In this document: piece by piece, positions 1 to 64,000 of the stretch | Layout of the letters: each line of letters begins with the position of its first letter | Numbering within the stretch: the stretch's first letter is position 1 | Sequence record: AY692264.1 | Length of the DNA: 64,000 nucleotides | Strand: one strand, 5' to 3' | DNA from: Escherichia phage T5 | The notes under the pieces: generated by a model | What the model was told of the DNA's origin: nothing | Databases searched by the model: none | Seen by the model: the letters and a program-made list of their open reading frames with translations, nothing else | Made by a program: the position numbers and the translations under genes

Positions 1-29
1 GGGATTTCTCCTCATCAATTTATATAAAT

Positions 30-58
30 ATTATAACAAGAAATTAAGCATTAAGCAA
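30..58 (-). promoter_or_regulatory. sigma70-type promoter (leftward)
   Basis: Reverse complement TTGCTT-17-TATAAT. Confidence 0.5.
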
Positions 59-83
59 CTGCGTTTTTGAAATTTCTTGGACT

Positions 84-157
84 TGGTACTCGGTGATAGA
101 ATCGAACTATCACAACCGCCGTGTAAAGGCGGGGTTCTCCCATTATACTAACCGAGC
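84..157 (-). tRNA. tRNA-Val (anticodon TAC)
   Basis: Reverse complement folds as cloverleaf: acceptor GCTCGGT/ACCGAGT (G1-U72), anticodon stem CCGCC/GGCGG with loop TTTACAC, T-arm GATAG-TTCGATT-CTATC, CCA encoded. Confidence 0.6.
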
Positions 158-164
158 AAAAATT

Positions 165-242
165 TGGTGGGTTGCACAGGACTCGAACCTGTAACCTATG
201 GTTTAAAAGACCAGTGCTCTAAACCAGTTGAGCTAGCAACCC
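165..242 (-). tRNA. tRNA-Lys (anticodon TTT)
   Basis: Reverse complement: acceptor GGGTTGC/GCAACCC, D-arm GCTC..GAGC, anticodon loop CTTTTAA, T-arm ACAGG-TTCGAGT-CCTGT, CCA encoded. Confidence 0.6.
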
Positions 243-410
243 TTAGTAACCATTATATACTTCTTTAATAGTATGGACTTTCAAATAAAGGTGATTAGTA
301 CTAAACTCCGCCATTACTTCTTTTTCATTTTTTCCATAATGTGCAAGTAAGGATTTTGATGTATTCTTACCTAAACGTTTGTCACTTACTACTAATCGAA
401 ATACTTTCAT
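243..410 (-). CDS. hypothetical small protein (~55 aa, MKVFRLVVSDKRLGK...)
   Basis: Hand-found ORF below track threshold; AGAGGA Shine-Dalgarno 8 nt upstream of ATG; abuts tRNA-Lys. Confidence 0.3.
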   Translation of the reverse strand: MKVFRLVVSDKRLGKNTSKSLLAHYGKNEKEVMAEFSTNHLYLKVHTIKEVYNGY

Positions 411-430
411 TTCGAAATCCTCTATTAAAA

Positions 431-508
431 TGGAAGCGGGTGCAGGAATCGAACCTACCTCTTTCTAGCTTATGAGACTAGCGATCTCTACCAGAGATCT
501 AACCCGCA
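431..508 (-). tRNA. tRNA-Met or Ile2 (anticodon CAT)
   Basis: Reverse complement: D-arm GATC..GATC, anticodon stem CTAGT/GCTAG with loop CTCATAA, T-arm GTAGG-TTCGATT-CCTGC, CCA encoded; position 1-72 mismatch. Confidence 0.55.
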
Positions 509-514
509 ATTGTT

Positions 515-591
515 TGGTCTCCAATGAAGGACTCGAACCTTCAACCCCACCGCCCCAAACGGTGTACTCTAGCCAATTGAGCTAATCGGAG
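515..591 (-). tRNA. tRNA-Pro (anticodon TGG)
   Basis: Reverse complement: acceptor CTCCGAT/ATTGGAG, anticodon stem CACCG/CGGTG with loop TTTGGGG, T-arm GAAGG-TTCGAGT-CCTTC, CCA encoded. Confidence 0.6.
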
Positions 592-786
592 AAAATTATT
601 TCTTCAGCCACAACATGCTTAATCCTAGCATTGTAAAGCCTGTACTTAATCCTATTACCTTTTCTATCATAGAAAAGTTATCTATGTTAAATCCTACTAT
701 TACTATAGGGATAACCCAAGTACACATGAATACTGATGCAATTTTATACTTCACTTAGCTTTCCTTCTCTTCACTTTATAAGATAT

Positions 787-815
787 ATTATACAGAGAAT
801 TAAGCATAATAGCAA
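787..815 (-). promoter_or_regulatory. sigma70-type promoter, likely driving tRNA-Pro/Met/Lys/Val
   Basis: Reverse complement TTGCTA-17-TATAAT. Confidence 0.55.
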
Positions 816-964
816 CTACATTTTTCATAAATTTACTTATTGTGTAGGCCACCTGGAGGCTACCAACCCCACGGCTGACAAAGAAGTTTGCGAGACTTCT
901 CTTAAAAGCCAGAATAGACCCGCCGATCTATCGGAACCTACATAATAAGTAAACTTTATAGTGT

Positions 965-1085
965 CATCCTAGACAGGATTCGAACCTGCTATCACTTGTG
1001 CGGACTTACGAGAACCATTCTTTCACTCGAATCGAACGAGCTTCTGCCCTCGCCAAGTTGGTTTCCCCATCAACCACGCTAGAAT
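965..1085 (-). ncRNA. atypical tRNA-like element (~120 nt) with two T-arm-like hairpins
   Basis: 3' part has canonical T-arm GCAGG-TTCGAAT-CCTGT plus acceptor strand CTAGGAT; the only complementary 5' strand (ATTCTAG) is 120 nt upstream; a second hairpin GCTCG-TTCGATT-CGAGT lies inside; does not fit a canonical 73-93 nt tRNA. Confidence 0.3.
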
Positions 1086-1207
1086 GTTAGATTGTTTTCA
1101 GTGCAAGAGTCCGAGTCTTGGACACGACCGCTTCGCAAGTACATAGGCAGCTTATCATGAGTCAGCACTTCCGAATTGCTAGCTCCGTGTTCTGCACTGA
1201 AATTTTA

Positions 1208-1555
1208 TTAGTTTAACCGTAAAGTATTATCTACTTCACCATTAATTGTTCGGCACTCCTCTGGGATTGCCGGAGTGGCCTTGTATTCCCACCACTCAGC
1301 ACCATCATATTCCCCACGTTCTAGCCAAGTTCCGTCGGCAAACCATACATTACCATAAAGTAATTGTCCACCGTATCCAGAATCATATTCAAAGTCTAGG
1401 TTATCAAGAAAATCCTCAATATCTTCTTCTGTATAACCTAAAGGTAATACCCAAACTTTTTTATCCCCATAATACCCGAATTCTATTTTAATACACTTAA
1501 CTTCAGAATTAGTATTTTTTAAGGCAAGTAACAGCTCTTCTTTGGCATTACGCAT
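1208..1555 (-). CDS. hypothetical protein (115 aa from internal Met)
   Basis: Track ORF 1208..1642 trimmed to MRNAKEELL start so it does not overlap tRNA-Asp. Confidence 0.45.
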   Translation of the reverse strand: MRNAKEELLLALKNTNSEVKCIKIEFGYYGDKKVWVLPLGYTEEDIEDFLDNLDFEYDSGYGGQLLYGNVWFADGTWLERGEYDGAEWWEYKATPAIPEECRTINGEVDNTLRLN

Positions 1556-1580
1556 AGTATATTCCCATACTGAATTAATT

Positions 1581-1657
1581 TGGCGCGACCGATGGGATTT
1601 GAACCCACATTCTCTCCCGTGACAGGGGAGTACCATTACCAAGCCAGCCCCGGTCGC
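1581..1657 (-). tRNA. tRNA-Asp (anticodon GTC)
   Basis: Reverse complement: acceptor GCGACCG/CGGTCGC, anticodon stem CTCCC/GGGAG with loop CTGTCAC, T-arm GTGGG-TTCAAAT-CCCAT, CCA encoded. Confidence 0.65.
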
Positions 1658-1666
1658 ATAATTTAT

Positions 1667-1846
1667 TTACTCAGCTTTGAGTTGTGATTTCAACCAGTTA
1701 GTAAACCCCAGCTCAGTTACGCAATCTTTATCAATACGTTGCAGGTCTCCTAGAACCGTACTTAGATGCTTAACTGATACAGCGTCACCACTTTTGCGAG
1801 CAGCTTCAATCAACTCTCGCAGTACATAAAGCATATTCATGCCCAT
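1667..1846 (-). CDS. hypothetical small protein (59 aa, MGMNMLYVLRELIEAARKSGD...)
   Basis: Hand-found ORF; start overlaps stop of upstream small ORF (TAATG). Confidence 0.4.
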   Translation of the reverse strand: MGMNMLYVLRELIEAARKSGDAVSVKHLSTVLGDLQRIDKDCVTELGFTNWLKSQLKAE

Positions 1847-2016
1847 TATTTCATCCCCAATGCTTGGTTAAAAGATTGTTCTGTCATAACTGCTGAAACT
1901 TTGGCGAAATCAAACTTTTTAGGGTTCGTAGTGATCTCAGCAACGTTGGAAGTTTTAACAGTTTTCGTAGTACGAATACCGCGAGTGTTAACACCAATGA
2001 CGATCAAGTTTTTCAT
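1846..2016 (-). CDS. hypothetical small protein (56 aa, MKNLIVIGVNTRGIRTTK...)
   Basis: Hand-found ORF; GAGAGGAAG Shine-Dalgarno upstream of ATG; consensus promoter immediately upstream. Confidence 0.45.
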   Translation of the reverse strand: MKNLIVIGVNTRGIRTTKTVKTSNVAEITTNPKKFDFAKVSAVMTEQSFNQALGMK

Positions 2017-2047
2017 ATTTCGCTTCCTCTCATTAATTTATGAAAGT

Positions 2048-2076
2048 ATTATACAGAAGTTTAAGTATTTAAGCAA
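2048..2076 (-). promoter_or_regulatory. sigma70-type promoter
   Basis: Reverse complement TTGCTT-17-TATAAT upstream of the small-ORF pair and tRNA-Asp. Confidence 0.55.
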
Positions 2077-2084
2077 ATAAATTT

Positions 2085-2534
2085 TTAAGTTTTAGTGACA
2101 GCAGGCTTATAAAATGTATGTCCCTTAATCTTAGTTGTTTTCTTAAACTTCTTTGTCCAGTATGGTTTATCTTTACCACTATGGAAGTATAAAGCTCCAT
2201 GTGTAGGATCTTGTGGTAAATCAACGTAGTATATCACTCTAGCTAAATTCTTGGCGGTTTGCCAAGCCTCATCGGTTTTATCGACTTTTGGTCTCTTAGA
2301 TACCCAAGAGAACTGGTTAGACTGATATACTACTTTACAGTAGGAATCTGGAAATTTGCCGGAGTTTACACGGTTTTTAGTAACCTGTGCAACCGCCATC
2401 ATTCCCTTTATGCCCTCACCACGACTCTCGAAATAGATATTTTTAGCAATGCAATCTATTTCTTTTGCATCGTGCGATGCTTGACTACTAAAGCTGAAGG
2501 TAAGGGCAGCTACTAAAAGCAAAGCTGCCTTCAT
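2085..2534 (-). CDS. secreted SleB/CwlJ-like (Hydrolase_2 family) cell wall hydrolase
   Basis: Signal-peptide-like N-terminus MKAALLLVAALTFSFSSQA; motif ESRGEG..GMMAVAQVTKNRV...C.VVYQSNQFS resembles the SleB hydrolase domain; AGGAG RBS before the internal Met chosen as start. Confidence 0.55.
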   Translation of the reverse strand: MKAALLLVAALTFSFSSQASHDAKEIDCIAKNIYFESRGEGIKGMMAVAQVTKNRVNSGKFPDSYCKVVYQSNQFSWVSKRPKVDKTDEAWQTAKNLARVIYYVDLPQDPTHGALYFHSGKDKPYWTKKFKKTTKIKGHTFYKPAVTKT

Positions 2535-2539
2535 TCTTT

Positions 2540-2857
2540 TTACTCCTGCCAATCGTATTCAATACGATTGGGGTTTTCTTTGTATCCCAAGTCAAGCAAA
2601 TCATTACGCATAGTTTGCTTAGCTACGGGATTCGAGGTTACTAGTACCACTTTCTTTGGTCTCTGCCCAAATTCTAAAAGTAAACGAAGAATTTGATAAC
2701 CTTCCATACCATCTACAGCCAAATCGTTATCGAAATAAACAAAATGGCCAGTGGTATCAGTTTTATTCAGAAACTCGATAGCGGCTTCTGGGGTTCGAAT
2801 GATAATGTCCATTCCGTGAAGATTACGCACATCATCAATCAAAATATGAAAAGTCAT
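2540..2857 (-). CDS. hypothetical protein, possible CheY-like receiver fold
   Basis: 105-aa ORF with RBS and upstream promoter; pattern ILIDD...DNDL..GMEGYQILRLL...VVLVTSNP is receiver-like (weak). Confidence 0.5.
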   Translation of the reverse strand: MTFHILIDDVRNLHGMDIIIRTPEAAIEFLNKTDTTGHFVYFDNDLAVDGMEGYQILRLLLEFGQRPKKVVLVTSNPVAKQTMRNDLLDLGYKENPNRIEYDWQE

Positions 2858-2887
2858 AATAGCCTCGTTTCATCAATTTAAAAATAT

Positions 2888-2916
2888 ATTATACAGAAAA
2901 CTTAATAAATTAGCAA
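2888..2916 (-). promoter_or_regulatory. sigma70-type promoter
   Basis: Reverse complement TTGCTA-17-TATAAT upstream of 2540..2857. Confidence 0.55.
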
Positions 2917-3299
2917 ATACATTTTTAAATTGTGAAACTAGTAAACCGATAAACAGCCTAGAGGCGCCACAGGCCATATCTTACGAGCCATGTACCTTTG
3001 ATCTAGGGTTTGAATCATCAACGAATACTTTGCATCTTTTAGCTTTAGAAGTTTAGAAGTTTGAGTTCTTTAAACTTTTCAGCTTTCATACTTAAATGTT
3101 GATCTTTGAAGTTGTGTCGGTAATATCAACGACTTTTTGTTTTTACGTGTCAGATTAAATGTCTGATGTAATAAACATAATCTCCAATAGATTATACTTT
3201 ATAGTATGGTCAGCGGTCTTATTTAACCTCGTATTTCAACCGCTGCTGCGAGGTAAGATGCTTGGGCTTTCGTCTACCGATTTACTAGCTTTTAAATTA

Positions 3300-3938
3300 T
3301 TACTCTACTTCAATGAAGGTAGAGGCATTAGACTCGGACAGAACAAAGTCAACATTTGTTGCAAAGTCCTGGTATTCCTCGTCATGCTGTTTAATCAGCT
3401 TCTCCAGTCCCAGCGGATCAATCAAGAATGGAGTATTCTTGAGTTCCAACAGGTTGAGCTGCATTTTAACTTCATCTTCGGAAGTTTTCTTATCGCGGGT
3501 AGCCATGCTATCCTGCAAACGCTCATATTTAGCATCAAACTGTGCTTTCTGCGTATTAAACTTAACCGTAGCGGCATGGAACTGCTTACGCATATTAGCC
3601 AGCAACTGAGCTTTAAGCTCCATAGAACGCTTAGCTTCAATTGCTTCTGCAACAGTCATTTTACGAGAACCGATCTCAACGATCGTTTCTGCGTTGCTCT
3701 TAATCAGAGCAGCTTTGATACGATCACGCTGGGACATCATATCCAGCAGAGACTGGAAATCAGTCTTAATACGAGTAGACAGGGCATCTACTTCGATTGC
3801 GGCGCCAACTACAACCTGGTTTTTATCCTTACCTTCACCAACAGCGATCAGAAGCTGTTGTTCAGTAGCTTTACGGATTTTAGCTTCCAGAGATTTGATG
3901 GTTGCCAGAGCACGAGTTTTAGAAATACGAGTGGTCAT
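3300..3938 (-). CDS. hypothetical protein (212 aa, coiled-coil-like)
   Basis: ORF with AAGGAAG RBS; preferred over the antisense 3159..3956 ORF. Confidence 0.55.
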   Translation of the reverse strand: MTTRISKTRALATIKSLEAKIRKATEQQLLIAVGEGKDKNQVVVGAAIEVDALSTRIKTDFQSLLDMMSQRDRIKAALIKSNAETIVEIGSRKMTVAEAIEAKRSMELKAQLLANMRKQFHAATVKFNTQKAQFDAKYERLQDSMATRDKKTSEDEVKMQLNLLELKNTPFLIDPLGLEKLIKQHDEEYQDFATNVDFVLSESNASTFIEVE

Positions 3939-3990
3939 TGTTTCTTCCTTATATGAAGTTTAAGATTTGAATTTGTTTAAAGTTGGTCTA

Positions 3991-4173
3991 TTACAGACCA
4001 ATTGCCAGTAGGGTACGCAGAACAGTATCTTTACTGTTATCAATTTTAGGATTAGCACGATTTAGCAGATCAAAGATTTTCTGGACACCTGATTGACGTT
4101 CAGCCATACGACGGATACCCAGATTACGAGTAGCTTTCTTACCATTTTTACGAACATTTTTAGATACTGGCAT
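3991..4173 (-). CDS. small basic protein (60 aa)
   Basis: Lys/Arg-rich ORF; conserved leader AAAAGGAAAACAAAT before ATG; promoter upstream. Confidence 0.5.
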   Translation of the reverse strand: MPVSKNVRKNGKKATRNLGIRRMAERQSGVQKIFDLLNRANPKIDNSKDTVLRTLLAIGL

Positions 4174-4213
4174 ATTTGTTTTCCTTTTGTTGTTTTCTCA
4201 AATTTATGAATAT

Positions 4214-4242
4214 ATTATACAGAATTTTGAAGCTGGAAGCAA
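4214..4242 (-). promoter_or_regulatory. sigma70-type promoter
   Basis: Reverse complement TTGCTT-17-TATAAT upstream of 3991..4173. Confidence 0.55.
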
Positions 4243-4243
4243 A

Positions 4244-4945
4244 TCAAATTTTGATTTTTTCGACCATAGCTGCAACACAATAGCTCTCAACTAAGGCATC
4301 GAATGCTGGGTCATGTTTAACTGGGTAGATTCCATAACGAATGGTGTCCATCTTCTCCATCTTAGCTTTTGCCCAGCTAATCCCCTCTGCTTCTAGGTCT
4401 TTGTAGCTATAACCAGCCTGCATCCAGAGATTGCGGAGAGATCGAACATTGCCCAAGTTCCAGAATTTCCACGGAACTATTTCTTCATTGGTTCCAGCAT
4501 GAAACGTATTTGCAGAATAGATAGTCATATCAAATTCTGGGCCGTTGCCATAATACAAAGCATTCTCACCTAGAGCCAACTCCATAATATTTTGGGCCAT
4601 AGAGTAAGCAGCATAGTTAGAGCCGAGTTTATTAGTACAACGATGTTTACCATTTTGGAATGCAATCAGCTTTGGATTACGATCGTTCATAGCTTCCATA
4701 ATATGGAGAGCTGATGGACTATTTTTAGCTTGATCCATCCAGAATGCTAGAGTAGATGCCGTAACTTTAGCTCCAGAATTAAGCTGATCTTGTACATCCA
4801 AAGTAACAAACACTAGATCGGGGTCTTTATCAATTCCATGCATAGCCACAAAAGCGAAAGAAGGCATTGCGATATGAGTAGTACCGCAATCTCCTGGAGT
4901 TCCTAGAGATTCAATATCTAGCATACCAAATGGTTTTACTTTCAT
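4244..4945 (-). CDS. DEDDh-family 3'-5' exonuclease (DnaQ/RNase T/DexA-like)
   Basis: Motifs LDIESLG (Exo I), FD (Exo II), HDPAFDALVESY (Exo III H-x4-D). Confidence 0.65.
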   Translation of the reverse strand: MKVKPFGMLDIESLGTPGDCGTTHIAMPSFAFVAMHGIDKDPDLVFVTLDVQDQLNSGAKVTASTLAFWMDQAKNSPSALHIMEAMNDRNPKLIAFQNGKHRCTNKLGSNYAAYSMAQNIMELALGENALYYGNGPEFDMTIYSANTFHAGTNEEIVPWKFWNLGNVRSLRNLWMQAGYSYKDLEAEGISWAKAKMEKMDTIRYGIYPVKHDPAFDALVESYCVAAMVEKIKI

Positions 4946-4973
4946 AACTTATCTTTTATTGCGTAGAAAACTA

Positions 4974-5210
4974 TTAAAGAGCTGTCTCTTTAATAGACTC
5001 CCACTTCTTGAGGTCTTTAGAACCAGGAAGCATATCCTCACTGACATCCCAGTTCTCTTCCATAGAGAAGTCAGGCCATTCATTCCAGCTACCTTCCAGC
5101 TCTTCATAACAGGTATTCATTACCTCATGACTAGAAAGTCGTGTATAATCTCTAGCGGATTTATGGGTGCTAGCACGGTTAAAATCATTCTTTGCTACAA
5201 AATTACGCAT
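4974..5210 (-). CDS. hypothetical protein (78 aa)
   Basis: ORF with TGGAGAA RBS; same strand as neighbours; the overlapping plus-strand ORF 4959..5228 is rejected. Confidence 0.45.
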   Translation of the reverse strand: MRNFVAKNDFNRASTHKSARDYTRLSSHEVMNTCYEELEGSWNEWPDFSMEENWDVSEDMLPGSKDLKKWESIKETAL

Positions 5211-5217
5211 AGTTTCT

Positions 5218-5243
5218 CCAAAATATGAGGGGCTTTCGCCCCT
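5218..5243 (-). terminator. rho-independent terminator
   Basis: Hairpin AGGGGC-GAAA-GCCCCT followed by T-rich run on minus strand. Confidence 0.55.
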
Positions 5244-5252
5244 ATTTATCTA

Positions 5253-5768
5253 TTACTTCGCTTTACGCTTGCGAGCTGGTTTAGCAGATTTACGAGCAGA
5301 ATCGCCCGTGAATTTAATCCCTACACCGTAGCACAGAGCACGAACGTTATCTTTGCTATACTCTACACCGAAGATATTTGGCTTAACAGAACCAAACTGT
5401 CCACGAGCATCACGCAGTACATCTGCCGTTGGTTTACGCTTCTGGTTAACTGCTTTCTCATAATCTTTCATGGCCATGCCATTACGAGAGAACAATTCAG
5501 CTCCAGCATTGAAACTCAGTGTTACTGGAACAGATTTGTGACCATAACCCTGTACATAGGTCACAAGGCGGGCTACAGAACGAGTAGCATTCTTAGCCTT
5601 CGGCTTTTGACGAATCGGAGCCGGACGATTCAGTGCCTGTGCAGCTTGAGCATCAGTAGGATGCTTGCGCAGGTGGCGTTCCAGACGAGCTTTGCGGTTA
5701 GCCTCAGTCTGCGGGAAAGTTTTAACTGTAGTAGCTGCTTGAGTTTTTGCGTTTTTCTGCTTAGCCAT
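5253..5768 (-). CDS. hypothetical basic protein (171 aa)
   Basis: Lys/Arg-rich termini; conserved AAAAGGAAAACAAAT leader; terminator hairpin downstream. Confidence 0.55.
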   Translation of the reverse strand: MAKQKNAKTQAATTVKTFPQTEANRKARLERHLRKHPTDAQAAQALNRPAPIRQKPKAKNATRSVARLVTYVQGYGHKSVPVTLSFNAGAELFSRNGMAMKDYEKAVNQKRKPTADVLRDARGQFGSVKPNIFGVEYSKDNVRALCYGVGIKFTGDSARKSAKPARKRKAK

Positions 5769-5806
5769 TATTTGTTTTCCTTTTTGTTTATCAATTTATG
5801 AAGTAT

Positions 5807-5835
5807 ATTATACGAGAATTTGAAGCGTTTAGCAA
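5807..5835 (-). promoter_or_regulatory. sigma70-type promoter
   Basis: Reverse complement TTGCTA-17-TATAAT upstream of 5253..5768. Confidence 0.55.
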
Positions 5836-5851
5836 ATGAATTTTTTAAAAA

Positions 5852-6130
5852 TTATCTGCCGACCATCTTAGCTTGTTCTTCATCAGAAACGTATTGATAT
5901 GCACCCTTGTTATACGCCGGAGCAGTGCACATCTTCTTACGCTCAATTTCTTCTTGAGCTTTACGTTCACGTTCTGCCAATTCCTCATCCAGATAAACTA
6001 AACGTTGTTCTGGAGGAGGTGGAAGACGTGTTTCTGGCTCACCAATATTAGCCTTTCTTATTTGACGAGGTGATTGTGCACGTTTTCTCAACGGTTTAAA
6101 TCCTAATGAATTTGAGTTATAAATTCGCAT
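5852..6130 (-). CDS. hypothetical protein (92 aa)
   Basis: ORF with GAGGAGGG RBS. Confidence 0.5.
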   Translation of the reverse strand: MRIYNSNSLGFKPLRKRAQSPRQIRKANIGEPETRLPPPPEQRLVYLDEELAERERKAQEEIERKKMCTAPAYNKGAYQYVSDEEQAKMVGR

Positions 6131-6157
6131 AAAGCCCTCCTCACTTTCAATACGAAT

Positions 6158-6186
6158 ATTATACTAAATTAGAGGGCTTTAAGCAA
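6158..6186 (-). promoter_or_regulatory. sigma70-type promoter
   Basis: Reverse complement TTGCTT-17-TATAAT; flanked by inverted repeat AAGCCCTC/GAGGGCTT. Confidence 0.5.
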
Positions 6187-6206
6187 GAAGATTTTTAATT
6201 TATTTA

Positions 6207-6683
6207 TCACATCTCGGCCATTTCAGCTTCAGTAATAACTGTGTTACACAATGCATCTACAGCTTCATTACCACTAATACCAGAATGTCCTTTAACCTTA
6301 ATAAAGGTAGGATTAGTATTGTGGAAGTTAATGTATTGCTGGGTTAATTTAAATGCTTCTTGCCAAAGTTCTAGATTAAGAGGAACTTCACCATCTGCTT
6401 TCTTCCAGCCTTTCCTTTGCCAAGAGAACATCCAGCTTTCCATACCATTTTTGCAATAAGCAGAATCAGTATAGATAACAATTGGTCTATTATCTTTTTT
6501 AACTGACCAACGTAGAGCTTCTACAATAGCTGTGAGTTCCATCTCATTATTTGTAGTTTTAGGACTATAACCAGATTTAGAGCCTAAACGATCGTCGTTA
6601 TCATCATAGACAATAAAACCCCAAGCACCCGGGCCAGGGTTGGACTTACAAGCGCCATCTGTATAAACATGGAAAACTGACAT
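6207..6683 (-). CDS. rnhA: ribonuclease H
   Basis: YTDGAC..NPGPGAWGF RNase HI signature; ATG start with GGAG RBS chosen over the track TTG start. Confidence 0.8.
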   Translation of the reverse strand: MSVFHVYTDGACKSNPGPGAWGFIVYDDNDDRLGSKSGYSPKTTNNEMELTAIVEALRWSVKKDNRPIVIYTDSAYCKNGMESWMFSWQRKGWKKADGEVPLNLELWQEAFKLTQQYINFHNTNPTFIKVKGHSGISGNEAVDALCNTVITEAEMAEM

Positions 6684-6734
6684 TATTTGCTCCAATTAAT
6701 AGTTACCCAATAGCCTTCACGCTAATTATGATCA

Positions 6735-6764
6735 AGTAAAATATATTATATTTGAAATTATACC
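6735..6764 (-). promoter_or_regulatory. sigma70-type promoter for rnhA
   Basis: Reverse complement TTGCTT-18-TATAAT. Confidence 0.5.
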
Positions 6765-6782
6765 TAATAAGCAAGTACAATT

Positions 6783-6810
6783 TCAAATATAATAGCCCCC
6801 GAAAGGGCTA
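6783..6810 (-). terminator. rho-independent terminator after thyA
   Basis: Hairpin TAGCCC-tttcgg-GGGCTA followed by TTATATTTG on minus strand. Confidence 0.5.
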
Positions 6811-6816
6811 TTTGAG

Positions 6817-7656
6817 TTAAGAAGACATCTTAGCTTTAAGAGCTGGGTGAGGATCGTACCCCTCTAAATGGAATGACCAAGCTGCCGTATTATTTTCTAG
6901 TAAGTCGTAAAGATCTACAAATTCTGGCATTACTAGAGTCGGTAGAGGGCGTGGCTTGCGTTTTACCTGTTCTTCTACCTGTTCCATGTGGTCATTATAG
7001 ATATGAGTATCACCGCCACTAAAGATAAGATAACGAGGTTTTAATCCTGTCAGTTTTGCTAATATATGCGTTAGCAAAGCATAGCTAGCAATATTGAAAG
7101 GTAAACCGAGGAAACAATCCACAGAGCGTTGTGTCCATTTAAGATCTAGGTATCCATCGTTACTTACATAGCACTGGAAGCCGTAGTGGCAAGGGGGTAA
7201 TGCCATTTTATCAAGTTCAGCTACGTTCCATGCAGAAACTAGATGTCTGCGGCCATGAGGATTATTCTTGAGTCCTTCAATAAGTTCTAGAATCTGATCT
7301 CGCCCACCAAAGTTACGCCACTGTTTACCATATACTGGTCCTAGATTACCCTTATCATACCCCATACTTATAGCTTGGTCTTCATAATTTGGAGTCCAGA
7401 TGGTCCACTGTCCTTCGTCACGACCAAATGTGAATACACGTAGATCATGAAGATTTGTGGAACCAGACAAGAACCATAAAAGTTCTCCTACTACTGATTT
7501 CCAGGCTAGGCGTTTAGTAGTTACAGCCGGGAACCCTTCACGTAGGTCAAACTTAGCATAGGAATCAAAAATTGAAACTGTGCCCGTTCCTGTACGGTCA
7601 TTACGGGGTTCACCTAGTAAAATTACATCTGTCAAAATTTTTAAGTATTGTTGCAT
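6817..7656 (-). CDS. thyA: thymidylate synthase
   Basis: 279 aa; LPPCH catalytic-Cys motif and overall ThyA pattern. Confidence 0.9.
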   Translation of the reverse strand: MQQYLKILTDVILLGEPRNDRTGTGTVSIFDSYAKFDLREGFPAVTTKRLAWKSVVGELLWFLSGSTNLHDLRVFTFGRDEGQWTIWTPNYEDQAISMGYDKGNLGPVYGKQWRNFGGRDQILELIEGLKNNPHGRRHLVSAWNVAELDKMALPPCHYGFQCYVSNDGYLDLKWTQRSVDCFLGLPFNIASYALLTHILAKLTGLKPRYLIFSGGDTHIYNDHMEQVEEQVKRKPRPLPTLVMPEFVDLYDLLENNTAAWSFHLEGYDPHPALKAKMSS

Positions 7657-8189
7657 TAATAAGTAACCAATTCCTGTACAAATCGCAGGCTGTTATCACT
7701 GTTTGCGCCAACTGCATAGACTAATCGAGTGGATTCATAGTTATAATCCAGTATCATACTATCTAGGTGTGTATCTGCTTCTAGTTTCTGCTCGCTAAAG
7801 ATTGTAGATACAAAAGCACTTTCAATATGCCCATGTTGGTACATTTCTAGAAGAAGATTAGCTCCACCTAGAACTACTGTTTGCTGATCTTTTAGAAAAG
7901 TAGGTAATGTATCACCTATCATTGATATGGGAGTGTAAATATCGTGTGTAATATCATCTGGCAGTGGACGATCAGCACGAATAAATAGGTCAGAAGCCCC
8001 AATCATACGTTCCCTAACGGCATATGGAAGAGCTAAATAAGTACCTGCCCCAATAATAATATTATCAGGATTTAGTACATCTAATTGTGAATAAAAAGCA
8101 TCTAGTTCTTCTTTAAAAGAACCCCAGGGAAGCTTACCTCGGAGGCCGAACTCCCCATTCGGCCCAACTGCATACATTGCTGTAATCAT
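7656..8189 (-). CDS. frd: dihydrofolate reductase
   Basis: 177 aa; N-terminal DHFR pattern (GPNGEFG..LPW); start overlaps thyA stop. Confidence 0.8.
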   Translation of the reverse strand: MITAMYAVGPNGEFGLRGKLPWGSFKEELDAFYSQLDVLNPDNIIIGAGTYLALPYAVRERMIGASDLFIRADRPLPDDITHDIYTPISMIGDTLPTFLKDQQTVVLGGANLLLEMYQHGHIESAFVSTIFSEQKLEADTHLDSMILDYNYESTRLVYAVGANSDNSLRFVQELVTY

Positions 8190-9331
8190 AGGAAATCTCC
8201 AAATTCATTGCCCAGATCTTTCAGAGTATCAGTAGAGGTCTCAGTTACCTGACCTACACGGTAGGCTGCACCAATCTGGATTTCTTGTGGAGCAGGCTGT
8301 AGAGAAGTAGTATCCAACCAGTTCATGATCCACGGAATAGGGTTTTTAGTGATTACTGGTAAGTGACTAGGCCATTCTACACCAATGTGCATAAATGCAT
8401 TACGCCCCACAAAGTACAAGTATTCTTCTAGAAGTTCTGCATTCAAACCAATCAGACTACGACCTTTGAAGATGAAATGACCCCATTCAATTTCAGTTTT
8501 CAGAGTTTTCAGGAGCTGTGCTGGTGCTTTAGCCACTGCTTCGTCTACCAGATCTTTGTCAAACTGCTGGAACATAATCTGGATGATTGCTTTAGACATC
8601 TGGGTGTGCAGAGCCTCATCTTTAGCAATTAATTGCAGATTTTTAGCAATACCTTGCAGAATATCGTTCTCTGCTAGAGCAAAAGTACATGCAAAGGATG
8701 CGTAGAACTGCATTGCTTCCAGACCGTAGATTGCAAAATAAGCGTCTAATAACTTAGCCTGAGTTTCACGTTTAACTTCAGGGAACTCAGTTTCTGGATA
8801 TGTATTGTCACCACGATGATCACGTACTGCGATGAAATACTGACCTAATTGGTACAGTTCATCGAACAGTTCAACAGAATCTGCGATACGTGCAAATGCT
8901 TCTTGGTTTTTAGTTACAGAATCAATAAATTCTGCTGGATCAGTCAGCACATTACGAATAATATTACTATAAGCACGACTATGCAGGTCTTCAAAATAGC
9001 TCCACTGCTTGAGCATACCTTCCAATTCTGGACGGCTTACAAGCGGCATAATAGCTGCTTCAGGCGCGCGACTAATGAAAGAATCTGTTTGAGTCTGCCA
9101 TGCTAAGTTCAGGAGTGTGATTTCCTGGATTTCACGTGGGAGATTGGGCCATTGTTTCTTATCTGCTTCCAGACTGATTTCAGTTTCAGTCCAAAATTGA
9201 GAGCGAGCTAATAACGCCAGCCTTTCTAGCTCTGGATGGGCTACTCGTACATAATCTGCAATACCAAGAGAATCACCGAGAAATAGATCTTTATTGGTAT
9301 GATCCCAGTTTAAGTTAAGTAAAGTTGTCAT
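8186..9331 (-). CDS. nrdB: ribonucleotide reductase class Ia beta subunit
   Basis: 381 aa; di-iron ligand motifs (DEALH); overlaps frd start by 4 nt. Confidence 0.9.
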   Translation of the reverse strand: MTTLLNLNWDHTNKDLFLGDSLGIADYVRVAHPELERLALLARSQFWTETEISLEADKKQWPNLPREIQEITLLNLAWQTQTDSFISRAPEAAIMPLVSRPELEGMLKQWSYFEDLHSRAYSNIIRNVLTDPAEFIDSVTKNQEAFARIADSVELFDELYQLGQYFIAVRDHRGDNTYPETEFPEVKRETQAKLLDAYFAIYGLEAMQFYASFACTFALAENDILQGIAKNLQLIAKDEALHTQMSKAIIQIMFQQFDKDLVDEAVAKAPAQLLKTLKTEIEWGHFIFKGRSLIGLNAELLEEYLYFVGRNAFMHIGVEWPSHLPVITKNPIPWIMNWLDTTSLQPAPQEIQIGAAYRVGQVTETSTDTLKDLGNEFGDFL

Positions 9332-9855
9332 TAGTTCTCCTGTTTATCTGTGTTTCTAAGTAGTGTTGGGTCTTTGGTTATAGAGAGAATTAAAGAATCT
9401 CGATACTCTATCGCCTCTTCTAGAGTTGGGAGAGTTTTCACATATTCTTTTCCGTTAATGGATTTTCTAACTTGAAATCCAGACCCTTTCTTCCGAATAT
9501 TCTTAGTACCCAATATATTGTTTTTACTGGTTTTTCTATTTTGACTATTTAACTGCCAGTCCGCTTCTCTTAGATTAGTCCACTTATAGTTTAGTGAATC
9601 TCCATCTATATGGTCAACCATAACTTTAGGTAAGTTTCCTGTCATGTACAGGAAAGCAATATTTTGTGCGGGATACTTCTTACCCTTGATTTGTATTACT
9701 AAGTCTTTTCGGTTAGGATCTACTGAGTGGGGTTTTAAACAGCCAGCAGGTAGTCCTCTTACTTTATTGTGTACTTCCTGGTTATTTAACCAAGTAAATG
9801 TTCCTTCATCTGGATTATACTCCAGAATCCTTTTTAATTCATCTTGTGTTATCAA
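9331..9855 (-). CDS. HNH homing endonuclease (AP2-like DNA-binding domain)
   Basis: VDHIDGDSLNYKWTNLREA HNH motif; sits between nrdA and nrdB; stop overlaps nrdB start (TAATG). Confidence 0.8.
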   Translation of the reverse strand: MITQDELKRILEYNPDEGTFTWLNNQEVHNKVRGLPAGCLKPHSVDPNRKDLVIQIKGKKYPAQNIAFLYMTGNLPKVMVDHIDGDSLNYKWTNLREADWQLNSQNRKTSKNNILGTKNIRKKGSGFQVRKSINGKEYVKTLPTLEEAIEYRDSLILSITKDPTLLRNTDKQEN

Positions 9856-9881
9856 AACTAATCTCCTTAACTAATGGAGAT

Positions 9882-9910
9882 ATTATAGCAAATCAGGTAG
9901 CGATTAGCAA
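9882..9910 (-). promoter_or_regulatory. sigma70-type promoter for HNH-nrdB-frd-thyA
   Basis: Reverse complement TTGCTA-17-TATAAT between nrdA terminator and HNH gene. Confidence 0.55.
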
Positions 9911-9920
9911 GTAAAATTTC

Positions 9921-9949
9921 AAAGAAAAAGGAGACCCGAAGATCTCCTT
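9921..9949 (-). terminator. rho-independent terminator after nrdA
   Basis: Hairpin AGGAGA-N8-TCTCCT flanked by T/A runs on both sides. Confidence 0.55.
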
Positions 9950-9957
9950 GTTTTTTA

Positions 9958-12288
9958 TTATAACTGGCAACCACCAGAAGCACAACCCGCTGCTTCTTCA
10001 CCAGCTCCTCCACCATTCGCAGTGTTGAAGTTTGCGTAGTACCAAGTCTTCCAACCATATTTAACAGCAGTCATGAAATCACGAACTACTACCGGGCCAG
10101 GAATGATTTCATTCTCAAACTTGGTGTAGTCATAGTACATATTAGTACTGATAGACTGGCTGAAGAATTTCTGCATAGTTGCTACCCATTTGATCCATTC
10201 AATACGATCTACATCATAAGCCAGTTTATAGCTCATTAACGTTTCCCAGTCGGTTGCACCTGGAGCAATTGCAATTACTTTATTCACTGCACTACCCTTG
10301 ATAGATACAATCTTACGGGGTGGTTCAATAGAGTTAGTAACCCCTAACAGAACGGAAGAACTTTCTCCCGGCATCTGCGCAGTCAGAACAGAATTACGCA
10401 TACCGTACTTCAGAATGTCTGCACGCAGAGATTCCCAATCCATTTCTAGACCTACGGATACCAACTCATCAACAGTTTTCTTATACGTGTCGATTACCAG
10501 GATTCCTTTGGATGGTTTAGTACGATTAAACCATTCACATGCACCTTGCTCTTTGGCTAGACGTACAGAGGCTTTATGCAGGAAGTAGGACAATTTTTCA
10601 GCTTCACGATGAATCCAGTTACGAGCCTCAATACCTTCATAAGCCAGACCTTCTGCTGCCATTGCACCTGCTGCGTTCATAAGGCCAATACCAACGTTAC
10701 GACGTTTCTTAGCTGTATATTCCATGGTCGGGAACGGATAGTCCTGAATTTCAATAATTGTATCAACGAATTTCAGGAGGATGTAGCAAGTTTTTTCCCA
10801 CTCAGCCAGAGATTCCATGCGTCCAAGTACAACACCACCTAAGTTACACAGAGATACTTCACCAATATCCTCCGGCTTCATTTGATCAAGTTGTTCTTTT
10901 GTTTTATACAGTTCCGTGATATGATGGAACGGGCGTGTAGGTTGAGTAATTTCAACACAAAGGTTTGTCATACGGATCGGATCAAGGAAGTTACCGTGAC
11001 GATTAGATTCCCCGATGTGGTGAGCATACATACGTCCTGTTTCCATTCGGATACGTAGCCAAGTATCTAGGATTTCTTTTGCAGAGACTTTAGGAGCTGT
11101 TGGAACTGTTTTTCCTTCGTGGTCGATCTTTGTAAGAGATGCCACACGTTTCTCCGCTGCCACATAGATTTCTTCAAATTTAGCCTCGTCATCACTATAA
11201 AACGCTTCATGAACTTCTGGAGCATAGAAGTATGACATTAGCGTAATATCTTCATTTTTCAGATAACGTTTTAACAAAAGATTGTTGAAGCTCAGGGAAT
11301 AATCCATCTTATCGATTTTATTCTCATCTGTAGCACGTTGTTGCTTAACCTGCATCAATTGAATGATTTCAGGGTCAAAGTATGGATAAGATACTGTAGC
11401 AGAACCACCACGAGTTTGCTGAGTATTAGCCTTTACTGATCGGTCAATGTGTCGATAATATGGCAGTTTTCCGGAATGCGGGAATGCCCCATTTCGCACC
11501 GGATCAGCAATTGATCGGCTTTCAAGATGATACCCGATTCCCGCTCTGGCTGCGACCATTTTGAAAACGATGTGCTCGGCTGTGTCGATTGAATCCAATG
11601 TGTCAGTGGAATCCACGAGGCAGCAACTAGCAAATCCACGGTCACTAGAGCGCAAGCCAACCAATGGCGGCGTAGGAACGTTGATTTTGTGGAGCGACAT
11701 TGCATTGTAGAGATCGATTGCATCTAGAATTGTCCAGTTGGGTTGAGATAACATCGCCATTGCCATACCCATATAGGCAAATTGCGGAGTTTCGTAAATT
11801 TCGCCAGTTGCGATATTACGACGGGAATACTTATCAAAGAATTGTTTCAATCCTCCGCTAGTGAAAAGACGGTCACGATCATGGTCAATAACCTGATTCA
11901 AAGCCTCAAACTGCTCATCGGTAATCCATGCACTCATGTCTTCCCATGCACCTACACTAACCATATGATCGTGGAAGAAGCGTAGAGAAGGTGGTTCGAA
12001 GGAATCATAAAGACGTTTACGCATCTGCGCAAGACGTAATTCCTTTGCTGGCACGTCGTATGCTGGATTATCTTTAATAAGACTTTCAGCAGCCTTAATT
12101 AAAGCATCCATCAGAGTATCGGAATCTACAACCCCTTTAGGCAGAGTTTTTTGAGCAGCCATAGTAATGGCAGACCAACTTACATCAACTGTTTTACAAC
12201 CATACTCTGCCCAACCATTGAGTTTTTCAGGAGCAAAGTCTTCTACAGTACCGTCACGTTTAATTACTTTTTCAATGCGATGGCTCAT
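9958..12288 (-). CDS. nrdA: ribonucleotide reductase class Ia alpha subunit
   Basis: ATP-cone start VIKRDG, active-site NLCVEI; start moved to MSHRIEK with AAGGAAAAC RBS (track start 12393). Confidence 0.9.
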   Translation of the reverse strand: MSHRIEKVIKRDGTVEDFAPEKLNGWAEYGCKTVDVSWSAITMAAQKTLPKGVVDSDTLMDALIKAAESLIKDNPAYDVPAKELRLAQMRKRLYDSFEPPSLRFFHDHMVSVGAWEDMSAWITDEQFEALNQVIDHDRDRLFTSGGLKQFFDKYSRRNIATGEIYETPQFAYMGMAMAMLSQPNWTILDAIDLYNAMSLHKINVPTPPLVGLRSSDRGFASCCLVDSTDTLDSIDTAEHIVFKMVAARAGIGYHLESRSIADPVRNGAFPHSGKLPYYRHIDRSVKANTQQTRGGSATVSYPYFDPEIIQLMQVKQQRATDENKIDKMDYSLSFNNLLLKRYLKNEDITLMSYFYAPEVHEAFYSDDEAKFEEIYVAAEKRVASLTKIDHEGKTVPTAPKVSAKEILDTWLRIRMETGRMYAHHIGESNRHGNFLDPIRMTNLCVEITQPTRPFHHITELYKTKEQLDQMKPEDIGEVSLCNLGGVVLGRMESLAEWEKTCYILLKFVDTIIEIQDYPFPTMEYTAKKRRNVGIGLMNAAGAMAAEGLAYEGIEARNWIHREAEKLSYFLHKASVRLAKEQGACEWFNRTKPSKGILVIDTYKKTVDELVSVGLEMDWESLRADILKYGMRNSVLTAQMPGESSSVLLGVTNSIEPPRKIVSIKGSAVNKVIAIAPGATDWETLMSYKLAYDVDRIEWIKWVATMQKFFSQSISTNMYYDYTKFENEIIPGPVVVRDFMTAVKYGWKTWYYANFNTANGGGAGEEAAGCASGGCQL

Positions 12289-12432
12289 TTGGTTTTCCTT
12301 TTTATAGTTATCAAGATTTAGGAAATAGTTTACTTTATTCTCAGTCATTTGGCAAATAAAATTTTCTGATAGAAAAGGCCCGAGTATTTTCATACCCAGG
12401 CCTTCTGTGTTGTCAGTCTAGTTTTTGGCCAC

Positions 12433-12630
12433 TTAAGTTCTCAGCAGAATATCTATTGAGGTACTTAGTTCATTATAATTGAAGGGCCGATTTGGATTTG
12501 AGGTTACAATTTTCCACGCTAGGGTAGTCTTAGGACTTTCTTCCCCTTCCTTACGTGTAATCATATTAGCAGCACTCAATGAGGTACGGTGAATTTTAGT
12601 TTTTCGGTGTAGATGTACAACGTTTCCCAT
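12433..12630 (-). CDS. hypothetical protein (66 aa)
   Basis: Track ORF trimmed to MGNVVHLH start with GGGGAAGGTG RBS just after phoH stop. Confidence 0.4.
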   Translation of the reverse strand: MGNVVHLHRKTKIHRTSLSAANMITRKEGEESPKTTLAWKIVTSNPNRPFNYNELSTSIDILLRT

Positions 12631-12631
12631 A

Positions 12632-13393
12632 TTACACCTTCCCCATGTCTTTAAAAATATCGTAGAATGCTTTAGACTCAGCAGAACGAACGTTATCAAT
12701 TAATTCGATCATTGAGAATGGAGCATTTTCATATTTCTCATAAACTTCCATAAGAAGTGCTAGACCTGAGTCACCTTTAATGTCTTTCTGAGCTATATCT
12801 CCGCAGATAATTAAACGGCAGTCTTGTCCTACACGAGTTAGTAGACAAACCATTGCCTCAACGGAAATATTCTGAGCTTCATCGACAATTACATAGGAGT
12901 TGTTGAAAGTTCTGCCACGAGCATGTTCTATAGCCAAAAATTTAATTTTCTGACGTTCGACATATCCCTTATAGGCATGATCACCGATGGCCCATTTCAT
13001 ACCATCAGCTATTGGCTCCAACCAAGGCTCTAGCTTTTCTGCTAGATCACCAGGAAGCATACCAAGAGACTTACCTAGAGGTTCATTAGGACGTACGAGA
13101 ATCACTTGCTCAATATCTGAGTGAATGTCTACGAGTTCCTGAGCTGCAAGAACAGACGGGATAAAGGTTTTACCAGTACCCGGCTCACCAATACCCACAG
13201 TCACTGTATTGTTCTTGATCATATTGATATATGATTTTTGCTCTCGGTTTTTACCTACTAGGGATTTAGCAACTGGATTAGCGTAATCATTAGAAAAATC
13301 AGCCTGAATTACGTTATTCTCATATTTGTTGCCACGCTTTCTTGAACCATTACGGTTCTCTCTTTTTTGACGTGCTTTTCCCATAAATAACAC
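12632..13393 (-). CDS. phoH: PhoH-like ATPase
   Basis: Walker A GEPGTGKTF and PhoH-like pattern; start may be the internal Met 9 nt downstream. Confidence 0.85.
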   Translation of the reverse strand: MLFMGKARQKRENRNGSRKRGNKYENNVIQADFSNDYANPVAKSLVGKNREQKSYINMIKNNTVTVGIGEPGTGKTFIPSVLAAQELVDIHSDIEQVILVRPNEPLGKSLGMLPGDLAEKLEPWLEPIADGMKWAIGDHAYKGYVERQKIKFLAIEHARGRTFNNSYVIVDEAQNISVEAMVCLLTRVGQDCRLIICGDIAQKDIKGDSGLALLMEVYEKYENAPFSMIELIDNVRSAESKAFYDIFKDMGKV

Positions 13394-13457
13394 TCCTATA
13401 GTGTACTTCGCTAACAGAGGATCAACAAAAAGATCTTGTTTATCAACTTACAAATAT

Positions 13458-13486
13458 ATTATACCAATATATACAGTAAAAAGCAA
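13458..13486 (-). promoter_or_regulatory. sigma70-type promoter for phoH
   Basis: Reverse complement TTGCTT-17-TATAAT. Confidence 0.55.
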
Positions 13487-13696
13487 CTACAATTTTAAAT
13501 AAGCCTATGATATTGCATTTAAATAAAAAATTTGCTTGCTTTTAATGGGAAATGTGTGGTATTAGATAATCATTTTATACCGCGTACATAGGCGCAGGAT
13601 TATACTATTTTAAGTACAAAATAGCAAATAAATTTTTTAACAATTTGCTAACCTTTTAGCACAGATCAAAATACAACATCTAAGAGAAAAATTATA

Positions 13697-13725
13697 TTGA
13701 CATCTGCCCTTGAATAAGCTATAAT
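13697..13725 (+). promoter_or_regulatory. consensus sigma70 promoter for nrdD
   Basis: TTGACA-17-TATAAT, perfect consensus hexamers. Confidence 0.65.
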
Positions 13726-13754
13726 AGTAGTCTTAGTTAGAGAAGGAGGGTATA

Positions 13755-15629
13755 ATGAATCGCAATGATGAACTAAAATACAAGGAAATGCAGTCCTTGA
13801 TTAGAAACTGCAAAGAAATTATTGAGGGTTCTGCTGATGAAGAGCTTCTCTTTAATAATGCGAATAAACCCTCTGAGCGTTTCCCTACACAAAGGGATAT
13901 GCTTGCAGGGGAATTGAGTAAATATCTGATTCTAGAAGAAATGCCAGTTCAGATTCGAAATGCTCATATGATTGGAGATATTCATTTCCATGATGCTGAC
14001 TACGCTGCATTAGGCATGACTAACTGTTGCCTAGTAGCTCTAGAAGATATGTTGAAAAATGGTATGAAAGTTGGTAATGCTGAAATTAGTACACCAAATT
14101 CTATTACTACTGCGGCGGCTATTACAGCTCAAATTATCACACAGGTTAGCTCCCATCAGTATGGTGGTACTTCTGTAGACCGATTAGATGAAGTATTGGC
14201 CCCTTATGTTCGTAAGTCTTATGATAAGAATCATGCGTTTGCAAAACGTTGGACTAAGGATGAAGCCAAAGCATCAGTAATGGCTACGGAGATGACTGAA
14301 AAAGAAGTCTATGATGCTTGTCAGGGTCTAGAGTATGAGATCAATACGATGTTCAACTCTAATGGTCAGAGTCCATTTATTACTTTTGGTTTTGGTCTAG
14401 GAACTTCTTGGGAAGCACGTCTAATACAGAAAGCAATACTGAAAGTACGTATGGATGGCTTAGGCATCAATAAACGTACAGCTATCTTTCCGAAACTGGT
14501 GTTTGTTCTGCGTGATGGCGTAAATATGAAGCCTGGAGATGTTAATTATGACATCAAGAAGTTAGCTATGAAATGTACTGCTGAACGTATGTATCCAGAC
14601 TATATCAGCTATGATAAGGTTGTGGAAGTTACTGGTGACTATAAAGTTTCTATGGGCTGCCGTTCATTCTTAGCTGCTACAGAAGATGGTGAAACTGCCG
14701 GTCGTAATAACTTGGGTGTTGTTTCTGTAAACTTGCCTAGAATTGCTATCGAAGCTGAAGGGAATATTGATCTATTCTTTGATTTGCTTGAGCTACGTGT
14801 GGATACAGCGTTAAAAGCATTGGAGTGGAGAGTTGATCGCTTAAAATACATTCAAGCTAAAGCCGCACCCATCCTCTATATGTCAGGGGCCTTTGGATTA
14901 CGCTTAGGGCCTGATGAATATGTATTCGATCATTTCTATAACCGTGCTTCTGTATCTCTGGGGTATATTGGTTGCCATGAAATGCTACAGTTCATGTTTG
15001 GCAAAGATGTAGATACAATGTCTGAGACCTGCATCAAGTTTGTTCAGCGTGTATTGCAGTACATGCGGGATAGGGTCGATCAGAAGAAGGAAGAGACTAA
15101 GTTAGGTTATAGCCTGTATGCTACACCATCAGAGTCCCTATGTGATCGCTTCTGTCGTCTAGACCGTGAATATTTTCCGGAGCATGAAGATATTCTGTCC
15201 AAAGGATACTACACTAACTCTCACCACCTTGATGTGGAACGTAAAGTTGCTCCTAACGTGAAATTTGATTACGAATCTAACTTTACTCCGATTGCTTCTG
15301 GTGGGTGTATCTCTTATGTAGAACTACCAGATATGAAACGATTCCCAGATGCACTGGAATGGGTTATTAATTATGCTGCTAGTAAGGTTCATTACTTCGG
15401 TATTAATACTCCAGTGGATTCCTGTGGTAAATGTGGATTCTTAGGTGAAACAGTAGCATCCGAAGATGGATTTAAGTGCCCTATCTGTGGTAATCATGAC
15501 CCTGAAACTCTTGAAGTAACTCGTCGAGTTTGTGGGTATCTTGGAAATCCAGGTGCTCGTCCGTTTAACCCAGGAAAACAACATGAGGTTATGGGCAGGG
15601 TGAAACATCAGGATATTCGAGCTAAATAA
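13755..15629 (+). CDS. nrdD: anaerobic ribonucleotide reductase (class III)
   Basis: 624 aa; C-terminal Zn site CPICG and glycyl-radical motif RVCGYLG; GGAGGG RBS. Confidence 0.85.
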   Translation: MNRNDELKYKEMQSLIRNCKEIIEGSADEELLFNNANKPSERFPTQRDMLAGELSKYLILEEMPVQIRNAHMIGDIHFHDADYAALGMTNCCLVALEDMLKNGMKVGNAEISTPNSITTAAAITAQIITQVSSHQYGGTSVDRLDEVLAPYVRKSYDKNHAFAKRWTKDEAKASVMATEMTEKEVYDACQGLEYEINTMFNSNGQSPFITFGFGLGTSWEARLIQKAILKVRMDGLGINKRTAIFPKLVFVLRDGVNMKPGDVNYDIKKLAMKCTAERMYPDYISYDKVVEVTGDYKVSMGCRSFLAATEDGETAGRNNLGVVSVNLPRIAIEAEGNIDLFFDLLELRVDTALKALEWRVDRLKYIQAKAAPILYMSGAFGLRLGPDEYVFDHFYNRASVSLGYIGCHEMLQFMFGKDVDTMSETCIKFVQRVLQYMRDRVDQKKEETKLGYSLYATPSESLCDRFCRLDREYFPEHEDILSKGYYTNSHHLDVERKVAPNVKFDYESNFTPIASGGCISYVELPDMKRFPDALEWVINYAASKVHYFGINTPVDSCGKCGFLGETVASEDGFKCPICGNHDPETLEVTRRVCGYLGNPGARPFNPGKQHEVMGRVKHQDIRAK

Positions 15630-15637
15630 GCTAATCA

Positions 15638-15670
15638 GCCAGGTTGCTAGTCGACCTGGCTTTTATTTTA
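15638..15670 (+). terminator. rho-independent terminator after nrdD
   Basis: Hairpin GCCAGGT-N9-ACCTGGC followed by TTTTATTTTATTT. Confidence 0.7.
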
Positions 15671-15671
15671 T

Positions 15672-15700
15672 TTGCTTTCAGCTAAAAATATATGTATAAT
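15672..15700 (+). promoter_or_regulatory. sigma70-type promoter
   Basis: TTGCTT-17-TATAAT followed by conserved leader ATAAATTTGAGGAGG. Confidence 0.6.
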
Positions 15701-15729
15701 AGATTTATAAATTTGAGGAGGTAGGAATT

Positions 15730-16110
15730 ATGACTTTAAAACCGTATATAGTGGAGTCTACGTGTGGTGGTTTCCACCTGGGTGTGGATGATATTGCTGA
15801 GGCTGTCTTTGCTGCCACAGGTGATTACTCTCATATAGAGGGTGCTGGATACCCCACCGTTATTGGTGATTGGGTGGAAACAAATCTAGATGTATCGCCT
15901 TATAACCCGTATTGCTTGTTTGATGAAGATAGAGATGAGGTAAAGTGTAATCTTGAATTTGTGTATAATAGAGTATTAAAAGTATACCAACGTAGTCCCG
16001 ATGGGTACGAAGATATTACTTGTAGTATTAAACAGTATCTTAAAGATGTATACTCTAGTTTTTCTGACGAAGACCTAGAAACAGTTGCAGTGGAGTTTAA
16101 TAATGACTAA
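15730..16110 (+). CDS. hypothetical strongly acidic protein (126 aa)
   Basis: Asp/Glu-rich, four Cys; own consensus promoter and GAGGAGG RBS. Confidence 0.6.
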   Translation: MTLKPYIVESTCGGFHLGVDDIAEAVFAATGDYSHIEGAGYPTVIGDWVETNLDVSPYNPYCLFDEDRDEVKCNLEFVYNRVLKVYQRSPDGYEDITCSIKQYLKDVYSSFSDEDLETVAVEFNND

Positions 16111-16336
16111 GAATGTGAAACACCTTAAATATCGCTTAATCTATAACGGACGTATGGAAACGGAAGAGCTAGCTCAATTAGCTATTAATTCTAATGAGGT
16201 TATGGTGCGTGCGCTAGCAATTGAAAAGTTGCGGGCTTCTTATGAAAGTCGTATTATGGAATTAGAGGAGAAACTTTATGGACTTCTTGAATCAGAAGCT
16301 AAAAGTAGTCCAGAGGGCGAGACTTCTAATCAGTAG
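16103..16336 (+). CDS. hypothetical protein (77 aa)
   Basis: Start at MTKNVKHL with GGAG RBS; overlaps previous stop by 8 nt. Confidence 0.5.
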   Translation: MTKNVKHLKYRLIYNGRMETEELAQLAINSNEVMVRALAIEKLRASYESRIMELEEKLYGLLESEAKSSPEGETSNQ

Positions 16337-16390
16337 TGGAGTAATTTTACTCCAAAATATTATCTAGGGGTTCAAGAGAGGAATCATATA

Positions 16391-17209
16391 ATGCGTAGGC
16401 TAATTATTATTAGTGGTGCAGGTTTGAGTGTTGAAAGTGGTGTACGAGCCTTCCGTACGGATACTGCTAGTGGTAAAGCATTGTGGGATGATTATGATCT
16501 AGAAGAGGTATGTAATATTCATGCCTTTCGTGGTAACTTTTATCATAAAACCCATATGTTTTACAACAAGCGACGTGAAGAGCTAAAAACTGTTGAACCT
16601 AATCTTGCGCATCTTCGTATTGGTGAATGGTATAAGAAATATCCGGGTCAAGTAGTAAATTTGACTACTAACGTTGATGACCTTATTGAGCGTGCTGGTG
16701 TTCCGCATAGTGACATTCTGCATATTCATGGGTATTTAAAAGAGGTTGTTGTAGCTGACAGCTACAATAGTAGCAATAAACGAGTTATTGATGTAGGGTA
16801 CAATTCTATTGACCCAGATGATTATAAATGGGTTAAACCTAATGTAATCTTCTTTGGTGAGCATGCTCCAGCGTACACAGAAATGTATAATATTTTTGAT
16901 GGTATTACCAGTCAAGATATGATCGTTGTAGTTGGTTGCTCTAACCAAGTAATTAACTTCTACTGGGAATTATTCCCTATTCTTAACCGTACTGCTGCGA
17001 AACTTATGGTAGTTAACTACTATGATAGTGCCCTAGCATCGAAACCAGGCTATCAAGGTATGACTCGTAGTGATATGTACCAACTGGAAGATCGTGGTAT
17101 TCCTTACTGGAGTAAAGGTGCGGTAGATGCTTTCAGTGATCCTGGTTTTATTGCTCGTGTAGAAGCTCATCTAGAGGGTAGACCTTATGTGTCAGGAAGT
17201 AAGAAATAA
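16391..17209 (+). CDS. Sir2-family (sirtuin-like) NAD-dependent protein
   Basis: GAGLSVESGVRAFR matches the sirtuin Rossmann motif GAGxSxxSGIPxFR; TTNVDDL matches the NAD-binding TQNIDxL motif. Confidence 0.75.
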   Translation: MRRLIIISGAGLSVESGVRAFRTDTASGKALWDDYDLEEVCNIHAFRGNFYHKTHMFYNKRREELKTVEPNLAHLRIGEWYKKYPGQVVNLTTNVDDLIERAGVPHSDILHIHGYLKEVVVADSYNSSNKRVIDVGYNSIDPDDYKWVKPNVIFFGEHAPAYTEMYNIFDGITSQDMIVVVGCSNQVINFYWELFPILNRTAAKLMVVNYYDSALASKPGYQGMTRSDMYQLEDRGIPYWSKGAVDAFSDPGFIARVEAHLEGRPYVSGSKK

Positions 17210-17372
17210 TGAATGGGATATTTTCATAACTGAGTCTGGCACTTGGTGCTATAGATTTGCCTATAGGTTTCCTAGTGTAAGAAAACGGCTGGGATACACA
17301 TATAAAATTATCTACACTACAGATAATATATGGTTATCCTCTGGAGATGAGGGGAAACAGATATGTCCATAG
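17187..17372 (+). CDS. small Cys-containing protein (61 aa), paralog of next ORF
   Basis: GAGGGT RBS; shares DIF..G.WCYR motif with 17363..17545. Confidence 0.4.
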   Translation: MCQEVRNNEWDIFITESGTWCYRFAYRFPSVRKRLGYTYKIIYTTDNIWLSSGDEGKQICP

Positions 17373-17545
17373 TTAAATCTGTGTATACACATCCCGATGA
17401 TATATTTGTATGGGCGGATGGTAGTTGGTGCTATCGATGTGAGCTATGGGAAATGGACTATAAATCCGATGACTATGGTGTCATATATGTTGATACAGTT
17501 GAGTATGATACGTTCTTAGAAAGGGACAAAAATGGAAATAAGTAA
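17363..17545 (+). CDS. small Cys-containing protein (60 aa), paralog of previous ORF
   Basis: GAGGGGAAA RBS; DIFVWADGSWCYR motif. Confidence 0.45.
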   Translation: MSIVKSVYTHPDDIFVWADGSWCYRCELWEMDYKSDDYGVIYVDTVEYDTFLERDKNGNK

Positions 17546-18038
17546 TACTCCAATTATTTTTCTAGACATTGATGGGGTGCTCAATTCGAGCATCTCCCAC
17601 CATCATGCACCTGATGATGAAAAGATTTTCTTTGGAAGTGACTGGGTTTTTAAACCGCTTCTCAAGGCTTTTCAGGACTTTATTCGTCCTTCTCCAATAA
17701 TGATTGTTGGGGTATCTTCATGGTTCTCTGTCAGGAATGAGATGGAGAACGTTCAGATTATGACCGGGTTAGGTCTTATAGACCGTTTTCTTGGTACAAC
17801 GGATTTTACTGGTGGTGGGCTATCTAGGGGTAATTCTGTTCTTCGCTTCGTTGAAAAGCATAAGCTCAAACATTGGTGTGTGCTGGATGATGCTGGTGCT
17901 ATGATGTATCAGTATCCAACGGTTATAGTCAATGGTAGAACTGGAATAAATCTTCAAGATTTAAGAGCTGTTAGCTATATGTTAGAATTTAGTCCAGATC
18001 TTGAAATGTGTAAAGCCCTACAACAATTTAAGGTGTAA
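17532..18038 (+). CDS. HAD-like phosphatase/phosphoesterase
   Basis: N-terminal HAD motif I FLDIDGVLN; AAGGGA RBS. Confidence 0.5.
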   Translation: MEISNTPIIFLDIDGVLNSSISHHHAPDDEKIFFGSDWVFKPLLKAFQDFIRPSPIMIVGVSSWFSVRNEMENVQIMTGLGLIDRFLGTTDFTGGGLSRGNSVLRFVEKHKLKHWCVLDDAGAMMYQYPTVIVNGRTGINLQDLRAVSYMLEFSPDLEMCKALQQFKV

Positions 18039-18040
18039 AT

Positions 18041-18469
18041 ATGTTTAATAATGTATTCTCTAAAGAAGCTAATCCAATATTGGTTAATTTTTGGCGTACT
18101 CTTCCAGCCAACCTGTACAATGAGGCTATTAATGCTCTAAAAATATGGTGTGAGAATAATGAAATCTCCTTTGCTTTTAAAGGCGAGATTGAAGAAGCTC
18201 CCTGTATTGGTTTAATTGTGCAGGTAGAGGATGGTCTTGAAGAGATTGTCGGCTGGAAAGAGTTAGATGAAATGGGCTTGGTTTTTGCATTAAACTATAA
18301 GCTGTTTATGCCTAATAAACACCGTATTGTTGTTAACTATAAAACCAGTGAATCTCCTGGCTTTCAAGTTAATGAACATTACGGTTGGTCTTACTCACCG
18401 GAAGAAGTAAATGATGGTATCCAAAAACTTCGTCGTTTTGGTTATCAAATTCCGGGTTTAACTGCCTAA
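18041..18469 (+). CDS. hypothetical protein (142 aa), tandem paralog A
   Basis: AAGGTG RBS; shares PCIG..GW.EL...GL..ALN..LF and C-terminal Y.PGL with 18479..18871. Confidence 0.55.
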   Translation: MFNNVFSKEANPILVNFWRTLPANLYNEAINALKIWCENNEISFAFKGEIEEAPCIGLIVQVEDGLEEIVGWKELDEMGLVFALNYKLFMPNKHRIVVNYKTSESPGFQVNEHYGWSYSPEEVNDGIQKLRRFGYQIPGLTA

Positions 18470-18478
18470 GGAGGCACA

Positions 18479-18871
18479 ATGGAACAAATATATTGGCGTC
18501 AGATTGATCCTAGTTTGGTGAAGTGTGCAGAGAAGCTGCTACAACGTTGGTTGGGGGTAAGACAAGCCTCCTTCACTTTTCCGGAGCAGCAAATAGACGA
18601 TCCCTGTATTGGTGTTTTCCTATCAGGCTACGCTGGGGAATGGGAATTGGATTGGAATGAATTGTCTGCTATGGGTTTAATTGTTGCACTAAATTTCTCT
18701 TTGTTCCATCCACGTGGTTTGGCTATATGTCGTGTGCCTGATGATGGTTGTTCGCCCCATCTTTTACGGGTGGAAGATGATATTTGGGAGTACACTCCAG
18801 ATACTCTCAAAGAAGCTAAAGAACAGTTAAACCGTGTTGGGATCTATGTTCCAGGCCTGAATGATGAATGA
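18479..18871 (+). CDS. hypothetical protein (130 aa), tandem paralog B
   Basis: AAGGAGG RBS; paralogous to 18041..18469. Confidence 0.55.
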   Translation: MEQIYWRQIDPSLVKCAEKLLQRWLGVRQASFTFPEQQIDDPCIGVFLSGYAGEWELDWNELSAMGLIVALNFSLFHPRGLAICRVPDDGCSPHLLRVEDDIWEYTPDTLKEAKEQLNRVGIYVPGLNDE

Positions 18872-18962
18872 TTTTTATTAGCTGAACTCTGATTACCGAG
18901 TCATTTTGGCTCGGTTTTCTCTGTACTCAAAGACACTGATAGCACCATCCGGAAAATTTTAC

Positions 18963-18991
18963 TTGCAGGATGCCCAAAATCTTGATATAAT
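18963..18991 (+). promoter_or_regulatory. sigma70-type promoter with ~490-nt leader
   Basis: TTGCAG-17-TATAAT; next start codon is at 19489. Confidence 0.5.
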
Positions 18992-19488
18992 ATTTATATT
19001 GAATTGAGAGACATTAGTAAAAATTGATTTTGCTAATTTTTCTTGTTTACAATCCGCGATACGGAACAGTTAGGCTGCCCCATTAAGGGTTGTTTTAACT
19101 GTTACTAGTGTTTATATTGCATTAGTTAATATTCAATTAAGTGATCTGTGTACCCTGAATTCGGAAAGGTAAATCCAAACCGTGCATATTTAGCTCGTTA
19201 TATAGGCAGAGTTTTATATGGGGGTGCGAACGAAAAGAGCAGCGAATGGCGGCACGTACAGTAGTCACCTACCAATAGGATAGTGAGGACAAATAGAATC
19301 GGCTTAGCGGCCAATGACCTAGGTTCTATTCTGTATATGAGCGAAGAGAGCACAGCACTGAGATATGATAACTTATTCATATTGTTTGATGATAATTGAT
19401 GTTTACGTAAATAGTAGTAATAGTTGTTCTATTCTTTCTGAATAGTCCTAAAGAAAAGATTTCGATTAACCAACACAGGAGTATTGTT

Positions 19489-22275
19489 GTGTTTTCTATC
19501 CTCCAAGGTCACGCCGGATTTTCTCGTGATTTAGCAACAGGTATTTGGCGAGAAATCAAAGCGGAAGATTATACCTTTGCCAAGCGATTCTCGAAAGAGC
19601 ATCCAGAAGGTAAACCAGCTTCTATGCCCTTCAAATTTGATGTAATAGAAGAGCACGACCCACAAAGCCTTGCCGAAATGTTACCCCTCATGAGACGTTT
19701 AACGTCTGACCCTCATATCGTTGCGGTGCGAGGTCGATGTCTCGCACCTAAAAATAATGTGCGACGTAAGAAAGGTAACTTTAATGTATCTAATCCTAGT
19801 AATATTATTGCTATGGACGTGGATGGTATCCTAGATACCGGTGGGTATGACAAATTTAATCTTGTTGGTATGGCCCGCCACATTATTAAGATGTTGAATA
19901 GTATTAGTGAGGATATGTTTCCTCTTGATGCAGGGTTTATTGCTCATGCATCGTCTTCGGCTGGGCTAAAACCAGGTATCCGAATGCACTTAATGCTAGA
20001 ATCTAACGTCAAGGTAACTCAGGGTCAGCTAAAGTTCTTATTTACATCTATCAACGATAGTAGTAAGCAAAAATTTGGTTTTGATATTGCCGACCTAGCT
20101 TATTATTCATCTGTCCAGCTCCACTATTTTGCCGACCCCTTATTTAGCGATGGTATTGTTGATCCGTTTAAAGCGGAGAGTAAGCCACGTCTGGTGTATG
20201 TTAAAGGTTCGAAAGTAAATTTGCCCAATAATCTGGTTGACTATGAAACAACTAGAGGGGAGTTTAAGGAAGGGTTTTATTCTTTACTTGATCAAATTAA
20301 AGGCAAAAAGATTGCTTCTGATAAAGTAGAAGAAACCATCAGCGAGTTAGAAGAGGCTGATGATGGAGTGTATTTGCGTATTATCCCCAAACTATACCAT
20401 AGAGCATTAGAGGATGGTGTTGATTTTGCATGGCTAGAACGTGAGATTAAACCAGCTTTATCTGAATATATTGCAACTAAAGATAACAGTCGTAATATTC
20501 AAGATTACTTTAATAACGGTCGTAAGCAGGCTCTCAAAGCGTTTGTTAATAATTCTAAACGTGAGATTCCATTAAATCTGAAAGGTGTTCCACTTAAGAA
20601 ATTAGAAGTGGATTCTCCACCAGAAGTTCCATACCTGAAGATTAACATTGTGCCCCCAAAAGGCCATATAACATTTGTTAAGGCAAGTCTTGGTACTGGT
20701 AAAACTACGGCAGTAACTAAATGGCTGGACGCAGGTGTTCTTCCAGGCAACTTTTTAGCAGTTACAAATACTAGAGCACTGGTATCTTCAAATGCCAAGA
20801 AATTTAGTGCAGGACAATACGATAAGTCTGTAGATATGCTCAACTTTAAACGTGGAGCTATCGATCGTATGTCCACAACTATTCACTCTTTGCATAAGTT
20901 CAAAAGTTTTATTGGGCAAATAGACACCATTTTTATTGATGAATGTGACGCTGTAATGAATGACCTATTATTCGCCCCTGTTGTTAAACAACGTCGCGAG
21001 TGTATTCAAGTTCTACGTGACATCCTTATGACAGCTAAGACTGTAATCTTATCCGATGGTGATATTAGTGCTGAGACGATTGAAGCATATGGTTCTCTAA
21101 TTGATTTTGATAAACCAGTAGCATTTTATAATCATCACCGTAAAATGCTGTCAAAAGCACACGCTTATGAGTTTCCTGATGAATCCAGTATTTGGGTTGC
21201 ACTTCAGACTTCTCTAGAGATGGGTGAGAAATCTATTCTAGTATCTGATTGTGGCCCGGATGAGCTGAATGAGAAGGGTATGGCACTGCGTCGTAATACG
21301 GGTGCGTTAGTTAAGGAAATCCATTCAAACTCCACCTCAGATGTGGATATTCGACGTATTCTGGATTATACAACTAATGAGCTAATTGATCAACAAATTG
21401 ATTGCTTATTATGTAGTCCATCCGTAACGAGTGGCGTTGACTTTAACTATTTCGATAATGTGTTTGTTATTACTAGAACCAGTAATCAAGCGCCAAACAT
21501 GCGTTTCCAAGCAATCAGGCGCGACCGTGGTGCCCAGAACATCTATTATTTTATTGATAAATCTACGAGTGGATTCTCTGCAGGTTCTGAGCAATATAAT
21601 ATTGATGAAGGTTGGCTGGAGTTAGCACAGCAATTATACGCACGTCGTAGAGAGCTGGAATCTAGAAACTATACTAGTACCTTACGTTATTATTTGCTTG
21701 ATCAGGGTGCAACTATTGATATTTTCAGCGAAAGCTGGGGAACTATTGAAGGTGCTGGTAAAGAATATACAGAAGAGCGAATCAAAGCTATTCTGCATTC
21801 AACTCCAGATTATTGTGCCCCACGTCATGCAGATGCATATGAAGCTAAACTACTTCTTGTTCGCTATTATCATCTTGAGTCTATTAAAGATGTAACAGTT
21901 GAGCATGTCGAACAATATATCAAAGATAAACCGAATGATCGAGCTGCATTCTTCCATAAGATGCACGAGATGTTCTGGGAAGATATTAAGAAGTGTTCAA
22001 ATGTGACCATTAAACCATTCATAGAGGCTCTGAAAGGTAAGAAGAAAGACTTCTTCCTTAAAACAGGTCAGAGTGCCAACCCAAAATATGCTAGAATGTA
22101 TCTTGGTATGATGGGTATTGGTAAGGATATGAACACTGAAAATATTGTAGACTGGTACAGAACCTATTGTAAAATCGAGTGTATGCCAATTCCTTTCAAA
22201 TTCATGACAGAGGAAGAGAGGGCTATGGCAGAAGAAGTAATGTCCGAACTTGGAGCAACTAATGAAGATGCATAA
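19489..22275 (+). CDS. UL9-like SF2 helicase / putative replication origin-binding protein
   Basis: 928 aa; GTG start with AGGAG RBS; Walker A SLGTGKTT, motif II IDECD, further SF2 motifs. Confidence 0.65.
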   Translation: MFSILQGHAGFSRDLATGIWREIKAEDYTFAKRFSKEHPEGKPASMPFKFDVIEEHDPQSLAEMLPLMRRLTSDPHIVAVRGRCLAPKNNVRRKKGNFNVSNPSNIIAMDVDGILDTGGYDKFNLVGMARHIIKMLNSISEDMFPLDAGFIAHASSSAGLKPGIRMHLMLESNVKVTQGQLKFLFTSINDSSKQKFGFDIADLAYYSSVQLHYFADPLFSDGIVDPFKAESKPRLVYVKGSKVNLPNNLVDYETTRGEFKEGFYSLLDQIKGKKIASDKVEETISELEEADDGVYLRIIPKLYHRALEDGVDFAWLEREIKPALSEYIATKDNSRNIQDYFNNGRKQALKAFVNNSKREIPLNLKGVPLKKLEVDSPPEVPYLKINIVPPKGHITFVKASLGTGKTTAVTKWLDAGVLPGNFLAVTNTRALVSSNAKKFSAGQYDKSVDMLNFKRGAIDRMSTTIHSLHKFKSFIGQIDTIFIDECDAVMNDLLFAPVVKQRRECIQVLRDILMTAKTVILSDGDISAETIEAYGSLIDFDKPVAFYNHHRKMLSKAHAYEFPDESSIWVALQTSLEMGEKSILVSDCGPDELNEKGMALRRNTGALVKEIHSNSTSDVDIRRILDYTTNELIDQQIDCLLCSPSVTSGVDFNYFDNVFVITRTSNQAPNMRFQAIRRDRGAQNIYYFIDKSTSGFSAGSEQYNIDEGWLELAQQLYARRRELESRNYTSTLRYYLLDQGATIDIFSESWGTIEGAGKEYTEERIKAILHSTPDYCAPRHADAYEAKLLLVRYYHLESIKDVTVEHVEQYIKDKPNDRAAFFHKMHEMFWEDIKKCSNVTIKPFIEALKGKKKDFFLKTGQSANPKYARMYLGMMGIGKDMNTENIVDWYRTYCKIECMPIPFKFMTEEERAMAEEVMSELGATNEDA

Positions 22276-22780
22276 ACCAATGCCTCCTATGGCATTTATC
22301 CTAGAAAAGCTTAGGTATGACGAAAGTACCGGGGACTTAATTTGGTTATCTGGCCCAAGGAAGGGAAAGGTGGCGGGCTCCAAAATGAAAACTGGAAGAC
22401 AGTTAGAGTTTACGATAAATGGGGAGCGGACAGCTTACTTAGCCCATAGAATAATCTGGTTTATAAAGACAGGCGAAGATCCTGGGGATAAAACTATCGA
22501 CCACAAAGACGGTGATAGTTTAAACAACTTGTGGGATAATTTACGTAAGGCTACCTATTCCGAAAATGGAAAGAATAAGAAGTGTTCTACTAATTCTACC
22601 GGATTCACTGGAGTTGTAAAACGAGGTAATAGATATATGGCCTACGCTTACTGCGAGGGAAAGCAGCATATTTTTGGTAGACGAGATACCCCGGAAGAAG
22701 CCCATCAGCTATACCTTAGGGGAGTTAAAGAACTGTTTGGTGAATTTAATCCCTCGGAGAGATATGACAGTGAAGAATAA
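22262..22780 (+). CDS. HNH homing endonuclease
   Basis: IDHKDGDSLNNLWDNLRKAT HNH motif; ATG with GGAG RBS (track TTG start at 22250). Confidence 0.8.
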   Translation: MKMHKPMPPMAFILEKLRYDESTGDLIWLSGPRKGKVAGSKMKTGRQLEFTINGERTAYLAHRIIWFIKTGEDPGDKTIDHKDGDSLNNLWDNLRKATYSENGKNKKCSTNSTGFTGVVKRGNRYMAYAYCEGKQHIFGRRDTPEEAHQLYLRGVKELFGEFNPSERYDSEE

Positions 22781-22997
22781 AAAATGGGAAACAAGGAAGT
22801 TTCCAGTAAAAGAACGTAAAGTTCCTGTTTATGATACTTCGGAGAAGCTATGTAGGGTGGTACCGCACAGATTAGCTGGCATCCCTAACATATCCGAATG
22901 GTTACTTAAACAACGGAGGACTAGCGTATCCCTTCGCATAGGGTTTGAGTTAGATAAAGTATATGCTGAACTTTCTTCTTTGCTCAAAGAATCATAA
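22764..22997 (+). CDS. hypothetical protein (77 aa)
   Basis: Track ORF 22674..22997 trimmed to MTVKNKKW start with GGAGAG RBS. Confidence 0.4.
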   Translation: MTVKNKKWETRKFPVKERKVPVYDTSEKLCRVVPHRLAGIPNISEWLLKQRRTSVSLRIGFELDKVYAELSSLLKES

Positions 22998-23006
22998 AAA
23001 ATTTAT

Positions 23007-23035
23007 TTGCTTTCAGGAAAATTTTTCTGTATAAT
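23007..23035 (+). promoter_or_regulatory. sigma70-type promoter
   Basis: TTGCTT-17-TATAAT plus conserved leader. Confidence 0.6.
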
Positions 23036-23066
23036 AGATTCATAAATTTGAGAGAGGAGTTTAAAT

Positions 23067-23771
23067 ATGGCTGGTTCTCGCAGAAAGAAACATATCCATG
23101 AAATCCCGGATGAAGTCTTTAAAAAAGTTATAGAGCATCTGGAAAACGGTGGTACTAAGAAAGCAGCATGTGAAATGCTCGGCGTATCATCCAATCCAAC
23201 TATGGAAAGGATGATTGAAGAGTGGCAAGACCGCCAGATTCAAGTTGCCGAAATGAAGAAAAAGAAACGTGGTACACTCATTGAAGGTATTGAGTTGGCC
23301 AACGTTATTGAACAGTATCTATCTGGCGATTCTTTCGAAGAGATTGCCGATCGTAATTACCGCTCTGTAGCAATGGTTAAATCTGTTCTGGAACGCTATG
23401 GTGCTCTGCTTCGTTTGAACGATATTGTAGATCCATTGAATCCACCAATTATTCCTGATGATGCTGTAGCAGAAGAATTTGAGGTAGGTGAGCTTGTTTG
23501 GGTTCCTGGATACCAGTGTATTGGTGAAATCAAAAAAGCAATGGATAACCCTGTTGGTTGTTACCGTGTTTGGCTTCTATCAGAAGGCAAACAACAGAAC
23601 GTTCATTATATGAATTATGAGCTGGCCTCTGTTAAACACCTGGAAAAGTTAGGGGTTGATGTAAAATCTCTGGGGTATAAATGGACTCGGGAAGAAGTCA
23701 TTACGTTGATTAACGAAGCTGTTAAGGCCGCCTTGAAACTTGATAAAGAAAAAGGAAAACGCCGTGAGTAG
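23067..23771 (+). CDS. hypothetical protein with helix-turn-helix-like N-terminus
   Basis: 234 aa; consensus promoter and GAGAGGAG RBS; N-terminal region resembles a DNA-binding HTH. Confidence 0.55.
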   Translation: MAGSRRKKHIHEIPDEVFKKVIEHLENGGTKKAACEMLGVSSNPTMERMIEEWQDRQIQVAEMKKKKRGTLIEGIELANVIEQYLSGDSFEEIADRNYRSVAMVKSVLERYGALLRLNDIVDPLNPPIIPDDAVAEEFEVGELVWVPGYQCIGEIKKAMDNPVGCYRVWLLSEGKQQNVHYMNYELASVKHLEKLGVDVKSLGYKWTREEVITLINEAVKAALKLDKEKGKRRE

Positions 23772-24015
23772 ACTAACTGATTTACTTAAAGATGGGGAAG
23801 TAAAAACACTATATCGTAGAAGCTGGGATAACGATAATAACGGCTTAGTGTTACTAACTTTAGATGCTGACTCGGATGTAGCTACTCAGCATACCTGGGT
23901 AGCCGGTAATTATCCATATAGCGAGGTTGTTTCATTAACAGTATGCGAAGCTATTGCAGACGATTGGGAGGTTGCCAGCATTGAGGGTATGCTCGCTGTT
24001 GGCCTGGTGGAGTAA
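23764..24015 (+). CDS. hypothetical protein (~83 aa)
   Basis: GTG start after AAGGAAAA RBS, overlapping previous stop. Confidence 0.45.
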   Translation: MSRLTDLLKDGEVKTLYRRSWDNDNNGLVLLTLDADSDVATQHTWVAGNYPYSEVVSLTVCEAIADDWEVASIEGMLAVGLVE

Positions 24016-24032
24016 CTACTTAAAAATTTCAG

Positions 24033-24061
24033 TTGCTTAATCCTACAATTCTTGATATAAT
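24033..24061 (+). promoter_or_regulatory. sigma70-type promoter
   Basis: TTGCTT-17-TATAAT. Confidence 0.6.
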
Positions 24062-24118
24062 ATTCTCATAGTTTGAAAGAACTATTCTGTTTAATTCTTA
24101 ATTAAGGAAATATAAAAT

Positions 24119-24529
24119 ATGACTACTCCAACTCAGTGGACTGATGAACTGTTCGAAAAAATGTCTTCCGAATACGTTGCTCGTATGGAGCAATTCCCAG
24201 AGGATGAACGTCCGGGTGTTAGCATGGAAATTGTTAGCGAAATTGCCCAGGAAAATGGTGTAACTCCGAACGGTTTTCGTATGAAGCTGACTAAAGCAGG
24301 TTTGTATATTAAGAAAGCTGCTGGTTCTACTTCTAAATCTAGCGCATCTACTGGAGAAAAAGCTTCCGGTGGTTCTCGTACCTCCAAAGCTCAAGCCCAC
24401 GCCGACCTTCGCGCAGCATTCTCTGATGCTGGCTTAGCACCAGATTTTCTGGATGATGCAATTATCGACAAACTGACCGGTAAAGCGGCTGCTCATCTGG
24501 CAGAAGCAATCCGAGCTATCACTAAGTAA
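24119..24529 (+). CDS. hypothetical protein sharing a module with the 27255 protein
   Basis: 136 aa; segment VSEIAQENGVTPNGFRMKLTKAG resembles the repeated module of 27255..28022. Confidence 0.55.
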   Translation: MTTPTQWTDELFEKMSSEYVARMEQFPEDERPGVSMEIVSEIAQENGVTPNGFRMKLTKAGLYIKKAAGSTSKSSASTGEKASGGSRTSKAQAHADLRAAFSDAGLAPDFLDDAIIDKLTGKAAAHLAEAIRAITK

Positions 24530-24565
24530 TTTTAGATAAATCCACCAACAAAAGGAACTATAGCT

Positions 24566-24862
24566 ATGACTAAAGCTGAAATTATTGCACAGTGCGAAAA
24601 ATTTGGTGAGTTTTATCTTCATTACGAGAAACTTCGTCAGAAAGGAACCACGTACCTTCAGGGTACAATGGAATTTGATCCGGCCCAAGATAAATATCTG
24701 GCTGAGCGTATTAAACGCGAACGTATTCGTAAAGCGAAAGATGATGAAATCCTTGTCTTCTCTCGTACTAATGATAGCTTCCGTTTTATTCCTGTCGAGA
24801 AAGTCCGTCGTGTGACTAGCCTCCAATCAGAGTTAGATCGTGCTTCTCCAGTAGGCCGATAA
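24566..24862 (+). CDS. hypothetical protein (98 aa)
   Basis: AAGGAA RBS; followed by rho-independent terminator. Confidence 0.55.
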   Translation: MTKAEIIAQCEKFGEFYLHYEKLRQKGTTYLQGTMEFDPAQDKYLAERIKRERIRKAKDDEILVFSRTNDSFRFIPVEKVRRVTSLQSELDRASPVGR

Positions 24863-24872
24863 GAAAACAATT

Positions 24873-24895
24873 AGCCCCTATATGGGGCTTTTTGT
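24873..24895 (+). terminator. rho-independent terminator
   Basis: Hairpin AGCCCC-tatat-GGGGCT followed by TTTTTG. Confidence 0.65.
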
Positions 24896-24912
24896 GTATT
24901 TGGGATATGTAA

Positions 24913-25221
24913 ATGAGCGAACAGGTAAATCAAAACTATGAAGGACACGTTGATGACCAGTCCATCATACTTTGGGAGAAGGAGGGGGAACAAGTAAGAT
25001 TAACAGTATCTGAATTTCGTGGGAATCTATACATGGGTATTCGTTACTGGCTTCTTGATATTAATGATGAATGGTTTCCAACGAAATCTGGCTTCTCTTT
25101 TCCTTACACCCTAGAAACAACATCACAGCTTTTCTATGCGTTTACACAGATTCTTAGCGAATCTGAGGTTTTACATGAAGTACAGAAACGAGCTGAAGAA
25201 CTCAAAGCCAAGAATGCCTAG
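24913..25221 (+). CDS. PC4-like ssDNA-binding protein
   Basis: EFRGNLYMGIRYW...PTKSGFSF matches the PC4/YdbC C-terminal domain pattern. Confidence 0.6.
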   Translation: MSEQVNQNYEGHVDDQSIILWEKEGEQVRLTVSEFRGNLYMGIRYWLLDINDEWFPTKSGFSFPYTLETTSQLFYAFTQILSESEVLHEVQKRAEELKAKNA

Positions 25222-25248
25222 TTCTTGGCTTTTTCTTTATAAATGTAT

Positions 25249-25277
25249 TTGCTTTCAACTCAGTTTTGTTATATAAT
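25249..25277 (+). promoter_or_regulatory. sigma70-type promoter for ligase N-fragment
   Basis: TTGCTT-17-TATAAT. Confidence 0.6.
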
Positions 25278-25308
25278 ATTTATATAAATTAATGAGAGAT
25301 ATAAATAA

Positions 25309-26280
25309 ATGACTAATGTAAAAGAATTTATTAAACGCTGTCAAGAAGCATATTATCAAGGCATGTCTTTAATCTCTGATGAAGAATATGATCGCCTGGT
25401 AAAACGCTTCCCGTTAGAGGAAGAGATCGGGCCTAAGGGTGATATTCCACATCTATATCGTATGTATTCTTTACAGAAAGTTTACTATAACCGTGGTGAT
25501 AAACCACCATTCAATCCTTTAGGTCAGGTGGAAACCGATAAGTTAGATGGTTGTGCAATTTCTCTGCTATATATTAACGGCGAATTTGTTCAAGCATTAA
25601 CCCGCGGTAATGGTATTCTGGGGAATGATGTCACAAGCAACGTAAGATTGCTGAACATTCCTAAAAAGATTTCCCAAAAAGTACCTACTCAAATCACTGG
25701 TGAAGTTCTAATTACAAAAGAAGTAGAAAATAAACGTAACTTTGCCTCTGGTGCTATTAACCTCAAAGATAGCGATGATTTCGTACAACGTATCGGGGAA
25801 GGTGGTTTAATCTTCGTTGCATACGGTATCCAGTGTTCTGCTGAATCTGTAGGTATTACAGAAGCATATTTAAAAGATATGCTTTGGCTAGAGAATGAGA
25901 ACTTCTTAACAGTTGTTAATGTGCGTTCCTTCTTTAAATGGATTCCGACGGACGGTAAAGTTGTTCGTATTAATGACAACAACAAATTCTTCCGTGAAGG
26001 CTGGACTAATAAATTCCCTCGTGGAGCATTCGCTATTAAAGAGGATGAAGAAGGCGAGATTACAACTCTTACTAAAGTTGAATGGCAGGTAGGGGCTTCG
26101 GGTAAAGTAACTCCAGTTGGTTATTTTGAACCGGTAATTATTGATGATGCTACAATTGTTAAAGCAACTCTTAATAACGTTGATTATATTAACTCTCTCG
26201 ATCTAGAGATCGGTTGCCAGATTCGAGTGATTCGTGCTGGTGGTGTAATCCCGTGCATAGTAGAGCGAGTATACGATTAA
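25309..26280 (+). CDS. ligA: NAD-dependent DNA ligase, N-terminal adenylation fragment
   Basis: 323 aa; KLDG adenylation motif; stops before the Zn-finger/HhH region, which is encoded by the next ORF. Confidence 0.85.
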   Translation: MTNVKEFIKRCQEAYYQGMSLISDEEYDRLVKRFPLEEEIGPKGDIPHLYRMYSLQKVYYNRGDKPPFNPLGQVETDKLDGCAISLLYINGEFVQALTRGNGILGNDVTSNVRLLNIPKKISQKVPTQITGEVLITKEVENKRNFASGAINLKDSDDFVQRIGEGGLIFVAYGIQCSAESVGITEAYLKDMLWLENENFLTVVNVRSFFKWIPTDGKVVRINDNNKFFREGWTNKFPRGAFAIKEDEEGEITTLTKVEWQVGASGKVTPVGYFEPVIIDDATIVKATLNNVDYINSLDLEIGCQIRVIRAGGVIPCIVERVYD

Positions 26281-26330
26281 TACATAACCCTTTGCTACCC
26301 ATCTACCATATCGGAATTATAAAGTGGTTA

Positions 26331-26359
26331 TTGACATTTTCGCCGCTTAGGTATATACT
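26331..26359 (+). promoter_or_regulatory. sigma70-type promoter inside ligase spacer
   Basis: TTGACA-17-TATACT; followed by an 8-codon mini-ORF with GAGGGA RBS. Confidence 0.5.
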
Positions 26360-26423
26360 ATTATCATTCAGTTGAGGGATAGAAAGTTATGGCGAGGGTA
26401 AGCAAAGTTAGTTAAAATTGTAG

Positions 26424-26452
26424 TTGCTAAATGCTTAAATACTTGCTATAAT
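26424..26452 (+). promoter_or_regulatory. sigma70-type promoter for ligase C-fragment
   Basis: TTGCTA-17-TATAAT. Confidence 0.6.
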
Positions 26453-26479
26453 ATTTATATAAATTGATAAGGAAGAAAT

Positions 26480-27262
26480 TTGATGAAAATCGAAATTCCA
26501 ACACAATGTCCCTCTTGTGGTTCTAAGCTAGATCTTGTCAACGGACAATTATTCTGTCGTAATAAGTCCAACTGTCCAGCGCAATCAAGTAAGTTAATTG
26601 AGAACTTCTGTACAAAAATGAAGTTAAAGGGCTTTGGCCCGAAAACTATTGAGAAGCTGGAGCTGACGAAGATTTCAGAACTATTTTACCTAACCGAAGA
26701 AGATTTGGTTAGAGCCGTGGGTAGCAAGGTTGCCGCTAAGTTAATTAGCGAATTAAATACTAAAGTTCGCGGAGACATTGACTTTGGTTCAGTTCTCGGT
26801 TCTTTAGGAATCCCTCTAATTGGAGAGGTTGCAGCAAAGAAATTATCCCAAAATTGCACTAGCTTTCAAGATGTGAAGGCTGACGGCAAGGCTGGAGAAA
26901 ACTATAAAGCCTGGCTAAATTCCCCACAAGGCAAGGATGTAATCGAATTACCGTGGAAATTCTCAAAGGGTATTAAGGGTGCTAAAGCTGAGGTCATCAT
27001 CACTGATGGTCTAGTAGCCCAGCCAAATGGAATCACGGTGTGTATTACCGGATCTTTGCAAGATTTTGCAAATCGAACGGATGCAACAAACTATTTAGAA
27101 GGTCTAGGATATACGGTTAAGAAATCCGTTACCAAAGACGTCAAATACCTAATCTGTGAGGATGAATCGAAGCGTTCTTCCTCATCTTATAAGAAAGCCG
27201 AAACGAATGGGATAGAAATCCTGTCGATTAAAGAACTATTGGAGAAAAATAATAATGTCTAA
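26480..27262 (+). CDS. ligB: NAD-dependent DNA ligase, C-terminal fragment
   Basis: 260 aa; Cys4 zinc finger CPSCGS...CRNKSNCPAQ, then HhH/BRCT-like region. Confidence 0.8.
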   Translation: MMKIEIPTQCPSCGSKLDLVNGQLFCRNKSNCPAQSSKLIENFCTKMKLKGFGPKTIEKLELTKISELFYLTEEDLVRAVGSKVAAKLISELNTKVRGDIDFGSVLGSLGIPLIGEVAAKKLSQNCTSFQDVKADGKAGENYKAWLNSPQGKDVIELPWKFSKGIKGAKAEVIITDGLVAQPNGITVCITGSLQDFANRTDATNYLEGLGYTVKKSVTKDVKYLICEDESKRSSSSYKKAETNGIEILSIKELLEKNNNV

Positions 27263-28022
27263 ACTGAACTGGAACGTAGAAGGTGTAACCGAGTCTCTGA
27301 AAGCAAAAGCCACTGCTCTGGGTGTTGATGTAATCTCTCAAGAACAAGTAGCTGCTATCGCTGCTGAACTGGCTGCTGAAACTGGCAAAGACGTTACCGC
27401 TCGCTCTGTTGGCTCTAAGCTGCGTAAAGAAGGTTTCGAAGTACAGAAAGCTAACGAAGTACAGAAATCCCCGTGGACTCCTGAGCAGGAAGCTGAACTG
27501 GTTGATTTCCTGAACGCTCATGCTGGTCAGTATACTTATGCTGAAATCGCTGCTGCTGTAGCTGGTGGTCAATTTGGTGCTAAGCAGGTACAGGGTAAGA
27601 TCCTGAGTCTGGAAATGACAGCATCTGTTAAGCCGACCGAAAAAGCTGCCGCTGTTCGTTCCTTCACTCCGGATGAAGAAACTGACTTTGTTAATCAGGT
27701 TGTTGCTGGTGCTACTATTGAAGCTATCGCTGCTCACTTCGGTCGCAATATTAAGCAGATCCGTGGTAAAGCTCTGAGTCTGCTTCGTGAAGGTCGTATC
27801 GCGGCTATGCCGGTACAGGAAACTTCAAGTGCTAAAACTCGTGAAGATCTGCTAGAAGGTCTGGATCTGGTTAACATGACCGTTGCTGAGATCGCTGAGA
27901 AAACTGGTAAGTCTGAGCGTGGTGTTAAATCTATGCTGTCTCGTCGTGGTCTGGTTGCTAAGGACTATGATGGTGCCGCTAAGCGTGCTAAACTGGATGC
28001 AAAAGCTGCGGCTGCTGAATAA
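27255..28022 (+). CDS. putative DNA-binding protein with three internal repeats
   Basis: 255 aa; three copies of a ~60-aa module ending ..RSVGSKLRKEG / ..IRGKALSLLREG / ..GVKSMLSRRG. Confidence 0.6.
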   Translation: MSKLNWNVEGVTESLKAKATALGVDVISQEQVAAIAAELAAETGKDVTARSVGSKLRKEGFEVQKANEVQKSPWTPEQEAELVDFLNAHAGQYTYAEIAAAVAGGQFGAKQVQGKILSLEMTASVKPTEKAAAVRSFTPDEETDFVNQVVAGATIEAIAAHFGRNIKQIRGKALSLLREGRIAAMPVQETSSAKTREDLLEGLDLVNMTVAEIAEKTGKSERGVKSMLSRRGLVAKDYDGAAKRAKLDAKAAAAE

Positions 28023-28039
28023 TCTGGTAAATTAAACCT

Positions 28040-28071
28040 AAGGGGAGGGGGCTATGCTCCTTCCCCTTTTT
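28040..28071 (+). terminator. rho-independent terminator before helicase gene
   Basis: G-rich/C-rich hairpin AAGGGGAGGGGG...CTCCTTCCCC followed by TTTTT. Confidence 0.55.
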
Positions 28072-28104
28072 GCATTTAGAAGGCACGAAAGCGTGCAAAG
28101 GAGA

Positions 28105-29577
28105 ATGACCTTGTTTAACGTGCAAGCTGTAGTGTTGAAGATGCTTCTAGCTTCCGAACAGAAGCAAATAGCATTGGAAACATTCTCAAAACTGCATAAA
28201 GATCATTTTAATGACGCTTTCTCCTCAATTTACCAAGCCGTCCAGAATTATTATAAAAAATATAACACAATGCCGTCCATTGACGCACTGATGCTTGAGG
28301 CTAATAGGAACGCCCGCCTTTCTCAAGCTCTAGTCGTTTTAGCTAACACTCAAATTCCAGAAGTTAGCATGGAACAGGCACTTGAAGTCCTAGAGGCCGA
28401 GTATACACAGGATTTATTCCTGAAGCTTCTAGAAACAGACGTGCTTCAAGATTTAACAATGCTGGATCAGGGAGAAATTCTTAACCGAGTTGCCTCCCTT
28501 CACTTAAAATTAGAAGAGAAAGTAACGAATACTGGAAAAGTATTCAACGCAGATAACATGCGTATTTTCCAGAGAGAAGAAGATACCAAACTGAACTTAA
28601 TCGCTCTTGGTATTTGTAATGAGTTCGACGCTCAAATTGGTTTAGCTCGCACAGAAACGTTACTGCTTGGTGGTTGGCGTGGTACTGGTAAATCCATTAT
28701 CTGTTCAAACATACAGGTTCAGCAATATTTGAATGGAGATATTGCTCCATACTTCTCAATTGAGATGAAAGAACATGAAGTATTTAGACGTAATCTAGCC
28801 ATGTTAGCTGGTGTATCAGCACTAGCAATGCGAAATAATACTCTAGAAGGTGCAGCTCTGTTGAGATTAGCCAGAACTAGAGCTAGAATGTTTAACGGTG
28901 GTGAAGAGCTTTTCGATAACTTCGTTAAACAATACACAATGGCTAAGATGAGTGATTTCTACGATATGGAAAGTAAGCTAATAGAAGGATATGAGCTACA
29001 TACTCCTATGATTATTGTTTATGATCCTGAGCTGTCTATTACAACAGTTGACGTAGAATTAAATAAATTAGTTGCTAGATATGGGGATAAAGTTACAGTA
29101 GCTTTACTTGACTATATTAACCAAACCCGACTTCCAGATTCTAAAACCATTGATATGTATGACTGGAAAGAACAGATGGTTGTTAGCTCGTCTTTCAAAT
29201 CCATCTGCCAGAAACATAACGTGGCTGGTGTAGCTCCTTACCAGATTGATCAAGATGGTAGAACACGTATGTCAAAAGGGATTCTTGATTCCGCAGACAT
29301 GGCTGCTAATCTTAATGCTGCAAAAGCTGATAATGGTCAAGGTGCTATTATGTTTGACTTCGTTAAGACCCGTTCTTCTGATAGCGTGAAGTTTATGCCT
29401 AAAATGAACTGGGAAACCCTGCGGATGGATAACACTACCAACCTAGCAATGGAAGATATATCTCAAATGGAAGCTGAGTTCGTTATCCCTATTGAGAAGG
29501 ATAAGCCGGCTCAATCTAAACGTGCTAAGAAAGACAAAGCTGAAAATTCAACAGGTGAACAGGCCAGCGATATATGA
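28105..29577 (+). CDS. DnaB-like replicative helicase
   Basis: Walker A GWRGTGKS, DnaB-like LLDYINQT; start moved to MTLFNV with AAAGGAGA RBS because the track start lies inside a terminator hairpin. Confidence 0.65.
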   Translation: MTLFNVQAVVLKMLLASEQKQIALETFSKLHKDHFNDAFSSIYQAVQNYYKKYNTMPSIDALMLEANRNARLSQALVVLANTQIPEVSMEQALEVLEAEYTQDLFLKLLETDVLQDLTMLDQGEILNRVASLHLKLEEKVTNTGKVFNADNMRIFQREEDTKLNLIALGICNEFDAQIGLARTETLLLGGWRGTGKSIICSNIQVQQYLNGDIAPYFSIEMKEHEVFRRNLAMLAGVSALAMRNNTLEGAALLRLARTRARMFNGGEELFDNFVKQYTMAKMSDFYDMESKLIEGYELHTPMIIVYDPELSITTVDVELNKLVARYGDKVTVALLDYINQTRLPDSKTIDMYDWKEQMVVSSSFKSICQKHNVAGVAPYQIDQDGRTRMSKGILDSADMAANLNAAKADNGQGAIMFDFVKTRSSDSVKFMPKMNWETLRMDNTTNLAMEDISQMEAEFVIPIEKDKPAQSKRAKKDKAENSTGEQASDI

Positions 29578-30107
29578 TAACACAGGAAAGGCTAAAAGAG
29601 TTATTTGATTACTCCCCAGGAACTGGGGAGTTTACTAGAAAAGTATCTAGAGGTAATCAGAAAGCTGGTAGTATAGTAACCAGAAAAGACTCTAACGGTT
29701 ATATAATTATTGGTATAGATGGCAAGGATTACAAAGCCCATCGGATGGCTTTTCTATTTATGGAAAATACATTACCGGAAAAAGTAGACCATGTAAATAG
29801 AATACCCTTTGATAATAGGTGGTGTAATCTAAGAGATGCCACAGCCCAGGAAAATAGTAGAAATAAAACCGCATGTAGTAAGTCTGGATACTTGGGAGTT
29901 GCTTGGGATATCGAAAAACAAAGATGGAGAGTTCAGGTAAGAGACTCTAATAGCACTCTTAAAAATGGTGGCAGATTTAAGTATGAGGAGCTAGAGCTAG
30001 CTGTAAATTCAGCAAATATACTAAGGACTAAGTTACATGGAGAACGTGCTGTTATAGAAATTTTTGATACATCTAATTATCCTTCACTGGAGGAGTTAAA
30101 TTCATGA
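29574..30107 (+). CDS. HNH homing endonuclease
   Basis: VDHVNRIPFDNRWCNLRDA HNH motif; ATGA overlaps with both neighbours. Confidence 0.8.
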   Translation: MITQERLKELFDYSPGTGEFTRKVSRGNQKAGSIVTRKDSNGYIIIGIDGKDYKAHRMAFLFMENTLPEKVDHVNRIPFDNRWCNLRDATAQENSRNKTACSKSGYLGVAWDIEKQRWRVQVRDSNSTLKNGGRFKYEELELAVNSANILRTKLHGERAVIEIFDTSNYPSLEELNS

Positions 30108-30994
30108 GTCGAATAACAGAATTACTTGATCTTAAGGGAATTGAGTATAAAGATACTGGTGGAGATATTTTAATCTGTTGTCTCAATCCAGATCATGACG
30201 ATAAACACCCAAGTTTGCGTATTGACCCTGAAACAGGTATTATGCACTGCTTGAGTTGTGGCTTCGGTAAAGGTATACCGAGCATTTACCATTATTTTAA
30301 TGAGACTCAGTACCGACAGTCCCCAAGGCTATCGCAAGTACGTAAAAAGATTTCAGAGATTAGGAATGGATCAACGAATCTTGCAATTCCTGAATCTGCT
30401 TACCTTTTCGAAGGTGATTTCCGAGGTATAAGTTCTAAGACCTTGAAGAAATATTTTGCTTTCCAACACCAAGCAGACTGGGAAGGCAGAATTGTATTCC
30501 CAATCACAGATGCTGTTGGACGCAATATCCTATTTTTGGGTCGTTCTATAAACAGTTCTGCCCCTCCTAAATACTTAGTAAAACCAAAACAAGTTTCACC
30601 ACCAATTTTTCCTGTACGATATAATACTCCGGTTCTTATTCTAGTTGAAGGCATCTTTGATATGCTGAACCTAGAGGATAATGGTATAGACTATGCTTCT
30701 TGCTGCTTTGGTACACATCAGTTTACTTCGGATAACATTGCAGATAAGTTCAGTCCTTATATTATTGCCGGTGTAAAAATTGTTGTTATCTTACTAGATA
30801 ATGATGCTTCTGGTAATAAAGCTGCACAAGCATTGGCCAAGCTAATTCGTACAAAAACGCGTTTAACACCTGTAGTTGCTAACTTTCTTCTGCCTGAAGG
30901 TAAAGACCCGGGTGACTTAAATAAAGAAGAGATTGATACGTTAGCAAAACGTATTGAAATTTTAGTTGCTGAATCGCTTAAAGATTTGGTATAA
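30104..30994 (+). CDS. DnaG-like DNA primase
   Basis: Zinc ribbon CLNPDHDDKHPS...HCLSCG; TOPRIM motifs LVEGIFD and LLDNDASG. Confidence 0.8.
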   Translation: MSRITELLDLKGIEYKDTGGDILICCLNPDHDDKHPSLRIDPETGIMHCLSCGFGKGIPSIYHYFNETQYRQSPRLSQVRKKISEIRNGSTNLAIPESAYLFEGDFRGISSKTLKKYFAFQHQADWEGRIVFPITDAVGRNILFLGRSINSSAPPKYLVKPKQVSPPIFPVRYNTPVLILVEGIFDMLNLEDNGIDYASCCFGTHQFTSDNIADKFSPYIIAGVKIVVILLDNDASGNKAAQALAKLIRTKTRLTPVVANFLLPEGKDPGDLNKEEIDTLAKRIEILVAESLKDLV

Positions 30995-30995
30995 T
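30965..30995 (+). promoter_or_regulatory. candidate promoter for DNA polymerase
   Basis: TTGCTG-19-TATAAT; non-optimal spacer. Confidence 0.35.
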
Positions 30996-31056
30996 ATATT
31001 GGTAAGTTAGAGAAGAAACACTGAAGTTATACTTACTTACCAAGAGGAGATTAAAT

Positions 31057-33624
31057 TTGAAAATCGCAGTAGTTGATAAAGCTCTAAACAACACTCGTTA
31101 TGATAAACATTTCCAGCTATACGGCGAGGAAGTTGATGTATTCCATATGTGTAACGAGAAGTTGTCCGGTCGTTTGCTCAAAAAGCATATTACTATCGGA
31201 ACTCCGGAAAACCCATTTGACCCGAATGATTATGATTTTGTTATACTGGTAGGTGCCGAACCTTTCCTGTACTTTGCAGGTAAGAAAGGTATTGGTGATT
31301 ATACCGGTAAACGTGTAGAGTATAATGGATATGCTAACTGGATTGCGAGTATCAGCCCAGCCCAGTTACACTTTAAACCTGAAATGAAACCAGTTTTTGA
31401 TGCAACAGTAGAGAATATCCACGATATTATCAATGGTCGTGAGAAGATTGCAAAAGCTGGTGATTACCGTCCTATTACTGACCCTGATGAGGCTGAAGAA
31501 TATATCAAGATGGTGTATAATATGGTTATCGGACCCGTCGCATTCGACTCCGAAACCTCAGCACTATACTGTCGAGATGGTTATCTGCTTGGTGTTTCTA
31601 TTTCTCACCAAGAGTATCAGGGTGTATATATCGATTCTGATTGTCTCACAGAGGTTGCAGTATATTATCTCCAGAAAATTCTGGATAGTGAAAACCACAC
31701 TATTGTTTTTCACAACTTGAAGTTTGATATGCACTTTTATAAGTACCATCTGGGACTTACTTTTGATAAAGCACATAAAGAACGCAGGCTCCATGATACC
31801 ATGTTGCAGCACTATGTTTTAGATGAACGTCGTGGTACTCATGGCTTGAAATCTCTAGCAATGAAGTATACCGATATGGGTGACTATGACTTCGAACTAG
31901 ATAAGTTCAAAGATGATTACTGTAAAGCACATAAAATCAAGAAAGAAGATTTCACCTATGATTTAATTCCGTTTGATATTATGTGGCCATATGCTGCGAA
32001 AGATACGGATGCCACTATACGTTTGCACAACTTCTTTTTACCAAAAATTGAGAAGAATGAAAAACTTTGCAGTCTGTATTACGATGTTTTGATGCCTGGT
32101 TGCGTATTCTTGCAACGTGTTGAGGATCGTGGAGTACCTATCTCTATTGATCGTTTGAAAGAAGCTCAGTATCAGTTGACTCATAATTTGAATAAAGCCC
32201 GTGAGAAACTGTACACTTATCCAGAAGTTAAACAGCTAGAACAAGATCAGAATGAAGCATTTAACCCGAACTCTGTTAAGCAGCTACGTGTTCTTCTGTT
32301 TGATTACGTTGGCTTAACTCCAACAGGTAAACTGACGGATACTGGAGCAGATTCTACGGATGCAGAAGCTCTAAATGAACTGGCTACGCAGCATCCAATT
32401 GCTAAAACTCTGCTAGAGATTCGTAAGCTGACTAAGCTGATCTCTACTTATGTTGAGAAGATTCTACTGAGTATTGATGCAGATGGTTGCATTCGTACTG
32501 GTTTCCATGAACATATGACTACTTCTGGTCGTCTGAGTTCTTCTGGTAAACTGAACCTGCAACAGTTACCCCGTGATGAATCTATTATCAAGGGTTGTGT
32601 AATAGCTCCTCCTGGGTATCGTGTAATCGCGTGGGACTTAACAACTGCGGAAGTTTATTATGCTGCTGTTCTATCTGGTGATAGAAATATGCAACAGGTA
32701 TTTATCAACATGAGAAATGAACCCGATAAATACCCAGACTTCCACTCCAACATCGCACACATGGTGTTTAAGCTGCAATGCGAACCCCGTGATGTTAAAA
32801 AGCTGTTCCCAGCTCTGCGTCAGGCTGCTAAAGCAATCACCTTCGGTATTCTGTATGGTTCTGGCCCAGCTAAAGTAGCGCATTCTGTTAACGAAGCATT
32901 ACTAGAACAAGCAGCCAAGACGGGCGAACCGTTTGTTGAATGTACTGTTGCAGATGCTAAAGAGTACATTGAGACTTACTTCGGTCAGTTCCCACAGCTT
33001 AAGCGTTGGATTGATAAGTGCCACGATCAGATCAAGAATCATGGATTTATCTATAGTCACTTTGGTCGTAAACGTCGTCTGCATAATATCCATTCCGAAG
33101 ACCGTGGTGTTCAGGGTGAAGAAATTCGTTCTGGATTTAATGCAATCATTCAGTCTGCTTCTTCTGATAGTCTCCTTTTAGGTGCTGTAGATGCAGATAA
33201 TGAGATCATTTCTCTTGGTTTAGAACAAGAGATGAAGATTGTTATGTTGGTTCATGACTCCGTAGTTGCTATTGTTCGTGAGGATTTGATCGACCAATAC
33301 AATGAAATCCTGATTCGTAATATTCAGAAAGACCGTGGTATCAGTATTCCTGGCTGTCCGATTGGTATTGATTCAGATTCTGAAGCTGGAGGTTCTCGTG
33401 ACTATTCTTGTGGTAAGATGAAGAAACAGCACCCATCAATCGCTTGTATTGATGATGATGAATATACTCGTTATGTCAAGGGTGTATTACTTGATGCAGA
33501 ATTCGAGTATAAGAAACTAGCTGCAATGGATAAAGAGCATCCAGATCATAGCAAATACAAGGATGATAAGTTTATTGCTGTATGTAAAGATTTGGATAAC
33601 GTGAAAAGGATTCTCGGTGCTTGA
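31057..33624 (+). CDS. family A DNA polymerase with 3'-5' exonuclease domain
   Basis: 855 aa; Exo I DSETSALY; Pol motif B RQAAKAITFGILYGSG; motif C LVHDS. Confidence 0.9.
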   Translation: MKIAVVDKALNNTRYDKHFQLYGEEVDVFHMCNEKLSGRLLKKHITIGTPENPFDPNDYDFVILVGAEPFLYFAGKKGIGDYTGKRVEYNGYANWIASISPAQLHFKPEMKPVFDATVENIHDIINGREKIAKAGDYRPITDPDEAEEYIKMVYNMVIGPVAFDSETSALYCRDGYLLGVSISHQEYQGVYIDSDCLTEVAVYYLQKILDSENHTIVFHNLKFDMHFYKYHLGLTFDKAHKERRLHDTMLQHYVLDERRGTHGLKSLAMKYTDMGDYDFELDKFKDDYCKAHKIKKEDFTYDLIPFDIMWPYAAKDTDATIRLHNFFLPKIEKNEKLCSLYYDVLMPGCVFLQRVEDRGVPISIDRLKEAQYQLTHNLNKAREKLYTYPEVKQLEQDQNEAFNPNSVKQLRVLLFDYVGLTPTGKLTDTGADSTDAEALNELATQHPIAKTLLEIRKLTKLISTYVEKILLSIDADGCIRTGFHEHMTTSGRLSSSGKLNLQQLPRDESIIKGCVIAPPGYRVIAWDLTTAEVYYAAVLSGDRNMQQVFINMRNEPDKYPDFHSNIAHMVFKLQCEPRDVKKLFPALRQAAKAITFGILYGSGPAKVAHSVNEALLEQAAKTGEPFVECTVADAKEYIETYFGQFPQLKRWIDKCHDQIKNHGFIYSHFGRKRRLHNIHSEDRGVQGEEIRSGFNAIIQSASSDSLLLGAVDADNEIISLGLEQEMKIVMLVHDSVVAIVREDLIDQYNEILIRNIQKDRGISIPGCPIGIDSDSEAGGSRDYSCGKMKKQHPSIACIDDDEYTRYVKGVLLDAEFEYKKLAAMDKEHPDHSKYKDDKFIAVCKDLDNVKRILGA

Positions 33625-34114
33625 TTTCAAATTGCCCGTCTATGCGTTACGGGCGTTTGTATCAATTGAGCAAGAAGGTGATTATTCCGTAATTACAACA
33701 AGATATAATAAATATGTGCTAGATAACAGGAAGTTGCCTGGCACGTTTTCTCAACGTAGGCTTATTCTATTTGAGAAACGGAAAGAATTACCATACAAGC
33801 TCTATCCTATTAGGGGTAGAATATCAATGTTGTCTCAATTAGTTGGGTCAAAGCGTAACCAATTTATAGATTCTGATGGAAATCTTATTAATTGGAAGAA
33901 AACTACGTTCTATGATGTTGTCACCTCTAAAGTTTTGCATTCAGCTAGAATTTATAATGGAAAATACCAATGCTATGTGGCTAAAGTCCCTTATCCATTT
34001 GTATTATCCTATGTTCCAGCTTATATAAGCTATATTCTGGTAAATAATAGCCCTGTTATTTATCAAGTCCATCAAGAGGAGCCTGAAATTCCTAGACTTA
34101 GAATAAAATTATGA
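33617..34114 (+). CDS. hypothetical protein
   Basis: GTG start overlapping polymerase stop; an alternative ATG at about 33827 has a GGGGT RBS. Confidence 0.45.
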   Translation: MLDFKLPVYALRAFVSIEQEGDYSVITTRYNKYVLDNRKLPGTFSQRRLILFEKRKELPYKLYPIRGRISMLSQLVGSKRNQFIDSDGNLINWKKTTFYDVVTSKVLHSARIYNGKYQCYVAKVPYPFVLSYVPAYISYILVNNSPVIYQVHQEEPEIPRLRIKL

Positions 34115-35463
34115 AGGTTGTTATATCTAATAAAGCCTATTTCAAGCCCGATGATGAACTTTGGGATTATTGTAGTAAGCAAACCACTTATCACATAGAG
34201 ACAATGACTAGTAAATACCCTATTATGTATAAGAATAGTGGTGTTGTTGCCAAAGAGATTAAGTGGATTCCTATTACGCGTCTGGACTTATTAGATGCTA
34301 AAGGAATAAAATACGAATTAGTCGATAAACGCACACTAGCACCGGTAGATATACCAAAACCTAAGTTCAAGCTGCGTGAAGAAGATCAGCTTCCAATATA
34401 CGAAGAATGCGATGATACCTGTATTATTAATGGTAAGCCTGGGTTTGGTAAAACTATCCTAGCACTTGCACTTGCGTATAAATTTGGCCAGAAAACTTTA
34501 GTAATCTGTACGAATACATCCATTCGTGAAATGTGGGCGGCAGAAGTTCGTAAATGGTTTGGGTTTGAACCAGGTATCATAGGTTCTGGGAAATACAATA
34601 TTGATCCGCCAATTGTAGTCAGTAATATTCAAACAGTGAATAAACATGCGAATAATCTTTCTAAAGTATTCGGTACTGTTATAGTTGATGAAGTTCACCA
34701 TTGTGTGGCTACAACTTTCACTAACTTCCTAGAAATATCATGTGCTCGCTATAAAATTGGACTATCCGGTACACTAAAACGAAAAGACGGTTTACAAGTT
34801 ATGTTCAAAGATTTCTTTGGATATAAGATATTTAGCCCGCCGGTTAATAATACTGTTGCACCTACAATCCATAGGTACTCCGTGCCTGTTGAGCTATCAG
34901 GAAACCAAAACGTACCGTGGGCATTACGTGCTAACGATGTGTATAATCATCCTGAATATCGAGAGACTATTATAAACCTAGCACATTTATATGTGAATAT
35001 GGGACATAAAGTACTCATTGTAAGTGATAGAACAGAGTTAATCCAAACAATACTAGAAGCTTTTACACAGCGTGGTGTTACAACCTATGAAATTATAGGA
35101 GCAACCCACTTAGATGACCGATTAAAAATTCAGGAAGATATAGCAAAAGGCGGGCCGTGTGTGCTTGCAGCAGCTCAAAGCATCTTCTCTGAAGGTATTT
35201 CACTTAACGAGCTGTCTTGTTTAATAATGGGAAGCCTCATTAATAATGAATCTCTCATTGAACAGCTTGCAGGCCGTGTTCAACGTATTGTCGAGGGTAA
35301 ACTCGACCCAATCGTTGTAGATCTAATTATGAAAGGTGGCACTGGGTTAAGGCAGGCTTCTGGACGTATGGCAGTATATCGTAACAACGGGTGGAAAACT
35401 ATTACTATGACTCCGGAGAAAGCAGTTCAATTAGCTAAAATTGCATTTGGCAACAGCTCATAA
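34111..35463 (+). CDS. SF2 DEAH-box helicase (T5 D10-like)
   Basis: 450 aa; Walker A GKPGFGKT, motif II VDEVHH. Confidence 0.8.
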   Translation: MKVVISNKAYFKPDDELWDYCSKQTTYHIETMTSKYPIMYKNSGVVAKEIKWIPITRLDLLDAKGIKYELVDKRTLAPVDIPKPKFKLREEDQLPIYEECDDTCIINGKPGFGKTILALALAYKFGQKTLVICTNTSIREMWAAEVRKWFGFEPGIIGSGKYNIDPPIVVSNIQTVNKHANNLSKVFGTVIVDEVHHCVATTFTNFLEISCARYKIGLSGTLKRKDGLQVMFKDFFGYKIFSPPVNNTVAPTIHRYSVPVELSGNQNVPWALRANDVYNHPEYRETIINLAHLYVNMGHKVLIVSDRTELIQTILEAFTQRGVTTYEIIGATHLDDRLKIQEDIAKGGPCVLAAAQSIFSEGISLNELSCLIMGSLINNESLIEQLAGRVQRIVEGKLDPIVVDLIMKGGTGLRQASGRMAVYRNNGWKTITMTPEKAVQLAKIAFGNSS

Positions 35464-35546
35464 ATGATGTATAATATATACATAAATTTGAGAGAGAAAG
35501 TTTCGGATTGATAAGAAAGTCCGAAGCAGAAAAATAAAAATTTTAG

Positions 35547-35576
35547 TTGCTAAATTCTCTCGAAATCTAGTATAAT
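35547..35576 (+). promoter_or_regulatory. sigma70-type promoter
   Basis: TTGCTA-18-TATAAT; a second TATAAT box lies ~100 bp upstream at about 35470. Confidence 0.55.
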
Positions 35577-35683
35577 ATATACATAAATTCGAGGAGAAAA
35601 CAAAAATTAAATTCTTCGATTATGAAAAGCTATACTTACTAGCTAGAGGAAATTCCGACCTAATTATTAAGCTATTCAAAAGA

Positions 35684-35968
35684 ATGCTTACAGAGCCTGA
35701 TGCTCACCAATTATTGGTCGGTTCCTCATTCATTTTGAATGAATCAACAATAGTTGATAATCCAAATAAATTGTCTAATAGGCAACTGGCAGAATATCTA
35801 GGAATTTTAAGTCTACGAAATTATGCCGAATACAAGTTTACAAACGATCCTAGTTTGGACATACAATATGTTCCAGTATGGATACCACGTTTAGTAATCG
35901 ACACTAACCCACTAATCGCAATTAACAAATCGAAATTAATCTTTAAAGAGGAAATAAAATATGGCTAA
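35684..35968 (+). CDS. hypothetical protein (94 aa)
   Basis: ORF downstream of a consensus promoter; no clear RBS at the ATG. Confidence 0.4.
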   Translation: MLTEPDAHQLLVGSSFILNESTIVDNPNKLSNRQLAEYLGILSLRNYAEYKFTNDPSLDIQYVPVWIPRLVIDTNPLIAINKSKLIFKEEIKYG

Positions 35969-36734
35969 GTCTTGGGGCGAAACTACTGGCGGTTCTAACG
36001 ATAAAATCGAATTCCTGAAGTTCAACAACGGTATCACTCGTGTTCGTATCGTTTCTGGTGTTCTTCCACGTTATGTCTATTGGCTGACTAATAAAGAGGG
36101 TAGCGTAGCTCCTTTCGAATGTCTCCGTTTTAACCGTGACAAAGAGAGCTTTGTTCGTGGTAAAGCTGATCCGGTTCATGAGTTGGGCTTCTTTGAGAAA
36201 GAGCTGGATAAAGATGGCAATCGTGTACCGCTGAAACCGAAGAAAAACTATATCGCTTTTGTTATCGACCGTTCTGATAACAAACTGAAAGTAATGGAAG
36301 TCAAAGCTACTATTCTGAAAGGCATCCAGTCTATCATGAAGCAGTTGAATCTGGCAACTCCGTTTGATATTGATATTTCTATCGAGAAAAAAGGCAAAGG
36401 TTTCGATACTGAGTATGATGTACAGCAGATTGCTGCTATGCAGTTCCAGATTAAGCTGCAAGATCCTAACAGTGCAGAATCTAAGCAATATGCTGCAGAT
36501 GTAGATCTGATTGGTGAAGCTATGTGTGACGAAGATGGCGACATCATTAAGTTCGAGAAAGTTCCTTCTCTGGAACAAACCTATCCGGTTCCTACCTATG
36601 AAGAGCAGAAAGAAGCAATTCAAGCCTTCATGGAAGGTCGTGAGAATAAAGATGACGATGCCAAGTCTGGTAACAGCAATGCTGGTTCTCAGAAAGGTAT
36701 TGACCAGGAAGCTGCAAGCGATCTGGATGACTAA
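35961..36734 (+). CDS. putative ssDNA-binding protein (acidic C-terminal tail)
   Basis: 257 aa; AAAGAGGAAA RBS; acidic C-terminus ...EAASDLDD typical of SSB-type proteins; function inferred. Confidence 0.5.
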   Translation: MAKSWGETTGGSNDKIEFLKFNNGITRVRIVSGVLPRYVYWLTNKEGSVAPFECLRFNRDKESFVRGKADPVHELGFFEKELDKDGNRVPLKPKKNYIAFVIDRSDNKLKVMEVKATILKGIQSIMKQLNLATPFDIDISIEKKGKGFDTEYDVQQIAAMQFQIKLQDPNSAESKQYAADVDLIGEAMCDEDGDIIKFEKVPSLEQTYPVPTYEEQKEAIQAFMEGRENKDDDAKSGNSNAGSQKGIDQEAASDLDD

Positions 36735-36740
36735 TAAATA

Positions 36741-36766
36741 GAGGGGCTTCGGCCCCTTTCTTTTTA
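36741..36766 (+). terminator. rho-independent terminator
   Basis: Hairpin GAGGGGC-ttcg-GCCCCTT followed by TCTTTTT. Confidence 0.7.
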
Positions 36767-36770
36767 ATAT

Positions 36771-37748
36771 ATGAGAATATTATTTAGTGCTGATCATCAT
36801 ATCAAACTAGGACAAGATAAAGTTCCAAAGGAATGGCAGAAGCGTCGCTTCCTGATGCTAGGAGAACGGTTAAATGATATATTCCATAATCATAACTGTG
36901 ATCTTCATATTGCTGGTGGTGATATACTTGATGTTGCCGACCCGTCGTCAGAAGAAATAGAACTGCTTGAACAGTTCATGTCAAGACTTGACCATCCAGG
37001 CAAAATTTTTACTGGAAATCATGAAATGTTAACTAAAACCATTTCGTGTCTGTATCATTACGCAGGGGTTATTAATAAAGTAACTAGTGGGAAGTGGGAA
37101 GTAATTACCAAACCATATCGTTCCCCTGAATTTGATATTGTTCCGTATGATGAGATCCATAAAGCTAAGTGGAAACCTCCGGTATCAAAACTATGTTTCA
37201 CGCATGTTCGTGGTGAAATCCCTCCACATGTAAAACCAGAAATTGATCTAACTAAGTACAACTGTTATGATACTGTAATTGCTGGCGATTTACATTCTTA
37301 TACTAATAGCCAGACTATCGGATCTACTAGACTCCTCTACCCAGGGTCTCCATTAACTACATCGTTCCATAGAGAACGCACAAAAGGTACAAATGGTTGC
37401 TTTATTATTGATACCGACACATTAAAAGTAGAATGGATTGAACTAGGTGATTTACCACAACTGATTCGTAAAACAATCGGAGCAGGTGAAGAGATGGAAC
37501 CTAGTGATTATGATCGTGTAGTCTACGAAGTTACTGGTGACGTTGTTCAATTAAAGTCTATCAAAGACTCTGATTTATTAGATAAGAAGATTAACCATCG
37601 AGTTACTAAAGACGCTAAGTTAAATCTTGTTGATCTTGATATGTTAGGTGAACTTGAACTTTACTTCCGTGAAGTCGAGAAGCTATCTCAAGGCGACATT
37701 GATAGAATCTTGGCTAGAGCTGCGAAATATGTCAAAGATTACAATTAA
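36771..37748 (+). CDS. SbcD/Mre11-like nuclease
   Basis: Calcineurin-like phosphoesterase motifs DHH, GGDILD, GNHE. Confidence 0.85.
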   Translation: MRILFSADHHIKLGQDKVPKEWQKRRFLMLGERLNDIFHNHNCDLHIAGGDILDVADPSSEEIELLEQFMSRLDHPGKIFTGNHEMLTKTISCLYHYAGVINKVTSGKWEVITKPYRSPEFDIVPYDEIHKAKWKPPVSKLCFTHVRGEIPPHVKPEIDLTKYNCYDTVIAGDLHSYTNSQTIGSTRLLYPGSPLTTSFHRERTKGTNGCFIIDTDTLKVEWIELGDLPQLIRKTIGAGEEMEPSDYDRVVYEVTGDVVQLKSIKDSDLLDKKINHRVTKDAKLNLVDLDMLGELELYFREVEKLSQGDIDRILARAAKYVKDYN

Positions 37749-39567
37749 GACACTAAAATTTAGTAACGTTATGTCTTACGGTAAGGACATCGTAATTCAT
37801 TTCGATAAGAATCCAGTTACTCAACTAATTGGGGGCAATGGGCTAGGGAAATCCACCATCGCTACGGTTATCGAGGAGTTGTTTTATAACAAGAACTCTC
37901 GAGGTATCAAGAAGGATGCATTGTTCTCTTGGAATGCCCCTAAGAAAGAATACGATATGCACGCTTACTTCTCAAAAGATGAAGATGAGTATGAATTGCA
38001 TAAAGTAGTTAAATCAACTGCTAAAGTTACACTCATTAAGAATGGAGAAGATATTAGTGGGCATACGGCAACCCAAACATATAAGATGATTGAAGAGATT
38101 ATGGGTGGTGACTTTCAAACATTCACCAAACTAATTTATCAATCAGTGGGTTCCAACCTAGATTTTCTAAAAGCAACGGATGCAACACGTAAGGCTTTTC
38201 TTGTTAACTTGTTCAATCAAGAGCAATACAAAGAAATGTCGGAAACTATTAAGGCTGACCGTAAAGAAATAGCAAATACCTTAAATAATTTGCAGGGCCA
38301 GATGGCTGTAATTACGAAAATCCTTAATGGGAAAAATAATCTAGGAACTTTGCAGGAACCTGTAGAAGTACCGGAGTTTGATGAAGAGCCATTAGCACAA
38401 GAACTTACTGAATCGAAAATTAAGGCGGCATTAGCCAAGTCTCAAGAGGCTAATATTACTAAGTTGCGTAATTTGGACAAAGCTGTACAAGTTGCCGAAC
38501 AATCTTTCGAACCTTTCAAAAATTTGCCCGCGCCCACCGACCAAAATGAAGAGATCTCGAGTGTTACGCGTGACCTAACGATTGTGACCTCACGTGCGAG
38601 CGAAGTTAAGAAACGTTATCAGAAGTTCAAGCAAGAGGCTTCAAATACTGAATGTCCTACTTGCGGTACTCATCTGGATACAACTGCTGCTCAAAAAGCC
38701 ATGGATATGGCTAGAGTAGAATATGATCCTCTGTTCAAAGAGAAGCAATCTCTTGAAGCTAAGCTAGAACAGTTGAAGAAAGAACAACTTGAGTACGTTG
38801 CGTATACTAGAGCAAAGGATGCTTTGGATAAAGCAGTGGTAGCTAGAGACGAGTTCAAAAATTCAATGAGTGATGCTTCTTTTGAAGAACTCAATGTGCA
38901 AATCCTACAGGTGCAAATCCGACAATTAGAGCAGGAAATCGCTGATGGCCGTTCTAAGGTTGCAATTGCCAAAGAGCATAATGCAACTGTCGAATTAGCC
39001 AATGCAAAATATAAAGCAAAGCTAGAACAGATTGAGAAAGCAGAAGCAGAAATGACTGAGATTACCTCCAAACTGGATGGAGTATCAGAAGCTGTTGCTG
39101 ATCTCGATATTCTAATTGCTGCATTGAAAAATCTGGTGGGGTATAAACTAGAGCATAGTGTGAAAGTATTTGAAGAGCTAATTAATAAATATCTTTCTAT
39201 TATGACTGGCGGTAAATTCGCACTTGGATTTGAACTTGATGAAACAAAATTACAAGTAGTAATCTTCAATGATGGAAATCGTACCAGTATGGAGAACTGC
39301 TCTACTGGTCAGCAAAGTCGAATTAATCTAGCAACCCTGTTAGCTATTCGGATGCTGTTAACATCTATTAGTAAAGTTAATATTAATCTTCTATTCCTTG
39401 ATGAAGTAATTAGCTTTATTGATACGAAAGGACTTGATACTCTCGTTGAACTATTAAATGAGGAAGAAAGTCTAAATTCTATCATTGTTTCTCATGGGCA
39501 TACGCATCCATTAGCTCATAAGATTACTGTCAAAAAAGATGCAGAAGGATTTTCCTACTTAGAATAA
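37729..39567 (+). CDS. SbcC/Rad50-like ATPase
   Basis: Walker A GGNGLGKST, coiled coil with CPTCG zinc hook, C-terminal LFLDEV; start moved to MSKITIK (track start 37648). Confidence 0.85.
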   Translation: MSKITIKTLKFSNVMSYGKDIVIHFDKNPVTQLIGGNGLGKSTIATVIEELFYNKNSRGIKKDALFSWNAPKKEYDMHAYFSKDEDEYELHKVVKSTAKVTLIKNGEDISGHTATQTYKMIEEIMGGDFQTFTKLIYQSVGSNLDFLKATDATRKAFLVNLFNQEQYKEMSETIKADRKEIANTLNNLQGQMAVITKILNGKNNLGTLQEPVEVPEFDEEPLAQELTESKIKAALAKSQEANITKLRNLDKAVQVAEQSFEPFKNLPAPTDQNEEISSVTRDLTIVTSRASEVKKRYQKFKQEASNTECPTCGTHLDTTAAQKAMDMARVEYDPLFKEKQSLEAKLEQLKKEQLEYVAYTRAKDALDKAVVARDEFKNSMSDASFEELNVQILQVQIRQLEQEIADGRSKVAIAKEHNATVELANAKYKAKLEQIEKAEAEMTEITSKLDGVSEAVADLDILIAALKNLVGYKLEHSVKVFEELINKYLSIMTGGKFALGFELDETKLQVVIFNDGNRTSMENCSTGQQSRINLATLLAIRMLLTSISKVNINLLFLDEVISFIDTKGLDTLVELLNEEESLNSIIVSHGHTHPLAHKITVKKDAEGFSYLE

Positions 39568-39570
39568 AAC

Positions 39571-40053
39571 ATGGCTGTAGATAGTAGAGAGAAAGGTAAA
39601 CGTGGAGAATATCAGGTAAGAGATATTCTACGTGAGCGTACAGGTCTTGAGTGGGAACGTGTTCCTGGCTCTGGTGCTTTTGGCCAGAGCCACGGACTGA
39701 AAGGTGACATCTACCTTCCACCACAAAGTGGACACATTAGTAAATACTGCTTCGAAGTTAAGTGGTATAAAGATGATAATATATCAAGTAATTTATTTAA
39801 TGTTGGTGAATCCACTCTAGAGAAGTGGTGGCAGCAGTGCTCACGTGAAGGTGAGCAGATGAACTCCAAACCTGCATTAATATTCAAAAAAGACAGAGGA
39901 CAGTGGTTAATAGCTTTGGATAGCTCAGACCCGATGGTTGACAACTTAATGAGTCGTACCCATATGGTGTTAAATAAGAAAGACATGGAAATCGTAATTG
40001 GTTTATTTGAGCCGTGGCTACATCATGCATCTGTTGAGGACTTAATTAAATAA
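39571..40053 (+). CDS. PD-(D/E)xK nuclease, possible Holliday-junction resolvase
   Basis: 160 aa; candidate D...E.K catalytic pattern (GDIYL...FEVKW). Confidence 0.5.
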   Translation: MAVDSREKGKRGEYQVRDILRERTGLEWERVPGSGAFGQSHGLKGDIYLPPQSGHISKYCFEVKWYKDDNISSNLFNVGESTLEKWWQQCSREGEQMNSKPALIFKKDRGQWLIALDSSDPMVDNLMSRTHMVLNKKDMEIVIGLFEPWLHHASVEDLIK

Positions 40054-40928
40054 TGAGTAAATCCTGGGGAAAATTTATTGAAGAAGAGGAAGCTGAAATG
40101 GCTTCCCGTCGTAATCTAATGATTGTCGATGGAACTAACTTAGGCTTTCGCTTCAAACATAACAATAGTAAAAAACCATTTGCCTCAAGTTATGTTTCAA
40201 CTATTCAATCTCTGGCAAAATCCTACTCTGCCAGAACTACGATTGTTCTAGGTGATAAGGGAAAATCTGTATTTCGTCTAGAACATCTACCAGAGTATAA
40301 AGGTAATCGTGATGAAAAGTACGCACAACGTACGGAAGAGGAGAAAGCGCTAGATGAGCAGTTCTTTGAGTATTTGAAGGATGCTTTCGAGTTGTGTAAA
40401 ACTACATTCCCAACTTTTACCATTCGTGGTGTAGAAGCAGACGATATGGCAGCTTATATTGTTAAGCTCATCGGGCATCTTTATGATCACGTTTGGCTAA
40501 TATCTACAGATGGTGACTGGGATACTTTATTAACGGATAAAGTTTCTCGTTTTTCTTTCACAACACGTCGTGAGTATCATCTTCGTGATATGTATGAACA
40601 TCATAATGTTGATGATGTTGAGCAGTTTATCTCCCTGAAAGCAATTATGGGAGATCTAGGAGATAATATTCGTGGTGTTGAAGGAATAGGAGCAAAACGC
40701 GGATATAATATTATTCGTGAGTTTGGTAACGTACTGGATATTATTGATCAGCTTCCACTGCCTGGAAAGCAGAAATATATACAGAACCTGAATGCATCGG
40801 AAGAACTGCTTTTCCGAAACTTGATTCTGGTTGATTTACCTACCTACTGTGTGGATGCTATTGCTGCTGTAGGTCAAGATGTGTTAGATAAGTTTACAAA
40901 AGATATTTTGGAGATTGCAGAACAATGA
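40053..40928 (+). CDS. flap endonuclease / 5'-3' exonuclease (T5 D15-like)
   Basis: 291 aa; N-terminal LMIVDGTNLGFRF FEN motif. Confidence 0.9.
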   Translation: MSKSWGKFIEEEEAEMASRRNLMIVDGTNLGFRFKHNNSKKPFASSYVSTIQSLAKSYSARTTIVLGDKGKSVFRLEHLPEYKGNRDEKYAQRTEEEKALDEQFFEYLKDAFELCKTTFPTFTIRGVEADDMAAYIVKLIGHLYDHVWLISTDGDWDTLLTDKVSRFSFTTRREYHLRDMYEHHNVDDVEQFISLKAIMGDLGDNIRGVEGIGAKRGYNIIREFGNVLDIIDQLPLPGKQKYIQNLNASEELLFRNLILVDLPTYCVDAIAAVGQDVLDKFTKDILEIAEQ

Positions 40929-41371
40929 TTAAAATTAAGTTAACTCATCCAGATTGTATGCCTAAGATTGGATCTGAAGATGCCGCAGGTATGGATCTGC
41001 GAGCATTCTTTGGTACTAATCCTGCAGCGGATTTACGAGCTATTGCACCAGGCAAATCCCTAATGATTGACACCGGTGTTGCGGTAGAAATTCCGCGAGG
41101 TTGGTTCGGTTTGGTGGTTCCTCGTAGCTCTTTAGGTAAGCGCCATTTGATGATCGCAAACACCGCAGGAGTGATCGACTCAGACTATCGTGGTACTATT
41201 AAGATGAACCTCTATAATTATGGTTCTGAAATGCAAACTCTAGAGAATTTCGAAAGACTTTGTCAGTTGGTAGTGCTACCACATTATTCAACCCATAACT
41301 TTAAAATCGTTGACGAACTAGAGGAGACTATTCGTGGAGAAGGCGGATTTGGAAGTTCAGGAAGCAAATAA
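40925..41371 (+). CDS. dut: dUTPase
   Basis: 148 aa; motifs AAGMDLRA and RSSLGKR. Confidence 0.85.
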   Translation: MIKIKLTHPDCMPKIGSEDAAGMDLRAFFGTNPAADLRAIAPGKSLMIDTGVAVEIPRGWFGLVVPRSSLGKRHLMIANTAGVIDSDYRGTIKMNLYNYGSEMQTLENFERLCQLVVLPHYSTHNFKIVDELEETIRGEGGFGSSGSK

Positions 41372-41597
41372 TTTTACTGATCCTAATATAGTAGGTACTG
41401 ATACTAGTACACCAACTTATCAGACTAAAACTACAGAACCAGAAACGTTTGTACTAAAAACAGACAAAGAAGGTAATGTTACTTTCTGGGATCCTGAAGG
41501 TTTTGTAGAGCTTTGTACTAATACAGATAATGATCAGTTAAAATTACTACTAACTATTTATAATCTTGGTATTATAGAAGGTTGTAGAAGTGAATAA
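41334..41597 (+). CDS. hypothetical protein (87 aa)
   Basis: ORF overlapping dut 3' end; followed by a strong terminator. Confidence 0.35.
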   Translation: MEKADLEVQEANNFTDPNIVGTDTSTPTYQTKTTEPETFVLKTDKEGNVTFWDPEGFVELCTNTDNDQLKLLLTIYNLGIIEGCRSE

Positions 41598-41605
41598 TAG
41601 AAAAA

Positions 41606-41641
41606 CCCCAGTGGACAAAATCCACTGGGGTTTCTTTTTTA
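41606..41641 (+). terminator. rho-independent terminator ending the plus-strand early module
   Basis: Hairpin CCCCAGTGGA-caaaa-TCCACTGGGG followed by TTTCTTTTTT. Confidence 0.75.
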
Positions 41642-41801
41642 TTAAACCTTACTAGCAAGTAAAGAATTAACTACTTGGGTTAAGTCTGCTATTTGCTTTT
41701 TAAAATCTCTATTAGACAATTAGCTGAGTGTTTGTCATATAATATTGCTATTGAATACCTAGCTCGATGATGTTTCCCTGTAAAATGCTATGTGAAAATA
41801 A

Positions 41802-41827
41802 AGGGGCCTAATGACCCCTCTTTTTTA
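41802..41827. terminator. hairpin usable as terminator in both orientations
   Basis: AGGGG-cctaatga-CCCCT with TCTTTTTT on plus strand and TTATTTTC on minus strand; lies just after the ltf stop. Confidence 0.5.
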
Positions 41828-44800
41828 CATACCTAATTTATCCTCAATTGCAGATAACCTCGCTTCAAATCCTTTTGCGATAAAAAGGTTTAACTCTTCA
41901 AGGCGGAATGAGTAATGATCGCCAGCCGGGATTGTTTTGTAGATCGGGTTTTCAGTTCCATCTTCATTTGCAGGGCCGTATTCAGAAACAACCGTATGTT
42001 CATCCCATTTGTCATAGCAGATGAAACCATATTTGAACGGATCAAGCCCAAAACTTTCCATGATCTCAATTGCACGCTGCACGGTCAAACCGCAGTGTTC
42101 GCGAATATCATTCATGTCAGCTTGCTCCTTCCACGTCCAAAACCCAATCTCCTTCGCAATAGCTTTGGCCGCTTCGGTTTCAGGATCGCTCATGGCTCGA
42201 ACATCGTTCTTCAATCTAGCATCGGAGGTGTTAATTGTACCATTTACGGCGTAAACCTGCTTAACCCTACCAGATCCCCAGCCTAAGTTATATCTGTTAT
42301 CTGCCATCGGCATTAACGTTCCGTTATGGTCAACCCCCCACCGTGGGAGACGAGAGATGCTTCCAGACTCACATGTCTCCAACACAACCTGTGTTGGCGT
42401 TGAAGTTGGACCCCACCCCCCAGCGGACTTAATTGCTACACTACCACGCATTGAGTCGAACTTCTCTCCATCATGACCAGACGCACCAATATAGAAAGTC
42501 GAACCGGGTTGTGTAGCGCCAATATATCGCGTCGTATCTGCTAGACTACCCTCACACCACATAGCTCGAATAGCTGGCGCCGAGGCCCCAGAACCACGTG
42601 GCGCAATCAAGTCAATCTCTGGTGCCTGGGGTGCAACAATTTTCAGCCCTCGTCCATCCTGTATACTCGGGGCGTTAAACCTAGGCACAGCAGCATTTAG
42701 TGTTTCAATGCTACGCACCAACCCAAGATCTGAGTGCATAGCTCCATCTGGAACTAGCCAAAGATCTCCATTATCTGACAGTCTGAATGCCGGAACCCTA
42801 TCGCTAATCGTCTTACCTTTAGGAGTGACAAGTAAACGAATCCACCCCCCGTGATTGGTTGCCGATGTATCGCCAGCCCCCAGGAAATGCAATGCTGCAT
42901 TGCTATGTTCAGTATATGTAGAACCTAACCACGGGCGTGAACCATAACCACCTAAAAGCTGGTTGTTCTTCGTTACGCTATTGGACGCTCCGCGAGTGTA
43001 GTTATGGAACACGGCAGAACCTCCAGCCGTATTCTCAATACCAAAAGAACACTCCGTTGCGCTATCGCCGATAAAGTTAACGCCAATCCCGGTTGTCGCG
43101 GTTGTCTCCTTCAGTGGTAAGCTCTGTGACGCGGTAACATCAATCTCTTTGCTATTGACACCACCCTTAACAACCAAATCACCATTTGGTGAAAGAATCA
43201 TCTGACCTTCCGATATCCCATCACCATTTGGTCGAAAATATATCATTTGACCAGCTTTTGCGCTAATGATTGGAGAGCCTGCATTGTTGCAACGAATTGC
43301 CGCACCTTGACCAAATGAGATTTTTGTGTCTCCAGCGCTGGCCGATGTGCAAGAAATTTCAACCTGGTTATCTAGCGACGTTGCCCCCGCTGGACGAAGC
43401 TGCAATAGTCTATCAGTTCCGCCAGAGGAAGATAAAATCAATCTACCTTCACCACCTTCACGAACTATAGAGCCGCGACCAATTACGATCCCCTTATCAG
43501 ACGATGGCATTTTTGATGTAGCGCCGCCACCAACACCGAGGTTTCCGTTCAGAACGCCAGCGCCACCAACCGAAAGCTCATTACCAGACAGGCGACCTGA
43601 TACGCTCATTGACTTAACACTCACATCTTGGTTCATGCCGCTGACAACAGACTCACGCCAGGCTGACCACGTGCCATTGCTACAATAACGTGTAAACTCA
43701 CGATTTAAGTCAGTGCCAAAAAGTCGCTGGCGGTTAGTGAAATCAGTGTCACCCACTTTGCGGATTGACTCGACGTAAAGAATGAAGTTACCACCTATTC
43801 CGCTTGGCTTGTTGGTAATGTTGTTGCCGCCACCAGCACTAACGCACTGGTAAACACGAATCGACCCGGGATCGCTTTTCTTAATCATCAAGGAGTTAAG
43901 ATCAAGTTCCTGGTCACTAATGTTTTTAGCCTCCCAAGGTCCGGCGAATCCATTAGTAAAATCCATTAGCCCAGCAACAGAGAAACCAGCATCCATCATC
44001 TTGCGCGTTACAATCTTGCTGTTTTGTTTATGATCAGGATTCTCACCAAAAGCTAGATCTCCATCAATATCAATACCTAGAAGCTTTGCGTTCATGTTAT
44101 TGAGCTTGAATCCAACCGACACATTAGAATCTGAGTCGCGCACTAACATGATGGGCGTATGTTGCTTACCACTGACTCGCAGGTTTGTAGCAGCTGTGTT
44201 TGTGTCATCGTTGGAAAATTCAGCAGTCCGAGATGAGATCTTATAACTGATCTTTGCATCTTTCGCTTCGATTCGCCCATCGTGACGCACGATAAAATCT
44301 CCAGTACTGGTGCCGTCGGAAGTCTTAGCCCTGATGTGGATTTCGCCAAGTGAGCCATTGTTTGGTGGTGACCAAATAACACCGCGCTCGCCTCCGTCGT
44401 TGTTCATGAACCACAGATGGGCGTTTCCTTGTGTTGATTTTAACCTGATAGACGGCGTTTCTTTCCGTATATCAAGATCACCTGACATAACATCGCCTGC
44501 TTTTTTCACCTGCGCATCGTTAGTTACGTTGCCAAGTCCAACGTCCGATTTCGACGGTTTGTTTGCCGTGCCGTAGAGAGTGTTGGCGTAAACAATGTCA
44601 CTTGCAAGGTTGCGGTCAGTGGTTGCTAGCACCTTAACGATTCCAGTGTTGTACTGCACGTTAATTGCAGCATGGGTATCTCCGCAATGAGAGTAAAAGC
44701 CAGAACCGTGATCGTTAATATCAACGTTTGCACCTGATTCGCGAGCCGCTCGCCAGTATTGACCGCCATTAGCTTTAAGCTTGTTGATCAAGTCTACGTT

Positions 44801-46015
44801 GCTCTGCACGGAGCTATAGGAAAGACCGTTACCGCCAAGACCGAAAGCGCCTACAAGCATAGCATTTTCAAGGCCCAAGTCTGCCTTAGTAGGCTTATTT
44901 ACCTGGTCGTAAATCCTTGCGGCTAGGCTTTCAATAAATCCTGATGGTTGAGTATCTTGACTAACAAATCCTTCTGGAATGTATAATTCAGTCCTGCCAG
45001 TCTGTGCCAGTACTGCAACCCTTGTTTCTTTAATAAAGGCTCGCTGATAGCACCAGACTTCGAAATAGCCATCACCTTCTACAAGGCCGTAACGCAGTTG
45101 GTTATCCCAGGCAAGGTTTGGTGAACCGAGTCGGCGAACACTTAAAAATTTAGTTATATTTTCACTGGTTACCCCTCTTGCATCGTTAAGACCGCGAGCA
45201 GATATCTCTACAAAGTCAATATTACCGTAACTTGAACCGTAGTTACCGCCATTTGTAATCATTAGCGTTAGGTGACAGCTTACTGCACCTGGATCGGTAA
45301 GTTTAGCTATCTTGACGTAAACGCTATTGTTGTTTGTACCGACGGGCCAGTCGTATTGCGTTACTGGGCTTACGAGTTCACTTGCCATATCGAGATATTC
45401 TTTCGCCTTATTCTCTGACGTTTTGGCATTGGTTTCGCTTGTTTTTGCTGCTGTCTCGCTTTTCTTTGCATTGGTTTCTGATGTTTTTGCTGCTGTGGCA
45501 GAGTTTGCAGCCGCTGTTTTTGATGCATCCGCCGCCTGAGCGCTATTACCAGCATTTGTTTCAGATGTTTTTGCGGCCCTCGCGGAATTTTCTGCCGCCG
45601 TTGCAAAGGAAGATGCGCTACTAGCACTTGATGCTGCGTTCGTTTCTGAAGTTTTTGCAGCATTTTTACTATTATTGGCGTTAGTCTCGGAAGTTTTTGC
45701 AGCTTTAGCACTATTAGCAGAAGCAGTAGCAGAGGAGGCAGACTGAGTTGCAGATTGCTGAGAAGATGTTGCGGAAATTTCTGCCTCATTCTCAGAATCT
45801 TTGGCATTTAACTCTGATTGCTTAGCATTAATTTCAGACTGCTTAGCTGCAGCAGCGGATGCTTTAGAAGACTCTATCGCAGAGGTTAGCTCTGCAGCAG
45901 TAATAGAGCTAATGGAATTAGAAAGCACAACTGTATACTTAGGATATTTACTTGCAGTTATACTATTCTGGTCCATAGTGACCATTTGCTGTAGAATTAT
46001 TTTAGTTATAGCCAT
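41825..46015 (-). CDS. ltf: L-shaped tail fiber protein (T5 pb1-like) with C-terminal intramolecular chaperone
   Basis: 1396 aa; N-terminal Ala/Ser/Thr-rich tandem repeats (AAKTSETNA...); C-terminal S74-type autoproteolytic region around SDARLKNDV. Confidence 0.85.
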   Translation of the reverse strand: MAITKIILQQMVTMDQNSITASKYPKYTVVLSNSISSITAAELTSAIESSKASAAAAKQSEINAKQSELNAKDSENEAEISATSSQQSATQSASSATASANSAKAAKTSETNANNSKNAAKTSETNAASSASSASSFATAAENSARAAKTSETNAGNSAQAADASKTAAANSATAAKTSETNAKKSETAAKTSETNAKTSENKAKEYLDMASELVSPVTQYDWPVGTNNNSVYVKIAKLTDPGAVSCHLTLMITNGGNYGSSYGNIDFVEISARGLNDARGVTSENITKFLSVRRLGSPNLAWDNQLRYGLVEGDGYFEVWCYQRAFIKETRVAVLAQTGRTELYIPEGFVSQDTQPSGFIESLAARIYDQVNKPTKADLGLENAMLVGAFGLGGNGLSYSSVQSNVDLINKLKANGGQYWRAARESGANVDINDHGSGFYSHCGDTHAAINVQYNTGIVKVLATTDRNLASDIVYANTLYGTANKPSKSDVGLGNVTNDAQVKKAGDVMSGDLDIRKETPSIRLKSTQGNAHLWFMNNDGGERGVIWSPPNNGSLGEIHIRAKTSDGTSTGDFIVRHDGRIEAKDAKISYKISSRTAEFSNDDTNTAATNLRVSGKQHTPIMLVRDSDSNVSVGFKLNNMNAKLLGIDIDGDLAFGENPDHKQNSKIVTRKMMDAGFSVAGLMDFTNGFAGPWEAKNISDQELDLNSLMIKKSDPGSIRVYQCVSAGGGNNITNKPSGIGGNFILYVESIRKVGDTDFTNRQRLFGTDLNREFTRYCSNGTWSAWRESVVSGMNQDVSVKSMSVSGRLSGNELSVGGAGVLNGNLGVGGGATSKMPSSDKGIVIGRGSIVREGGEGRLILSSSGGTDRLLQLRPAGATSLDNQVEISCTSASAGDTKISFGQGAAIRCNNAGSPIISAKAGQMIYFRPNGDGISEGQMILSPNGDLVVKGGVNSKEIDVTASQSLPLKETTATTGIGVNFIGDSATECSFGIENTAGGSAVFHNYTRGASNSVTKNNQLLGGYGSRPWLGSTYTEHSNAALHFLGAGDTSATNHGGWIRLLVTPKGKTISDRVPAFRLSDNGDLWLVPDGAMHSDLGLVRSIETLNAAVPRFNAPSIQDGRGLKIVAPQAPEIDLIAPRGSGASAPAIRAMWCEGSLADTTRYIGATQPGSTFYIGASGHDGEKFDSMRGSVAIKSAGGWGPTSTPTQVVLETCESGSISRLPRWGVDHNGTLMPMADNRYNLGWGSGRVKQVYAVNGTINTSDARLKNDVRAMSDPETEAAKAIAKEIGFWTWKEQADMNDIREHCGLTVQRAIEIMESFGLDPFKYGFICYDKWDEHTVVSEYGPANEDGTENPIYKTIPAGDHYSFRLEELNLFIAKGFEARLSAIEDKLGM
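45390..45760 (-). repeat. tandem in-frame repeats encoding the Ala/Ser/Thr-rich N-terminal segment of the tail fiber
   Basis: Repeated AAKTSETNA-type peptide units and recurring TTTTTGC(A/T)GC DNA units; spurious alternate-frame ORFs arise here. Confidence 0.5.
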
Positions 46016-46437
46016 TATTGAGTTACTCCATCACTAATATAAACCTTGCCTTCCATAATACGGAAAGAACTAGCAGCACTACCAACAGCTGTTCTAGTAA
46101 TAATTACATCATAGTATCCAGCCAATCTCTGTCTAGGGTTATATCTATCTCTTTCTTTGGATGCTTTGGAAGCAATAGTAGTTACAGCACTAACAGGTAG
46201 GCTTATAGATGCTACACCTTGTGCAGCATCAACAATAGCTGTAGTAAAAGATGCTACAGTTTCAGCCCCATCTTCCAAGCTGCTTTTAATACTCCCTCTA
46301 AGAGAGAAATCAGTAAGATCTACTGGTTTGGATGTAGATGGGTAAACACTATCATCTACGTCCATAAATTGCATAAGTAAACCATAAGGTACGTTCTCGT
46401 CTACCACTAAATCAATAACTCTATTTTCTGTACTCAT
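46015..46437 (-). CDS. tail collar / fiber-attachment protein (T5 p132-like)
   Basis: 140 aa; position between ltf and the tip proteins. Confidence 0.55.
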
Positions 46438-46441
46438 TATT

Positions 46442-48508
46442 TTACCTTATATGGATATACCCGTTTTGCAGGTCTATCTTCATTTTGTAGGATCCCTCTG
46501 GGTTAGAGGATAGTGCTGCTGCACGATCATATATAATATTTACACCAATTTGTGATAAGAAAGCATTGTTAGCAACAATTTTACTAGCAGTTACCGTGCC
46601 ATTAACTATCATATCTCCGTGTAAAACCATTGCAGGGCTAGTCCACGCCGAACCATTCCACTGTCTAGTAAAAGCTGTCCCAGGAGCACCACTCTTATAT
46701 TCAGTTAATACGTCATATTTAACAGGACCACTGCCGAAATTAGATGTAAAAAATGAATTAGCTTGTGAGTCATTCCATGCTGTTAAATTAGCAATAGCAA
46801 GAGAATACATTCCAGGACCACGTTGTCCTGTAGCCCCCGGCCTGCCATCAACACCTTCTGTACCACTCCATTGAACTACGTCAGACCAACTAGTTCCCGA
46901 TACTAATTGATTAGTAACTGGGTCCAGAGTACCTGTAGAACAGTAAATATTCTGAGTATTAGATGTTCTATTTGGTGGAGTTTTAGACCAACCAGAAGGT
47001 GGGTATGCAGGACTTGTTGGTTTAGCAGGTAATGAAGTACCTATAATATAGATAAATACTGTTTGCTTCCCTTGTATACCCGTCTGTATATCAATATCAC
47101 CATTTGGGGTACCAATTACAACCTCACTAGAGATCCTAAGTATATTACCATCATAACGAATATACTGTGTAGCATTACCAATATCTAATTTTGGTTTAGC
47201 AGTAACATTATCCATGCCCATCCAGATACCGGATTTTGTATCGCCCCAAGTTTTACCCTGTGTATAAATTGCTGGGTTATCTTGACCGGTTAAATTAGTC
47301 ATGACAAAGTTAGCAGCATTAATAGTTTTAGTTATTACACTCCCATCAACGTTAACTATCTTTTTAACAGGGTCAAAGGATATTGGTGCTTTTCCTTCTG
47401 CGTCTAGAAGACCTATATTAATAGCACCAGTTGCAGCGTCAATTAAGAAAGTTTGTTTCCAGGTAGATCCATCTTTAATTTTACCCTTAATGTACGCATA
47501 GTTTACTTCGATACCAGTTTCATTAACAAAACTATTGTCTAATGGTGTACTCTCATTTAATATAAATGTCTGTACTGCGGAATCAGTAACATCTTGAGCA
47601 TCTGGTCCCCAGGCAATAGATGACACTTTAAATTTATGCTCTACTTTCCACGGGAATGATATAATTGTTGCCGACTGAGCAGCCCCCACGTTGATTTTTT
47701 GTGCCTTAGTCCATCCAGTTCTTACAAACTCTGCCGAATCTATATAAGATAGAACGAACTCACGAACATTAGCACCCGCACCCCTATTCCAGTCCCACTG
47801 CACACGTAAATCATAACGCTCTTTACCGTCTGCTATGCGCGCAGCTTTAAACACAATATTAATAGGAGCCGCAGGAGGTACAAAGTTATATCTAACTTCA
47901 AAGACATTAGGATATTCATAGTATCCTGATGAATCAATAGTAACACCGTCTGGTAGGCTTATTTGACCAGAAATTCTTACCTTATAGGATCCAATTGGCA
48001 CACCACCAAACATAATAGTAGGCATTAGTGCACCAACGTAATATTTAACCCATGGATTATTGGCATTAGAATTATCTTTTAATTCTATAGTGCAATAATC
48101 GGCCTCCCCTGTAGTATCTATATAAACTATTGGTGCTCCAACACCAACATCTACTGGTTCTGACTCGCATCGAGCACCAGTGATTCTAGGTGCTGATTTC
48201 ATTTTAAAAGTTTGCTTATCAGATAGATTAATTCCTATCTGTGCATTAAGAAGTTCAGAGTCTATTATGGAATCATAAAATGCACCCTGAACTTCATAAG
48301 TTGTTGTAGGTTTTAAGTTATTAATAGTTACAGAGAAAGTATCAATACCCGTGAAATCCCTACGAGTAACGTTGCTGCCTTCTTTAAGCCAAAATGATCT
48401 ACCTATAACGTCGTAATCAGAGTAGATAGAATGCTGGATATACGCCAACGTATATCCAGTTAAGACGCTATTTAGAACCATTTTAGCTGGTGCATTATTT
48501 GAAATCAT
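46442..48508 (-). CDS. tail tip / baseplate protein (T5 pb4-like)
   Basis: 688 aa; synteny within tail module. Confidence 0.6.
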
Positions 48509-51358
48509 TTAAATAGTAGCCCAACCAACAGATTGCTCTCCGTTTTCCCCTTCAGCTCGTATTCTAAACCGTAATTTACGATTGATACCTAGAGCCCCCG
48601 AGTTTAGTAAAGCAAAATCCGCCTTATTATATGTTAATAGATAATCATAGGTATAGACATCTTCTATTCTAACACTACGAAGCATTCTATCTTGAGAATC
48701 ATAAATTTCCAAAGTATAGTAAATTTCAGGAATTATTTCTTCCTCTGGAATCTTATCCCAAGCAAGTTTAACATCCGGTCCAACAAATTCAGTTACGTCT
48801 CCTGAAGCAGTATTAACAACCCTAAAGTTACTAACTACGCTTAAGTTCTTTGCGGAGTTAAGATCTACAGATAGTGTAACTGGAGAACTACGTCTACCAT
48901 TAATATCTACTGCGCGTAGCTCAAAAATAGCTAAACCAGCAGGCTCCCCTATAATCTCCTGAATCATTCTCTCATTAGGATTATTTTCCAGTTGTTGAAC
49001 TATGTAGGGATTAACATGTCCAGAATGTGCAATAGAATAGTATACTACGTTATTTGTAAGACTAGGAAGCCAGGATAGCTCACCATTCTTACCTATAGCA
49101 CCAACTACGCCACCTGGAGTAGGGGTGTACTTAAAGTCTCTAGGCGGTAGAACGTTATTACTAATATCAGGAATATCATTACCACTATTATCTACCTGTT
49201 CGGAATTAATAAATACATCTTCTCCATACTCTTGGAGGACTAGATTAATTTTACCATCACGAGTATTTTCTACTTCGTCAACCAGGAAGAATTTGTCCTT
49301 CCAGCCGTAACGTTCATATGTGAAAGCAATAGGATCGTTAGGCTCTATACCTATAAATTTATAGGGTACGGAAAAACTTAAAGTACGGGAGTATCTAGAT
49401 TTCTTAAGTTCCCTATCTGCGTAACTCCTAGCAGTGTAGTAATTAGTAATATTAGCAAAAGATAACTGAAGTTTCTTGTCAAGACCTTTATCCTGCTCTT
49501 TAAACTTCGAGTTATAGAACGTAATAGAGTTTGTTTTCCAGCTTAGTGCAGGGTCTACTAAGGATGCCTGTACTGAGTTAAACTTATTTCTACCAGTAGT
49601 ATCAGATAAGTCTAAATCTCCATAAGTATCTAGAAAATTTATTCTCAGAGGATTCGTAGAATATTTTTCTACTGTTATTCTATACTCACCTGATAGGTTA
49701 TTTATAGCTCCACCAAAGGATTCTAATATACCTTGAACGTTTTTAAAAACTGATTCAGAAGTATCCAGTATAGTATTTAGTTGAACTATTTGACGATTCT
49801 CAGATAGGGGGTCATTCCACCCAACGTAACGCCAGTAGGGCTGCCAACTAGTCTGGTAGGACTCGTCAATTATATCAAGTATTTTTGCCTCTGATATTAC
49901 TTTTTGTAGCGGGAACTGATCTAAAGTAATATCAGCACCATAACGATCTGAAGTCAGGTAATCCATAAGTTGCCAGATACCATTTAAGCTAGTCTTATCT
50001 GCTTTTATAGTACCATCAGAGTTGTATACTTTAACTTTCTTACCCTGCACTTCTGCGCTAATTTCAGGAATTTCAGTTCTATTCTCATTAATAGTAAATC
50101 TAACTATAGCATAAGCTGTATCCAATAACTTATAACGAGAATCCCAGTATTCCGGTCCGTTGCCGTTCTGATTCTGTAGATAAAATCCTTTTTTCTTAGC
50201 AATGTCTACAAGTACTTGTGCAGCAGTCTGGTCTGGTTTTCCATGAAAGGTCCAGATTCTTATATCCCCATTACCATCGTTATACTTATATTCTTGTCCA
50301 TGAACAGAAGGTTGAGATGTACTTGTACCAGCAGCTAGACGGTGCATTGTATCACCGACTATCTTTTTACGTCCAAAACAAGTTCTAGTATCGGAGTCTG
50401 TTTCATCAAAACATATCATAGGGCTATCTCCGATATAGAAATCTAGAAATCCATCTATCTCACCTTCTGCAAAAGCATATACTACGTATACTATATTAGG
50501 GTTATTTAGTTCCGTATCTGCAAAAATAGGTATACCAGGAATTTTCTGAACACCATATACTACAGGTATAAATTTAGCTGCTAAGTTAAAGTCTAGGTCA
50601 ACTTCTTTAGTTACAGTCTCATAGTATTTTTTAAGGCTGTAGCTTCTAGACAGACCAAATAACTTTTTCTTAGACTGTAATTTATATCGTTCTTCTTTAA
50701 CTTGGTATTTAGCTAGAATAGTTGTACTTTTATTAGAGTGGAAGAATCCATAGTCTTCTTGGTACTCAGGACGTTTAGCCCCATTTGATGGCTGAAGAGT
50801 TCCATTAACAACTTCAAGACCTCTATGAGATGCATCATCTGTATACCTGCCGTTTACTCTATCAAAATCATAAAATTGATTAGAACAGTTCCAAGTAATA
50901 ACTGATGTACCTATTCCGGAAGTATTAACGTTATCTTTTATTCCGCCTCCGGTAATTCTACCGCGGAAGAATAATAAAGGGCCATCTGTATCAGGATCTA
51001 CAGGAAGAATATTTCCTTCTTCATTGATTATTGCCTGATGGATAGTTATACCCCTATCTAGGAAAGATACTCCATTTTGAACTAGCTTTAGTACCTCATC
51101 TTCGGCAGTACCAGTTATTGTGAAGGATAGACTACCAATAGATAATTGACGGTTCTGTTTATGGGAGCTTATACTTTTTACTTTACCTGATCTGTACAAA
51201 ATACCATTATATGTAACATCTCTAAAATAATCTGTTAAGTAGATATAAGTAGCTGCGGAACCAGATGAACTTGGCAATTCAAGAGCTATAAGACATGCTG
51301 TCTTTAATTTATCATGGGTATTCAGGTAATTTTTAGCACTATCGAGTATTTTCTTCAT
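48509..51358 (-). CDS. baseplate hub protein (T5 pb3-like)
   Basis: 949 aa; position between distal tail protein and pb4-like gene. Confidence 0.6.
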   Translation of the reverse strand: MKKILDSAKNYLNTHDKLKTACLIALELPSSSGSAATYIYLTDYFRDVTYNGILYRSGKVKSISSHKQNRQLSIGSLSFTITGTAEDEVLKLVQNGVSFLDRGITIHQAIINEEGNILPVDPDTDGPLLFFRGRITGGGIKDNVNTSGIGTSVITWNCSNQFYDFDRVNGRYTDDASHRGLEVVNGTLQPSNGAKRPEYQEDYGFFHSNKSTTILAKYQVKEERYKLQSKKKLFGLSRSYSLKKYYETVTKEVDLDFNLAAKFIPVVYGVQKIPGIPIFADTELNNPNIVYVVYAFAEGEIDGFLDFYIGDSPMICFDETDSDTRTCFGRKKIVGDTMHRLAAGTSTSQPSVHGQEYKYNDGNGDIRIWTFHGKPDQTAAQVLVDIAKKKGFYLQNQNGNGPEYWDSRYKLLDTAYAIVRFTINENRTEIPEISAEVQGKKVKVYNSDGTIKADKTSLNGIWQLMDYLTSDRYGADITLDQFPLQKVISEAKILDIIDESYQTSWQPYWRYVGWNDPLSENRQIVQLNTILDTSESVFKNVQGILESFGGAINNLSGEYRITVEKYSTNPLRINFLDTYGDLDLSDTTGRNKFNSVQASLVDPALSWKTNSITFYNSKFKEQDKGLDKKLQLSFANITNYYTARSYADRELKKSRYSRTLSFSVPYKFIGIEPNDPIAFTYERYGWKDKFFLVDEVENTRDGKINLVLQEYGEDVFINSEQVDNSGNDIPDISNNVLPPRDFKYTPTPGGVVGAIGKNGELSWLPSLTNNVVYYSIAHSGHVNPYIVQQLENNPNERMIQEIIGEPAGLAIFELRAVDINGRRSSPVTLSVDLNSAKNLSVVSNFRVVNTASGDVTEFVGPDVKLAWDKIPEEEIIPEIYYTLEIYDSQDRMLRSVRIEDVYTYDYLLTYNKADFALLNSGALGINRKLRFRIRAEGENGEQSVGWATI

Positions 51359-51969
51359 AGACTTTCCCTCAAGGAAAGTGAAATACCAGAGTAAGTACCA
51401 TTGTTATTTAGGGTAGAACCGAAGGAATCTCCGTTCATTAGCTTAGTTCTAAATAAGATACCATTAAAAACTGGTTTTTCACTACCCGTAGTAGTAATAA
51501 ATAGATCAGGATACAGGGAAATATTCCATACGTTTCCTGAACTACTAAAATTTGTTATTTTATAAACTTTAGGATGAGTAGATAATTTAAATAAATCCCC
51601 AGCTTTTGGCTGCCCAGTTAGGGTTCCATTAGTATTTAGTATAATTTGAGAACCTTTTTGACCGGCGGGTATGGTAACACTCTTGGTATCACCACGTACT
51701 CTAAATGCTTCATACTGAGGCAGGAGTACATCTAAATAATCTCCAGTTCTTTTATACTCTAAAAGCCTAGAGTCTAGAAATGCATATTCATCCGGGAAAA
51801 GTTCCGGGTATGAGATATTAATTCCCCAGTATTGAGCAGATATTTTAACCTCTTTGACTTTACCATTAGGTAATTCATCACGAATCATAGGGTCGTTATC
51901 TACTAAATTGACGCTTTCAAAACCTAACCCTGGGTACTCTGGGTTCGTGTATGGATCTGGTAGTCTCAT
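51355..51969 (-). CDS. distal tail protein (T5 pb9-like)
   Basis: 204 aa; just downstream of tape measure gene; overlaps next gene by 4 nt. Confidence 0.55.
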   Translation of the reverse strand: MRLPDPYTNPEYPGLGFESVNLVDNDPMIRDELPNGKVKEVKISAQYWGINISYPELFPDEYAFLDSRLLEYKRTGDYLDVLLPQYEAFRVRGDTKSVTIPAGQKGSQIILNTNGTLTGQPKAGDLFKLSTHPKVYKITNFSSSGNVWNISLYPDLFITTTGSEKPVFNGILFRTKLMNGDSFGSTLNNNGTYSGISLSLRESL

Positions 51970-51996
51970 AGTTAATTTCTCCTCTTTAATAACAAT

Positions 51997-52025
51997 ATTA
52001 TAATAGTATTGGAAAATTTTATCAA
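51997..52025 (-). promoter_or_regulatory. sigma70-type promoter in front of pb9/pb3/pb4-like genes
   Basis: Reverse complement TTGATA-17-TATAAT, then AAAGAGGAGA RBS and ATG at 51969. Confidence 0.5.
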
Positions 52026-52043
52026 GAAATTTTTATTTTTCCA

Positions 52044-52072
52044 TAAAGAAAAGGAGGACATAAAGTCCTCCT
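52044..52072 (-). terminator. rho-independent terminator after tape measure gene
   Basis: Hairpin GGAGGAC-tttat-GTCCTCC followed by TTTTCTTTATGG on minus strand. Confidence 0.65.
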
Positions 52073-52078
52073 CCAATA

Positions 52079-55000
52079 TTAAGAATTACCAAGAGATTTC
52101 AGGGTGGTTCCATTCTCATTAAGAGCCAGTTCCACGGCATCTCTGAAAGCAGTACTGTTATTCGATGCAAAATCTCTGAAGCTTGCCGCATCCATAGTGC
52201 TGATATTCAGGATAATAGGTCTTCCAGAGGTAGTCTTTGATCCATCGGAAAGCTGATCATTAGGTGTAGCTTTCATAGGAACCATAGGAGTTACTACTTC
52301 GGTACCATGCTCACCCATTTGATAACTAACTCCAGGGTACATCATACCGCCCTCAGCACGCGGAACAAATGAGTTGGCATTACCAATACCTTTATCACCG
52401 CGTAGGTAGGATAGTTCTCCTGAACTAGCTTGCATAGATACATCAACATTTTTCTGTCGCTCACCTAGAGTTAAGTACTGAGTAGTATCTGCCCCAGAAT
52501 CCGCAATAGAAGACATGCCAGATGCAGAAGATGCTTGAGCAAGAGCTAACGCACCTGCTAAACCTGCCGCCACCATCAAAGGAATAGAGAACGGGTATGG
52601 TACAGCTGTTGCTGCTTGCATTACTGCTACTGCTGTCTGAATGATGATCTGTTTCTTAGCTGCATCTTGCTGAATCTTCAGCTTTTCAGCTTCTAATTTT
52701 TTCAGCTTAGCTTTAGATGCCTCAGATTTGCCATCACGCTTCTGTTCTGCTGCAATAGCCTGATCAATTGCACTAACCTGCTGACTAGTACTGTATTGAA
52801 TCATAGAAGCTACAGTCTGCATACCGGAAGCAATCATAGACGTAGTATCTAAAGATCCCTGAGAGAACTGAATCATAGCATTAGTTAAATTACCCATGCT
52901 TTGAGCCACAGCGGTTGCTTCGGAATTTAATTCAGACAACTTAGAGATCGCCTGGTCATAAGAAGCCATTCTATTTTGCATATCAGCAAAATCTTTATCT
53001 TCTCCGATTAACCCAGTAGTAGGAGTATAAGTAGCCCCAACAGAAGATCCTACCTGTTGCTGCATTTGACTTTCTCGCTGCTTTTTAAGCTGCTCTAAAG
53101 CTGCTGAAGTTTTATAAATCTCATTACGATACTTAAGCTCCTCTTCCGTATTACCCTTAGATAGTTCCAGCTGTTGCTGGAGAATGGATAATCTCTCCGT
53201 AAGAATTTGAGATTGACCAGTAACATTTCTCTGCGTTTGACTGACCTCTAGTGCATCCATGAGGGCTGATACATGTGAGGCTGTTCCCTGTTTCTCCGCT
53301 TCCCATATTTCTCTACTTATTTGTGCTTGAGCACGTCTAGACTGCTCTACTTTAGCTTGACCATCCGCTTGTTTAGAGTATAATTCCGTTTTTTCCTGCT
53401 CTAACTGCAGCTCTAGTCTTAACTGCGCCAAACGATACTGAGTACTCGTCATAGTGCGGTCATTCAGAAGAGCTATTTCTCTATCAACACCAAGAATCTT
53501 ATCAGTATAGTCTTTAGTCTTCTTAGCATTTTCGAATCCCTGGGCTTTAGTATTAAGAATTTCTGTCTCTATCTTAGCTACTTGTTTTAATGCTTCGGGA
53601 TCATTAGGGTTAATAGCTAGCAACGCTTTTGCCGCCGTAAGCTGTTCCTGCTGTTGTCGTAGTAACACCTCTCTAGCTGCTGCTTCTGCCTTGGCCTTAT
53701 CCTTAGTCTGGTTGTAAACCTCATCTTTACGCTTAGCTACTTCCAGTGCATTTTGCTCACTCTTATCCATAGCAGTTACATATTCTGATAGACCTTTCTG
53801 TGCAGCCTTCATTTGGTCTAGGCTTGAGAAACCTAGATTTAGGTTCTTAACTAGAGTATCCGCACTTTGCCCGGTTACTTTAGAAGTATCTTCTACTGCT
53901 TTTACAACACTATTTAGGTCACTAGAGGCTTTTTTAGCGTTAGTAATACTACTTGCCGCCATTCTTATGTTATTTGCAGTATCACTAGAGCTTTTCTTCA
54001 GGAAATCAAAGTTCTTCTGTATCTCTGATACAGCTTTGAGGTTATTAGGATCAACTTCGAATACTCCTTTGTCTCCTGGAACAGCAGTATCAGCATACTT
54101 CATCTTAGCGCCTAACTGCTCAGCTAGTTTGCCATTACGTAACAGAGCTTCTCCAGTATCCTGTACCGCTTGTCTTAGAACCTTCTCAGTTTTAGTGCGT
54201 TCTTCTATCTCTTTGTTTTGACGAGCCAATTCATTAGTGAGTTGTACTACTAACTTATTACTCTCATCACCACCAATACCGCCAGCAGTAAGGGCATTGG
54301 CGATAGGAGCAGTAGCCGCCTGTTTTGCCTTAAGATCATCCAATTGCTGCTTAAGCTCTTGAGCTTTCTTAACACGTTCTTCGCTTTCTTTAAGATATGT
54401 ATCTAGATCTTCTCGCGCCCCTACAGCATTCTCTATTAAAGCTGTAACGTTTTCAGCTGGAGTAGTTTTAGCGGATGCACTACGTGCCATTGCGGAAACT
54501 CTCATCTGGGAAGATTTAGTTTGGTATAAGAAAGTATTAAGGGTATCCATAACAGGATTTAAGTATGTAGCAGCACTTTGTTGTAAACTTCTTAGAGCTG
54601 AGTTAGCATTGGCAGCAAATTGTTCCCAAGAGGTTGCCTTAAGAGCATCATCTAGGTATCCAAATCTACGAGTAGACTCTGCAATAACTTCATTTGCATA
54701 CGCTTGTTGTTTCTGGTATGTAGTTAAACTATCTACAGTATATTTAATACCTGTACTGGTAGCATTTAATTGTTTAACGTAATTTTCATACGCATCGTTA
54801 AGACGAATAGTAACACCAAGTTCATCCAGAAGTTCGATTTCTTGTTTTGATACACCCTTAATTACACGGTTAAGTGCATCAGTCATATCAACACCAAGAA
54901 CAGCAGCCGCACGACGTGCTACTAAACCGAACTGCTCTAGTTGTTCGCTGTCAAATCCATAAGCGGAAGCAGAGGATGCTTGACGCATAGCCTCTTCAAA

Positions 55001-55738
55001 GGATATAGCACCATTAGTAGCGTTTTGTAGTGATAAAGCTAGTGTCTGTACCGGTGTACCTGTCATGGTGCCGACAATAGTACCGAACTGTTCCAGCCTA
55101 TTTAGCTGGTCACCTACTTTTAGGCTCTCAAAAGCAGTCTGTAGGACGAATACGTTAGAAGCAAGAGCTGCGTACATAATAGGTAACCTACCGCCGATCT
55201 TAGCCATTGCTGCAAAGTCACGAGTAGCTCCGCGTGCGGAACCGGAAGTATTACCTAAAGCTCTAGAAGCCCTACCAGCAGCACCAGCAGTGTCATTAAA
55301 ACCCTTAGATGTACCACCTAAAGCTCTATTGGTGTCATACAATCTATCTTGAACTTTCTCTGTTGCAGCTGCAACATCATTACCCATTGCTTTAACAGAT
55401 CTAGAAACCCCATCGAATCCAATTTCTAGTTTATCTGTTACTTCAATAAGTTGGATAGCCAGGTAATCTAGCTTATCACCAATACCATCAATGGATTTAG
55501 TGATACCAGCCATACCCCTACTAGCCTGCATTTTAGTAAGACTTTTTGCTGCTCTATCTGCTGCCCTCTCAATGGAGTATAGAGTTCTGGGCATTTTACC
55601 TAACTGTTCATTTGTCAGTTCGGAAGCAGCAGCAGCATTTTCTAATGCATCAGATACGTTTTCAATAGACTTTGCAGTACGGGTTGCCCCCTTCTGTTTA
55701 ACGTCTATTAGTAATTCTCGTATTAGCTTATCAGTCAT
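52079..55738 (-). CDS. tail tape measure protein (T5 pb2-like)
   Basis: 1219 aa, long Ala/Gln/Glu-rich coiled coil, Gly-rich C-terminal region. Confidence 0.85.
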   Translation of the reverse strand: MTDKLIRELLIDVKQKGATRTAKSIENVSDALENAAAASELTNEQLGKMPRTLYSIERAADRAAKSLTKMQASRGMAGITKSIDGIGDKLDYLAIQLIEVTDKLEIGFDGVSRSVKAMGNDVAAATEKVQDRLYDTNRALGGTSKGFNDTAGAAGRASRALGNTSGSARGATRDFAAMAKIGGRLPIMYAALASNVFVLQTAFESLKVGDQLNRLEQFGTIVGTMTGTPVQTLALSLQNATNGAISFEEAMRQASSASAYGFDSEQLEQFGLVARRAAAVLGVDMTDALNRVIKGVSKQEIELLDELGVTIRLNDAYENYVKQLNATSTGIKYTVDSLTTYQKQQAYANEVIAESTRRFGYLDDALKATSWEQFAANANSALRSLQQSAATYLNPVMDTLNTFLYQTKSSQMRVSAMARSASAKTTPAENVTALIENAVGAREDLDTYLKESEERVKKAQELKQQLDDLKAKQAATAPIANALTAGGIGGDESNKLVVQLTNELARQNKEIEERTKTEKVLRQAVQDTGEALLRNGKLAEQLGAKMKYADTAVPGDKGVFEVDPNNLKAVSEIQKNFDFLKKSSSDTANNIRMAASSITNAKKASSDLNSVVKAVEDTSKVTGQSADTLVKNLNLGFSSLDQMKAAQKGLSEYVTAMDKSEQNALEVAKRKDEVYNQTKDKAKAEAAAREVLLRQQQEQLTAAKALLAINPNDPEALKQVAKIETEILNTKAQGFENAKKTKDYTDKILGVDREIALLNDRTMTSTQYRLAQLRLELQLEQEKTELYSKQADGQAKVEQSRRAQAQISREIWEAEKQGTASHVSALMDALEVSQTQRNVTGQSQILTERLSILQQQLELSKGNTEEELKYRNEIYKTSAALEQLKKQRESQMQQQVGSSVGATYTPTTGLIGEDKDFADMQNRMASYDQAISKLSELNSEATAVAQSMGNLTNAMIQFSQGSLDTTSMIASGMQTVASMIQYSTSQQVSAIDQAIAAEQKRDGKSEASKAKLKKLEAEKLKIQQDAAKKQIIIQTAVAVMQAATAVPYPFSIPLMVAAGLAGALALAQASSASGMSSIADSGADTTQYLTLGERQKNVDVSMQASSGELSYLRGDKGIGNANSFVPRAEGGMMYPGVSYQMGEHGTEVVTPMVPMKATPNDQLSDGSKTTSGRPIILNISTMDAASFRDFASNNSTAFRDAVELALNENGTTLKSLGNS

Positions 55739-56487
55739 CTAATGTTTTCCTGTATAAAACTATTAGTTAAAGATAGTATAGTTTCTAGCTCAGAGTAGTG
55801 ACAAGTTTCGGTGTACCCATCTGGAAGGATACGTTTATCTAATACTCCTGTGTTTACTGAGTCCTTTACTACTTTTTCTAGCCCCCTAGCCATAGAACCA
55901 TAAGAAAAAGTATGAGAAAAAATTACCGAGTGCTCGCATAGTGATTTATTGCTCTGCTGCCTCATTCTCTCTAGTACATCCTTACCAGTGATCCCAAATT
56001 TTAGAAAGTGAGTCCCTTGATACGTTAATTTCTGTATATAAAAAGTAGCTGGTATATTAGGATTAAATCCTCCTGAAGCACAATCAGGACACCCTGTATC
56101 GTGATTAATAAAATGGTGTATAGACACATCCCAGATACAACCATCTTTTAAACACTTAAGTATAATCTTAGAATCTTTATTAATATAGGTGGAAGACCAA
56201 GATAGAAAGTTATATCCTTTCTCGGCACACTTACTTTTTATTTGTTCTTCTCTTTCTTCCTTCGTCCATCTAGCTTTGCCTGCGCATGCAGGGCATTTTT
56301 GGGCAGTAATCCGTAAAAAGTTATCCAACCTAGGAGACCAGGTGTAATAACATTTATTACACTTAAGTGTAAGGGTGCTTTTAATATTAGTGTACTCACC
56401 TATCCAGCCAACAAAGGATAAATTTTTATCATTGCAAATGTTGCTTATCTGAGACTCTCTATCCTGTTTAGTAATCTTCTTTCCCAT
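55735..56487 (-). CDS. zinc-ribbon protein with GIY-YIG/T5orf172-like C-terminal domain
   Basis: Two CxxC...CxxC repeats (KCNKC..CPAC; CLKDGC..CPDC); C-terminal FYIQKLTYQGTHFLKFGITG resembles GIY-YIG; stop overlaps tape-measure start; start after the terminator chosen (track TTG start 56547 lies in the hairpin). Confidence 0.5.
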   Translation of the reverse strand: MGKKITKQDRESQISNICNDKNLSFVGWIGEYTNIKSTLTLKCNKCYYTWSPRLDNFLRITAQKCPACAGKARWTKEEREEQIKSKCAEKGYNFLSWSSTYINKDSKIILKCLKDGCIWDVSIHHFINHDTGCPDCASGGFNPNIPATFYIQKLTYQGTHFLKFGITGKDVLERMRQQSNKSLCEHSVIFSHTFSYGSMARGLEKVVKDSVNTGVLDKRILPDGYTETCHYSELETILSLTNSFIQENIR

Positions 56488-56513
56488 ACTATACCAACCT
56501 ATATGTTTATAAA

Positions 56514-56545
56514 TAAAAAAGGCTCTGGGCATATCACCCAGAGCC
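56514..56545 (-). terminator. rho-independent terminator after chaperone gene
   Basis: Hairpin GGCTCTGGG-tgatatg-CCCAGAGCC followed by TTTTTT on minus strand. Confidence 0.7.
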
Positions 56546-56581
56546 AAGCCTCATCGTGGAACGCCCCATTGGAAGAAACTT

Positions 56582-56950
56582 TTACCGTGCTCGAGATTTG
56601 GCATGTGGCTTAACGTTAGGTATTCTACCGTTTTGCGGCTTATGCTTCTCAGCACGTTTACGTGCAGCGTCTACAGCTTTAGCATCAAATATATTGATAA
56701 TGTGTAGAACAAATTCTTTCTCTATAGGATCTGTAATCCCATAAATATCAAATAAAACACCTAAAGCAGCCTTGTCTTTACCTATAAAGATAGGGAAGTC
56801 ACCAGGTATGAAACAGTCAACTAGACTATTATAAATATTCATACTAATAGCTACAATAGGTGGAAAGTCTTCAAGTTCAACAGGCATGGCCTTAGGATCA
56901 GGCTCTATACCCATTGATTCACAAAGTATTAAATATTGTTGTTTAGTCAT
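56582..56950 (-). CDS. putative tail assembly chaperone
   Basis: 122 aa; between tail tube and tape measure genes. Confidence 0.4.
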   Translation of the reverse strand: MTKQQYLILCESMGIEPDPKAMPVELEDFPPIVAISMNIYNSLVDCFIPGDFPIFIGKDKAALGVLFDIYGITDPIEKEFVLHIINIFDAKAVDAARKRAEKHKPQNGRIPNVKPHAKSRAR

Positions 56951-57011
56951 TTTAGATGCTGAGCTTTTAATACACTTATCTGCAAAATCAGCAACAGCAT
57001 CTAGTAATTCT

Positions 57012-57416
57012 TTACGCTTTTGAGCTACGAAAAGTATCTAGGTGGAACACTGTCTGGTTGATCCAAGAATCAAACGCAGCAGAGTTCTGCATAAGCATTA
57101 CAGCATTATCACGACTAAATGGAACTTCAGTAGCAGGATCAGCATCTGTTTCAATCAGCATCAGTTTTTCAACGTCACCTACAGTCAAACCAGTCCAACC
57201 TTTAATCGCAGCATCAACGAAAGCTTCAATAAACTTATCATCATCCTGTACCTGAATCAAAGTACCATTAACCCACTCGTCACGCTTAGCAGAGGTGATA
57301 ACTCGTTTAGAAGTAGCACGAGACATATAATTAAGCTCTAGCTTAAAGTTTGGCATACCTGGGTATGAAAGAGTGACAGTACGAGTTTCTAAAGTAATAT
57401 CTTTTAAGTTAATCAT
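57012..57416 (-). CDS. putative tail assembly chaperone
   Basis: 134 aa; position only. Confidence 0.4.
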   Translation of the reverse strand: MINLKDITLETRTVTLSYPGMPNFKLELNYMSRATSKRVITSAKRDEWVNGTLIQVQDDDKFIEAFVDAAIKGWTGLTVGDVEKLMLIETDADPATEVPFSRDNAVMLMQNSAAFDSWINQTVFHLDTFRSSKA

Positions 57417-58312
57417 TATTTTCTTTCTCCAAAGAAGTTTATTTCTACAGGGTCTGAATCAGCAGTAGGGATTACGTCATACTCTACCTGATACAAATCT
57501 GAGAAGTTTAGGCGTTTTGAAATACGTGCTAAAGGGAATGTTATAGAAACATATTTATTTTTAATAATTAGTGGAGTTCTTGTTTCAGGATCTAGATTCA
57601 AGAACTTATCTCCTACCAATCTCTTAACATAATAGAAAGCTAGCGTTGCGGAAGCATTCATCTCATTGACATAAGCTCGTTTATTAGTATAAATTTTATT
57701 TATATCAAATATATTTCTATCTTCTCTCCAAGAACATTGTTGCTGGAAAGACATAGATGCTGAAATTAGCGCTGGCAACGGAGAGCTATTAGTGTACACA
57801 GCAGGAGCGCTATATGGAAGAACTTCACCCTGTGTAATTGTATATCCATCTCGGAAAGTAGATACTTCAGAGAATTTTCCAGACTCAATACCAACATTTA
57901 GGATCGGTATACTCTTATCTAGAGAAAAATCAACTGTTGATACATAACAGTTTTCGAAATAAATACAGCTATTATTATGATTAATAATATACATATTGAA
58001 CATAATAGGTTCAATATTGGGAGTATTTCTTGGCAAAAATAAAGAATTTCCCTCACGCGTGAATCCCATCCAATCAAAGAAGTTAGATTCAATAAGCGTA
58101 GTACTGAAATTTATTGCCAATGAAATAGATGAAGGATCTTGAGCATTAATAATAGAGTCTGCATAGTTTGTACGATTATGAATAGTACGTCTAAGAGTTT
58201 TAAACTCTTGAAAAGACGTACTAGCGTCATAGTTAGAGAGGGCATCGAAATGATACCCTCTACCGTCATACTCAATAACTATTTTAGACTCTCGCATGAG
58301 AGAATAAAACAT
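57416..58312 (-). CDS. tail protein (T5 p140-like)
   Basis: 298 aa; immediately downstream of major tail tube gene. Confidence 0.5.
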   Translation of the reverse strand: MFYSLMRESKIVIEYDGRGYHFDALSNYDASTSFQEFKTLRRTIHNRTNYADSIINAQDPSSISLAINFSTTLIESNFFDWMGFTREGNSLFLPRNTPNIEPIMFNMYIINHNNSCIYFENCYVSTVDFSLDKSIPILNVGIESGKFSEVSTFRDGYTITQGEVLPYSAPAVYTNSSPLPALISASMSFQQQCSWREDRNIFDINKIYTNKRAYVNEMNASATLAFYYVKRLVGDKFLNLDPETRTPLIIKNKYVSITFPLARISKRLNFSDLYQVEYDVIPTADSDPVEINFFGERK

Positions 58313-58316
58313 TTAA

Positions 58317-59711
58317 TTAACCACCTGCTGTTACAGTAATAACTTTAGTGCCTTTAACACCAGAGCCGTCTTTAGCCGTGGCTTCAACAGTTACCGCACC
58401 GGTTTTACTAGCATCTGCTCTTAGTAACCCTGTTGCATTGATAGTAGCTGCATCACCGGCAGTGATAGCCCAAGTAACTTCCTTATTCCTTGCGGAAGAA
58501 GGAGTAACTTCAACACTCATCTGAAGAGTAGCTGATCGATTTAATGTAGTAACATTTCCAGCAGACTTAACAGTAATTGCGGTTACAGCATCAGTAGCAC
58601 CGTCACCATTAACAATTAGATTATTAATAGTTGTTCTAGTATACTTACTAGAGAAGCCTAAGTAACCTTCGTCACCAGCATCCAGATCTGACGGAATAGC
58701 CTTAAATTCTACTGAAGTACCAAGTACATCATCAGTCTCAATAGTAGGAATATTAACGTGCGCCTGTTTAGCTACTAGAATAGCTGCAGGACGTTCATCA
58801 TCATACTCGCCACCAAGTACTAGGGCGATTTCAAAGCGGTTAACTACCTTCAGAGTTTTGATAAGATCTTTATACAGTTCCATAGAACCAAGAGATTTAT
58901 CATTCAGGTAAGCAGTTAATGAACCAGTTAATTCAAAAGCACCAGTAAAGGAACCAATTGGAATAGTAACACGGGACATTACATTAGGTGTTAGGTAAGT
59001 AATGTTGTTGTTAATAGTAAAAGTACCACCGGTAATTGGTATATCATAAGACTTATTGGTATCCATGTCCTTGATCTTCAAGATCGTTAGTTTGTTTTTA
59101 ATGTAAGAACCCTGGATAGTCATATAAGTTTCATCATCAATACCTATTTGATCTGGATCAAATGGTTGCTCATCCAGTGGGATTAGCTGGTTACCATTAC
59201 CAGACCAAGTTACACGACCAATATCTTCAATATCAACGTTAACTTCTGCCTGATTAATCTGACAGGAATCGATATAACTCCACGTTTTATCAGTCAGAAT
59301 GTAAATATGTAGCATTGCTAACTCATGATAGGAATTATCTTTAAAGTTAACCATGAAGTTAGTAGCATTATTATGTGCTCCAGTAGTTCCTTCAAGATTA
59401 ATAGCTCTACCACTAGAAAGTGCATGCCATAACATATAGTCAGGAACAATTTGTTTGCTAGTATTTTTATCTTTATACGGCAGGATATAAGTAGAGAAAC
59501 TCCACTCAGCTGCGTTTAAAGAGTCGTTAAAACGTTTAGAACCACGAGTTGGACGCGGACCAGCTTCATTAACAGTAATATCTGTTGAGTTACTGTCCTG
59601 ACCCCAAGAAATATCATCCTGAACTAGAATCTCTTGCGTGTTGGTCTTATTATGACCAGTCTTAACCGTAGACACGAAGATTCGAGTATTACGTAATAGT
59701 TGTAAAGACAT
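58317..59711 (-). CDS. major tail tube protein (T5 pb6-like) with C-terminal Ig-like domain
   Basis: 464 aa; C-terminal BIG2-like region (VTVEATAKDGSGVKGTKVITVTAGG). Confidence 0.8.
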   Translation of the reverse strand: MSLQLLRNTRIFVSTVKTGHNKTNTQEILVQDDISWGQDSNSTDITVNEAGPRPTRGSKRFNDSLNAAEWSFSTYILPYKDKNTSKQIVPDYMLWHALSSGRAINLEGTTGAHNNATNFMVNFKDNSYHELAMLHIYILTDKTWSYIDSCQINQAEVNVDIEDIGRVTWSGNGNQLIPLDEQPFDPDQIGIDDETYMTIQGSYIKNKLTILKIKDMDTNKSYDIPITGGTFTINNNITYLTPNVMSRVTIPIGSFTGAFELTGSLTAYLNDKSLGSMELYKDLIKTLKVVNRFEIALVLGGEYDDERPAAILVAKQAHVNIPTIETDDVLGTSVEFKAIPSDLDAGDEGYLGFSSKYTRTTINNLIVNGDGATDAVTAITVKSAGNVTTLNRSATLQMSVEVTPSSARNKEVTWAITAGDAATINATGLLRADASKTGAVTVEATAKDGSGVKGTKVITVTAGG

Positions 59712-59737
59712 TTAATTATTTTCTCCTAATCTGTAAC

Positions 59738-60223
59738 TTATCTGCGAAGTGACCTACGTGGAGGCTGATACCTCACTGTTACATTTATTTCTGCTAAACC
59801 ATATGGGGCCAGTAGACCCTCATCTGTACTAACTGATGTAATGATCATATCAGTTGCCTCACATGGGAAGGTCGATCCATTAGGTTTACTAACAGTATAT
59901 TCTAAATTTCCACCTGTGTCAATAACGGTTTTTATATCCGCTACGAGTTTTTCAAGTTGCTCTTGAATGTCTGTTTTCTCTTTATCGTACACCAGGATTG
60001 GAAGTTCTAAAAACATCCACTGTTGGCCTGAAGGAAGATACTGCCCAGTTTCAGTTCCGATATGAACTGCTACATAAGGAAACTCTCGTATTTCCTCAAA
60101 TTTATAAGTTTGACGAGAAACGTTTCCATATAGGTTATTAAAATATTCGTCAGGTTGAGAACCATCCATTTGTTTAGAGATTCGGTCAACCATAGCTTGT
60201 GCAATACTTGTTCTATGATCCAT
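59738..60223 (-). CDS. tail terminator protein (T5 p142-like)
   Basis: 161 aa; directly upstream of tail tube gene in transcription order. Confidence 0.55.
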   Translation of the reverse strand: MDHRTSIAQAMVDRISKQMDGSQPDEYFNNLYGNVSRQTYKFEEIREFPYVAVHIGTETGQYLPSGQQWMFLELPILVYDKEKTDIQEQLEKLVADIKTVIDTGGNLEYTVSKPNGSTFPCEATDMIITSVSTDEGLLAPYGLAEINVTVRYQPPRRSLRR

Positions 60224-60226
60224 TTA

Positions 60227-60994
60227 TTAGGTTCCTTGATTAACCTTAATTTTATATCTGGAGTGAATCAGGTCTCTTGCAGCTTTTGCTATAGCCTCAC
60301 CAATAAGTTTTTGTGGGTTTCTAGCGCCAGGATAAGGTCGTAGGGATAATCTTCTATATGTAGATACTGCCGGATTGAACACAGAATATGGACGAGTCAT
60401 ATAGTTATATGTTACGTTTAATTCAGGAGAGCCTTTACTAGTTTCAGAATCACGAAGCATAACATCTTTAATTTTTAAAGAGTTTGCAAAGCGACCAGTT
60501 CTAAACTTTAATGGTGCTCCAGCTTTTTTCATATCCTTTATTAAGTATTCTTTAGCAACTATTTCTAGTATAATCTTCATATTGCTGTTAGACACAAAAC
60601 GTCCAGAAGCACCTGTTACTGCACCAGAATATCCATCTTCAACATCACTAGGATCACCAAAGTTTACCTGTACCCTACCAGTAGAACGTTTTTTACCTAC
60701 TGAGGATTTTTTACCGGCGGTTGCTTGTATTAGATTCTCCAGAGCACCTAAATCTCCAGAAAGATCTAAACTAGAGGATACAGCTTTTAGTATAGAAGCT
60801 GTCCTAATGTTAAGGAGATCTTGTGATACAGGTTTTGAAAACTTAAAGGATACTTGAGCAACAGTACCATCTCTGGTAGGATCTTTTAACCCTGTTTCAA
60901 CAGAGTATACAACAGTATTCTTATTGTTTTCAGATCGGCTTGCAGTATCTAGCTGCTCTTTAATAATTTGTCTAGCTAGATCAGAAAGAGACAT
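60227..60994 (-). CDS. tail completion / head-tail joining protein
   Basis: 255 aa; position between capsid and tail genes. Confidence 0.5.
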   Translation of the reverse strand: MSLSDLARQIIKEQLDTASRSENNKNTVVYSVETGLKDPTRDGTVAQVSFKFSKPVSQDLLNIRTASILKAVSSSLDLSGDLGALENLIQATAGKKSSVGKKRSTGRVQVNFGDPSDVEDGYSGAVTGASGRFVSNSNMKIILEIVAKEYLIKDMKKAGAPLKFRTGRFANSLKIKDVMLRDSETSKGSPELNVTYNYMTRPYSVFNPAVSTYRRLSLRPYPGARNPQKLIGEAIAKAARDLIHSRYKIKVNQGT

Positions 60995-61506
60995 TATACT
61001 CTCCTATACACTTCAATAATAGTACGAATATGCTCTGGAATACCAGATTTAGTGTTATTGAAGGTTACTGTTTCACCACCAATTGTTCTAGCTTGGCGAT
61101 AATCTTGTTTGTGCCAATGATCTACTAGCATACATGCTGCAAGTTTGAGATCCTCAGGCATTGGGTTAAACCCATCCTGTGTATATTCTACGTCCATATA
61201 ACCTTCTGGAGGATTAAATTTAAGAAGTATAACCCCATCAGAATACAACTTATACTGTTCAGGATCTATCTCCTTATCATTAATAGTCATTTTGGTTACT
61301 GAAGTAGCTGAGGGAGAACTTAAAAAGTATTTTTTACGAGTAGGTTTTGTAGTGATTAACTGGTCTACTGCGTCAGCATCATCCATACCTAAAAGGCTAG
61401 TAATCAGCGCATTGGCAGCAGTAATCATCACCTCTACTCCAGATTCTAGTTCCGGTCGTTTTAAACCACCATATAATCTATAGTCTTCAGCTGTGATTAT
61501 TTGCAT
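60994..61506 (-). CDS. head completion protein
   Basis: 170 aa; first gene after the capsid-gene terminator. Confidence 0.5.
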   Translation of the reverse strand: MQIITAEDYRLYGGLKRPELESGVEVMITAANALITSLLGMDDADAVDQLITTKPTRKKYFLSSPSATSVTKMTINDKEIDPEQYKLYSDGVILLKFNPPEGYMDVEYTQDGFNPMPEDLKLAACMLVDHWHKQDYRQARTIGGETVTFNNTKSGIPEHIRTIIEVYRRV

Positions 61507-61520
61507 TTATTTTTCCCAAT

Positions 61521-61546
61521 AAAAAAGGAGAGCCGAAGCTCTCCTT
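61521..61546 (-). terminator. rho-independent terminator after major capsid gene
   Basis: Hairpin AGGAGAGC-ttcg-GCTCTCCT followed by TTTTTTATTGG on minus strand. Confidence 0.7.
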
Positions 61547-61565
61547 ATCGGCTGAAAAGCCTGTA

Positions 61566-62942
61566 TTAAGACGCAGCGTAAGTACCAGATACAACGCCAT
61601 TTGCAAAGTAACGTTGCAGGTTAACACGCTGAGTAACGTAGTACGCATCACGCTGTTTACCAGCTTGGCGCTCACGTTCAACAGTAACAGCGCGCTGACG
61701 TGGCATTACGAAGTTATCTTTATAAACAATAACTGCGAACTCTGCTGAGTTAGCTTTAGCTGGGAAATACTCGGAAACTACAACCGGCAGACCATAAATA
61801 CGACCAACCTGACCTTGCAGTTTAACAGAATCGTTACCAACCTGGGCAACATCCTGCCATTCTTCATCTTCCAGCAGATCGTAGTAAGCATCCATAGATA
61901 CGATCAGTACCAGTTTGCTCAGTTTCAGACCATGACGACCCAGTTTACGACGCAGTTTGGAGATAGTTTTAGCAGTTACTAGAACAGAACCATCAGCTTT
62001 AGCCTCAGTAACAACCTTAGCACTATCTTCACTAGCAAGGGTCAGCAGACCTTTCGGCTTACCAGAACCATCACCAGTCATGAAAGCTTCTTCGATAGAA
62101 ACAGCGTGTGCTTCAATCAGACGCTTACGCAACAGCGGCAGCAGGGAGAAGATTGCATCTTCTTCAGTTTCATCAGTAATAAAGGACTTGGCAGCCAGTT
62201 TGTAAGTACTGAAGTGGATTTCTTTAAGAGCTCCTTTAACTTCCTCACCAGTAGTTGTATCGGTACCATAAGTAGAAGCAGCAACCCAAGTAGCTTTACC
62301 AGCATCCGGTTCAACCAGCATAGTAAGAATCTTACTGGACATCGGCAGTTCTTCGAACAGTGCGCCAACTACCAGCTCTTTCTGCAGGTCGCGGATAATA
62401 CGCTGAGAGAAAATAGTTTCATAGCTTTCACTAGAAACTTCTACGGAAGAAGACTGATTCACTGCTTTCAGGTGTCTCTGACCATGCTCGGTCTCGAATA
62501 CGCCTTTTTCCATTACATAAGATAACAGAACCAGTTTTTCTACTTCGTCTTCAAAGTTTTCCTGAGTACCATACAGTGCTTTAGCTACGCTATCACCGAC
62601 GAAGGAACGACCTTCACGAGCTGTCAGCAGAGATTTGATTTCATCCTGAAGACCAACAATAGTTTCCTGCTGTTTTTCTACTGTCTGCGCAAACAGTTCA
62701 TTACTCTTCTTAGATTTCTCATCCAGCGACTTAACCAGTTCCAGAGCCTCTTCCAGACGCTTACGGTCTTCGCCAACTGCTTTAGAAACCAGGTCATTCA
62801 TACGAGCCAGTTCTTTTTCTTCCTGCTCTTTACGCATACGTTCAGCTTCCTGAGCTTTCTGAGCAGCGGTCAGACCTTCCAGAGATTTAGCCAGATCACC
62901 CAGACCAAGTTCTTCTTTCAGCTTATTAATATCAATAGTCAT
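61566..62942 (-). CDS. major capsid protein precursor (T5 pb8-like) with N-terminal scaffolding domain
   Basis: 458 aa; N-terminal charged coiled coil consistent with a cleaved delta domain. Confidence 0.85.
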   Translation of the reverse strand: MTIDINKLKEELGLGDLAKSLEGLTAAQKAQEAERMRKEQEEKELARMNDLVSKAVGEDRKRLEEALELVKSLDEKSKKSNELFAQTVEKQQETIVGLQDEIKSLLTAREGRSFVGDSVAKALYGTQENFEDEVEKLVLLSYVMEKGVFETEHGQRHLKAVNQSSSVEVSSESYETIFSQRIIRDLQKELVVGALFEELPMSSKILTMLVEPDAGKATWVAASTYGTDTTTGEEVKGALKEIHFSTYKLAAKSFITDETEEDAIFSLLPLLRKRLIEAHAVSIEEAFMTGDGSGKPKGLLTLASEDSAKVVTEAKADGSVLVTAKTISKLRRKLGRHGLKLSKLVLIVSMDAYYDLLEDEEWQDVAQVGNDSVKLQGQVGRIYGLPVVVSEYFPAKANSAEFAVIVYKDNFVMPRQRAVTVERERQAGKQRDAYYVTQRVNLQRYFANGVVSGTYAAS

Positions 62943-62959
62943 TTTTAAATAATTCTCCG

Positions 62960-63592
62960 TTATTCTTTAACGTAGCCTAAAGCTATCGCAAGTTTTTCTA
63001 GTTCAGAAAGATTACGTTCTTGAGCTGGGACAGCTTTAGAACTTATTGCAGTAAAAGATTTACGCCATTCAGTATAATCATGACCATTCATGCTCTTAGC
63101 GAGATTGAATGTTGAGTCCTGATTACAAGGTACAGAAACTACCGAAACTTCGTATAGTTCTAAATCTTTAATAATAAATATATCAGTAGCTTCATCCCAC
63201 TCTGCATCTAGGCAGCGGAATCCGATACTAAAAGTTTTCAGTACACCGTTTTTAATTAGTGAAAAGATAGCCGGGTCAGAACTTTCATAGATCTCACATT
63301 CGATTTCGAGACCCATTTCAGTAGGGTTAAGATCAATACACTTACCGATTGGACGACGATGATCGTGTCCGAAAAGAATAATCGGGTTTTTCATGTAGTT
63401 AGTAAGTGCATTAGACGTTTTCCACGCAGAAGCAGGAATTACATCACCAGCGCGATCTTTACTAATTGTGTTAGCGAATCCACGGATTTTTACAACACCT
63501 TCTTTGGATTCGCTATCAATAGATTTAATATAAGCATCTAAATGAACGGGTGCTGATTTTAACTTGTTATAGTCAATAGCAGCTTGTGTCAT
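62960..63592 (-). CDS. prohead protease (T5 pb11-like)
   Basis: 210 aa; directly upstream of major capsid gene. Confidence 0.75.
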   Translation of the reverse strand: MTQAAIDYNKLKSAPVHLDAYIKSIDSESKEGVVKIRGFANTISKDRAGDVIPASAWKTSNALTNYMKNPIILFGHDHRRPIGKCIDLNPTEMGLEIECEIYESSDPAIFSLIKNGVLKTFSIGFRCLDAEWDEATDIFIIKDLELYEVSVVSVPCNQDSTFNLAKSMNGHDYTEWRKSFTAISSKAVPAQERNLSELEKLAIALGYVKE

Positions 63593-63595
63593 TTA

Positions 63596-64000
63596 TTAGC
63601 CTCCAGGAACAGTAGGATTAACTGTCACAGCACATGTAGTAGAATCCTTACTTACTTGCTTACTATCTGTTACAGTTACTTTATAAGAGCCGGCATCCTC
63701 AGCTGCTGCTGTAGGCTTAGTATAGGTAGCTCCTGAAGCATCCGGAATAGGAGAACCATCTTTAGTCCATGCATAAGTATATGGACCAGTACCACCAGTT
63801 GCAGTAACAGAAAGTGTTAATGCTGCTCCCTCTTCAACTGACATGCTAGCAGTTAAATCTTTAGAAAGAGTTAATGGTGGAGCCGGTGGGGCCGGAGGAA
63901 TTGCTTTACCATAAGCCTCTACAAATTTCTTCCATACTTTACGGTTAGTATGCGCAGATGAAAGCCCTAGTTCTCTACGCAGAAAAGCATAGCTAGGAAC
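63596..64000 (-). CDS. capsid decoration protein with Ig-like domain (T5 pb10-like), partial
   Basis: Reading frame is open to the window edge; C-terminal Ig-like sequence TLSVTATGGTGPYTYAWTKDG...YKVTVTD; N-terminus lies outside the window. Confidence 0.6.
   Translation of the reverse strand, partial: VPSYAFLRRELGLSSAHTNRKVWKKFVEAYGKAIPPAPPAPPLTLSKDLTASMSVEEGAALTLSVTATGGTGPYTYAWTKDGSPIPDASGATYTKPTAAAEDAGSYKVTVTDSKQVSKDSTTCAVTVNPTVPGG

Follow-up and report, generated by a model that had tools for sequence, protein, structure and literature searches.

RNA2 of phage T5 and its relatives: tRNA-like phage RNAs with a conserved module in place of the anticodon loop

Phage T5 encodes a small RNA, RNA2, in which a complete tRNA body is joined to a conserved insert. 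The body comprises an acceptor stem of 7 bp, a D arm whose loop contains GG, a 5-bp anticodon stem, a short variable loop and a T arm, and where a tRNA would have its 7-nt anticodon loop RNA2 has a module of about 55 nt (55 nt between the anticodon-stem strands in T5). These structural steps of the model are held with high confidence. The best explanation of the whole, to which a probability of about 0.5 can be given, is that RNA2 would be a phage-specific, non-decoding, tRNA-derived RNA whose insert binds a factor that recognises tRNA shape.

RNA2 occupies positions 962-1086 on the minus strand of the window, i.e., of the whole 64,000-nt stretch of T5 DNA analysed here (AY692264.1). Its 125 nt are numbered from the 5' end, nt 1 being window position 1086 and nt 125 position 962 (nt p = window 1087-p), and the window positions given below for its parts all refer to the minus strand. 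Its sequence in the 5' to 3' direction (window 1086 down to 962) is CAUUCUAGCGUGGUUGAUGGGGAAACCAACUUGGCGAGGGCAGAAGCUCGUUCGAUUCGAGUGAAAGAAUGGUUCUCGUAAGUCCGCACAAGUGAUAGCAGGUUCGAAUCCUGUCUAGGAUGACA. An earlier note on this DNA had flagged an atypical tRNA-like element of 120 nt with two T-loop hairpins at this place, a description that is structurally right, and all the features that it listed exist, on the minus strand; what it missed is that the element is T5 rna2, an object already known. Window 600-1683 matches positions 32597-33680 of AY543070 at 100% identity (also NC_005859 and AY587007), and the misc_RNA rna2 of AY543070 (32959-33083) is 100% identical to window 962-1086 (-). GenBank labels it there as a "tRNA-like stable RNA with unknown functions", and rna2 is annotated likewise in BF23, the other public T5-group record checked; the word stable is taken here from the GenBank annotation alone. 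Full-text literature searches found no description of RNA2 or its family in papers, and the family-wide structure, the breadth of phages and the absence from Rfam appear to be undescribed in the literature searched. What is new here is the covariation-backed structure, together with the finding of one RNA common to T5-like, T4-size and uncultured phages.

Sequence similar to RNA2 was found by BLAST in 436 phage records, and in the more distant Epseptimavirus genomes the matching stretch runs from window 1088-1094 to 963, its limits being a few nucleotides at most from the RNA2 ends. The family set came from pattern scans that covered IMG/VR, metagenomes and a single genome for each prokaryotic species, followed by a covariance-model (R1) filter, which removed about three quarters of the raw pattern matches as ordinary tRNAs or coding sequence. 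The resulting family has 75 matches, representing 55 distinct sequences; true members score 45-136 bits, measure 117-135 nt, and show identities that fall to about 60%. The family is carried by T5-like phages (Demerecviridae) of Escherichia, Salmonella, Pectobacterium, Serratia, Providencia and Proteus, by the T4-like Acinetobacter phage 133 (160 kb) and by uncultured phage contigs of 50-363 kb; the carriers with a name also include Providencia PSTCR5, PR1, Proteus Stubb, PM135 and Pantoea AAS21. In the prokaryotic genomes, one for each of 185,579 species, a single one of 55 pattern matches proved to be a true member, located on a 167-kb contig with several tRNA-like matches, which is probably a phage. 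The RNA2 family is phage-specific and essentially absent from bacterial genomes. Matched contigs carry one copy each, with the sole exception of contig L202, which holds a second, divergent one. In nearly all phage records among the matches listed, the RNA is unannotated or lies under hypothetical ORFs.

In T5, RNA2 lies in the early tRNA region, between T5.067 and RNAIV and upstream of the annotated promoter P13a; in AY543070, rnaIV ("stable RNA with unknown functions") follows 18 nt after rna2. In Epseptimavirus and in Pectobacterium phage My1, RNA2 is directly flanked by tRNA-Lys(CUU) and tRNA-Gly, and the relative in Acinetobacter phage 133 occupies the gap between tRNA-Gly and tRNA-Cys. 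No consistent protein neighbour was found, the only recurrent ones being Seg-like GIY-YIG proteins (7 lineages) and YqeY-like proteins (3 lineages), and no plausible ORF was found across the RNA2 region.

The tRNA body can be followed from end to end. The acceptor stem is formed by AUUCUAG (nt 2-8, window 1079-1085) and CUAGGAU (nt 115-121, window 966-972), with two-sided changes in 7/7 pairs and 87% of cells paired across the family; the earlier note had described an acceptor 3' strand with a remote 5' partner, and the two strands do pair at a distance of about 113 nt. In addition, C at nt 1 (window 1086) can pair with the G at window 965. The D arm, UGGUU-GAUGGGGA-AACCA (nt 11-28, window 1059-1076; stem 11-15/24-28), has GG in its loop and covaries in 5/5 pairs, and some relatives present the textbook D arm GCUCAGUUGGUAGAGC. 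The anticodon-stem equivalent joins ACUUG (nt 29-33, window 1054-1058) to CAAGU (nt 89-93, window 994-998), and all five of its pairs covary (e.g., CUUG/CAAG, CCAU/GUGG, CCUC/GAGG). It is followed by GAUA (nt 94-97, window 990-993), which holds the tRNA variable-loop position in the model alignments (the variable loop measures 4-5 nt), and then by the 3' T arm, GCAGG-UUCGAAU-CCUGU (nt 98-114, window 973-989), rightly called textbook before, in which three of the five pairs covary, two are invariant G-C and 95% of cells are paired.

The RNA ends with a discriminator-like G and ACA (nt 122-125, window 962-965), which replace the usual N-CCA. CCA is encoded by all five tRNA genes of window 84-1657, and RNA2 encodes ACA. 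Some family members encode CCA (UTK0010, L013 and the divergent second copy of L202), the tails of some relatives being G-CCA or U-CCA, and the tRNA-like 3' end may matter in this part of the family. The acceptor stem is weak or missing in the L040 group and in an Acinetobacter-type group, and given these lineages the function of RNA2 may be independent of a tRNA-like 3' end.

When the family is compared with a cloverleaf, acceptor, D, anticodon and T stems all covary. The family model matches ordinary tRNAs in the same loci with 20-35 bits, skipping its central positions (about 65), and the Rfam tRNA model (RF00005) recognises relatives above its gathering score (L173, 50.6 bits; L137, 47.9 bits), aligning all 71 model positions and leaving 51 and 56 nt, respectively, in the place of the anticodon loop. 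As judged from these alignments, RNA2 is tRNA-derived, and one of the options raised earlier, a tRNA with an insertion, turns out to be structurally right. Another, a fused or degenerate pair of tRNAs, does not hold: the RNA is one covarying unit, and the insert is its best conserved part.

The insert is built, in this order, of a junction, the helices P2 (GGGY/RUCC) and P3 (G43-C77 plus one or two covarying pairs), a second T arm, a return strand with UGG, and UCCGCA. The 5' junction GCGA (nt 34-37, window 1050-1053) is variable, with the consensus N-C-K-A. In P2, GGGC (nt 38-41, window 1046-1049) pairs with GUCC (nt 82-85), which is followed by the junction GCA (nt 86-88; both in window 999-1005); G38-C85, G39-C84 and G40-U83 are almost invariant, and pair 41-82 covaries (CG 20, UA 18, UU 16). 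C84, C85 and A88 are invariant, G86 is found in 50/55 sequences and C87 in 51/55. After the unpaired A42 (window 1045) comes P3, whose strands GAA (nt 43-45, window 1042-1044) and CUC (nt 75-77, window 1010-1012) were matched by pair counts: G43-C77 is present in 54/55 sequences, 44-76 covaries (AU 23, UA 15, GC 6, UG 2, CG 1) and 45-75 is formed in 25/55. The GUAA bulge between P3 and P2 (nt 78-81, window 1006-1009) has G78 in 54/55 sequences and U79, A80 and A81 in 55/55.

At the tip of the insert lies the second T arm, GCUCG-UUCGAUU-CGAGU (nt 46-62, window 1025-1041), already seen in the earlier note as an inner T-arm-like hairpin. Its loop, G-UUCRAUU-C, is invariant, and its stem covaries, with 99% of cells paired. 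The return strand GAAAGAAUGGUU (nt 63-74, window 1013-1024) brings G71 and G72 (window 1016-1015), present in 55/55 sequences, and U70, present in 48/55. A possible hairpin around this UGG (63-65/73-75) scores equally when its register is slid by one column.

The statistics support this architecture in two alignments. In a MAFFT alignment of 26 sequences, with six helices projected from T5, 81.9% of cells are paired versus 61.3% after shuffling, and the covariation score is 0.499 versus 0.173, a value reached by 0/500 shuffles, registers slid by 1-3 columns giving 0.154 at most. In the model-aligned set of 55 distinct sequences, 90.6% of cells are paired versus 62.7% after shuffling, with a covariation of 0.645 versus 0.171 (0/500 shuffles reach it; slid registers, 0.126 or less); this second alignment was fitted to the structure, and independent control comes from the structure-blind MAFFT alignment. 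When columns are ranked by mutual information, these pairs reappear among the top couplings, with 44-76 as a new pair; columns 9-16, 9-96 and 16-96 are also coupled, and they fall where the tertiary core of a tRNA is located. Compensatory changes can be seen by eye in every stem when T5, BF23, two Epseptimavirus, Pectobacterium My1, Serratia Slocum and an Acinetobacter phage fragment are compared. Pairs between the junction strands (36-87, 37-86 and 35-88) were also considered, and pair counts give them no support. By its conservation and covariation, RNA2 is not a chance structure.

Standard tools, in contrast, pass over the T5 copy. ARAGORN with default settings reports five ordinary tRNAs in window 84-1657 and none at RNA2, and Rfam returns no match at 962-1086, either at gathering thresholds or at E<=10, including RF00005. 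The earlier note had regarded covariance models without a hit as evidence against the element, and taken formally the Rfam result is of this kind; however, it is misleading as a refutation because no Rfam family exists for RNA2, and the model built from the family itself matches T5 at exactly 962-1086 with 132.6 bits. Thermodynamic folding does not single out the RNA either: its minimum free energy (MFE) is -37 kcal/mol (z = -0.87), no better than shuffles, and the central helix 35-41/72-78 proposed by ViennaRNA in the MFE structure is devoid of compensatory changes. By nearest-neighbour rules, the fold supported by covariation has -26 to -30 kcal/mol, i.e., 7-11 above the MFE, and it is therefore likely that tertiary contacts contribute or that the model of the junction is incomplete.

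The distribution of invariant positions draws attention to the insert. In the 26-sequence alignment there are 24 invariant columns, of which 18 are in the insert (G50, U51, U52, C53, A55, U56, U57, C58, G71, G72, C77, G78, U79, A80, A81, C84, C85 and A88) and 6 in the 3' T arm. The scaffold stems are almost entirely different from one lineage to another while maintaining their pairing, and the module is near-constant in sequence. This pattern is evidence that the module of about 55 nt, rather than the tRNA body, is under the strongest selection. An insert more conserved than its scaffold is the opposite of what is expected of an intron or a pseudogene.

The inner T arm keeps all that defines the T loop of a tRNA, namely, closure of the loop by G-C, U-U-C, a purine and A. 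In the tRNA elbow, G18-G19 contact positions 55-56 of this loop, and the invariant GG beside the second T loop of RNA2 suggests, from the sequences compared, an arrangement of the elbow type. Moreover, P2 (4 bp), P3 (about 3) and the T stem (5) would add up to about 12 bp, which is suggestive of the acceptor/T-arm stack, whose length of about 12 bp is measured from the elbow by RNase P and other enzymes (PMC4919913).

Other explanations have to be weighed against this evidence. ARAGORN reports T5 RNA2 only if introns are permitted and its threshold is relaxed to 80%; the RNA then comes out as tRNA-Arg(ccg), as do over half of the other distinct members tested, the supposed intron measuring some 45-58 nt. 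This would make RNA2 a decoding tRNA-Arg(CCG) with a short intervening sequence; removal of nt 35-82 would give the loop N-U-CCG-C-A, UCCGCA is almost invariant, and the Rfam tRNA model places the insert of the relatives in the anticodon loop. However, the spliced loop would have C37, a position that is a purine in tRNAs, with the intron site at 32/33, and the same ARAGORN run reads other members as Trp(CCA), Pro(AGG), Gly, Ser, etc. Members of canonical appearance carry U or C at D-loop position 20, and not A20, the main identity element for ArgRS, and P2 takes up C84 and C85 of the supposed anticodon in its base pairs. As for the intervening sequence itself, the insert (48-58 nt) has no match to Intron_gpI in Rfam at E<=10, a group I intron being understood as a self-splicing element of 200 nt or more with a P1-P9 core. 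Inspection of the covariation model reveals no bulge-helix-bulge, defined by two 3-nt bulges on opposite strands around a 4-bp helix: around P2, there are unpaired nucleotides on both strands and at both ends, with GCA on the 3' strand at the proximal end and, distally on the 5' side, only A42. We know of no splicing system for inserts of 50 nt in bacteria, which also counts against this reading. In addition, the insert is more conserved than the supposed exons, GenBank lists a stable RNA of 125 nt, T5 encodes ACA and not CCA, and a convincing acceptor stem is missing in some lineages. We consider the Arg(CCG) call to be a by-product of the invariant UCCGCA, and an intron-containing tRNA is very unlikely.

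That RNA2 might be a functionless remnant, either a decayed tRNA gene or two fused ones, is an extremely improbable reading: its two T arms, the tail ACA instead of CCA, the failure of standard tRNA finders to see it and the deletion-prone region would agree with decay, but the 55 distinct sequences, which come from widely differing phages, all keep a single architecture; each of its helices shows compensatory changes, and nucleotides foreign to tRNA (GUAA, UCCGCA, UGG) are invariant throughout. The order tRNA-Lys - RNA2 - tRNA-Gly is kept in distant Demerecviridae, and lowest identities of about 60% argue against an alignment artefact produced by recent horizontal copies. It is also highly improbable that the 55-nt module represents a mobile or selfish element that inserts into the anticodon loops of tRNAs, with the RNA as its mere carrier. 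Conservation far above that of the surrounding scaffold, the Seg-like GIY-YIG homing-endonuclease genes found nearby in 7 lineages and the second, divergent copy of L202 would favour such an element, which nevertheless has one copy per matched contig with that single exception, is joined across the family by the common junctions N-C-K-A and GCA to a scaffold with common stem and loop lengths, as corresponds to one ancestral RNA and not to repeated insertion into different tRNAs, and shows no empty-site/filled-site pairs; to our knowledge, moreover, there is no mobility mechanism for a 55-nt RNA module. Finally, RNA2 could act in cis on the polycistronic tRNA transcript as a processing or stability element (an entry site for RNase P or RNase E, or a 3' protection). 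It always lies inside tRNA arrays, often a few nucleotides from the neighbouring tRNAs; the processing of these neighbours would set its ends in the lineages devoid of an acceptor stem, and no intrinsic terminator was found nearby. This role is unlikely in view of an invariant 55-nt module that exceeds the needs of a processing signal, of the ordinary tRNAs that already supply such signals, and of the annotation of a discrete stable RNA in T5 and BF23.

Returning to the preferred reading, that of a non-decoding RNA whose insert is a binding site, we regard it as likely that RNA2 does not decode and that the insert is its functional site. Because it is tRNA-shaped and lies inside tRNA operons, RNA2 would be excised and stabilised by the enzymes that mature tRNAs (RNase P and 3' trimming), for which the tRNA-like domain of YrlA offers a precedent (PMC4201824), and both T loops would probably be modified as in tRNA. 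UGG is predicted to dock against the inner T loop in the manner of G18-G19 of a tRNA, which would create a second "elbow" at the end of the stack of about 12 bp formed by P2, P3 and the T stem, extending the anticodon arm. The resulting RNA would not read codons, and its conserved module would bind a factor that recognises tRNA shape, as a decoy, a competitor or an adaptor.

A binding role of this kind fits the dispensable tRNA region of T5, known for its anti-defence tRNAs. The viable deletion of T5Mos (30661-38625) spans rna2, and tRNA-Lys from the same region neutralises PARIS, while T5 tRNA-Tyr counters retron Eco7 (PtuAB) (PMC11464382). RNA2 is dispensable in the laboratory, as is the region spanned by this deletion. 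Among the several binding-type roles that fit, a decoy is only one, and its use in host takeover or anti-defence is put forward as a tentative and rather doubtful hypothesis. If it were true, candidate targets would be an immune nuclease directed at tRNAs, or a toxin that modifies tRNAs and recognises their shape and not the anticodon; alternatively, the invariant junction (GUAA, UCCGCA, GGG and the T loop) could be a pocket for a small-molecule ligand. A non-decoding tRNA mimic present in many phages is a candidate for an RNA-based host-takeover or anti-defence factor because phage tRNA regions hold counter-defence tRNAs, and its invariant nucleotides offer precise targets for mutation. It is also a speculative and rather improbable step to see in RNA2 the founder of a widespread class, in which a tRNA scaffold with a second elbow would serve as decoy or sponge, or would form a ligand-pocket RNA, an anti-defence device made of RNA only.

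With respect to known RNAs, RNA2 shares with canonical tRNAs (RF00005) the arms with class I spacing and the location in tRNA operons, in addition to relatives that pass the Rfam threshold. In contrast, a 7-nt loop with U33, an anticodon and R37 was not found, there is no usable anticodon, and the T5 tail is ACA. The anti-defence tRNAs of T5, tRNA-Lys and tRNA-Tyr, come from the same region and are likewise dispensable in the laboratory, and they owe their insensitivity to host nucleases to altered anticodon arms (PMC11464382). Unlike RNA2, they are functional decoders that replace cleaved host tRNAs, whereas a non-decoding RNA2 could presumably only bind, as a decoy or an adaptor.

Among phage RNAs, the T4 species 1 and 2 RNAs (rnaC and rnaD) are also small and stable, have no known function and are encoded where a tRNA cluster of the phage ends; in rnaC, the T arm and the closing stem resemble those of a tRNA. 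Neither of them has the module of GUAA, second T arm and UCCGCA, and homology was rejected, the family model with filters off giving 20.6 bits to rnaC, the level of any tRNA, and no match to rnaD. Within T5 itself, RNA2H and rna3 were discarded as relatives with 5.6 and 11.1 bits, respectively, as was RNAIV, which has no match on the sense strand (3.9 bits on the antisense strand only).

RNA2 is most like other tRNA mimics, which borrow the shape of tRNA. One of them, tmRNA, is a mimic lacking anticodon-arm function that matures as a tRNA; RNA2 differs from it in having neither a tag reading frame nor a ring of pseudoknots, and in keeping a full D arm and the anticodon stem. Membership was rejected, ARAGORN and RF00023 giving no tmRNA in T5 and the tmRNA matches of Rfam being fragments of only 15 nt. 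YrlA (RF02553), another non-coding RNA with a tRNA-mimicking domain (T and D arms), is also present in some phages. RF02553 does not match T5, and in the loci of two relatives it reaches 21.6-23.8 bits, with partial overlap, against a threshold of 69, which excludes RNA2 from this family; the neighbourhoods of RNA2 and its relatives showed no association with Ro/Rsr genes. In YrlA, the tRNA-like domain is a substrate of TruB and DusA, which modify it, and of RNase P, which cleaves it, and it receives CCA (PMC4201824). YrlA ends in a Ro-binding stem and its acceptor is a closed hairpin, whereas RNA2 has tRNA ends and carries its extra module on the anticodon stem. RNA2 is distinguished from the other tRNA mimics by a complete tRNA body, tRNA-like ends and a module with a second T loop at the position of the anticodon.

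Colinearity with the T5 reference genome (AY543070) is broken within the window, at a junction located around 1674-1683, the left segment (window 1-1683) being equivalent to AY543070 31998-33680 and the right one (from window 1674 onward, compared over 1674-4000) to AY543070 41879 onward. Thus, approximately 8.2 kb of the tRNA region are missing with respect to the reference, in a deletion that begins just past tRNA-Asp, and because of this loss the window looks like the sequence of a T5 deletion strain. The tRNA-shaped RNA2 has been kept. In the reference genome, tRNA-Asp is followed by rna3, annotated on the minus strand as a "putative tRNA-like RNA" (2781-2853 of the reference locus, L001; corresponding to window 1880-1952), and by more tRNA genes, all of which are absent from the window since their coordinates fall past the deletion junction.

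Three annotated RNAs of this region have been compared with the covariance model of the RNA2 family. rna3, taken from the reference, obtains only 11 bits. RNA2H, which the T5 annotation lists as a stable RNA (172 nt) with no known function, lies just outside the window (L001 712-883, AY543070 31808-31979); its name suggests a kinship with RNA2, but with a score of only 5.6 bits it cannot be detected as a paralogue. RNAIV (window 841-943, minus strand), the second annotated stable RNA, also of unknown function, is located 18 nt downstream of RNA2 and is likewise rejected as a relative by the model. Its predicted fold, more stable than those of shuffled sequences (MFE -37.7 kcal/mol, z = -2.85), is multi-branched, with a closing stem UGUAGG.../...CCUACA, and its 3' end is ACA, as in RNA2.

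On the other side, a non-coding spacer of 120 nt (window 1087-1207, minus strand) separates RNA2 from the gene T5.067. In the T5-like genus Epseptimavirus and in Pectobacterium phage My1, RNA2 is immediately preceded by tRNA-Lys and immediately followed by tRNA-Gly; T5 lacks both at these flanking positions. Near the RNA2 relatives, three uncultured lineages (L039, L049 and L139) have a gene whose product is YqeY-like (PF09424, E = 6.5e-16), and genes for GIY-YIG Seg-like homing endonucleases are found in seven lineages.

In one metagenomic contig, L202, there is an additional family member that has diverged from the first (5110-5228; 39 bits with the family model), in which the acceptor stem is intact, an A-CCA end is encoded and GGUAUGUGUGC replaces CGUAAGUCCGCA. 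The RNA2 class probably has further, more distant variants.

Within the family alignment, T5 nucleotides 38 and 86 switch jointly, from G/G in 50 sequences to A/A in five, all of them belonging to the Acinetobacter-type or a related group, and C87 is changed to U in four of these five. A change from G/G to A/A does not follow Watson-Crick pairing; the three nucleotides may take part in a base triple, or the register of the junction may be shifted in these sequences.

Follow-up and report, generated by a model that had tools for sequence, protein, structure and literature searches.

Does the open reading frame at positions 2085-2534 of the window, i.e. of the whole stretch of 64,000 nucleotides of Escherichia phage T5 DNA analysed here (AY692264.1), encode a peptidoglycan-degrading enzyme that leaves the cytoplasm early in infection, and which role could such an enzyme play in a phage that has a holin, an endolysin and spanins of its own? 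The initial annotation had described a SleB-like hydrolase with a signal peptide at this locus; its coordinates are exact, and the strand, which it had not given, is the minus strand. The reading frame runs from ATG at 2534 to TAA at 2085-2087, encodes 149 amino acids and is 100% identical to phage T5 42290-42739, i.e. to gene T5.083 (window position = T5 coordinate - 40205). The gene is thus already on record, being listed as sleb in the 2005-era T5 records, and its detection is a correct re-discovery and nothing new. GenBank labels it 'sleb, spore cortex-lytic enzyme precursor' and RefSeq 'endolysin', and papers on T5-like phages already comment on a gene of this type as a second 'endolysin' distant from the holin. 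In the literature we found no functional study of T5.083 or any orthologue, genome descriptions alone mentioning the gene, and the HIDEN-SEQ and anthracycline papers make no mention of T5.083.

Catalytic family, fold and spread

The gene and the parts of its product comprise the following features:

2085-2534, minus strand: T5.083 coding sequence, 149 amino acids plus stop (YP_006911.1 / AAX12015.1), predicted exported SleB/CwlJ-family (Hydrolase_2) lytic transglycosylase
2544-2548, minus strand: Shine-Dalgarno sequence AGGAG, 8 nt before the T5.083 ATG, read from the sequence
2478-2534, minus strand: predicted cleavable Sec signal peptide MKAALLLVAALTFSFSSQA, codons 1-19, cut after SQA (hydropathy, -3/-1 rule)
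2088-2477, minus strand: mature catalytic domain, codons 20-149, ~15 kDa, pI 9.7, with a basic C-terminal tail (SleB alignment)
2427-2429, minus strand: codon of Glu36, the predicted catalytic residue in a YFESRGE motif (conservation and SleB alignment)
2451-2453, minus strand: codon of Cys28, half of a candidate periplasmic disulfide (co-conservation)
2337-2339, minus strand: codon of Cys66, the candidate partner of Cys28 (co-conservation)

The open reading frame list offers a TTG at 2552 as start; the placement of AGGAG favours the ATG at 2534, which we thus take as the start codon. The Shine-Dalgarno sequence overlaps the 3' end of the upstream gene T5.084, whose TAA lies at 2540-2542. A 10-bp mRNA hairpin adjoins the Shine-Dalgarno sequence and is marginal when compared to shuffled sequences (z = -2.1; 9 of 200 fold as well).

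The initial annotation had reported a SleB/CwlJ-type motif and had proposed an HMM search as a check. This search bears the motif out, as T5.083 matches the Pfam profile PF07486 (Hydrolase_2) with an E-value of 1.4e-26 and 93.5 bits (cutoff 27), all profile positions (1-100 of 100) being aligned to residues 39-142 and the catalytic Glu being kept. The protein also matches PHROG 938 'endolysin' (1.4e-30). When the sequence is compared to the PDB, the SleB catalytic domains 4f55 and 4fet are the sole matches (E ~1e-8), the alignment spanning residues 22-141 with an identity of ~32%. The same domains are found with the AlphaFold (AF2) model of T5.083 (mean pLDDT 92.3), for which 4f55, 4fet_A and 4fet_B are the top three Foldseek matches (E 5e-6 to 1e-5) with TM (target) values of 0.77-0.80 and an rmsd of 2.4-2.6 Å (2.4 Å over 120 columns); only SleB domains are significant, the next match having an E-value of 1.6.

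Glu36 is invariant, being found in each of the 91 homologues with sequence at this position, and its counterpart in 4f55/4fet is the Glu in the YGESRGE motif. By chain arithmetic on 4fet_B its equivalent is residue 151 of the SleB precursor, which we take to be the published catalytic residue. The catalytic glutamate of SleB is essential (PMC12331253, PMC11148199). Since T5.083 shares both the fold and this glutamate with the SleB catalytic domain, we read it as a probable transglycosylase.

Nevertheless, T5.083 is not SleB proper. Its score with the NCBIfam equivalog TIGR02869 (spore_SleB) is 52.7 bits, i.e. far below the cutoff of 236.5 bits, and the match is limited to profile positions 79-201. 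The profile search revealed neither an N-terminal peptidoglycan-binding domain nor any second Pfam domain. T5.083 is therefore a member of the SleB/CwlJ catalytic family with a CwlJ-like single-domain layout. Of the term 'SleB-like hydrolase' the assignment to the catalytic family holds, whereas SleB itself is excluded and the word hydrolase is inexact, as the chemistry of the Hydrolase_2 family is that of a lytic transglycosylase and strictly not that of a hydrolase.

The mature part of T5.083 has a dN/dS of 0.06-0.2 and is under strong purifying selection, i.e. the gene is functional. Within the Demerecviridae its position is kept in Tequintavirus, Epseptimavirus, Sugarlandvirus and Novosibvirus, and copies with at least 60% identity are present in 523 phage records, as compared to 526 for the canonical endolysin Lys; these similar counts imply that T5.083 accompanies Lys and does not replace it. 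The closest cellular relatives share 35-45% identity and stem from Rhodospirillales, Sphingomonadales, Rhodobacterales, Burkholderiales and Gammaproteobacteria, some of them being located on Mb-scale chromosomal contigs; these small SleB-like proteins of Alpha-, Beta- and Gammaproteobacteria presumably have hydrophobic leaders and a periplasmic location. As a search of 5,426 complete E. coli genomes yielded no T5.083-like DNA, the phage appears to add an activity that is absent from its host at that level of similarity. Family members also occur in other virulent phages. In Vequintavirus nomo the gene adjoins rIIA/rIIB, and in Pakpunavirus EM the member gp037 has an N-terminal anchor that looks uncleaved; in both phages, as in the Demerecviridae, the gene is found among early or metabolic genes and not beside lysis genes.

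Predicted export signal, cysteine pair and genomic setting

The N-terminus of T5.083 reads MK-AALLLVAALTFSF-SSQA/SHD (the slash marks the predicted cut) and combines a basic n-region, an h-region of 13 residues (Kyte-Doolittle maximum 2.96), and small residues in positions -3 and -1. Residues 3-21, 19 in all, are uncharged. The Sec signal peptide that had been proposed is thus well supported as a prediction, both by this architecture with its SQA/S site and by the retention of a leader across homologues. The signal peptide call was made with a home-made heuristic for hydropathy and cleavage motif, which for T5.083 also proposes residues 14 and 16 as places of cleavage. It is passed by 65 of 91 homologues, but most of the failing ones nonetheless have a hydrophobic N-terminus, so that the heuristic appears too strict on cleavage motifs, and a hydrophobic N-terminal leader is present in nearly all of the 91. 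In six Demerecviridae orthologues the leaders comprise 17-22 residues with hydrophobic cores of 9-13 residues, and five of the six contain an [AS]-x-A motif. At the same time the sequence of the leader diverges fast among orthologues (pN 0.09-0.54), i.e. what is conserved across homologues is a predicted Sec-type leader as a feature, not its sequence. Only two residues separate the predicted cleavage site from the start of the SleB homology at residue 22. In the AF2 model residues 2-37 form one continuous helix, the leader having a lower pLDDT of 72-79. T5.083 as a lipoprotein can be ruled out, as there is no Cys before residue 28, and so can Tat export, as there is no RR motif. The prevalence of predicted export signals among lysins of Gram-negative phages has been surveyed (PMC8223927).

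Of 92 sequences, 89 contain both C28 and C66, and the two are jointly missing in the homologue P0091 and in Bacillus SleB. This nearly invariant pair suggests a disulfide, which would form in the periplasm.

The surroundings of the gene contain three further features:

2540-2857, minus strand: T5.084, upstream gene, 105 amino acids, with a receiver-like domain (Pfam PF20274 cREC_REC, E 3.4e-15)
2862-2936, minus strand: early promoter (T5 43067-43141) upstream of T5.084-T5.083, from RefSeq and AY587007 ('putative early promoter T5P23')
2022-2096, minus strand: promoter P-D/E 33 for the downstream genes T5.082/T5.081, overlapping the 3' end of T5.083 (RefSeq)

T5.084 and T5.083 are probably co-transcribed, and P-D/E 33, as annotated, would mark the end of this unit. 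In a consensus scan the upstream promoter shows the hexamers TTGCTA-17-TATAAT at 2916-2888, with 10 of 12 positions matching the consensus, although such matches are no commoner in the region than in shuffled sequence. The putative 'early' timing of T5.083 combines this match with the annotation. A functional coupling of T5.084 and T5.083 was considered and rejected, as their adjacency is not conserved beyond the Markadamsvirinae: judged from size and annotation, Sugarlandvirus and Novosibvirus have another gene upstream of their T5.083 counterpart. The counterparts of the two genes in Epseptimavirus S132 have an additional ORF between them.

The gene had been placed in a tRNA-proximal early region, far from any lysis cassette. 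The distance is real: the annotation of T5 ~38.9-101.9 kb, i.e. of the window up to its last ~2.3 kb (~T5 101.9-104.2 kb), contains neither a holin nor an endolysin nor a spanin, and both the lys/holin genes (T5 19.9-21.0 kb) and the Rz-like spanin genes (22.5-23.2 kb) are located upstream of the first window position. T5.041 (20341-20997), the closest holin in the annotation, is about 21-22 kb away from T5.083. The proximity to tRNA genes holds for tRNA-Asp at 1581-1657, four further tRNAs being located at 84-591, but an 8.2-kb deletion in the T5 variant of the window contributes to it. A search for phage records that span the junction of this deletion gave no match. Likewise, the early position agrees with the annotated promoter, but it is no distinguishing mark of T5.083, since the T5 holin and endolysin genes are located in the early region, too.

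Possible role in the infected cell

The best explanation, which we consider reasonably probable, is that T5.083 is a Sec-exported lytic transglycosylase with a SleB fold that serves as a dispensable accessory to lysis. It is not the main endolysin of T5, which is Lys (T5.040), acting with holin T5.041 and spanins T5.044/045. The steps given below, from export, cleavage site and disulfide to the transglycosylase reaction on E. coli peptidoglycan, the timing and, above all, the role of T5.083, are inferred. The gene would be transcribed from an early sigma-70 promoter as second gene of the two-gene unit T5.084-T5.083, and the 149-aa precursor would be exported by the Sec pathway and cut after SQA by signal peptidase I, which would remove residues 1-19. 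The basic, 15-kDa mature protein would then fold in the periplasm, where a Cys28-Cys66 disulfide would probably stabilise it, and most likely would cut the MurNAc-GlcNAc glycan bond as a lytic transglycosylase in the manner of the SleB catalytic domain, with Glu36 as single acid/base and 1,6-anhydro-MurNAc ends as products. Acting from the periplasm, T5.083 would most likely weaken the sacculus in advance or serve as a backup for its degradation.

Two analogies are consistent with this role. In Bp10, a phage of the Chaseviridae, the gene directly after an annotated holin encodes a family member whose leader resembles that of T5.083, suggesting that the family is capable of lysis, and a T6SS effector, whose E108, the counterpart of the SleB glutamate, is essential for toxicity in the periplasm of E. 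coli, shows that the SleB fold can attack the ordinary E. coli wall. Bacillus SleB has been reported to recognise muramic-delta-lactam; as the E. coli wall does not contain this modification, activity of T5.083 on E. coli peptidoglycan is not guaranteed. Moreover, a soluble, active enzyme that is exported early should lyse the cell before progeny is made, so that the model needs low activity, low expression, a restricted substrate or some form of restraint.

Fitness data are available from a CRISPRi-ART screen, in which knockdown of T5.083 was scored 'Not Fit' (mean -3.97, p 0.73; PMC11879866 supplement). The same data set gives 'Fit' for holin C1, no more than 'Semi-Fit' for the major head protein, and 'Not Fit' for the major tail protein, for the spanins and for lys (PMC11879866 supplement). 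As genes like these scored alike, the result for T5.083 is weak evidence.

Alternatively, the same molecule might be non-lytic and remodel peptidoglycan early in order to condition the envelope, which we regard as possible, though on balance not probable. Possible aims would be a change of the envelope that is directed against superinfecting phages, an influence on turnover, division or vesiculation, or the processing of wall states that Lys handles poorly. Such a role would fit the fact that three unrelated lineages of virulent phages have the gene in the company of early or metabolic genes, even if position says little on timing given that the T5 holin and endolysin are early-region genes as well; early export would also be easier to reconcile with a steady remodelling at a low level than with a lytic burst at a set time. 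Loss of the SleB homologue of Zymomonas alters morphology, cross-linking and stress tolerance, not lysis, and the combination of purifying selection with a knockdown that has no cost in laboratory culture is expected of a condition-dependent function. However, the Chaseviridae member clearly fills the endolysin slot. Auxiliary lysis, superinfection and envelope remodelling are indistinguishable by sequence tools.

A further possibility, quite unlikely in our view, is that the leader is not cleaved but acts as a signal-anchor-release (SAR) domain that, as in P1 Lyz or R21 of phage 21, tethers T5.083 to the inner membrane in an inactive state until the holin depolarises the membrane, making it a second holin-triggered endolysin. 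This would explain how the protein can be synthesised early without premature lysis, and it would be in line with the 19-residue uncharged stretch, with the closeness of Glu36 to the leader, with the uncleaved-looking anchor in Pakpunavirus EM and with a group of 159-aa homologues (e.g. P0053 and P0063), whose leaders are Ser/Thr-rich and weakly hydrophobic and have no obvious cleavage motif. Yet the hydrophobic core of T5.083 is just 13 residues long (orthologues: 9-13) and rich in Leu, Val and Phe rather than in Gly and Ala, and a canonical [AS]-x-A site is found at the expected distance in five of six orthologues. Moreover, the leader of phage K42, with ~17 residues in total, is too short for a stable membrane span, and that of T5.083 has no Cys for a disulfide switch of the P1-Lyz type.

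Finally, it is very unlikely that T5.083 is a peptidoglycan binder or a weak or decayed enzyme with a structural or regulatory role, or that it is not exported at all: the silent knockdown, a potential need of SleB-type enzymes for a substrate feature that is missing in E. coli, and the continuous helix 2-37, due to which the leader could in principle belong to the fold, would agree with it, but the catalytic Glu and its surrounding motif are invariant, the mature domain is strongly constrained, the SleB homology begins only at residue 22 behind a leader of lower pLDDT that evolves like a signal peptide, and a toxin with SleB fold acts on the E. coli wall in the periplasm.

Returning to the exported transglycosylase as the preferred reading, we tentatively suggest, and consider it doubtful, that T5.083 represents a distinct class, i.e. 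exported SleB-fold transglycosylases that exist beside a canonical endolysin in Demerecviridae, Vequintavirus and Pakpunavirus. In one version of this proposal T5.083 would be a holin-triggered backup route to wall degradation, which would explain why the T5 holin is fitness-relevant in CRISPRi-ART and lys alone is not; in the other it would serve non-lytic, early envelope conditioning.

T5 is a model phage, and T5.083 is one of its two genes for peptidoglycan degradation outside the virion; close copies are found in ~520 sequenced T5-like phages, many of which are candidates for therapy or biocontrol. If T5.083 is indeed a periplasmic transglycosylase, the textbook holin-endolysin-spanin picture of T5 lysis would have to be extended by a second route or by a wall-remodelling step unrelated to lysis, and automatic 'endolysin' labels as well as counts of 'multiple endolysins' would need qualification. 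It would also provide a muralytic domain that is compact, basic and stabilised by a disulfide, acts outside the inner membrane and might be of use in the engineering of enzybiotics.

Relation to known systems

T5 Lys and T5.083 both are encoded in the early region and are peptidoglycan-degrading, as known for the former and predicted for the latter, but they belong to unrelated families. Lys (PHROG 465) is an L-alanyl-D-glutamate peptidase that targets the peptide stem and its gene adjoins the holin gene, whereas T5.083 (PHROG 938) is predicted to target the glycan bond. Lys depends on the holin and is not known to have a signal peptide. In general, canonical holin-dependent endolysins are cytoplasmic and encoded in the lysis cassette; T5.083 lies elsewhere and has a predicted Sec leader.

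Endolysins that reach the periplasm via Sec and need no holin holes are known from Oenococcus phage fOg44 (Lys44), P1 (Lyz) and phage 21 (R21). These are main endolysins encoded in lysis cassettes, and their restraint by membrane tethering, dependence on the proton-motive force or disulfide caging has been demonstrated. The Lys44 type is characterised by an n-h-c signal with a signal peptidase I site of the A-x-A type, and the predicted leader of T5.083 has this architecture; compared to SAR endolysins, it looks cleavable rather than SAR-like.

With Bacillus SleB/CwlJ (PF07486; 4F55, 4FET) T5.083 shares the catalytic family, the fold and the essential glutamate of the YxESRGE motif as well as a precursor with an N-terminal signal, and its single-domain layout resembles that of CwlJ. 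In contrast to T5.083, SleB has an N-terminal peptidoglycan-binding domain and no Cys pair corresponding to C28/C66. Moreover, the phage that encodes T5.083 is virulent and infects a Gram-negative bacterium that does not sporulate and has no muramic-delta-lactam in its wall; a specificity for this feature of the spore cortex, as in SleB, is presumably of no relevance here.

The nearest cellular kin of T5.083 are small proteobacterial SleB-like proteins, e.g. SleB from Zymomonas mobilis, a homologue that affects growth, morphology and cross-linking (bioRxiv 10.64898/2026.07.21.739787). The metagenomic and phage homologues have a similar size, almost all have a hydrophobic leader, and the Cys pair is present in 89/92 sequences; the proteobacterial genes are cellular housekeeping genes, whereas T5.083 is a phage early-region gene. 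Among phage proteins, gp35 of Escherichia phage vB_EcoM_Bp10 (Chaseviridae) has the catalytic family, a hydrophobic leader and the host genus in common with T5.083, with ~36% identity over 66% of the query. Its gene, annotated as endolysin, lies immediately downstream of an annotated holin gene, whereas T5.083 is ~22 kb away from the holin gene.

Finally, the T6SS effector T6EC3 has a SleB-like fold with an essential glutamate and is toxic in the periplasm of E. coli (PMC11148199). Its relation to SleB was found by structural similarity alone, and the fold forms the C-terminal toxin domain of a large T6SS effector that is accompanied by an immunity protein, whereas T5.083 is phage-encoded.

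Gene model and genomic setting of T5.083

The region 2085-2534 highlighted in the initial annotation corresponds exactly to T5.083, a minus-strand gene (T5 42290-42739) with a product of 149 aa that is annotated as 'endolysin' in RefSeq (YP_006911.1) and as 'sleb: spore cortex-lytic enzyme precursor' in GenBank (AY587007). The ATG at 2534 is preferred to the TTG at 2552 found in the ORF list because AGGAG is located 8 nt upstream, where it overlaps the stop codon (TAA) of the gene before it. The features flanking T5.083 are, in window coordinates:

2862-2936: early promoter annotated in T5, upstream of T5.084 and then T5.083; sigma-70 consensus match 10/12
2540-2857, minus strand: T5.084, annotated as hypothetical; cREC_REC receiver-like domain
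2022-2096: next annotated promoter, overlapping the 3' end of T5.083

Residues 4-87 of T5.084 match Pfam PF20274 (cREC_REC, 'cyclic-phosphate processing receiver domain', E 3.4e-15), which supports the 105-aa RefSeq model over the 55-aa ORF079 of AY587007. The domain hints at T5.084 acting in the repair of RNA or tRNA, and its location beside the tRNA cluster would suit such a function. A functional tie between T5.084 and T5.083 was dropped, as their adjacency is not kept outside Markadamsvirinae. In Salmonella phage S132 (Epseptimavirus) an extra hypothetical gene of 174 aa, orf72 (1972-2496 of the compared locus L085), separates orf71, the T5.084 homologue to which the 'HNH endonuclease domain' note belongs, from the SleB-like gene, showing that the two genes of the predicted unit need not be contiguous. 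At 2549-2571 lies a perfect 10-bp inverted repeat, CCAATCGTAT-TCA-ATACGATTGG. On the plus strand it has a terminator-like score and a T-run behind it; on the minus (mRNA) strand it lies within the 3' end of T5.084 and stops one base ahead of the T5.083 Shine-Dalgarno sequence, the local fold being marginal (z = -2.1). Possible functions of the repeat are tuning of T5.083 translation or termination of antisense transcription.

Two further neighbors carry questionable labels. T5.087 (4244-4945, minus strand) is an 'exonuclease' in RefSeq, but a 'putative metallopeptidase' in T5 record AY543070 and related phages, and AY587007 lists it as ORF082, with a note naming M14 carboxypeptidase; its Pfam match is the Rv2179c-like 3'-5' exoribonuclease domain (E 4.5e-8). 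T5.085 (3300-3938, minus strand) is labelled 'tail fiber protein' despite its early-region position, and searches of Pfam and NCBIfam gave no convincing match.

Window 1-1683 and 1674-8000 are 100% identical to T5 31998-33680 and 41879-48205 (NC_005859), respectively. Thus, the window represents T5 with a deletion of 8,198 bp in the tRNA region (T5 33681-41878), and from 1674 on window coordinates equal T5 coordinates minus 40205. At the junction (1674-1683) 10 bp are common to the two flanks, so the deletion may be of microhomology-mediated origin. Deletions of comparable kind are known from heat-stable T5 mutants; no junction-spanning record was found in the phage collection. Of T5.081, a gene for 144 aa when intact that is annotated as 'tRNA amidotransferase' or YqeY-domain protein, the deletion leaves ~57 codons, now part of a 59-aa fusion ORF (1667-1846, minus strand). 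The deletion also brings tRNA-Asp (1581-1657) to ~430 nt downstream of the T5.083 end. T5.083 is tRNA-proximal, as had been stated, but its closeness is exaggerated by the deletion.

The distance from the lysis cassette holds: the annotation of T5 38.9-101.9 kb, the listed part of the window's region, contains no gene for a holin, endolysin or spanin, and lys and holin (19.9-21.0 kb) as well as the Rz-like spanins (22.5-23.2 kb) are all located upstream of the window start. Early expression, also proposed initially, would be in line with the annotated promoter, but as the lysis genes lie in the early region, too, early placement alone cannot set T5.083 apart from them.

A SleB/CwlJ-type domain behind a predicted export signal

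T5.083 covers the entire Pfam Hydrolase_2 profile (PF07486; E 1.4e-26, 93.5 bits, cutoff 27 bits) and matches PHROG 938 'endolysin' (1.4e-30). Its sole sequence relatives in the PDB are the SleB catalytic domains 4f55 and 4fet (Bacillus cereus, B. anthracis; E ~1e-8, residues 22-141), which are also the only significant Foldseek matches in the PDB (target-normalised TM 0.77-0.80, rmsd 2.4 Å, 32% identity; next match E 1.6) of an AlphaFold2 model computed from 36 homologues (mean pLDDT 92.3). Moreover, Glu36 in YFESRGE aligns with the Glu of SleB YGESRGE and is kept in all 91 database homologues covering the position. Thus, the SleB/CwlJ-type motif is real. According to secondary sources the SleB glutamate is essential to lytic transglycosylase activity (PMC12331253), and in a T6SS effector with SleB fold the equivalent Glu is essential to periplasmic toxicity in E. 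coli (PMC11148199).

Residues 1-19 read MK-AALLLVAALTFSF-SSQA, with SHD coming next. The n-region is basic, the hydrophobic core spans 13 residues and reaches a Kyte-Doolittle value of 2.96, and positions -3 and -1 are occupied by Ser and Ala. The leaders of six Demerecviridae orthologues are highly divergent (0.09-0.54 non-synonymous differences per site; mature part 0.02-0.46, <0.06 in the closest pairs), and a 9-13-residue core is present in all six and an [AS]-x-A motif at the same distance in five, which, judged from sequence, is a signal-peptide mode of evolution. A crude signal-peptide test was passed by 65 of 91 homologues; nearly all others are still hydrophobic near the N-terminus, except for two truncated fragments, one mis-started and one leaderless sequence. 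Taken together, n-region, core, -3/-1 residues and orthologue leaders predict a Sec signal peptide, in agreement with the initial annotation. The main alternative, an uncleaved anchor of the signal-anchor-release (SAR) type, finds some backing in the SAR-like appearance of certain distant homologues; a core that is short and rich in Leu/Val/Phe, together with a good cleavage site, speaks against it. The leader contains no twin-arginine motif, and a lipoprotein is rejected as the first Cys is only at residue 28.

C28 and C66 occur together in 89/92 sequences. Two sequences lacking C28 alone are N-terminally truncated, and the single full-length protein without C28 also lacks C66; Bacillus SleB has neither. 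This co-conservation suggests a C28-C66 disulfide, which would suit a periplasmic location.

Conservation and proposed role

The mature domain has pairwise dN/dS values of 0.06-0.2 (pairs with unsaturated synonymous sites), and the gene constantly occupies the edge of the early block beside the tRNA region in Tequintavirus, Epseptimavirus, Sugarlandvirus and Novosibvirus. At ≥60% identity (tblastn) copies are found in 523 phage records as compared to 526 for Lys (T5.040), the canonical endolysin; thus, T5.083 appears to travel with Lys, accompanying rather than substituting for it. The orthologue of Salmonella phage Kenya-K42 (2501-2941 of locus L088) is a mosaic, its C-terminal ~40 residues being those of T5 and its N-terminal two-thirds ~60-70% identical, suggesting intragenic recombination.

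In the CRISPRi-ART screen, beyond which we found no functional data on T5.083 in the literature, T5.083 is 'Not Fit' (mean -3.97, p 0.73; PMC11879866, supplementary file 16), as are lys and both spanins, while holin C1 is 'Fit' (PMC11879866). This is a weak sign of dispensability because major structural genes also score weakly there. The 'Not Fit' genes may reflect either limited knockdown sensitivity or redundant wall degradation; the holin/lys pattern is compatible with redundancy of Lys and T5.083 without demonstrating it.

Based on these findings we propose a mechanism that, as a whole, we regard as somewhat favored: T5.083 would be transcribed and translated early, exported via Sec and cut after Ala19, and would then fold oxidatively into a soluble, basic periplasmic lytic transglycosylase (15 kDa, pI 9.7) using Glu36; the enzyme would assist the holin-Lys-spanin pathway without being required for it. 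The weakness of this model is that a soluble muralytic enzyme, if active and exported early, ought to lyse the cell prematurely. The model therefore needs some restraint, for which weak activity, weak expression, a restricted choice of substrate or a dependence on the energised state of the membrane may be postulated. The initial observation is confirmed and its interpretation partly supported; having long been annotated in T5 and commented on in T5-like genomes, the feature is not novel.

Relatives in phages and bacteria

In Bp10 (Chaseviridae) a Hydrolase_2 protein with similar leader, annotated as endolysin, directly follows the annotated holin. The homologue of Vequintavirus nomo (rV5-like Escherichia phage) overlaps the start of rIIA, with rIIB next (the cluster spans 2402-4881 of locus L091), and that of Pakpunavirus EM lies amid nucleotide-metabolism genes; both have an N-terminal hydrophobic leader. 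Both rII genes have been linked to keeping the membrane intact and to resisting premature lysis, and the nomo cluster may be a functional neighborhood. From these placements, the family can probably act as exported endolysin and is apparently also a recurrent 'orphan' outside the lysis cassettes of large virulent phages.

No T5.083-like DNA was detected in 5,426 complete E. coli genomes. The nearest cellular relatives (35-45% identity) come from Rhodospirillales, Sphingomonadales, Rhodobacterales, Burkholderiales and Gammaproteobacteria, some encoded on Mb-scale chromosomal contigs, and metagenomic homologues have comparable size and N-terminal leaders. A SleB-like member from Zymomonas is reported to influence growth, morphology and cross-linking, the group being described as otherwise unexplored (2026 preprint, bioRxiv 10.64898/2026.07.21.739787). 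T5.083 is not SleB proper, as it scores 52.7 bits with the SleB equivalog model (cutoff 236.5 bits) and matches only the C-terminal part of that model. Whereas SleB has an N-terminal peptidoglycan-binding domain, for which T5.083 has no room, T5.083 resembles CwlJ in being a single catalytic domain, here placed behind a leader.

Follow-up and report, generated by a model that had tools for sequence, protein, structure and literature searches.

An early operon of phage T5 with a conserved sirtuin and DUF7415 core, and its possible role in NAD+-dependent RNA-end repair

What do the eight small genes between nrdD and obp do for phage T5? The original prediction called them an accessory island, enlarged by paralog expansion and plausibly serving host takeover or anti-defence. 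In the 64,000-nt stretch of T5 DNA analysed here (the window; record AY692264.1), the locus raises three questions: (i) whether these genes form one transcription unit; (ii) which of them are constant among T5-like phages; and (iii) whether the constant genes are best read as one biochemical system.

T5.100–T5.107 form a single early operon

T5.100–T5.107 constitute one early operon of phage T5, as has been annotated before, bounded by two strong terminators. Its features are as follows.

15637–15661, + strand: intrinsic terminator after nrdD, upstream unit boundary (10-bp stem with six GC pairs, then a T-run)
15672–15700, + strand: early operon promoter (–35 TTGCTT, 17-nt spacer, –10 TATAAT, read from sequence)
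15730–16110, + strand: T5.100, acidic 126-aa protein, variable unit member (phrog_11748 only)
16103–16336, + strand: T5.101, 77 aa, possibly a small winged-helix protein (weak FeoC/YhgG similarity)
16391–17209, + strand: T5.102, Sir2-family protein (sirtuin), CobB/SIRT5-like, zinc module absent (Pfam SIR2)
17187–17372, + strand: T5.103, 61 aa, additional, divergent WCYR mini-protein copy (phrog_5116, 7e-24)
17363–17545, + strand: T5.104, 60 aa, WCYR mini-protein (phrog_5116, 2e-29)
17532–18038, + strand: T5.105, HAD-superfamily phosphatase of the HAD_SAK_2 family (Pfam PF18143)
18041–18469, + strand: T5.106, two tandem DUF7415 units, paralog A (Pfam DUF7415, phrog_2502)
18479–18871, + strand: T5.107, two tandem DUF7415 units, paralog B (Pfam DUF7415)
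18895–18915, + strand: intrinsic terminator, downstream unit boundary (9-bp stem with five GC pairs, then a T-run)

The interval 15730–18871 runs exactly from the ATG of T5.100 to the stop codon of T5.107, and the region is 100% identical to AY543070 55656–59056. All eight predicted genes are present on the + strand, each preceded by a Shine-Dalgarno-like motif, and each has a dN/dS against its orthologs of about 0–0.24; all eight are therefore real genes under purifying selection. From T5.102 through T5.107 the genes overlap or sit close together. Both terminators are annotated in AY543070 and AY587007, and the downstream hairpin is kept, by alignment, out to phage My1. The promoter lies within a promoter annotated in AY543070 and is the 'early promoter T5P31' of AY587007; a consensus scan missed it because its –35 hexamer matches at only three of six positions. 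The unit lies directly 3' of nrdD, with the thy-frd-nrdB-nrdA-phoH cluster facing it, and is flanked by the gene clusters for nucleotide metabolism and replication. Its GC content does not differ from that of its surroundings.

A zinc-less sirtuin with intact catalytic motifs

Profile and motif evidence bore out the original gene identifications throughout, beginning with a Sir2-family protein with an intact NAD-binding motif. T5.102 matches Pfam SIR2 (1e-24, 87.8 bits against a cut-off of 24) and no other Pfam family, and conserves GAG (9–11), F21/R22, Y58/R61, N94/D96, H113, FGE and GCS; with the NAD-binding and catalytic motifs all intact, the sirtuin looks active. Its closest sequence relatives are the class III sirtuins CobB, SIRT5 and Sir2Af1/2, with which it has GAGxS, FR, YxxR, (T/Q)NxD, HG, FGE and G(T/C)S in common. 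The phage clade, in contrast, lacks the Cys4 zinc module: none of the four zinc cysteines is found in T5.102 or any aligned phage ortholog. The clade also has a distinct C-terminal extension and, in some alleles, an insert of about 27 aa. We take FGE to be the substrate-binding cleft motif and YxxR the class III acyl pocket motif. In SIRT5 and CobB the Y-x-x-R dyad binds an anionic acyl group; Y58/R61 of T5.102 may thus be a retained anionic pocket, which could accommodate a phosphate.

One reading of these features, which we consider somewhat unlikely, is that T5.102 is a phage copy of CobB acting as a protein lysine deacylase or protein ADP-ribosyltransferase, that it remodels host or phage proteins early in infection (e.g., by activating acetyl-CoA synthetase or nucleotide-metabolism enzymes), and that the adjoining genes are unrelated in function. 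The best PDB matches are all genuine deacylases (CobB of E. coli, 1.4e-17; Sir2Af1/2; SIRT5; Sir2Tm), deacylase models rank first in NCBIfam, FGE and YxxR are still present, and the operon adjoins the nucleotide-metabolism genes. However, T5.102 scores far below every NCBIfam CobB equivalog cut-off (e.g., 92 versus 320 bits), the zinc cysteines of the small domain are missing clade-wide, and it is RNA-end enzymes, not acetyltransferases or metabolic targets, that recur beside the Sir2 orthologs. On the basis of homology modelling only, a deacylase role has been suggested for the ortholog in KVP40-like phages, in a paper that cites T5 as having the same gene (PMC5107563).

The accompanying proteins

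The HAD-like phosphatase, T5.105, matches PF18143, entitled 'HAD domain in Swiss Army Knife RNA repair proteins', over profile positions 1–138 of 139 (4e-20, 73 bits, cut-off 27.5). Its motifs DIDGVLN (DxDGV), GxSSW, TGGG and LDD (DD) are kept out to My1 and Aeh1, its identity across Tequintavirus and Epseptimavirus is 87–99%, and it has no sequence relative in the PDB.

T5.106 matches Pfam DUF7415 in two stretches (3e-33) and has one-to-one orthologs in Epseptimavirus and Sugarlandvirus. It forms the expected tandem paralog pair with T5.107 (32% identity over 124 aa, E 9e-20), and since the pair is already present in Sugarlandvirus, the duplication is ancient. DUF7415 has no known fold relative.

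The two mini-proteins, T5.103 and T5.104, overlap by 10 nt and have in common the predicted WCYR, within DIFxxxxGxWCYR. Of WC[YF]R, the first Cys alone is conserved. T5.104 orthologs, often unannotated, immediately follow Sir2 in Tequintavirus, Epseptimavirus and Sugarlandvirus; within T5 itself, T5.104 comes after both Sir2 and the extra copy T5.103, whose 5' end shares 23 nt with the 3' end of Sir2. T5.103 was found in T5, SP15 and slur09 and is absent from STP-SP2, S132, UTK0009 and phiR201; it is a lineage-specific copy confined to part of Tequintavirus. What had been called paralog expansion is thus one ancient duplication plus one lineage-specific copy.

T5.100 is, as described, strongly acidic (pI 4.09, net charge –17); its dN/dS is about 0.15, it has no match in the PDB or Pfam, and its AF2 model is unusable (pLDDT 51). 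T5.101 resembles FeoC/YhgG over its full length (NCBIfam E 0.005; PDB 1xn7 E 0.04), both matches being sub-threshold, and is possibly a small winged-helix protein; it is about 91–92% identical in Epseptimavirus, with a dN/dS of 0.03–0.15.

A constant core with a variable periphery

Tequintavirus, Epseptimavirus, Sugarlandvirus and Myunavirus share the order nrdD, Sir2, ..., DUF7415, obp, and Serratia phage Slocum keeps Sir2, DUF7415 and obp with no nrdD at the locus. Sir2 and DUF7415 occur together in nine of nine enterobacterial T5-like loci examined, spanning at least two subfamilies. HAD and DUF7415 are found in about 435–438 records at high identity, compared with about 440 for close obp homologs, while T5.100 is found in 130 phage records as against about 440–500 for core genes. 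The conserved core is a zinc-less sirtuin with one or two DUF7415 proteins, mostly accompanied by the WCYR protein and the HAD_SAK_2 phosphatase. DUF7415 is the invariant partner of Sir2, whereas HAD is dispensable in two lineages (Sugarlandvirus and Slocum). As an accessory island, the locus qualifies in its absence from Vibrio T5-like phage KIT04, which has nrdD and nrdG, and in its periphery, where only T5.100, T5.103 and small ORFs 5' of Sir2 vary in presence; the description does not fit the Sir2 and DUF7415 core, which all sampled T5-like phages of enterobacteria have. Invariance of the island, which would tell against the original prediction, is seen in the core and not in the periphery.

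Compared with the genes on either side, divergence is about 10–25 times faster in Sir2, the mini-protein, DUF7415 and T5.100; the interleaved HAD gene does not share this elevation. The alleles of Sir2 form a mosaic across genera.

It is also unlikely that there is no single system here, and that eight co-transcribed early genes of independent function merely occupy a permissive slot between nrdD and obp. Such an arrangement would accommodate the sharply unequal evolutionary rates inside the operon, the extra small or transmembrane ORFs in SP15, phiR201, UTK0009 and My1, and the absence from some lineages of T5.100, T5.103, HAD, T5.101 (missing in phiR201, Sugarlandvirus and My1) and the mini-protein (missing in My1 and Slocum). 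Furthermore, the mini-protein and DUF7415 are each seen elsewhere without Sir2, the former in Erwinia Kolesnikvirus phages. Against it stand the constant pairing of Sir2 with DUF7415, the fixed order of overlapping genes, and the equal elevation of divergence in Sir2, mini-protein and DUF7415 around a HAD gene that lacks it.

NAD+-dependent RNA-end repair as the likeliest function

We tentatively consider the likeliest job of the operon to be NAD+-dependent clean-up of damaged RNA ends, a reading that we hold with less than even confidence. For the T5-type Sir2-HAD core the idea is already in print. [quoted passage not shown] SP15, a Tequintavirus, has the same operon as T5, at the same locus and in the same gene order (Sir2 96%, HAD 99% identity). 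The reasoning in that paper, that one sirtuin clade shares contexts with RNA-end enzymes, was reproduced here. Whereas its type 3 text gives Sir2 and HAD only, we add (i) DUF7415 as invariant partner; (ii) the WCYR mini-protein, usually right after Sir2; (iii) the lack of a detectable ligase or kinase in T5; and (iv) the hyper-divergence of the Sir2/mini-protein/DUF7415 segment.

The contexts are as follows, the first two being the other neighbourhood types of Iyer et al. The Sir2 ortholog of rV5-like phages, 57% identical, comes immediately 3' of an RNA ligase (RNA_lig_T4_1) and a cREC domain for cyclic-phosphate processing. A MazG-like pyrophosphohydrolase follows it, and its surroundings include a tRNA cluster, a calcineurin-like phosphoesterase and a P-loop kinase. 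Jumbo phage PBECO4 has Sir2, a Nudt16-like Nudix, cREC, one unassigned ORF and PIN-PhoH, in that order. A weak parallel is Aeh1, in which 2.6 kb contain RnlA together with genes for HAD_SAK_2 and a single DUF7415 unit; the phi92-like and KVP40-like neighbourhoods are uninformative.

In the proposed pathway, the targets would probably be tRNAs that anticodon nucleases of the host, or other metal-independent RNases, have cut. With NAD+ as donor, T5.102 would ADP-ribosylate a 2'-phosphate at an RNA terminus or junction, and this phosphate would leave as ADP-ribose cyclic phosphate; T5.105 would remove the leftover 2'/3'-phosphate or dephosphorylate the ADP-ribose-phosphate by-product. As T5 has no detectable RNA ligase or polynucleotide kinase of its own, sealing would be left to a host enzyme such as RtcB, and T5.100, T5.101 and T5.103 would be variable passengers. 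The analysis establishes that the genes are real, where the operon begins and ends, which domains it encodes and that their motifs are intact, how the genes are conserved, and that orthologous sirtuins lie among RNA-repair genes. That RNA is the substrate, what chemistry the two enzymes perform, what part DUF7415 and the mini-protein play, and that a host ligase takes part are what we infer.

KptA/Tpt1 transfers ADP-ribose from NAD+ to an RNA 2'-phosphate, yielding nicotinamide and ADP-ribose 1'',2''-cyclic phosphate. The likeness proposed is one of functional analogy only; the folds are unrelated (ART in KptA, the Sir2 Rossmann fold in T5.102). In some phages KptA/Tpt1 adjoins RNA ligase and cyclic-phosphodiesterase genes, according to PMC9503650. 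The logic is that of T4 Pnkp and Rnl1, a phage end-healing set that reverses tRNA cleavage by the PrrC anticodon nuclease. The phosphatase domain of T4 Pnkp is a DxDxT (HAD-type) phosphatase; the T5 protein belongs to a different HAD family, and the T4 pathway does not use NAD. T5 meets defences that cleave tRNA and uses phage-encoded tRNAs against them (PMC11464382, PMC11555353, PMC10264068), and these defences, together with the fast evolution of the module, fit a conflict role.

Several observations count against RNA-end repair. In the literature we found no phage sirtuin of this clade examined by enzyme assay or by genetics. No homolog of RNA ligase, polynucleotide kinase, cREC or Nudix was detectable in the window or in AY543070 1–40056, so the heal-and-seal pathway is incomplete in T5. 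HAD is not a constant partner, and DUF7415, which is, has no link to RNA chemistry. The contexts of both families are mixed: in Jiaodavirus a single-unit DUF7415 gene separates nrdD from nrdG, in Slopekvirus one follows NudE, DUF7415 also occurs beside terminase and among unrelated small genes, one metagenomic protein fuses it to thymidylate kinase, and HAD_SAK_2 overlaps td in Aeh1 and lies near dUTPase in Proteus phage phiP4-3. The closest characterised relatives of T5.102 are, by sequence, protein deacylases, and E. coli has its own KptA.

Anti-defence and nucleotide metabolism

A conflict or counter-defence role, part of what was originally envisaged, is plausible for the unit, given its divergence and the published RNA-repair prediction. 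Quite unlikely, in our view, is the NAD-centred form of it, in which T5.102 would use up or transform NAD+ or an immune signal made from it, and DUF7415, the WCYR protein and acidic T5.100 would inhibit host defence proteins. The operon is expressed early, T5.100 is acidic and varies in presence and sequence, the divergence and mosaic Sir2 alleles would suit such a role, and jumbo phage phiKp_21 has NAD-salvage genes a short way 5' of its Sir2 ortholog. However, none of the eight proteins has a PADLOC match, and the T5 unit contains no Macro, NADAR, Nudix, NAD-salvage or NAD-synthesis gene, so that nothing points to the countering of NAD-depleting defences. T5 replication uses an NAD-dependent DNA ligase, so bulk NAD+ destruction would be self-harming; typical anti-defence genes are patchy whereas the core is near-universal, and a structural resemblance to AcrIC4 did not reach significance. 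The defence SIR2 NADases (ThsA, DSR1/2, SIR2-HerA, SIR2-APAZ) have the Sir2 fold in common with T5.102 and are commonly described as lacking the zinc module, but they are host-encoded, multi-domain and NAD+-depleting, whereas T5.102 is a stand-alone phage protein nearest to deacylase-type sirtuins.

Least probable is an adjunct to nucleotide metabolism, with HAD as a nucleotidase or nucleotide-derivative phosphatase, DUF7415 binding or regulating enzymes such as NrdD, and T5.102 performing ribosyl or phosphoribosyl transfer from NAD+/NMN (cf. CobB replacing CobT): the operon follows nrdD, and the nrdD/nrdG, NudE, td, dUTPase and thymidylate kinase contexts would agree with it, but Slocum has the pair and no nrdD at the locus, KIT04 has nrdD and nrdG and no module, DUF7415 has unrelated neighbours too, the fusion is known from a single protein, and T4-like genomes pack many unrelated small genes, so that adjacency there is weak evidence.

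As a separate observation on T5.105, RefSeq misnames this phosphatase 'Sir2', via phrog_18062.

Organization of the T5.100–T5.107 genes

The interval between nrdD and the downstream helicase gene obp (T5.108), referred to here as the slot, contains the following features:

15637–15661: strong intrinsic terminator after nrdD
15672–15700: promoter (-35 TTGCTT, -10 TATAAT), lying within the early promoter that both T5 records annotate
15730–18871, plus strand: T5.100 (acidic 126-aa protein), T5.101 (77-aa protein, 16103–16336), T5.102 (Sir2), T5.103 and T5.104 (WCYR mini-proteins), T5.105 (HAD_SAK_2 phosphatase), T5.106 and T5.107 (DUF7415 paralogs)
18895–18915: strong intrinsic terminator after T5.107

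All eight plus-strand ORFs of the original prediction were recovered and correspond exactly to T5.100–T5.107, each (8/8) with a Shine-Dalgarno-like motif 5' of it. Pairwise comparison with orthologs from eight other T5-like phages gave dN/dS values of ~0–0.24 for every gene, including the 60–61-aa ORFs that were omitted from the second T5 annotation (AY587007). From the Sir2 gene to T5.107, neighboring genes overlap or are separated by no more than 9 nt. The GC content of the eight genes matches that of their surroundings and gave no compositional signal of foreign origin, and an Rfam search of 15400–19700 returned no match. Based on the close packing, the bounding terminators, the early promoter and the native GC content, we conclude that T5.100–T5.107 are one early transcription unit rather than a compositionally foreign island.

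Positions 15600–19000 of the window are 100% identical to 55656–59056 of the Escherichia phage T5 record AY543070. The window carries an 8,059-bp deletion relative to that record (33681–41739 are missing) in the tRNA and small-ORF region, with the junction at window 1683/1684; window 1–1683 equals AY543070 31998–33680 (offset 31997), and the offset is 40056 from window 1684 on. We take it to resemble the classical st(0)-type deletion of T5.

Conservation of the slot

A homolog of obp was found in 906 phage records, ~440 of them at 80% identity or more (Tequintavirus and Epseptimavirus). The HAD gene is present in 438 records within the range of at least 80% identity and T5.107 in ~435 at 60% identity or more, while only 130 records in all contain T5.100.

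Gene content of the slot in representative T5-like phages
T5, SP15, slur09, STP-SP2, S132, UTK0009, phiR201: nrdD, 1–3 variable small genes, Sir2, WCYR mini-protein (plus an extra copy or a membrane ORF), HAD, two DUF7415 genes, obp
Sugarlandvirus phiKp_27: Sir2, mini-protein, two DUF7415 genes; no HAD
Serratia phage Slocum: Sir2, one DUF7415 gene; no nrdD, HAD or mini-protein
Pectobacterium phage My1 (another subfamily): Sir2, membrane ORF, HAD, 90-aa ORF, one DUF7415 gene
Vibrio phage KIT04 (a third subfamily): none of the unit's genes between nrdD and obp

These contents show that the slot and its Sir2/DUF7415 core are conserved in enterobacterial T5-like phages, so that the term accessory island, under which the genes were originally described, suits only the periphery, which is variable among the loci compared. 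Paralog expansion, likewise proposed, needs similar qualification: the DUF7415 duplication is old, and T5.103 alone is a recent extra copy. The constant partner of Sir2 is DUF7415 and not the HAD protein, which is missing in two lineages (Sugarlandvirus and Slocum); in most lineages, the WCYR protein comes straight after Sir2.

T5.102 is a zinc-less sirtuin of a phage clade

Phage genomes have been known to contain sirtuin genes since KVP40 and T5 were sequenced in the early 2000s. T5.102 scores 87.8 bits against Pfam SIR2 (PF02146, cut-off 24) over profile positions 1–178 of 180, and its best relatives of solved structure are Escherichia coli CobB (1.4e-17), Sir2Af1/2 and SIRT5. Using the sirtuin motifs GAGxSxxSGxxxFR, (T/Q)NxD and the catalytic histidine of an xHG motif as criteria, we determined that G9-A10-G11, F21-R22, N94, D96 and H113-G114 align to E. 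coli CobB, and that FGE and GCS are also present; profile score and motif alignment thus uphold the earlier call of a Sir2-family gene with an intact NAD-binding motif. The NAD-binding and catalytic motifs are kept in the T5-like, rV5-like and phi92-like proteins and show substitutions in the most divergent ones, those of jumbo and KVP40-like phages.

The Cys4 zinc-binding small domain is absent. T5.102 has only two cysteines, C41 and C183, neither of which aligns to a zinc-binding cysteine of CobB, and the module is also missing in all ~10–11 phage orthologs aligned. T5.102 is 52–58% identical to rV5-like and phi92-like sirtuins and ~38% identical to that of jumbo phage PBECO4, more distant orthologs being found in KVP40-like and jumbo phages. 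Shared clade-specific motifs and the lack of a zinc module place it within a phage-specific sirtuin clade; our literature search found no published enzyme assay or other experiment on any member.

The segment F57-Y58-N59-K60-R61-R62 aligns with FYNARR of CobB, giving Y58/R61 as the class III Y-x-x-R dyad. We take the equivalent residues to be Y102/R105 in SIRT5 and Y92/R95 in CobB, and the dyad to bind acidic acyl groups. It is kept in the T5-like, rV5-like, phi92-like and KVP40-like orthologs, while in jumbo phages the first arginine is replaced by leucine. In T5.102, we infer, the retained dyad could form an anion pocket for phosphate.

T5.102 may instead be a protein deacylase or ADP-ribosyltransferase. 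The identity of its nearest relatives favors this reading, and deacylase activity was proposed in PMC5107563, but the missing zinc module and the gene contexts speak against it, and we consider it unlikely. T5.102 also differs from CobB-type class III deacylases in falling far below every threshold of the CobB equivalogs (91.8 versus 320, 77.9 versus 318 and 101.6 versus 243 bits; NCBIfam NF040867, NF001755 and others).

Other proteins of the unit

The HAD-like phosphatase is confirmed by both profile and catalytic motifs: T5.105 matches HAD_SAK_2 (PF18143) at 73 bits (cut-off 27.5) over its full length (positions 1–138 of 139), and its ortholog in My1 scores 74.6 bits. The motifs D12-I-D14-G-V, G-(V/I)-S-S-W and L-D-D, which we assign by position as putative motif I (DxDx(T/V)), the Ser/Thr of motif II and the acidic residues of motif IV, do not vary among T5, My1 and Aeromonas phage Aeh1; TGGG is also conserved. 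A PDB sequence search with T5.105 gave no match. The family phrog_18062, labeled Sir2 (NAD-dependent deacetylase), in fact corresponds to residues 77–168 of T5.105 (window 17760–18038), its C-terminal half. Because of this error, many RefSeq entries for T5-like phages contain two "Sir2" genes, of which the second is wrongly labeled, and the mis-annotation is propagating through these records.

T5.106 and T5.107 are the tandem paralogs they were thought to be (32% identical, E 9e-20). Both match DUF7415 (PF24187; 114 and 105 bits, respectively, cut-off 27) in two stretches, each protein being two DUF7415 units in tandem, and AlphaFold2 gave a confident model for T5.107 (pLDDT 92.3). Two word-indexed searches found DUF7415 in T5-like relatives only, and an exhaustive profile search recovered 132 representatives among 1.84 billion proteins, so the family appears to be tiny and phage-restricted. 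The longer matches of the profile search included one informative fusion, to thymidylate kinase (metagenomic protein P0111); the remaining multi-repeat giant proteins are presumed to be repeat artefacts. Single-unit DUF7415 genes encoding 77 aa occur in the T4-like Klebsiella phage KPV15 (L003:3980-4213) and in Aeh1 (L004:4995-5228), in the latter directly after the RNA ligase gene rnlA; in Jiaodavirus, one such gene begins within the 3' end of nrdD and so lies upstream of nrdG.

T5.103 and T5.104, noticed for their common WCYR motif, both belong to phrog_5116, whose motif is D(I/L)xVWPDGSWC(Y/F)R...SDD(Y/F). Only the first cysteine is conserved. A PDB match of the T5.104 WCxxC region to thioredoxin (E 0.07) was rejected, as the second cysteine is not conserved and 60 aa are too few for the fold.

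T5.100 is as strongly acidic as predicted (pI 4.09, net charge -17). Family searches returned nothing beyond a PHROG with no assigned function, a PDB sequence search was empty, and the AlphaFold2 model is unusable (pLDDT 51). T5.101 shows full-length but weak similarity to the FeoC/YhgG winged helix, below every threshold (NCBIfam E 0.005; four FeoC-type PDB entries, E 0.04–0.26). Since T5.101 has no cysteines, this likeness reflects at most a shared fold.

Divergence of the Sir2/mini-protein/DUF7415 segment

Nonsynonymous divergence (dN) between T5 and Epseptimavirus
phoH, nrdD, obp (flanks): 0.01–0.04
T5.101: 0.04
HAD: 0.06–0.10
DUF7415 pair: 0.18–0.25
Sir2: ~0.28
T5.100: 0.28
WCYR mini-protein: 0.29–0.42

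The T5 Sir2 protein is closer to that of My1 (61% identity) than to that of S132 (53%), despite My1 belonging to another subfamily, and some Sir2 alleles carry an insert of ~27 aa. Together with the discordant dN values, these observations indicate that the Sir2/mini-protein/DUF7415 segment is a hyper-divergent and probably recombining cassette inside a conserved backbone, a pattern that fits a role at the host–phage interface.

A possible role in the repair of cut RNA ends

The feature is already known, though uncharacterized, because the genes have been annotated since 2004–2005 and both the Sir2–HAD association and a predicted role are published. In section 3.7.3 of their paper, Iyer, Burroughs, Anantharaman and Aravind (2022; PMC9503650) describe three neighborhood types for the phage sirtuin clade, the third being "sirtuin + Swiss-army-knife-like HAD" with the T5-like phage SP15 as its exemplar, and propose there that the sirtuin strips 2'-phosphates from RNA using NAD+, in a KptA-like manner. 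The RNA-repair role of HAD_SAK_2 is itself a computational prediction (the Pfam name; PMC9503650, its ref. 53). Literature searches on T5 Sir2 experiments, phage sirtuin biochemistry, genome-wide T5 essentiality and T5.10x locus tags yielded nothing relevant beyond PMC9503650 and PMC5107563. Our analysis adds the recognition of DUF7415 as the invariant Sir2 partner, the WCYR protein directly after Sir2 in most lineages, the hyper-divergence of Sir2, mini-protein and DUF7415, the lack of a ligase or kinase of T5's own, and the phrog_18062 label error.

The neighborhoods that we analyzed in other phages reproduce the observations of Iyer et al. In rV5_ev168, an rV5-like phage, an RNA_lig_T4_1 ligase is followed by a cREC cyclic-phosphate-processing domain, Sir2 and a MazG-like pyrophosphohydrolase, and this group is adjoined by genes for a divergent P-loop kinase and a calcineurin-like phosphoesterase and by a tRNA cluster; in PBECO4, the order is Sir2, Nudt16-like Nudix, cREC, one unassigned ORF and PIN-PhoH. 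The T5 operon also occurs in SP15, and among linked RNA-end enzymes (2H, cREC, Nudix, kinase, ligase, SAK-like HAD), T5 has HAD_SAK_2, two genes downstream of Sir2 in the same operon.

As the best explanation we tentatively adopt, at somewhat short of even confidence, that T5.102 is a KptA-like, NAD+-dependent remover of RNA 2'-phosphates acting with T5.105 in the repair of cut RNA ends. T5.102 would remove the 2'-phosphate with NAD+, as KptA does, and a host ligase would be required to complete the repair, because no RNA ligase could be detected in T5: tblastn queries with the rV5 ligase and Aeh1 RnlA found none in the window or in AY543070 1–40056, a search range that ends at ~104 kb, before the late-gene region, and none is annotated in 41.7–78 kb. 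Homologs of polynucleotide kinase, cREC and Nudix were not detectable in the window and AY543070 1–40056 either. The likeness to KptA/Tpt1 is one of functional analogy only; homology to the ART-fold PTS_2-RNA family is absent from all eight T5 proteins (Pfam), and T5.102 has the Sir2 fold.

If the KptA-like prediction is true, nucleic-acid phosphate would be an added class of sirtuin substrate, and the T5 translation apparatus would have a second, enzymatic protection beside its tRNA set, relevant to tRNA-targeting defenses, among them PrrC, PARIS and retron effectors. As T5 is genetically tractable, the question is directly testable.

A more elaborate version is doubtful: a zinc-less SIRT5/CobB-like sirtuin that acts on nucleic acid instead of protein, using NAD+ to ADP-ribosylate the terminal phosphates of cleaved tRNA or mRNA or to remove them, in a fast-evolving complex whose other members, the phage-only DUF7415 proteins and the WCYR mini-protein, would serve as adaptors for the substrate or shield against a host factor. 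If true, it would mean new sirtuin chemistry, a new kind of phage counter-defense and a first function for DUF7415.

One caveat to RNA repair is that the constant partner, DUF7415, has no link to RNA chemistry and that the HAD protein is dispensable in two lineages; that the genes form no single system at all is, in our estimate, rather unlikely. The originally suggested host-takeover or anti-defense cargo, as an NAD-centred system, gains from early expression and from the rapid evolution of Sir2, mini-protein and DUF7415, but none of the eight proteins matched a defense-system family in PADLOC-DB at E≤0.1, and such a system would sit awkwardly beside the NAD-dependent DNA ligase of T5. The host–phage interface part of that suggestion gains support from the divergence of the cassette; the NAD-centred reading as a whole is improbable. 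Outside T5-like phages, the contexts of DUF7415 and HAD_SAK_2 are heterogeneous, and those in T4-like phages were for this reason not counted as support; some are nucleotide-metabolic (nrdD–nrdG, NudE, td, dUTPase and the thymidylate-kinase fusion), and it is very unlikely that the unit is a nucleotide-metabolism adjunct.

Neighboring genes and the region upstream of obp

The jumbo phage phiKp_21 of Klebsiella has NAD-salvage genes (an NMN adenylyltransferase/Nudix gene and one for nicotinate/nicotinamide phosphoribosyltransferase; L014:896-3507) ~1.5 kb ahead of its Sir2 ortholog; one more ORF follows that ortholog. A PIN-PhoH or PhoH-family gene is found in the Sir2 neighborhood of both PBECO4 and phiKp_21. 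In T5, phoH (T5.098; 12683–13435, minus strand) is a stand-alone gene, divergent from nrdD and just upstream of the operon, and its product is 35% identical to the PBECO4 protein (E 1e-22). The proximity of PhoH to Sir2 may be coincidental or may represent another link.

The non-coding gap that separates the operon terminator from the GTG start codon of obp in T5 is ~570 nt long (18920–19488) and comprises an early promoter and then a leader of ~470 nt. Rfam gave no match to this conserved region, and RNAalifold no convincing structure. Two blocks in it, ATACGGAACAGTnnGGCTGCCCCAT (~19058–19083) and GCTTAGCGGC (~19301–19310), do not vary between T5, Sugarlandvirus and My1, and the gap could represent a 5' UTR with RNA structure or else a DNA element related to an origin. 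Every T5-like locus examined has a gap of 430–840 nt before obp, and in SP15 and S132, HNH endonuclease genes are inserted in it.
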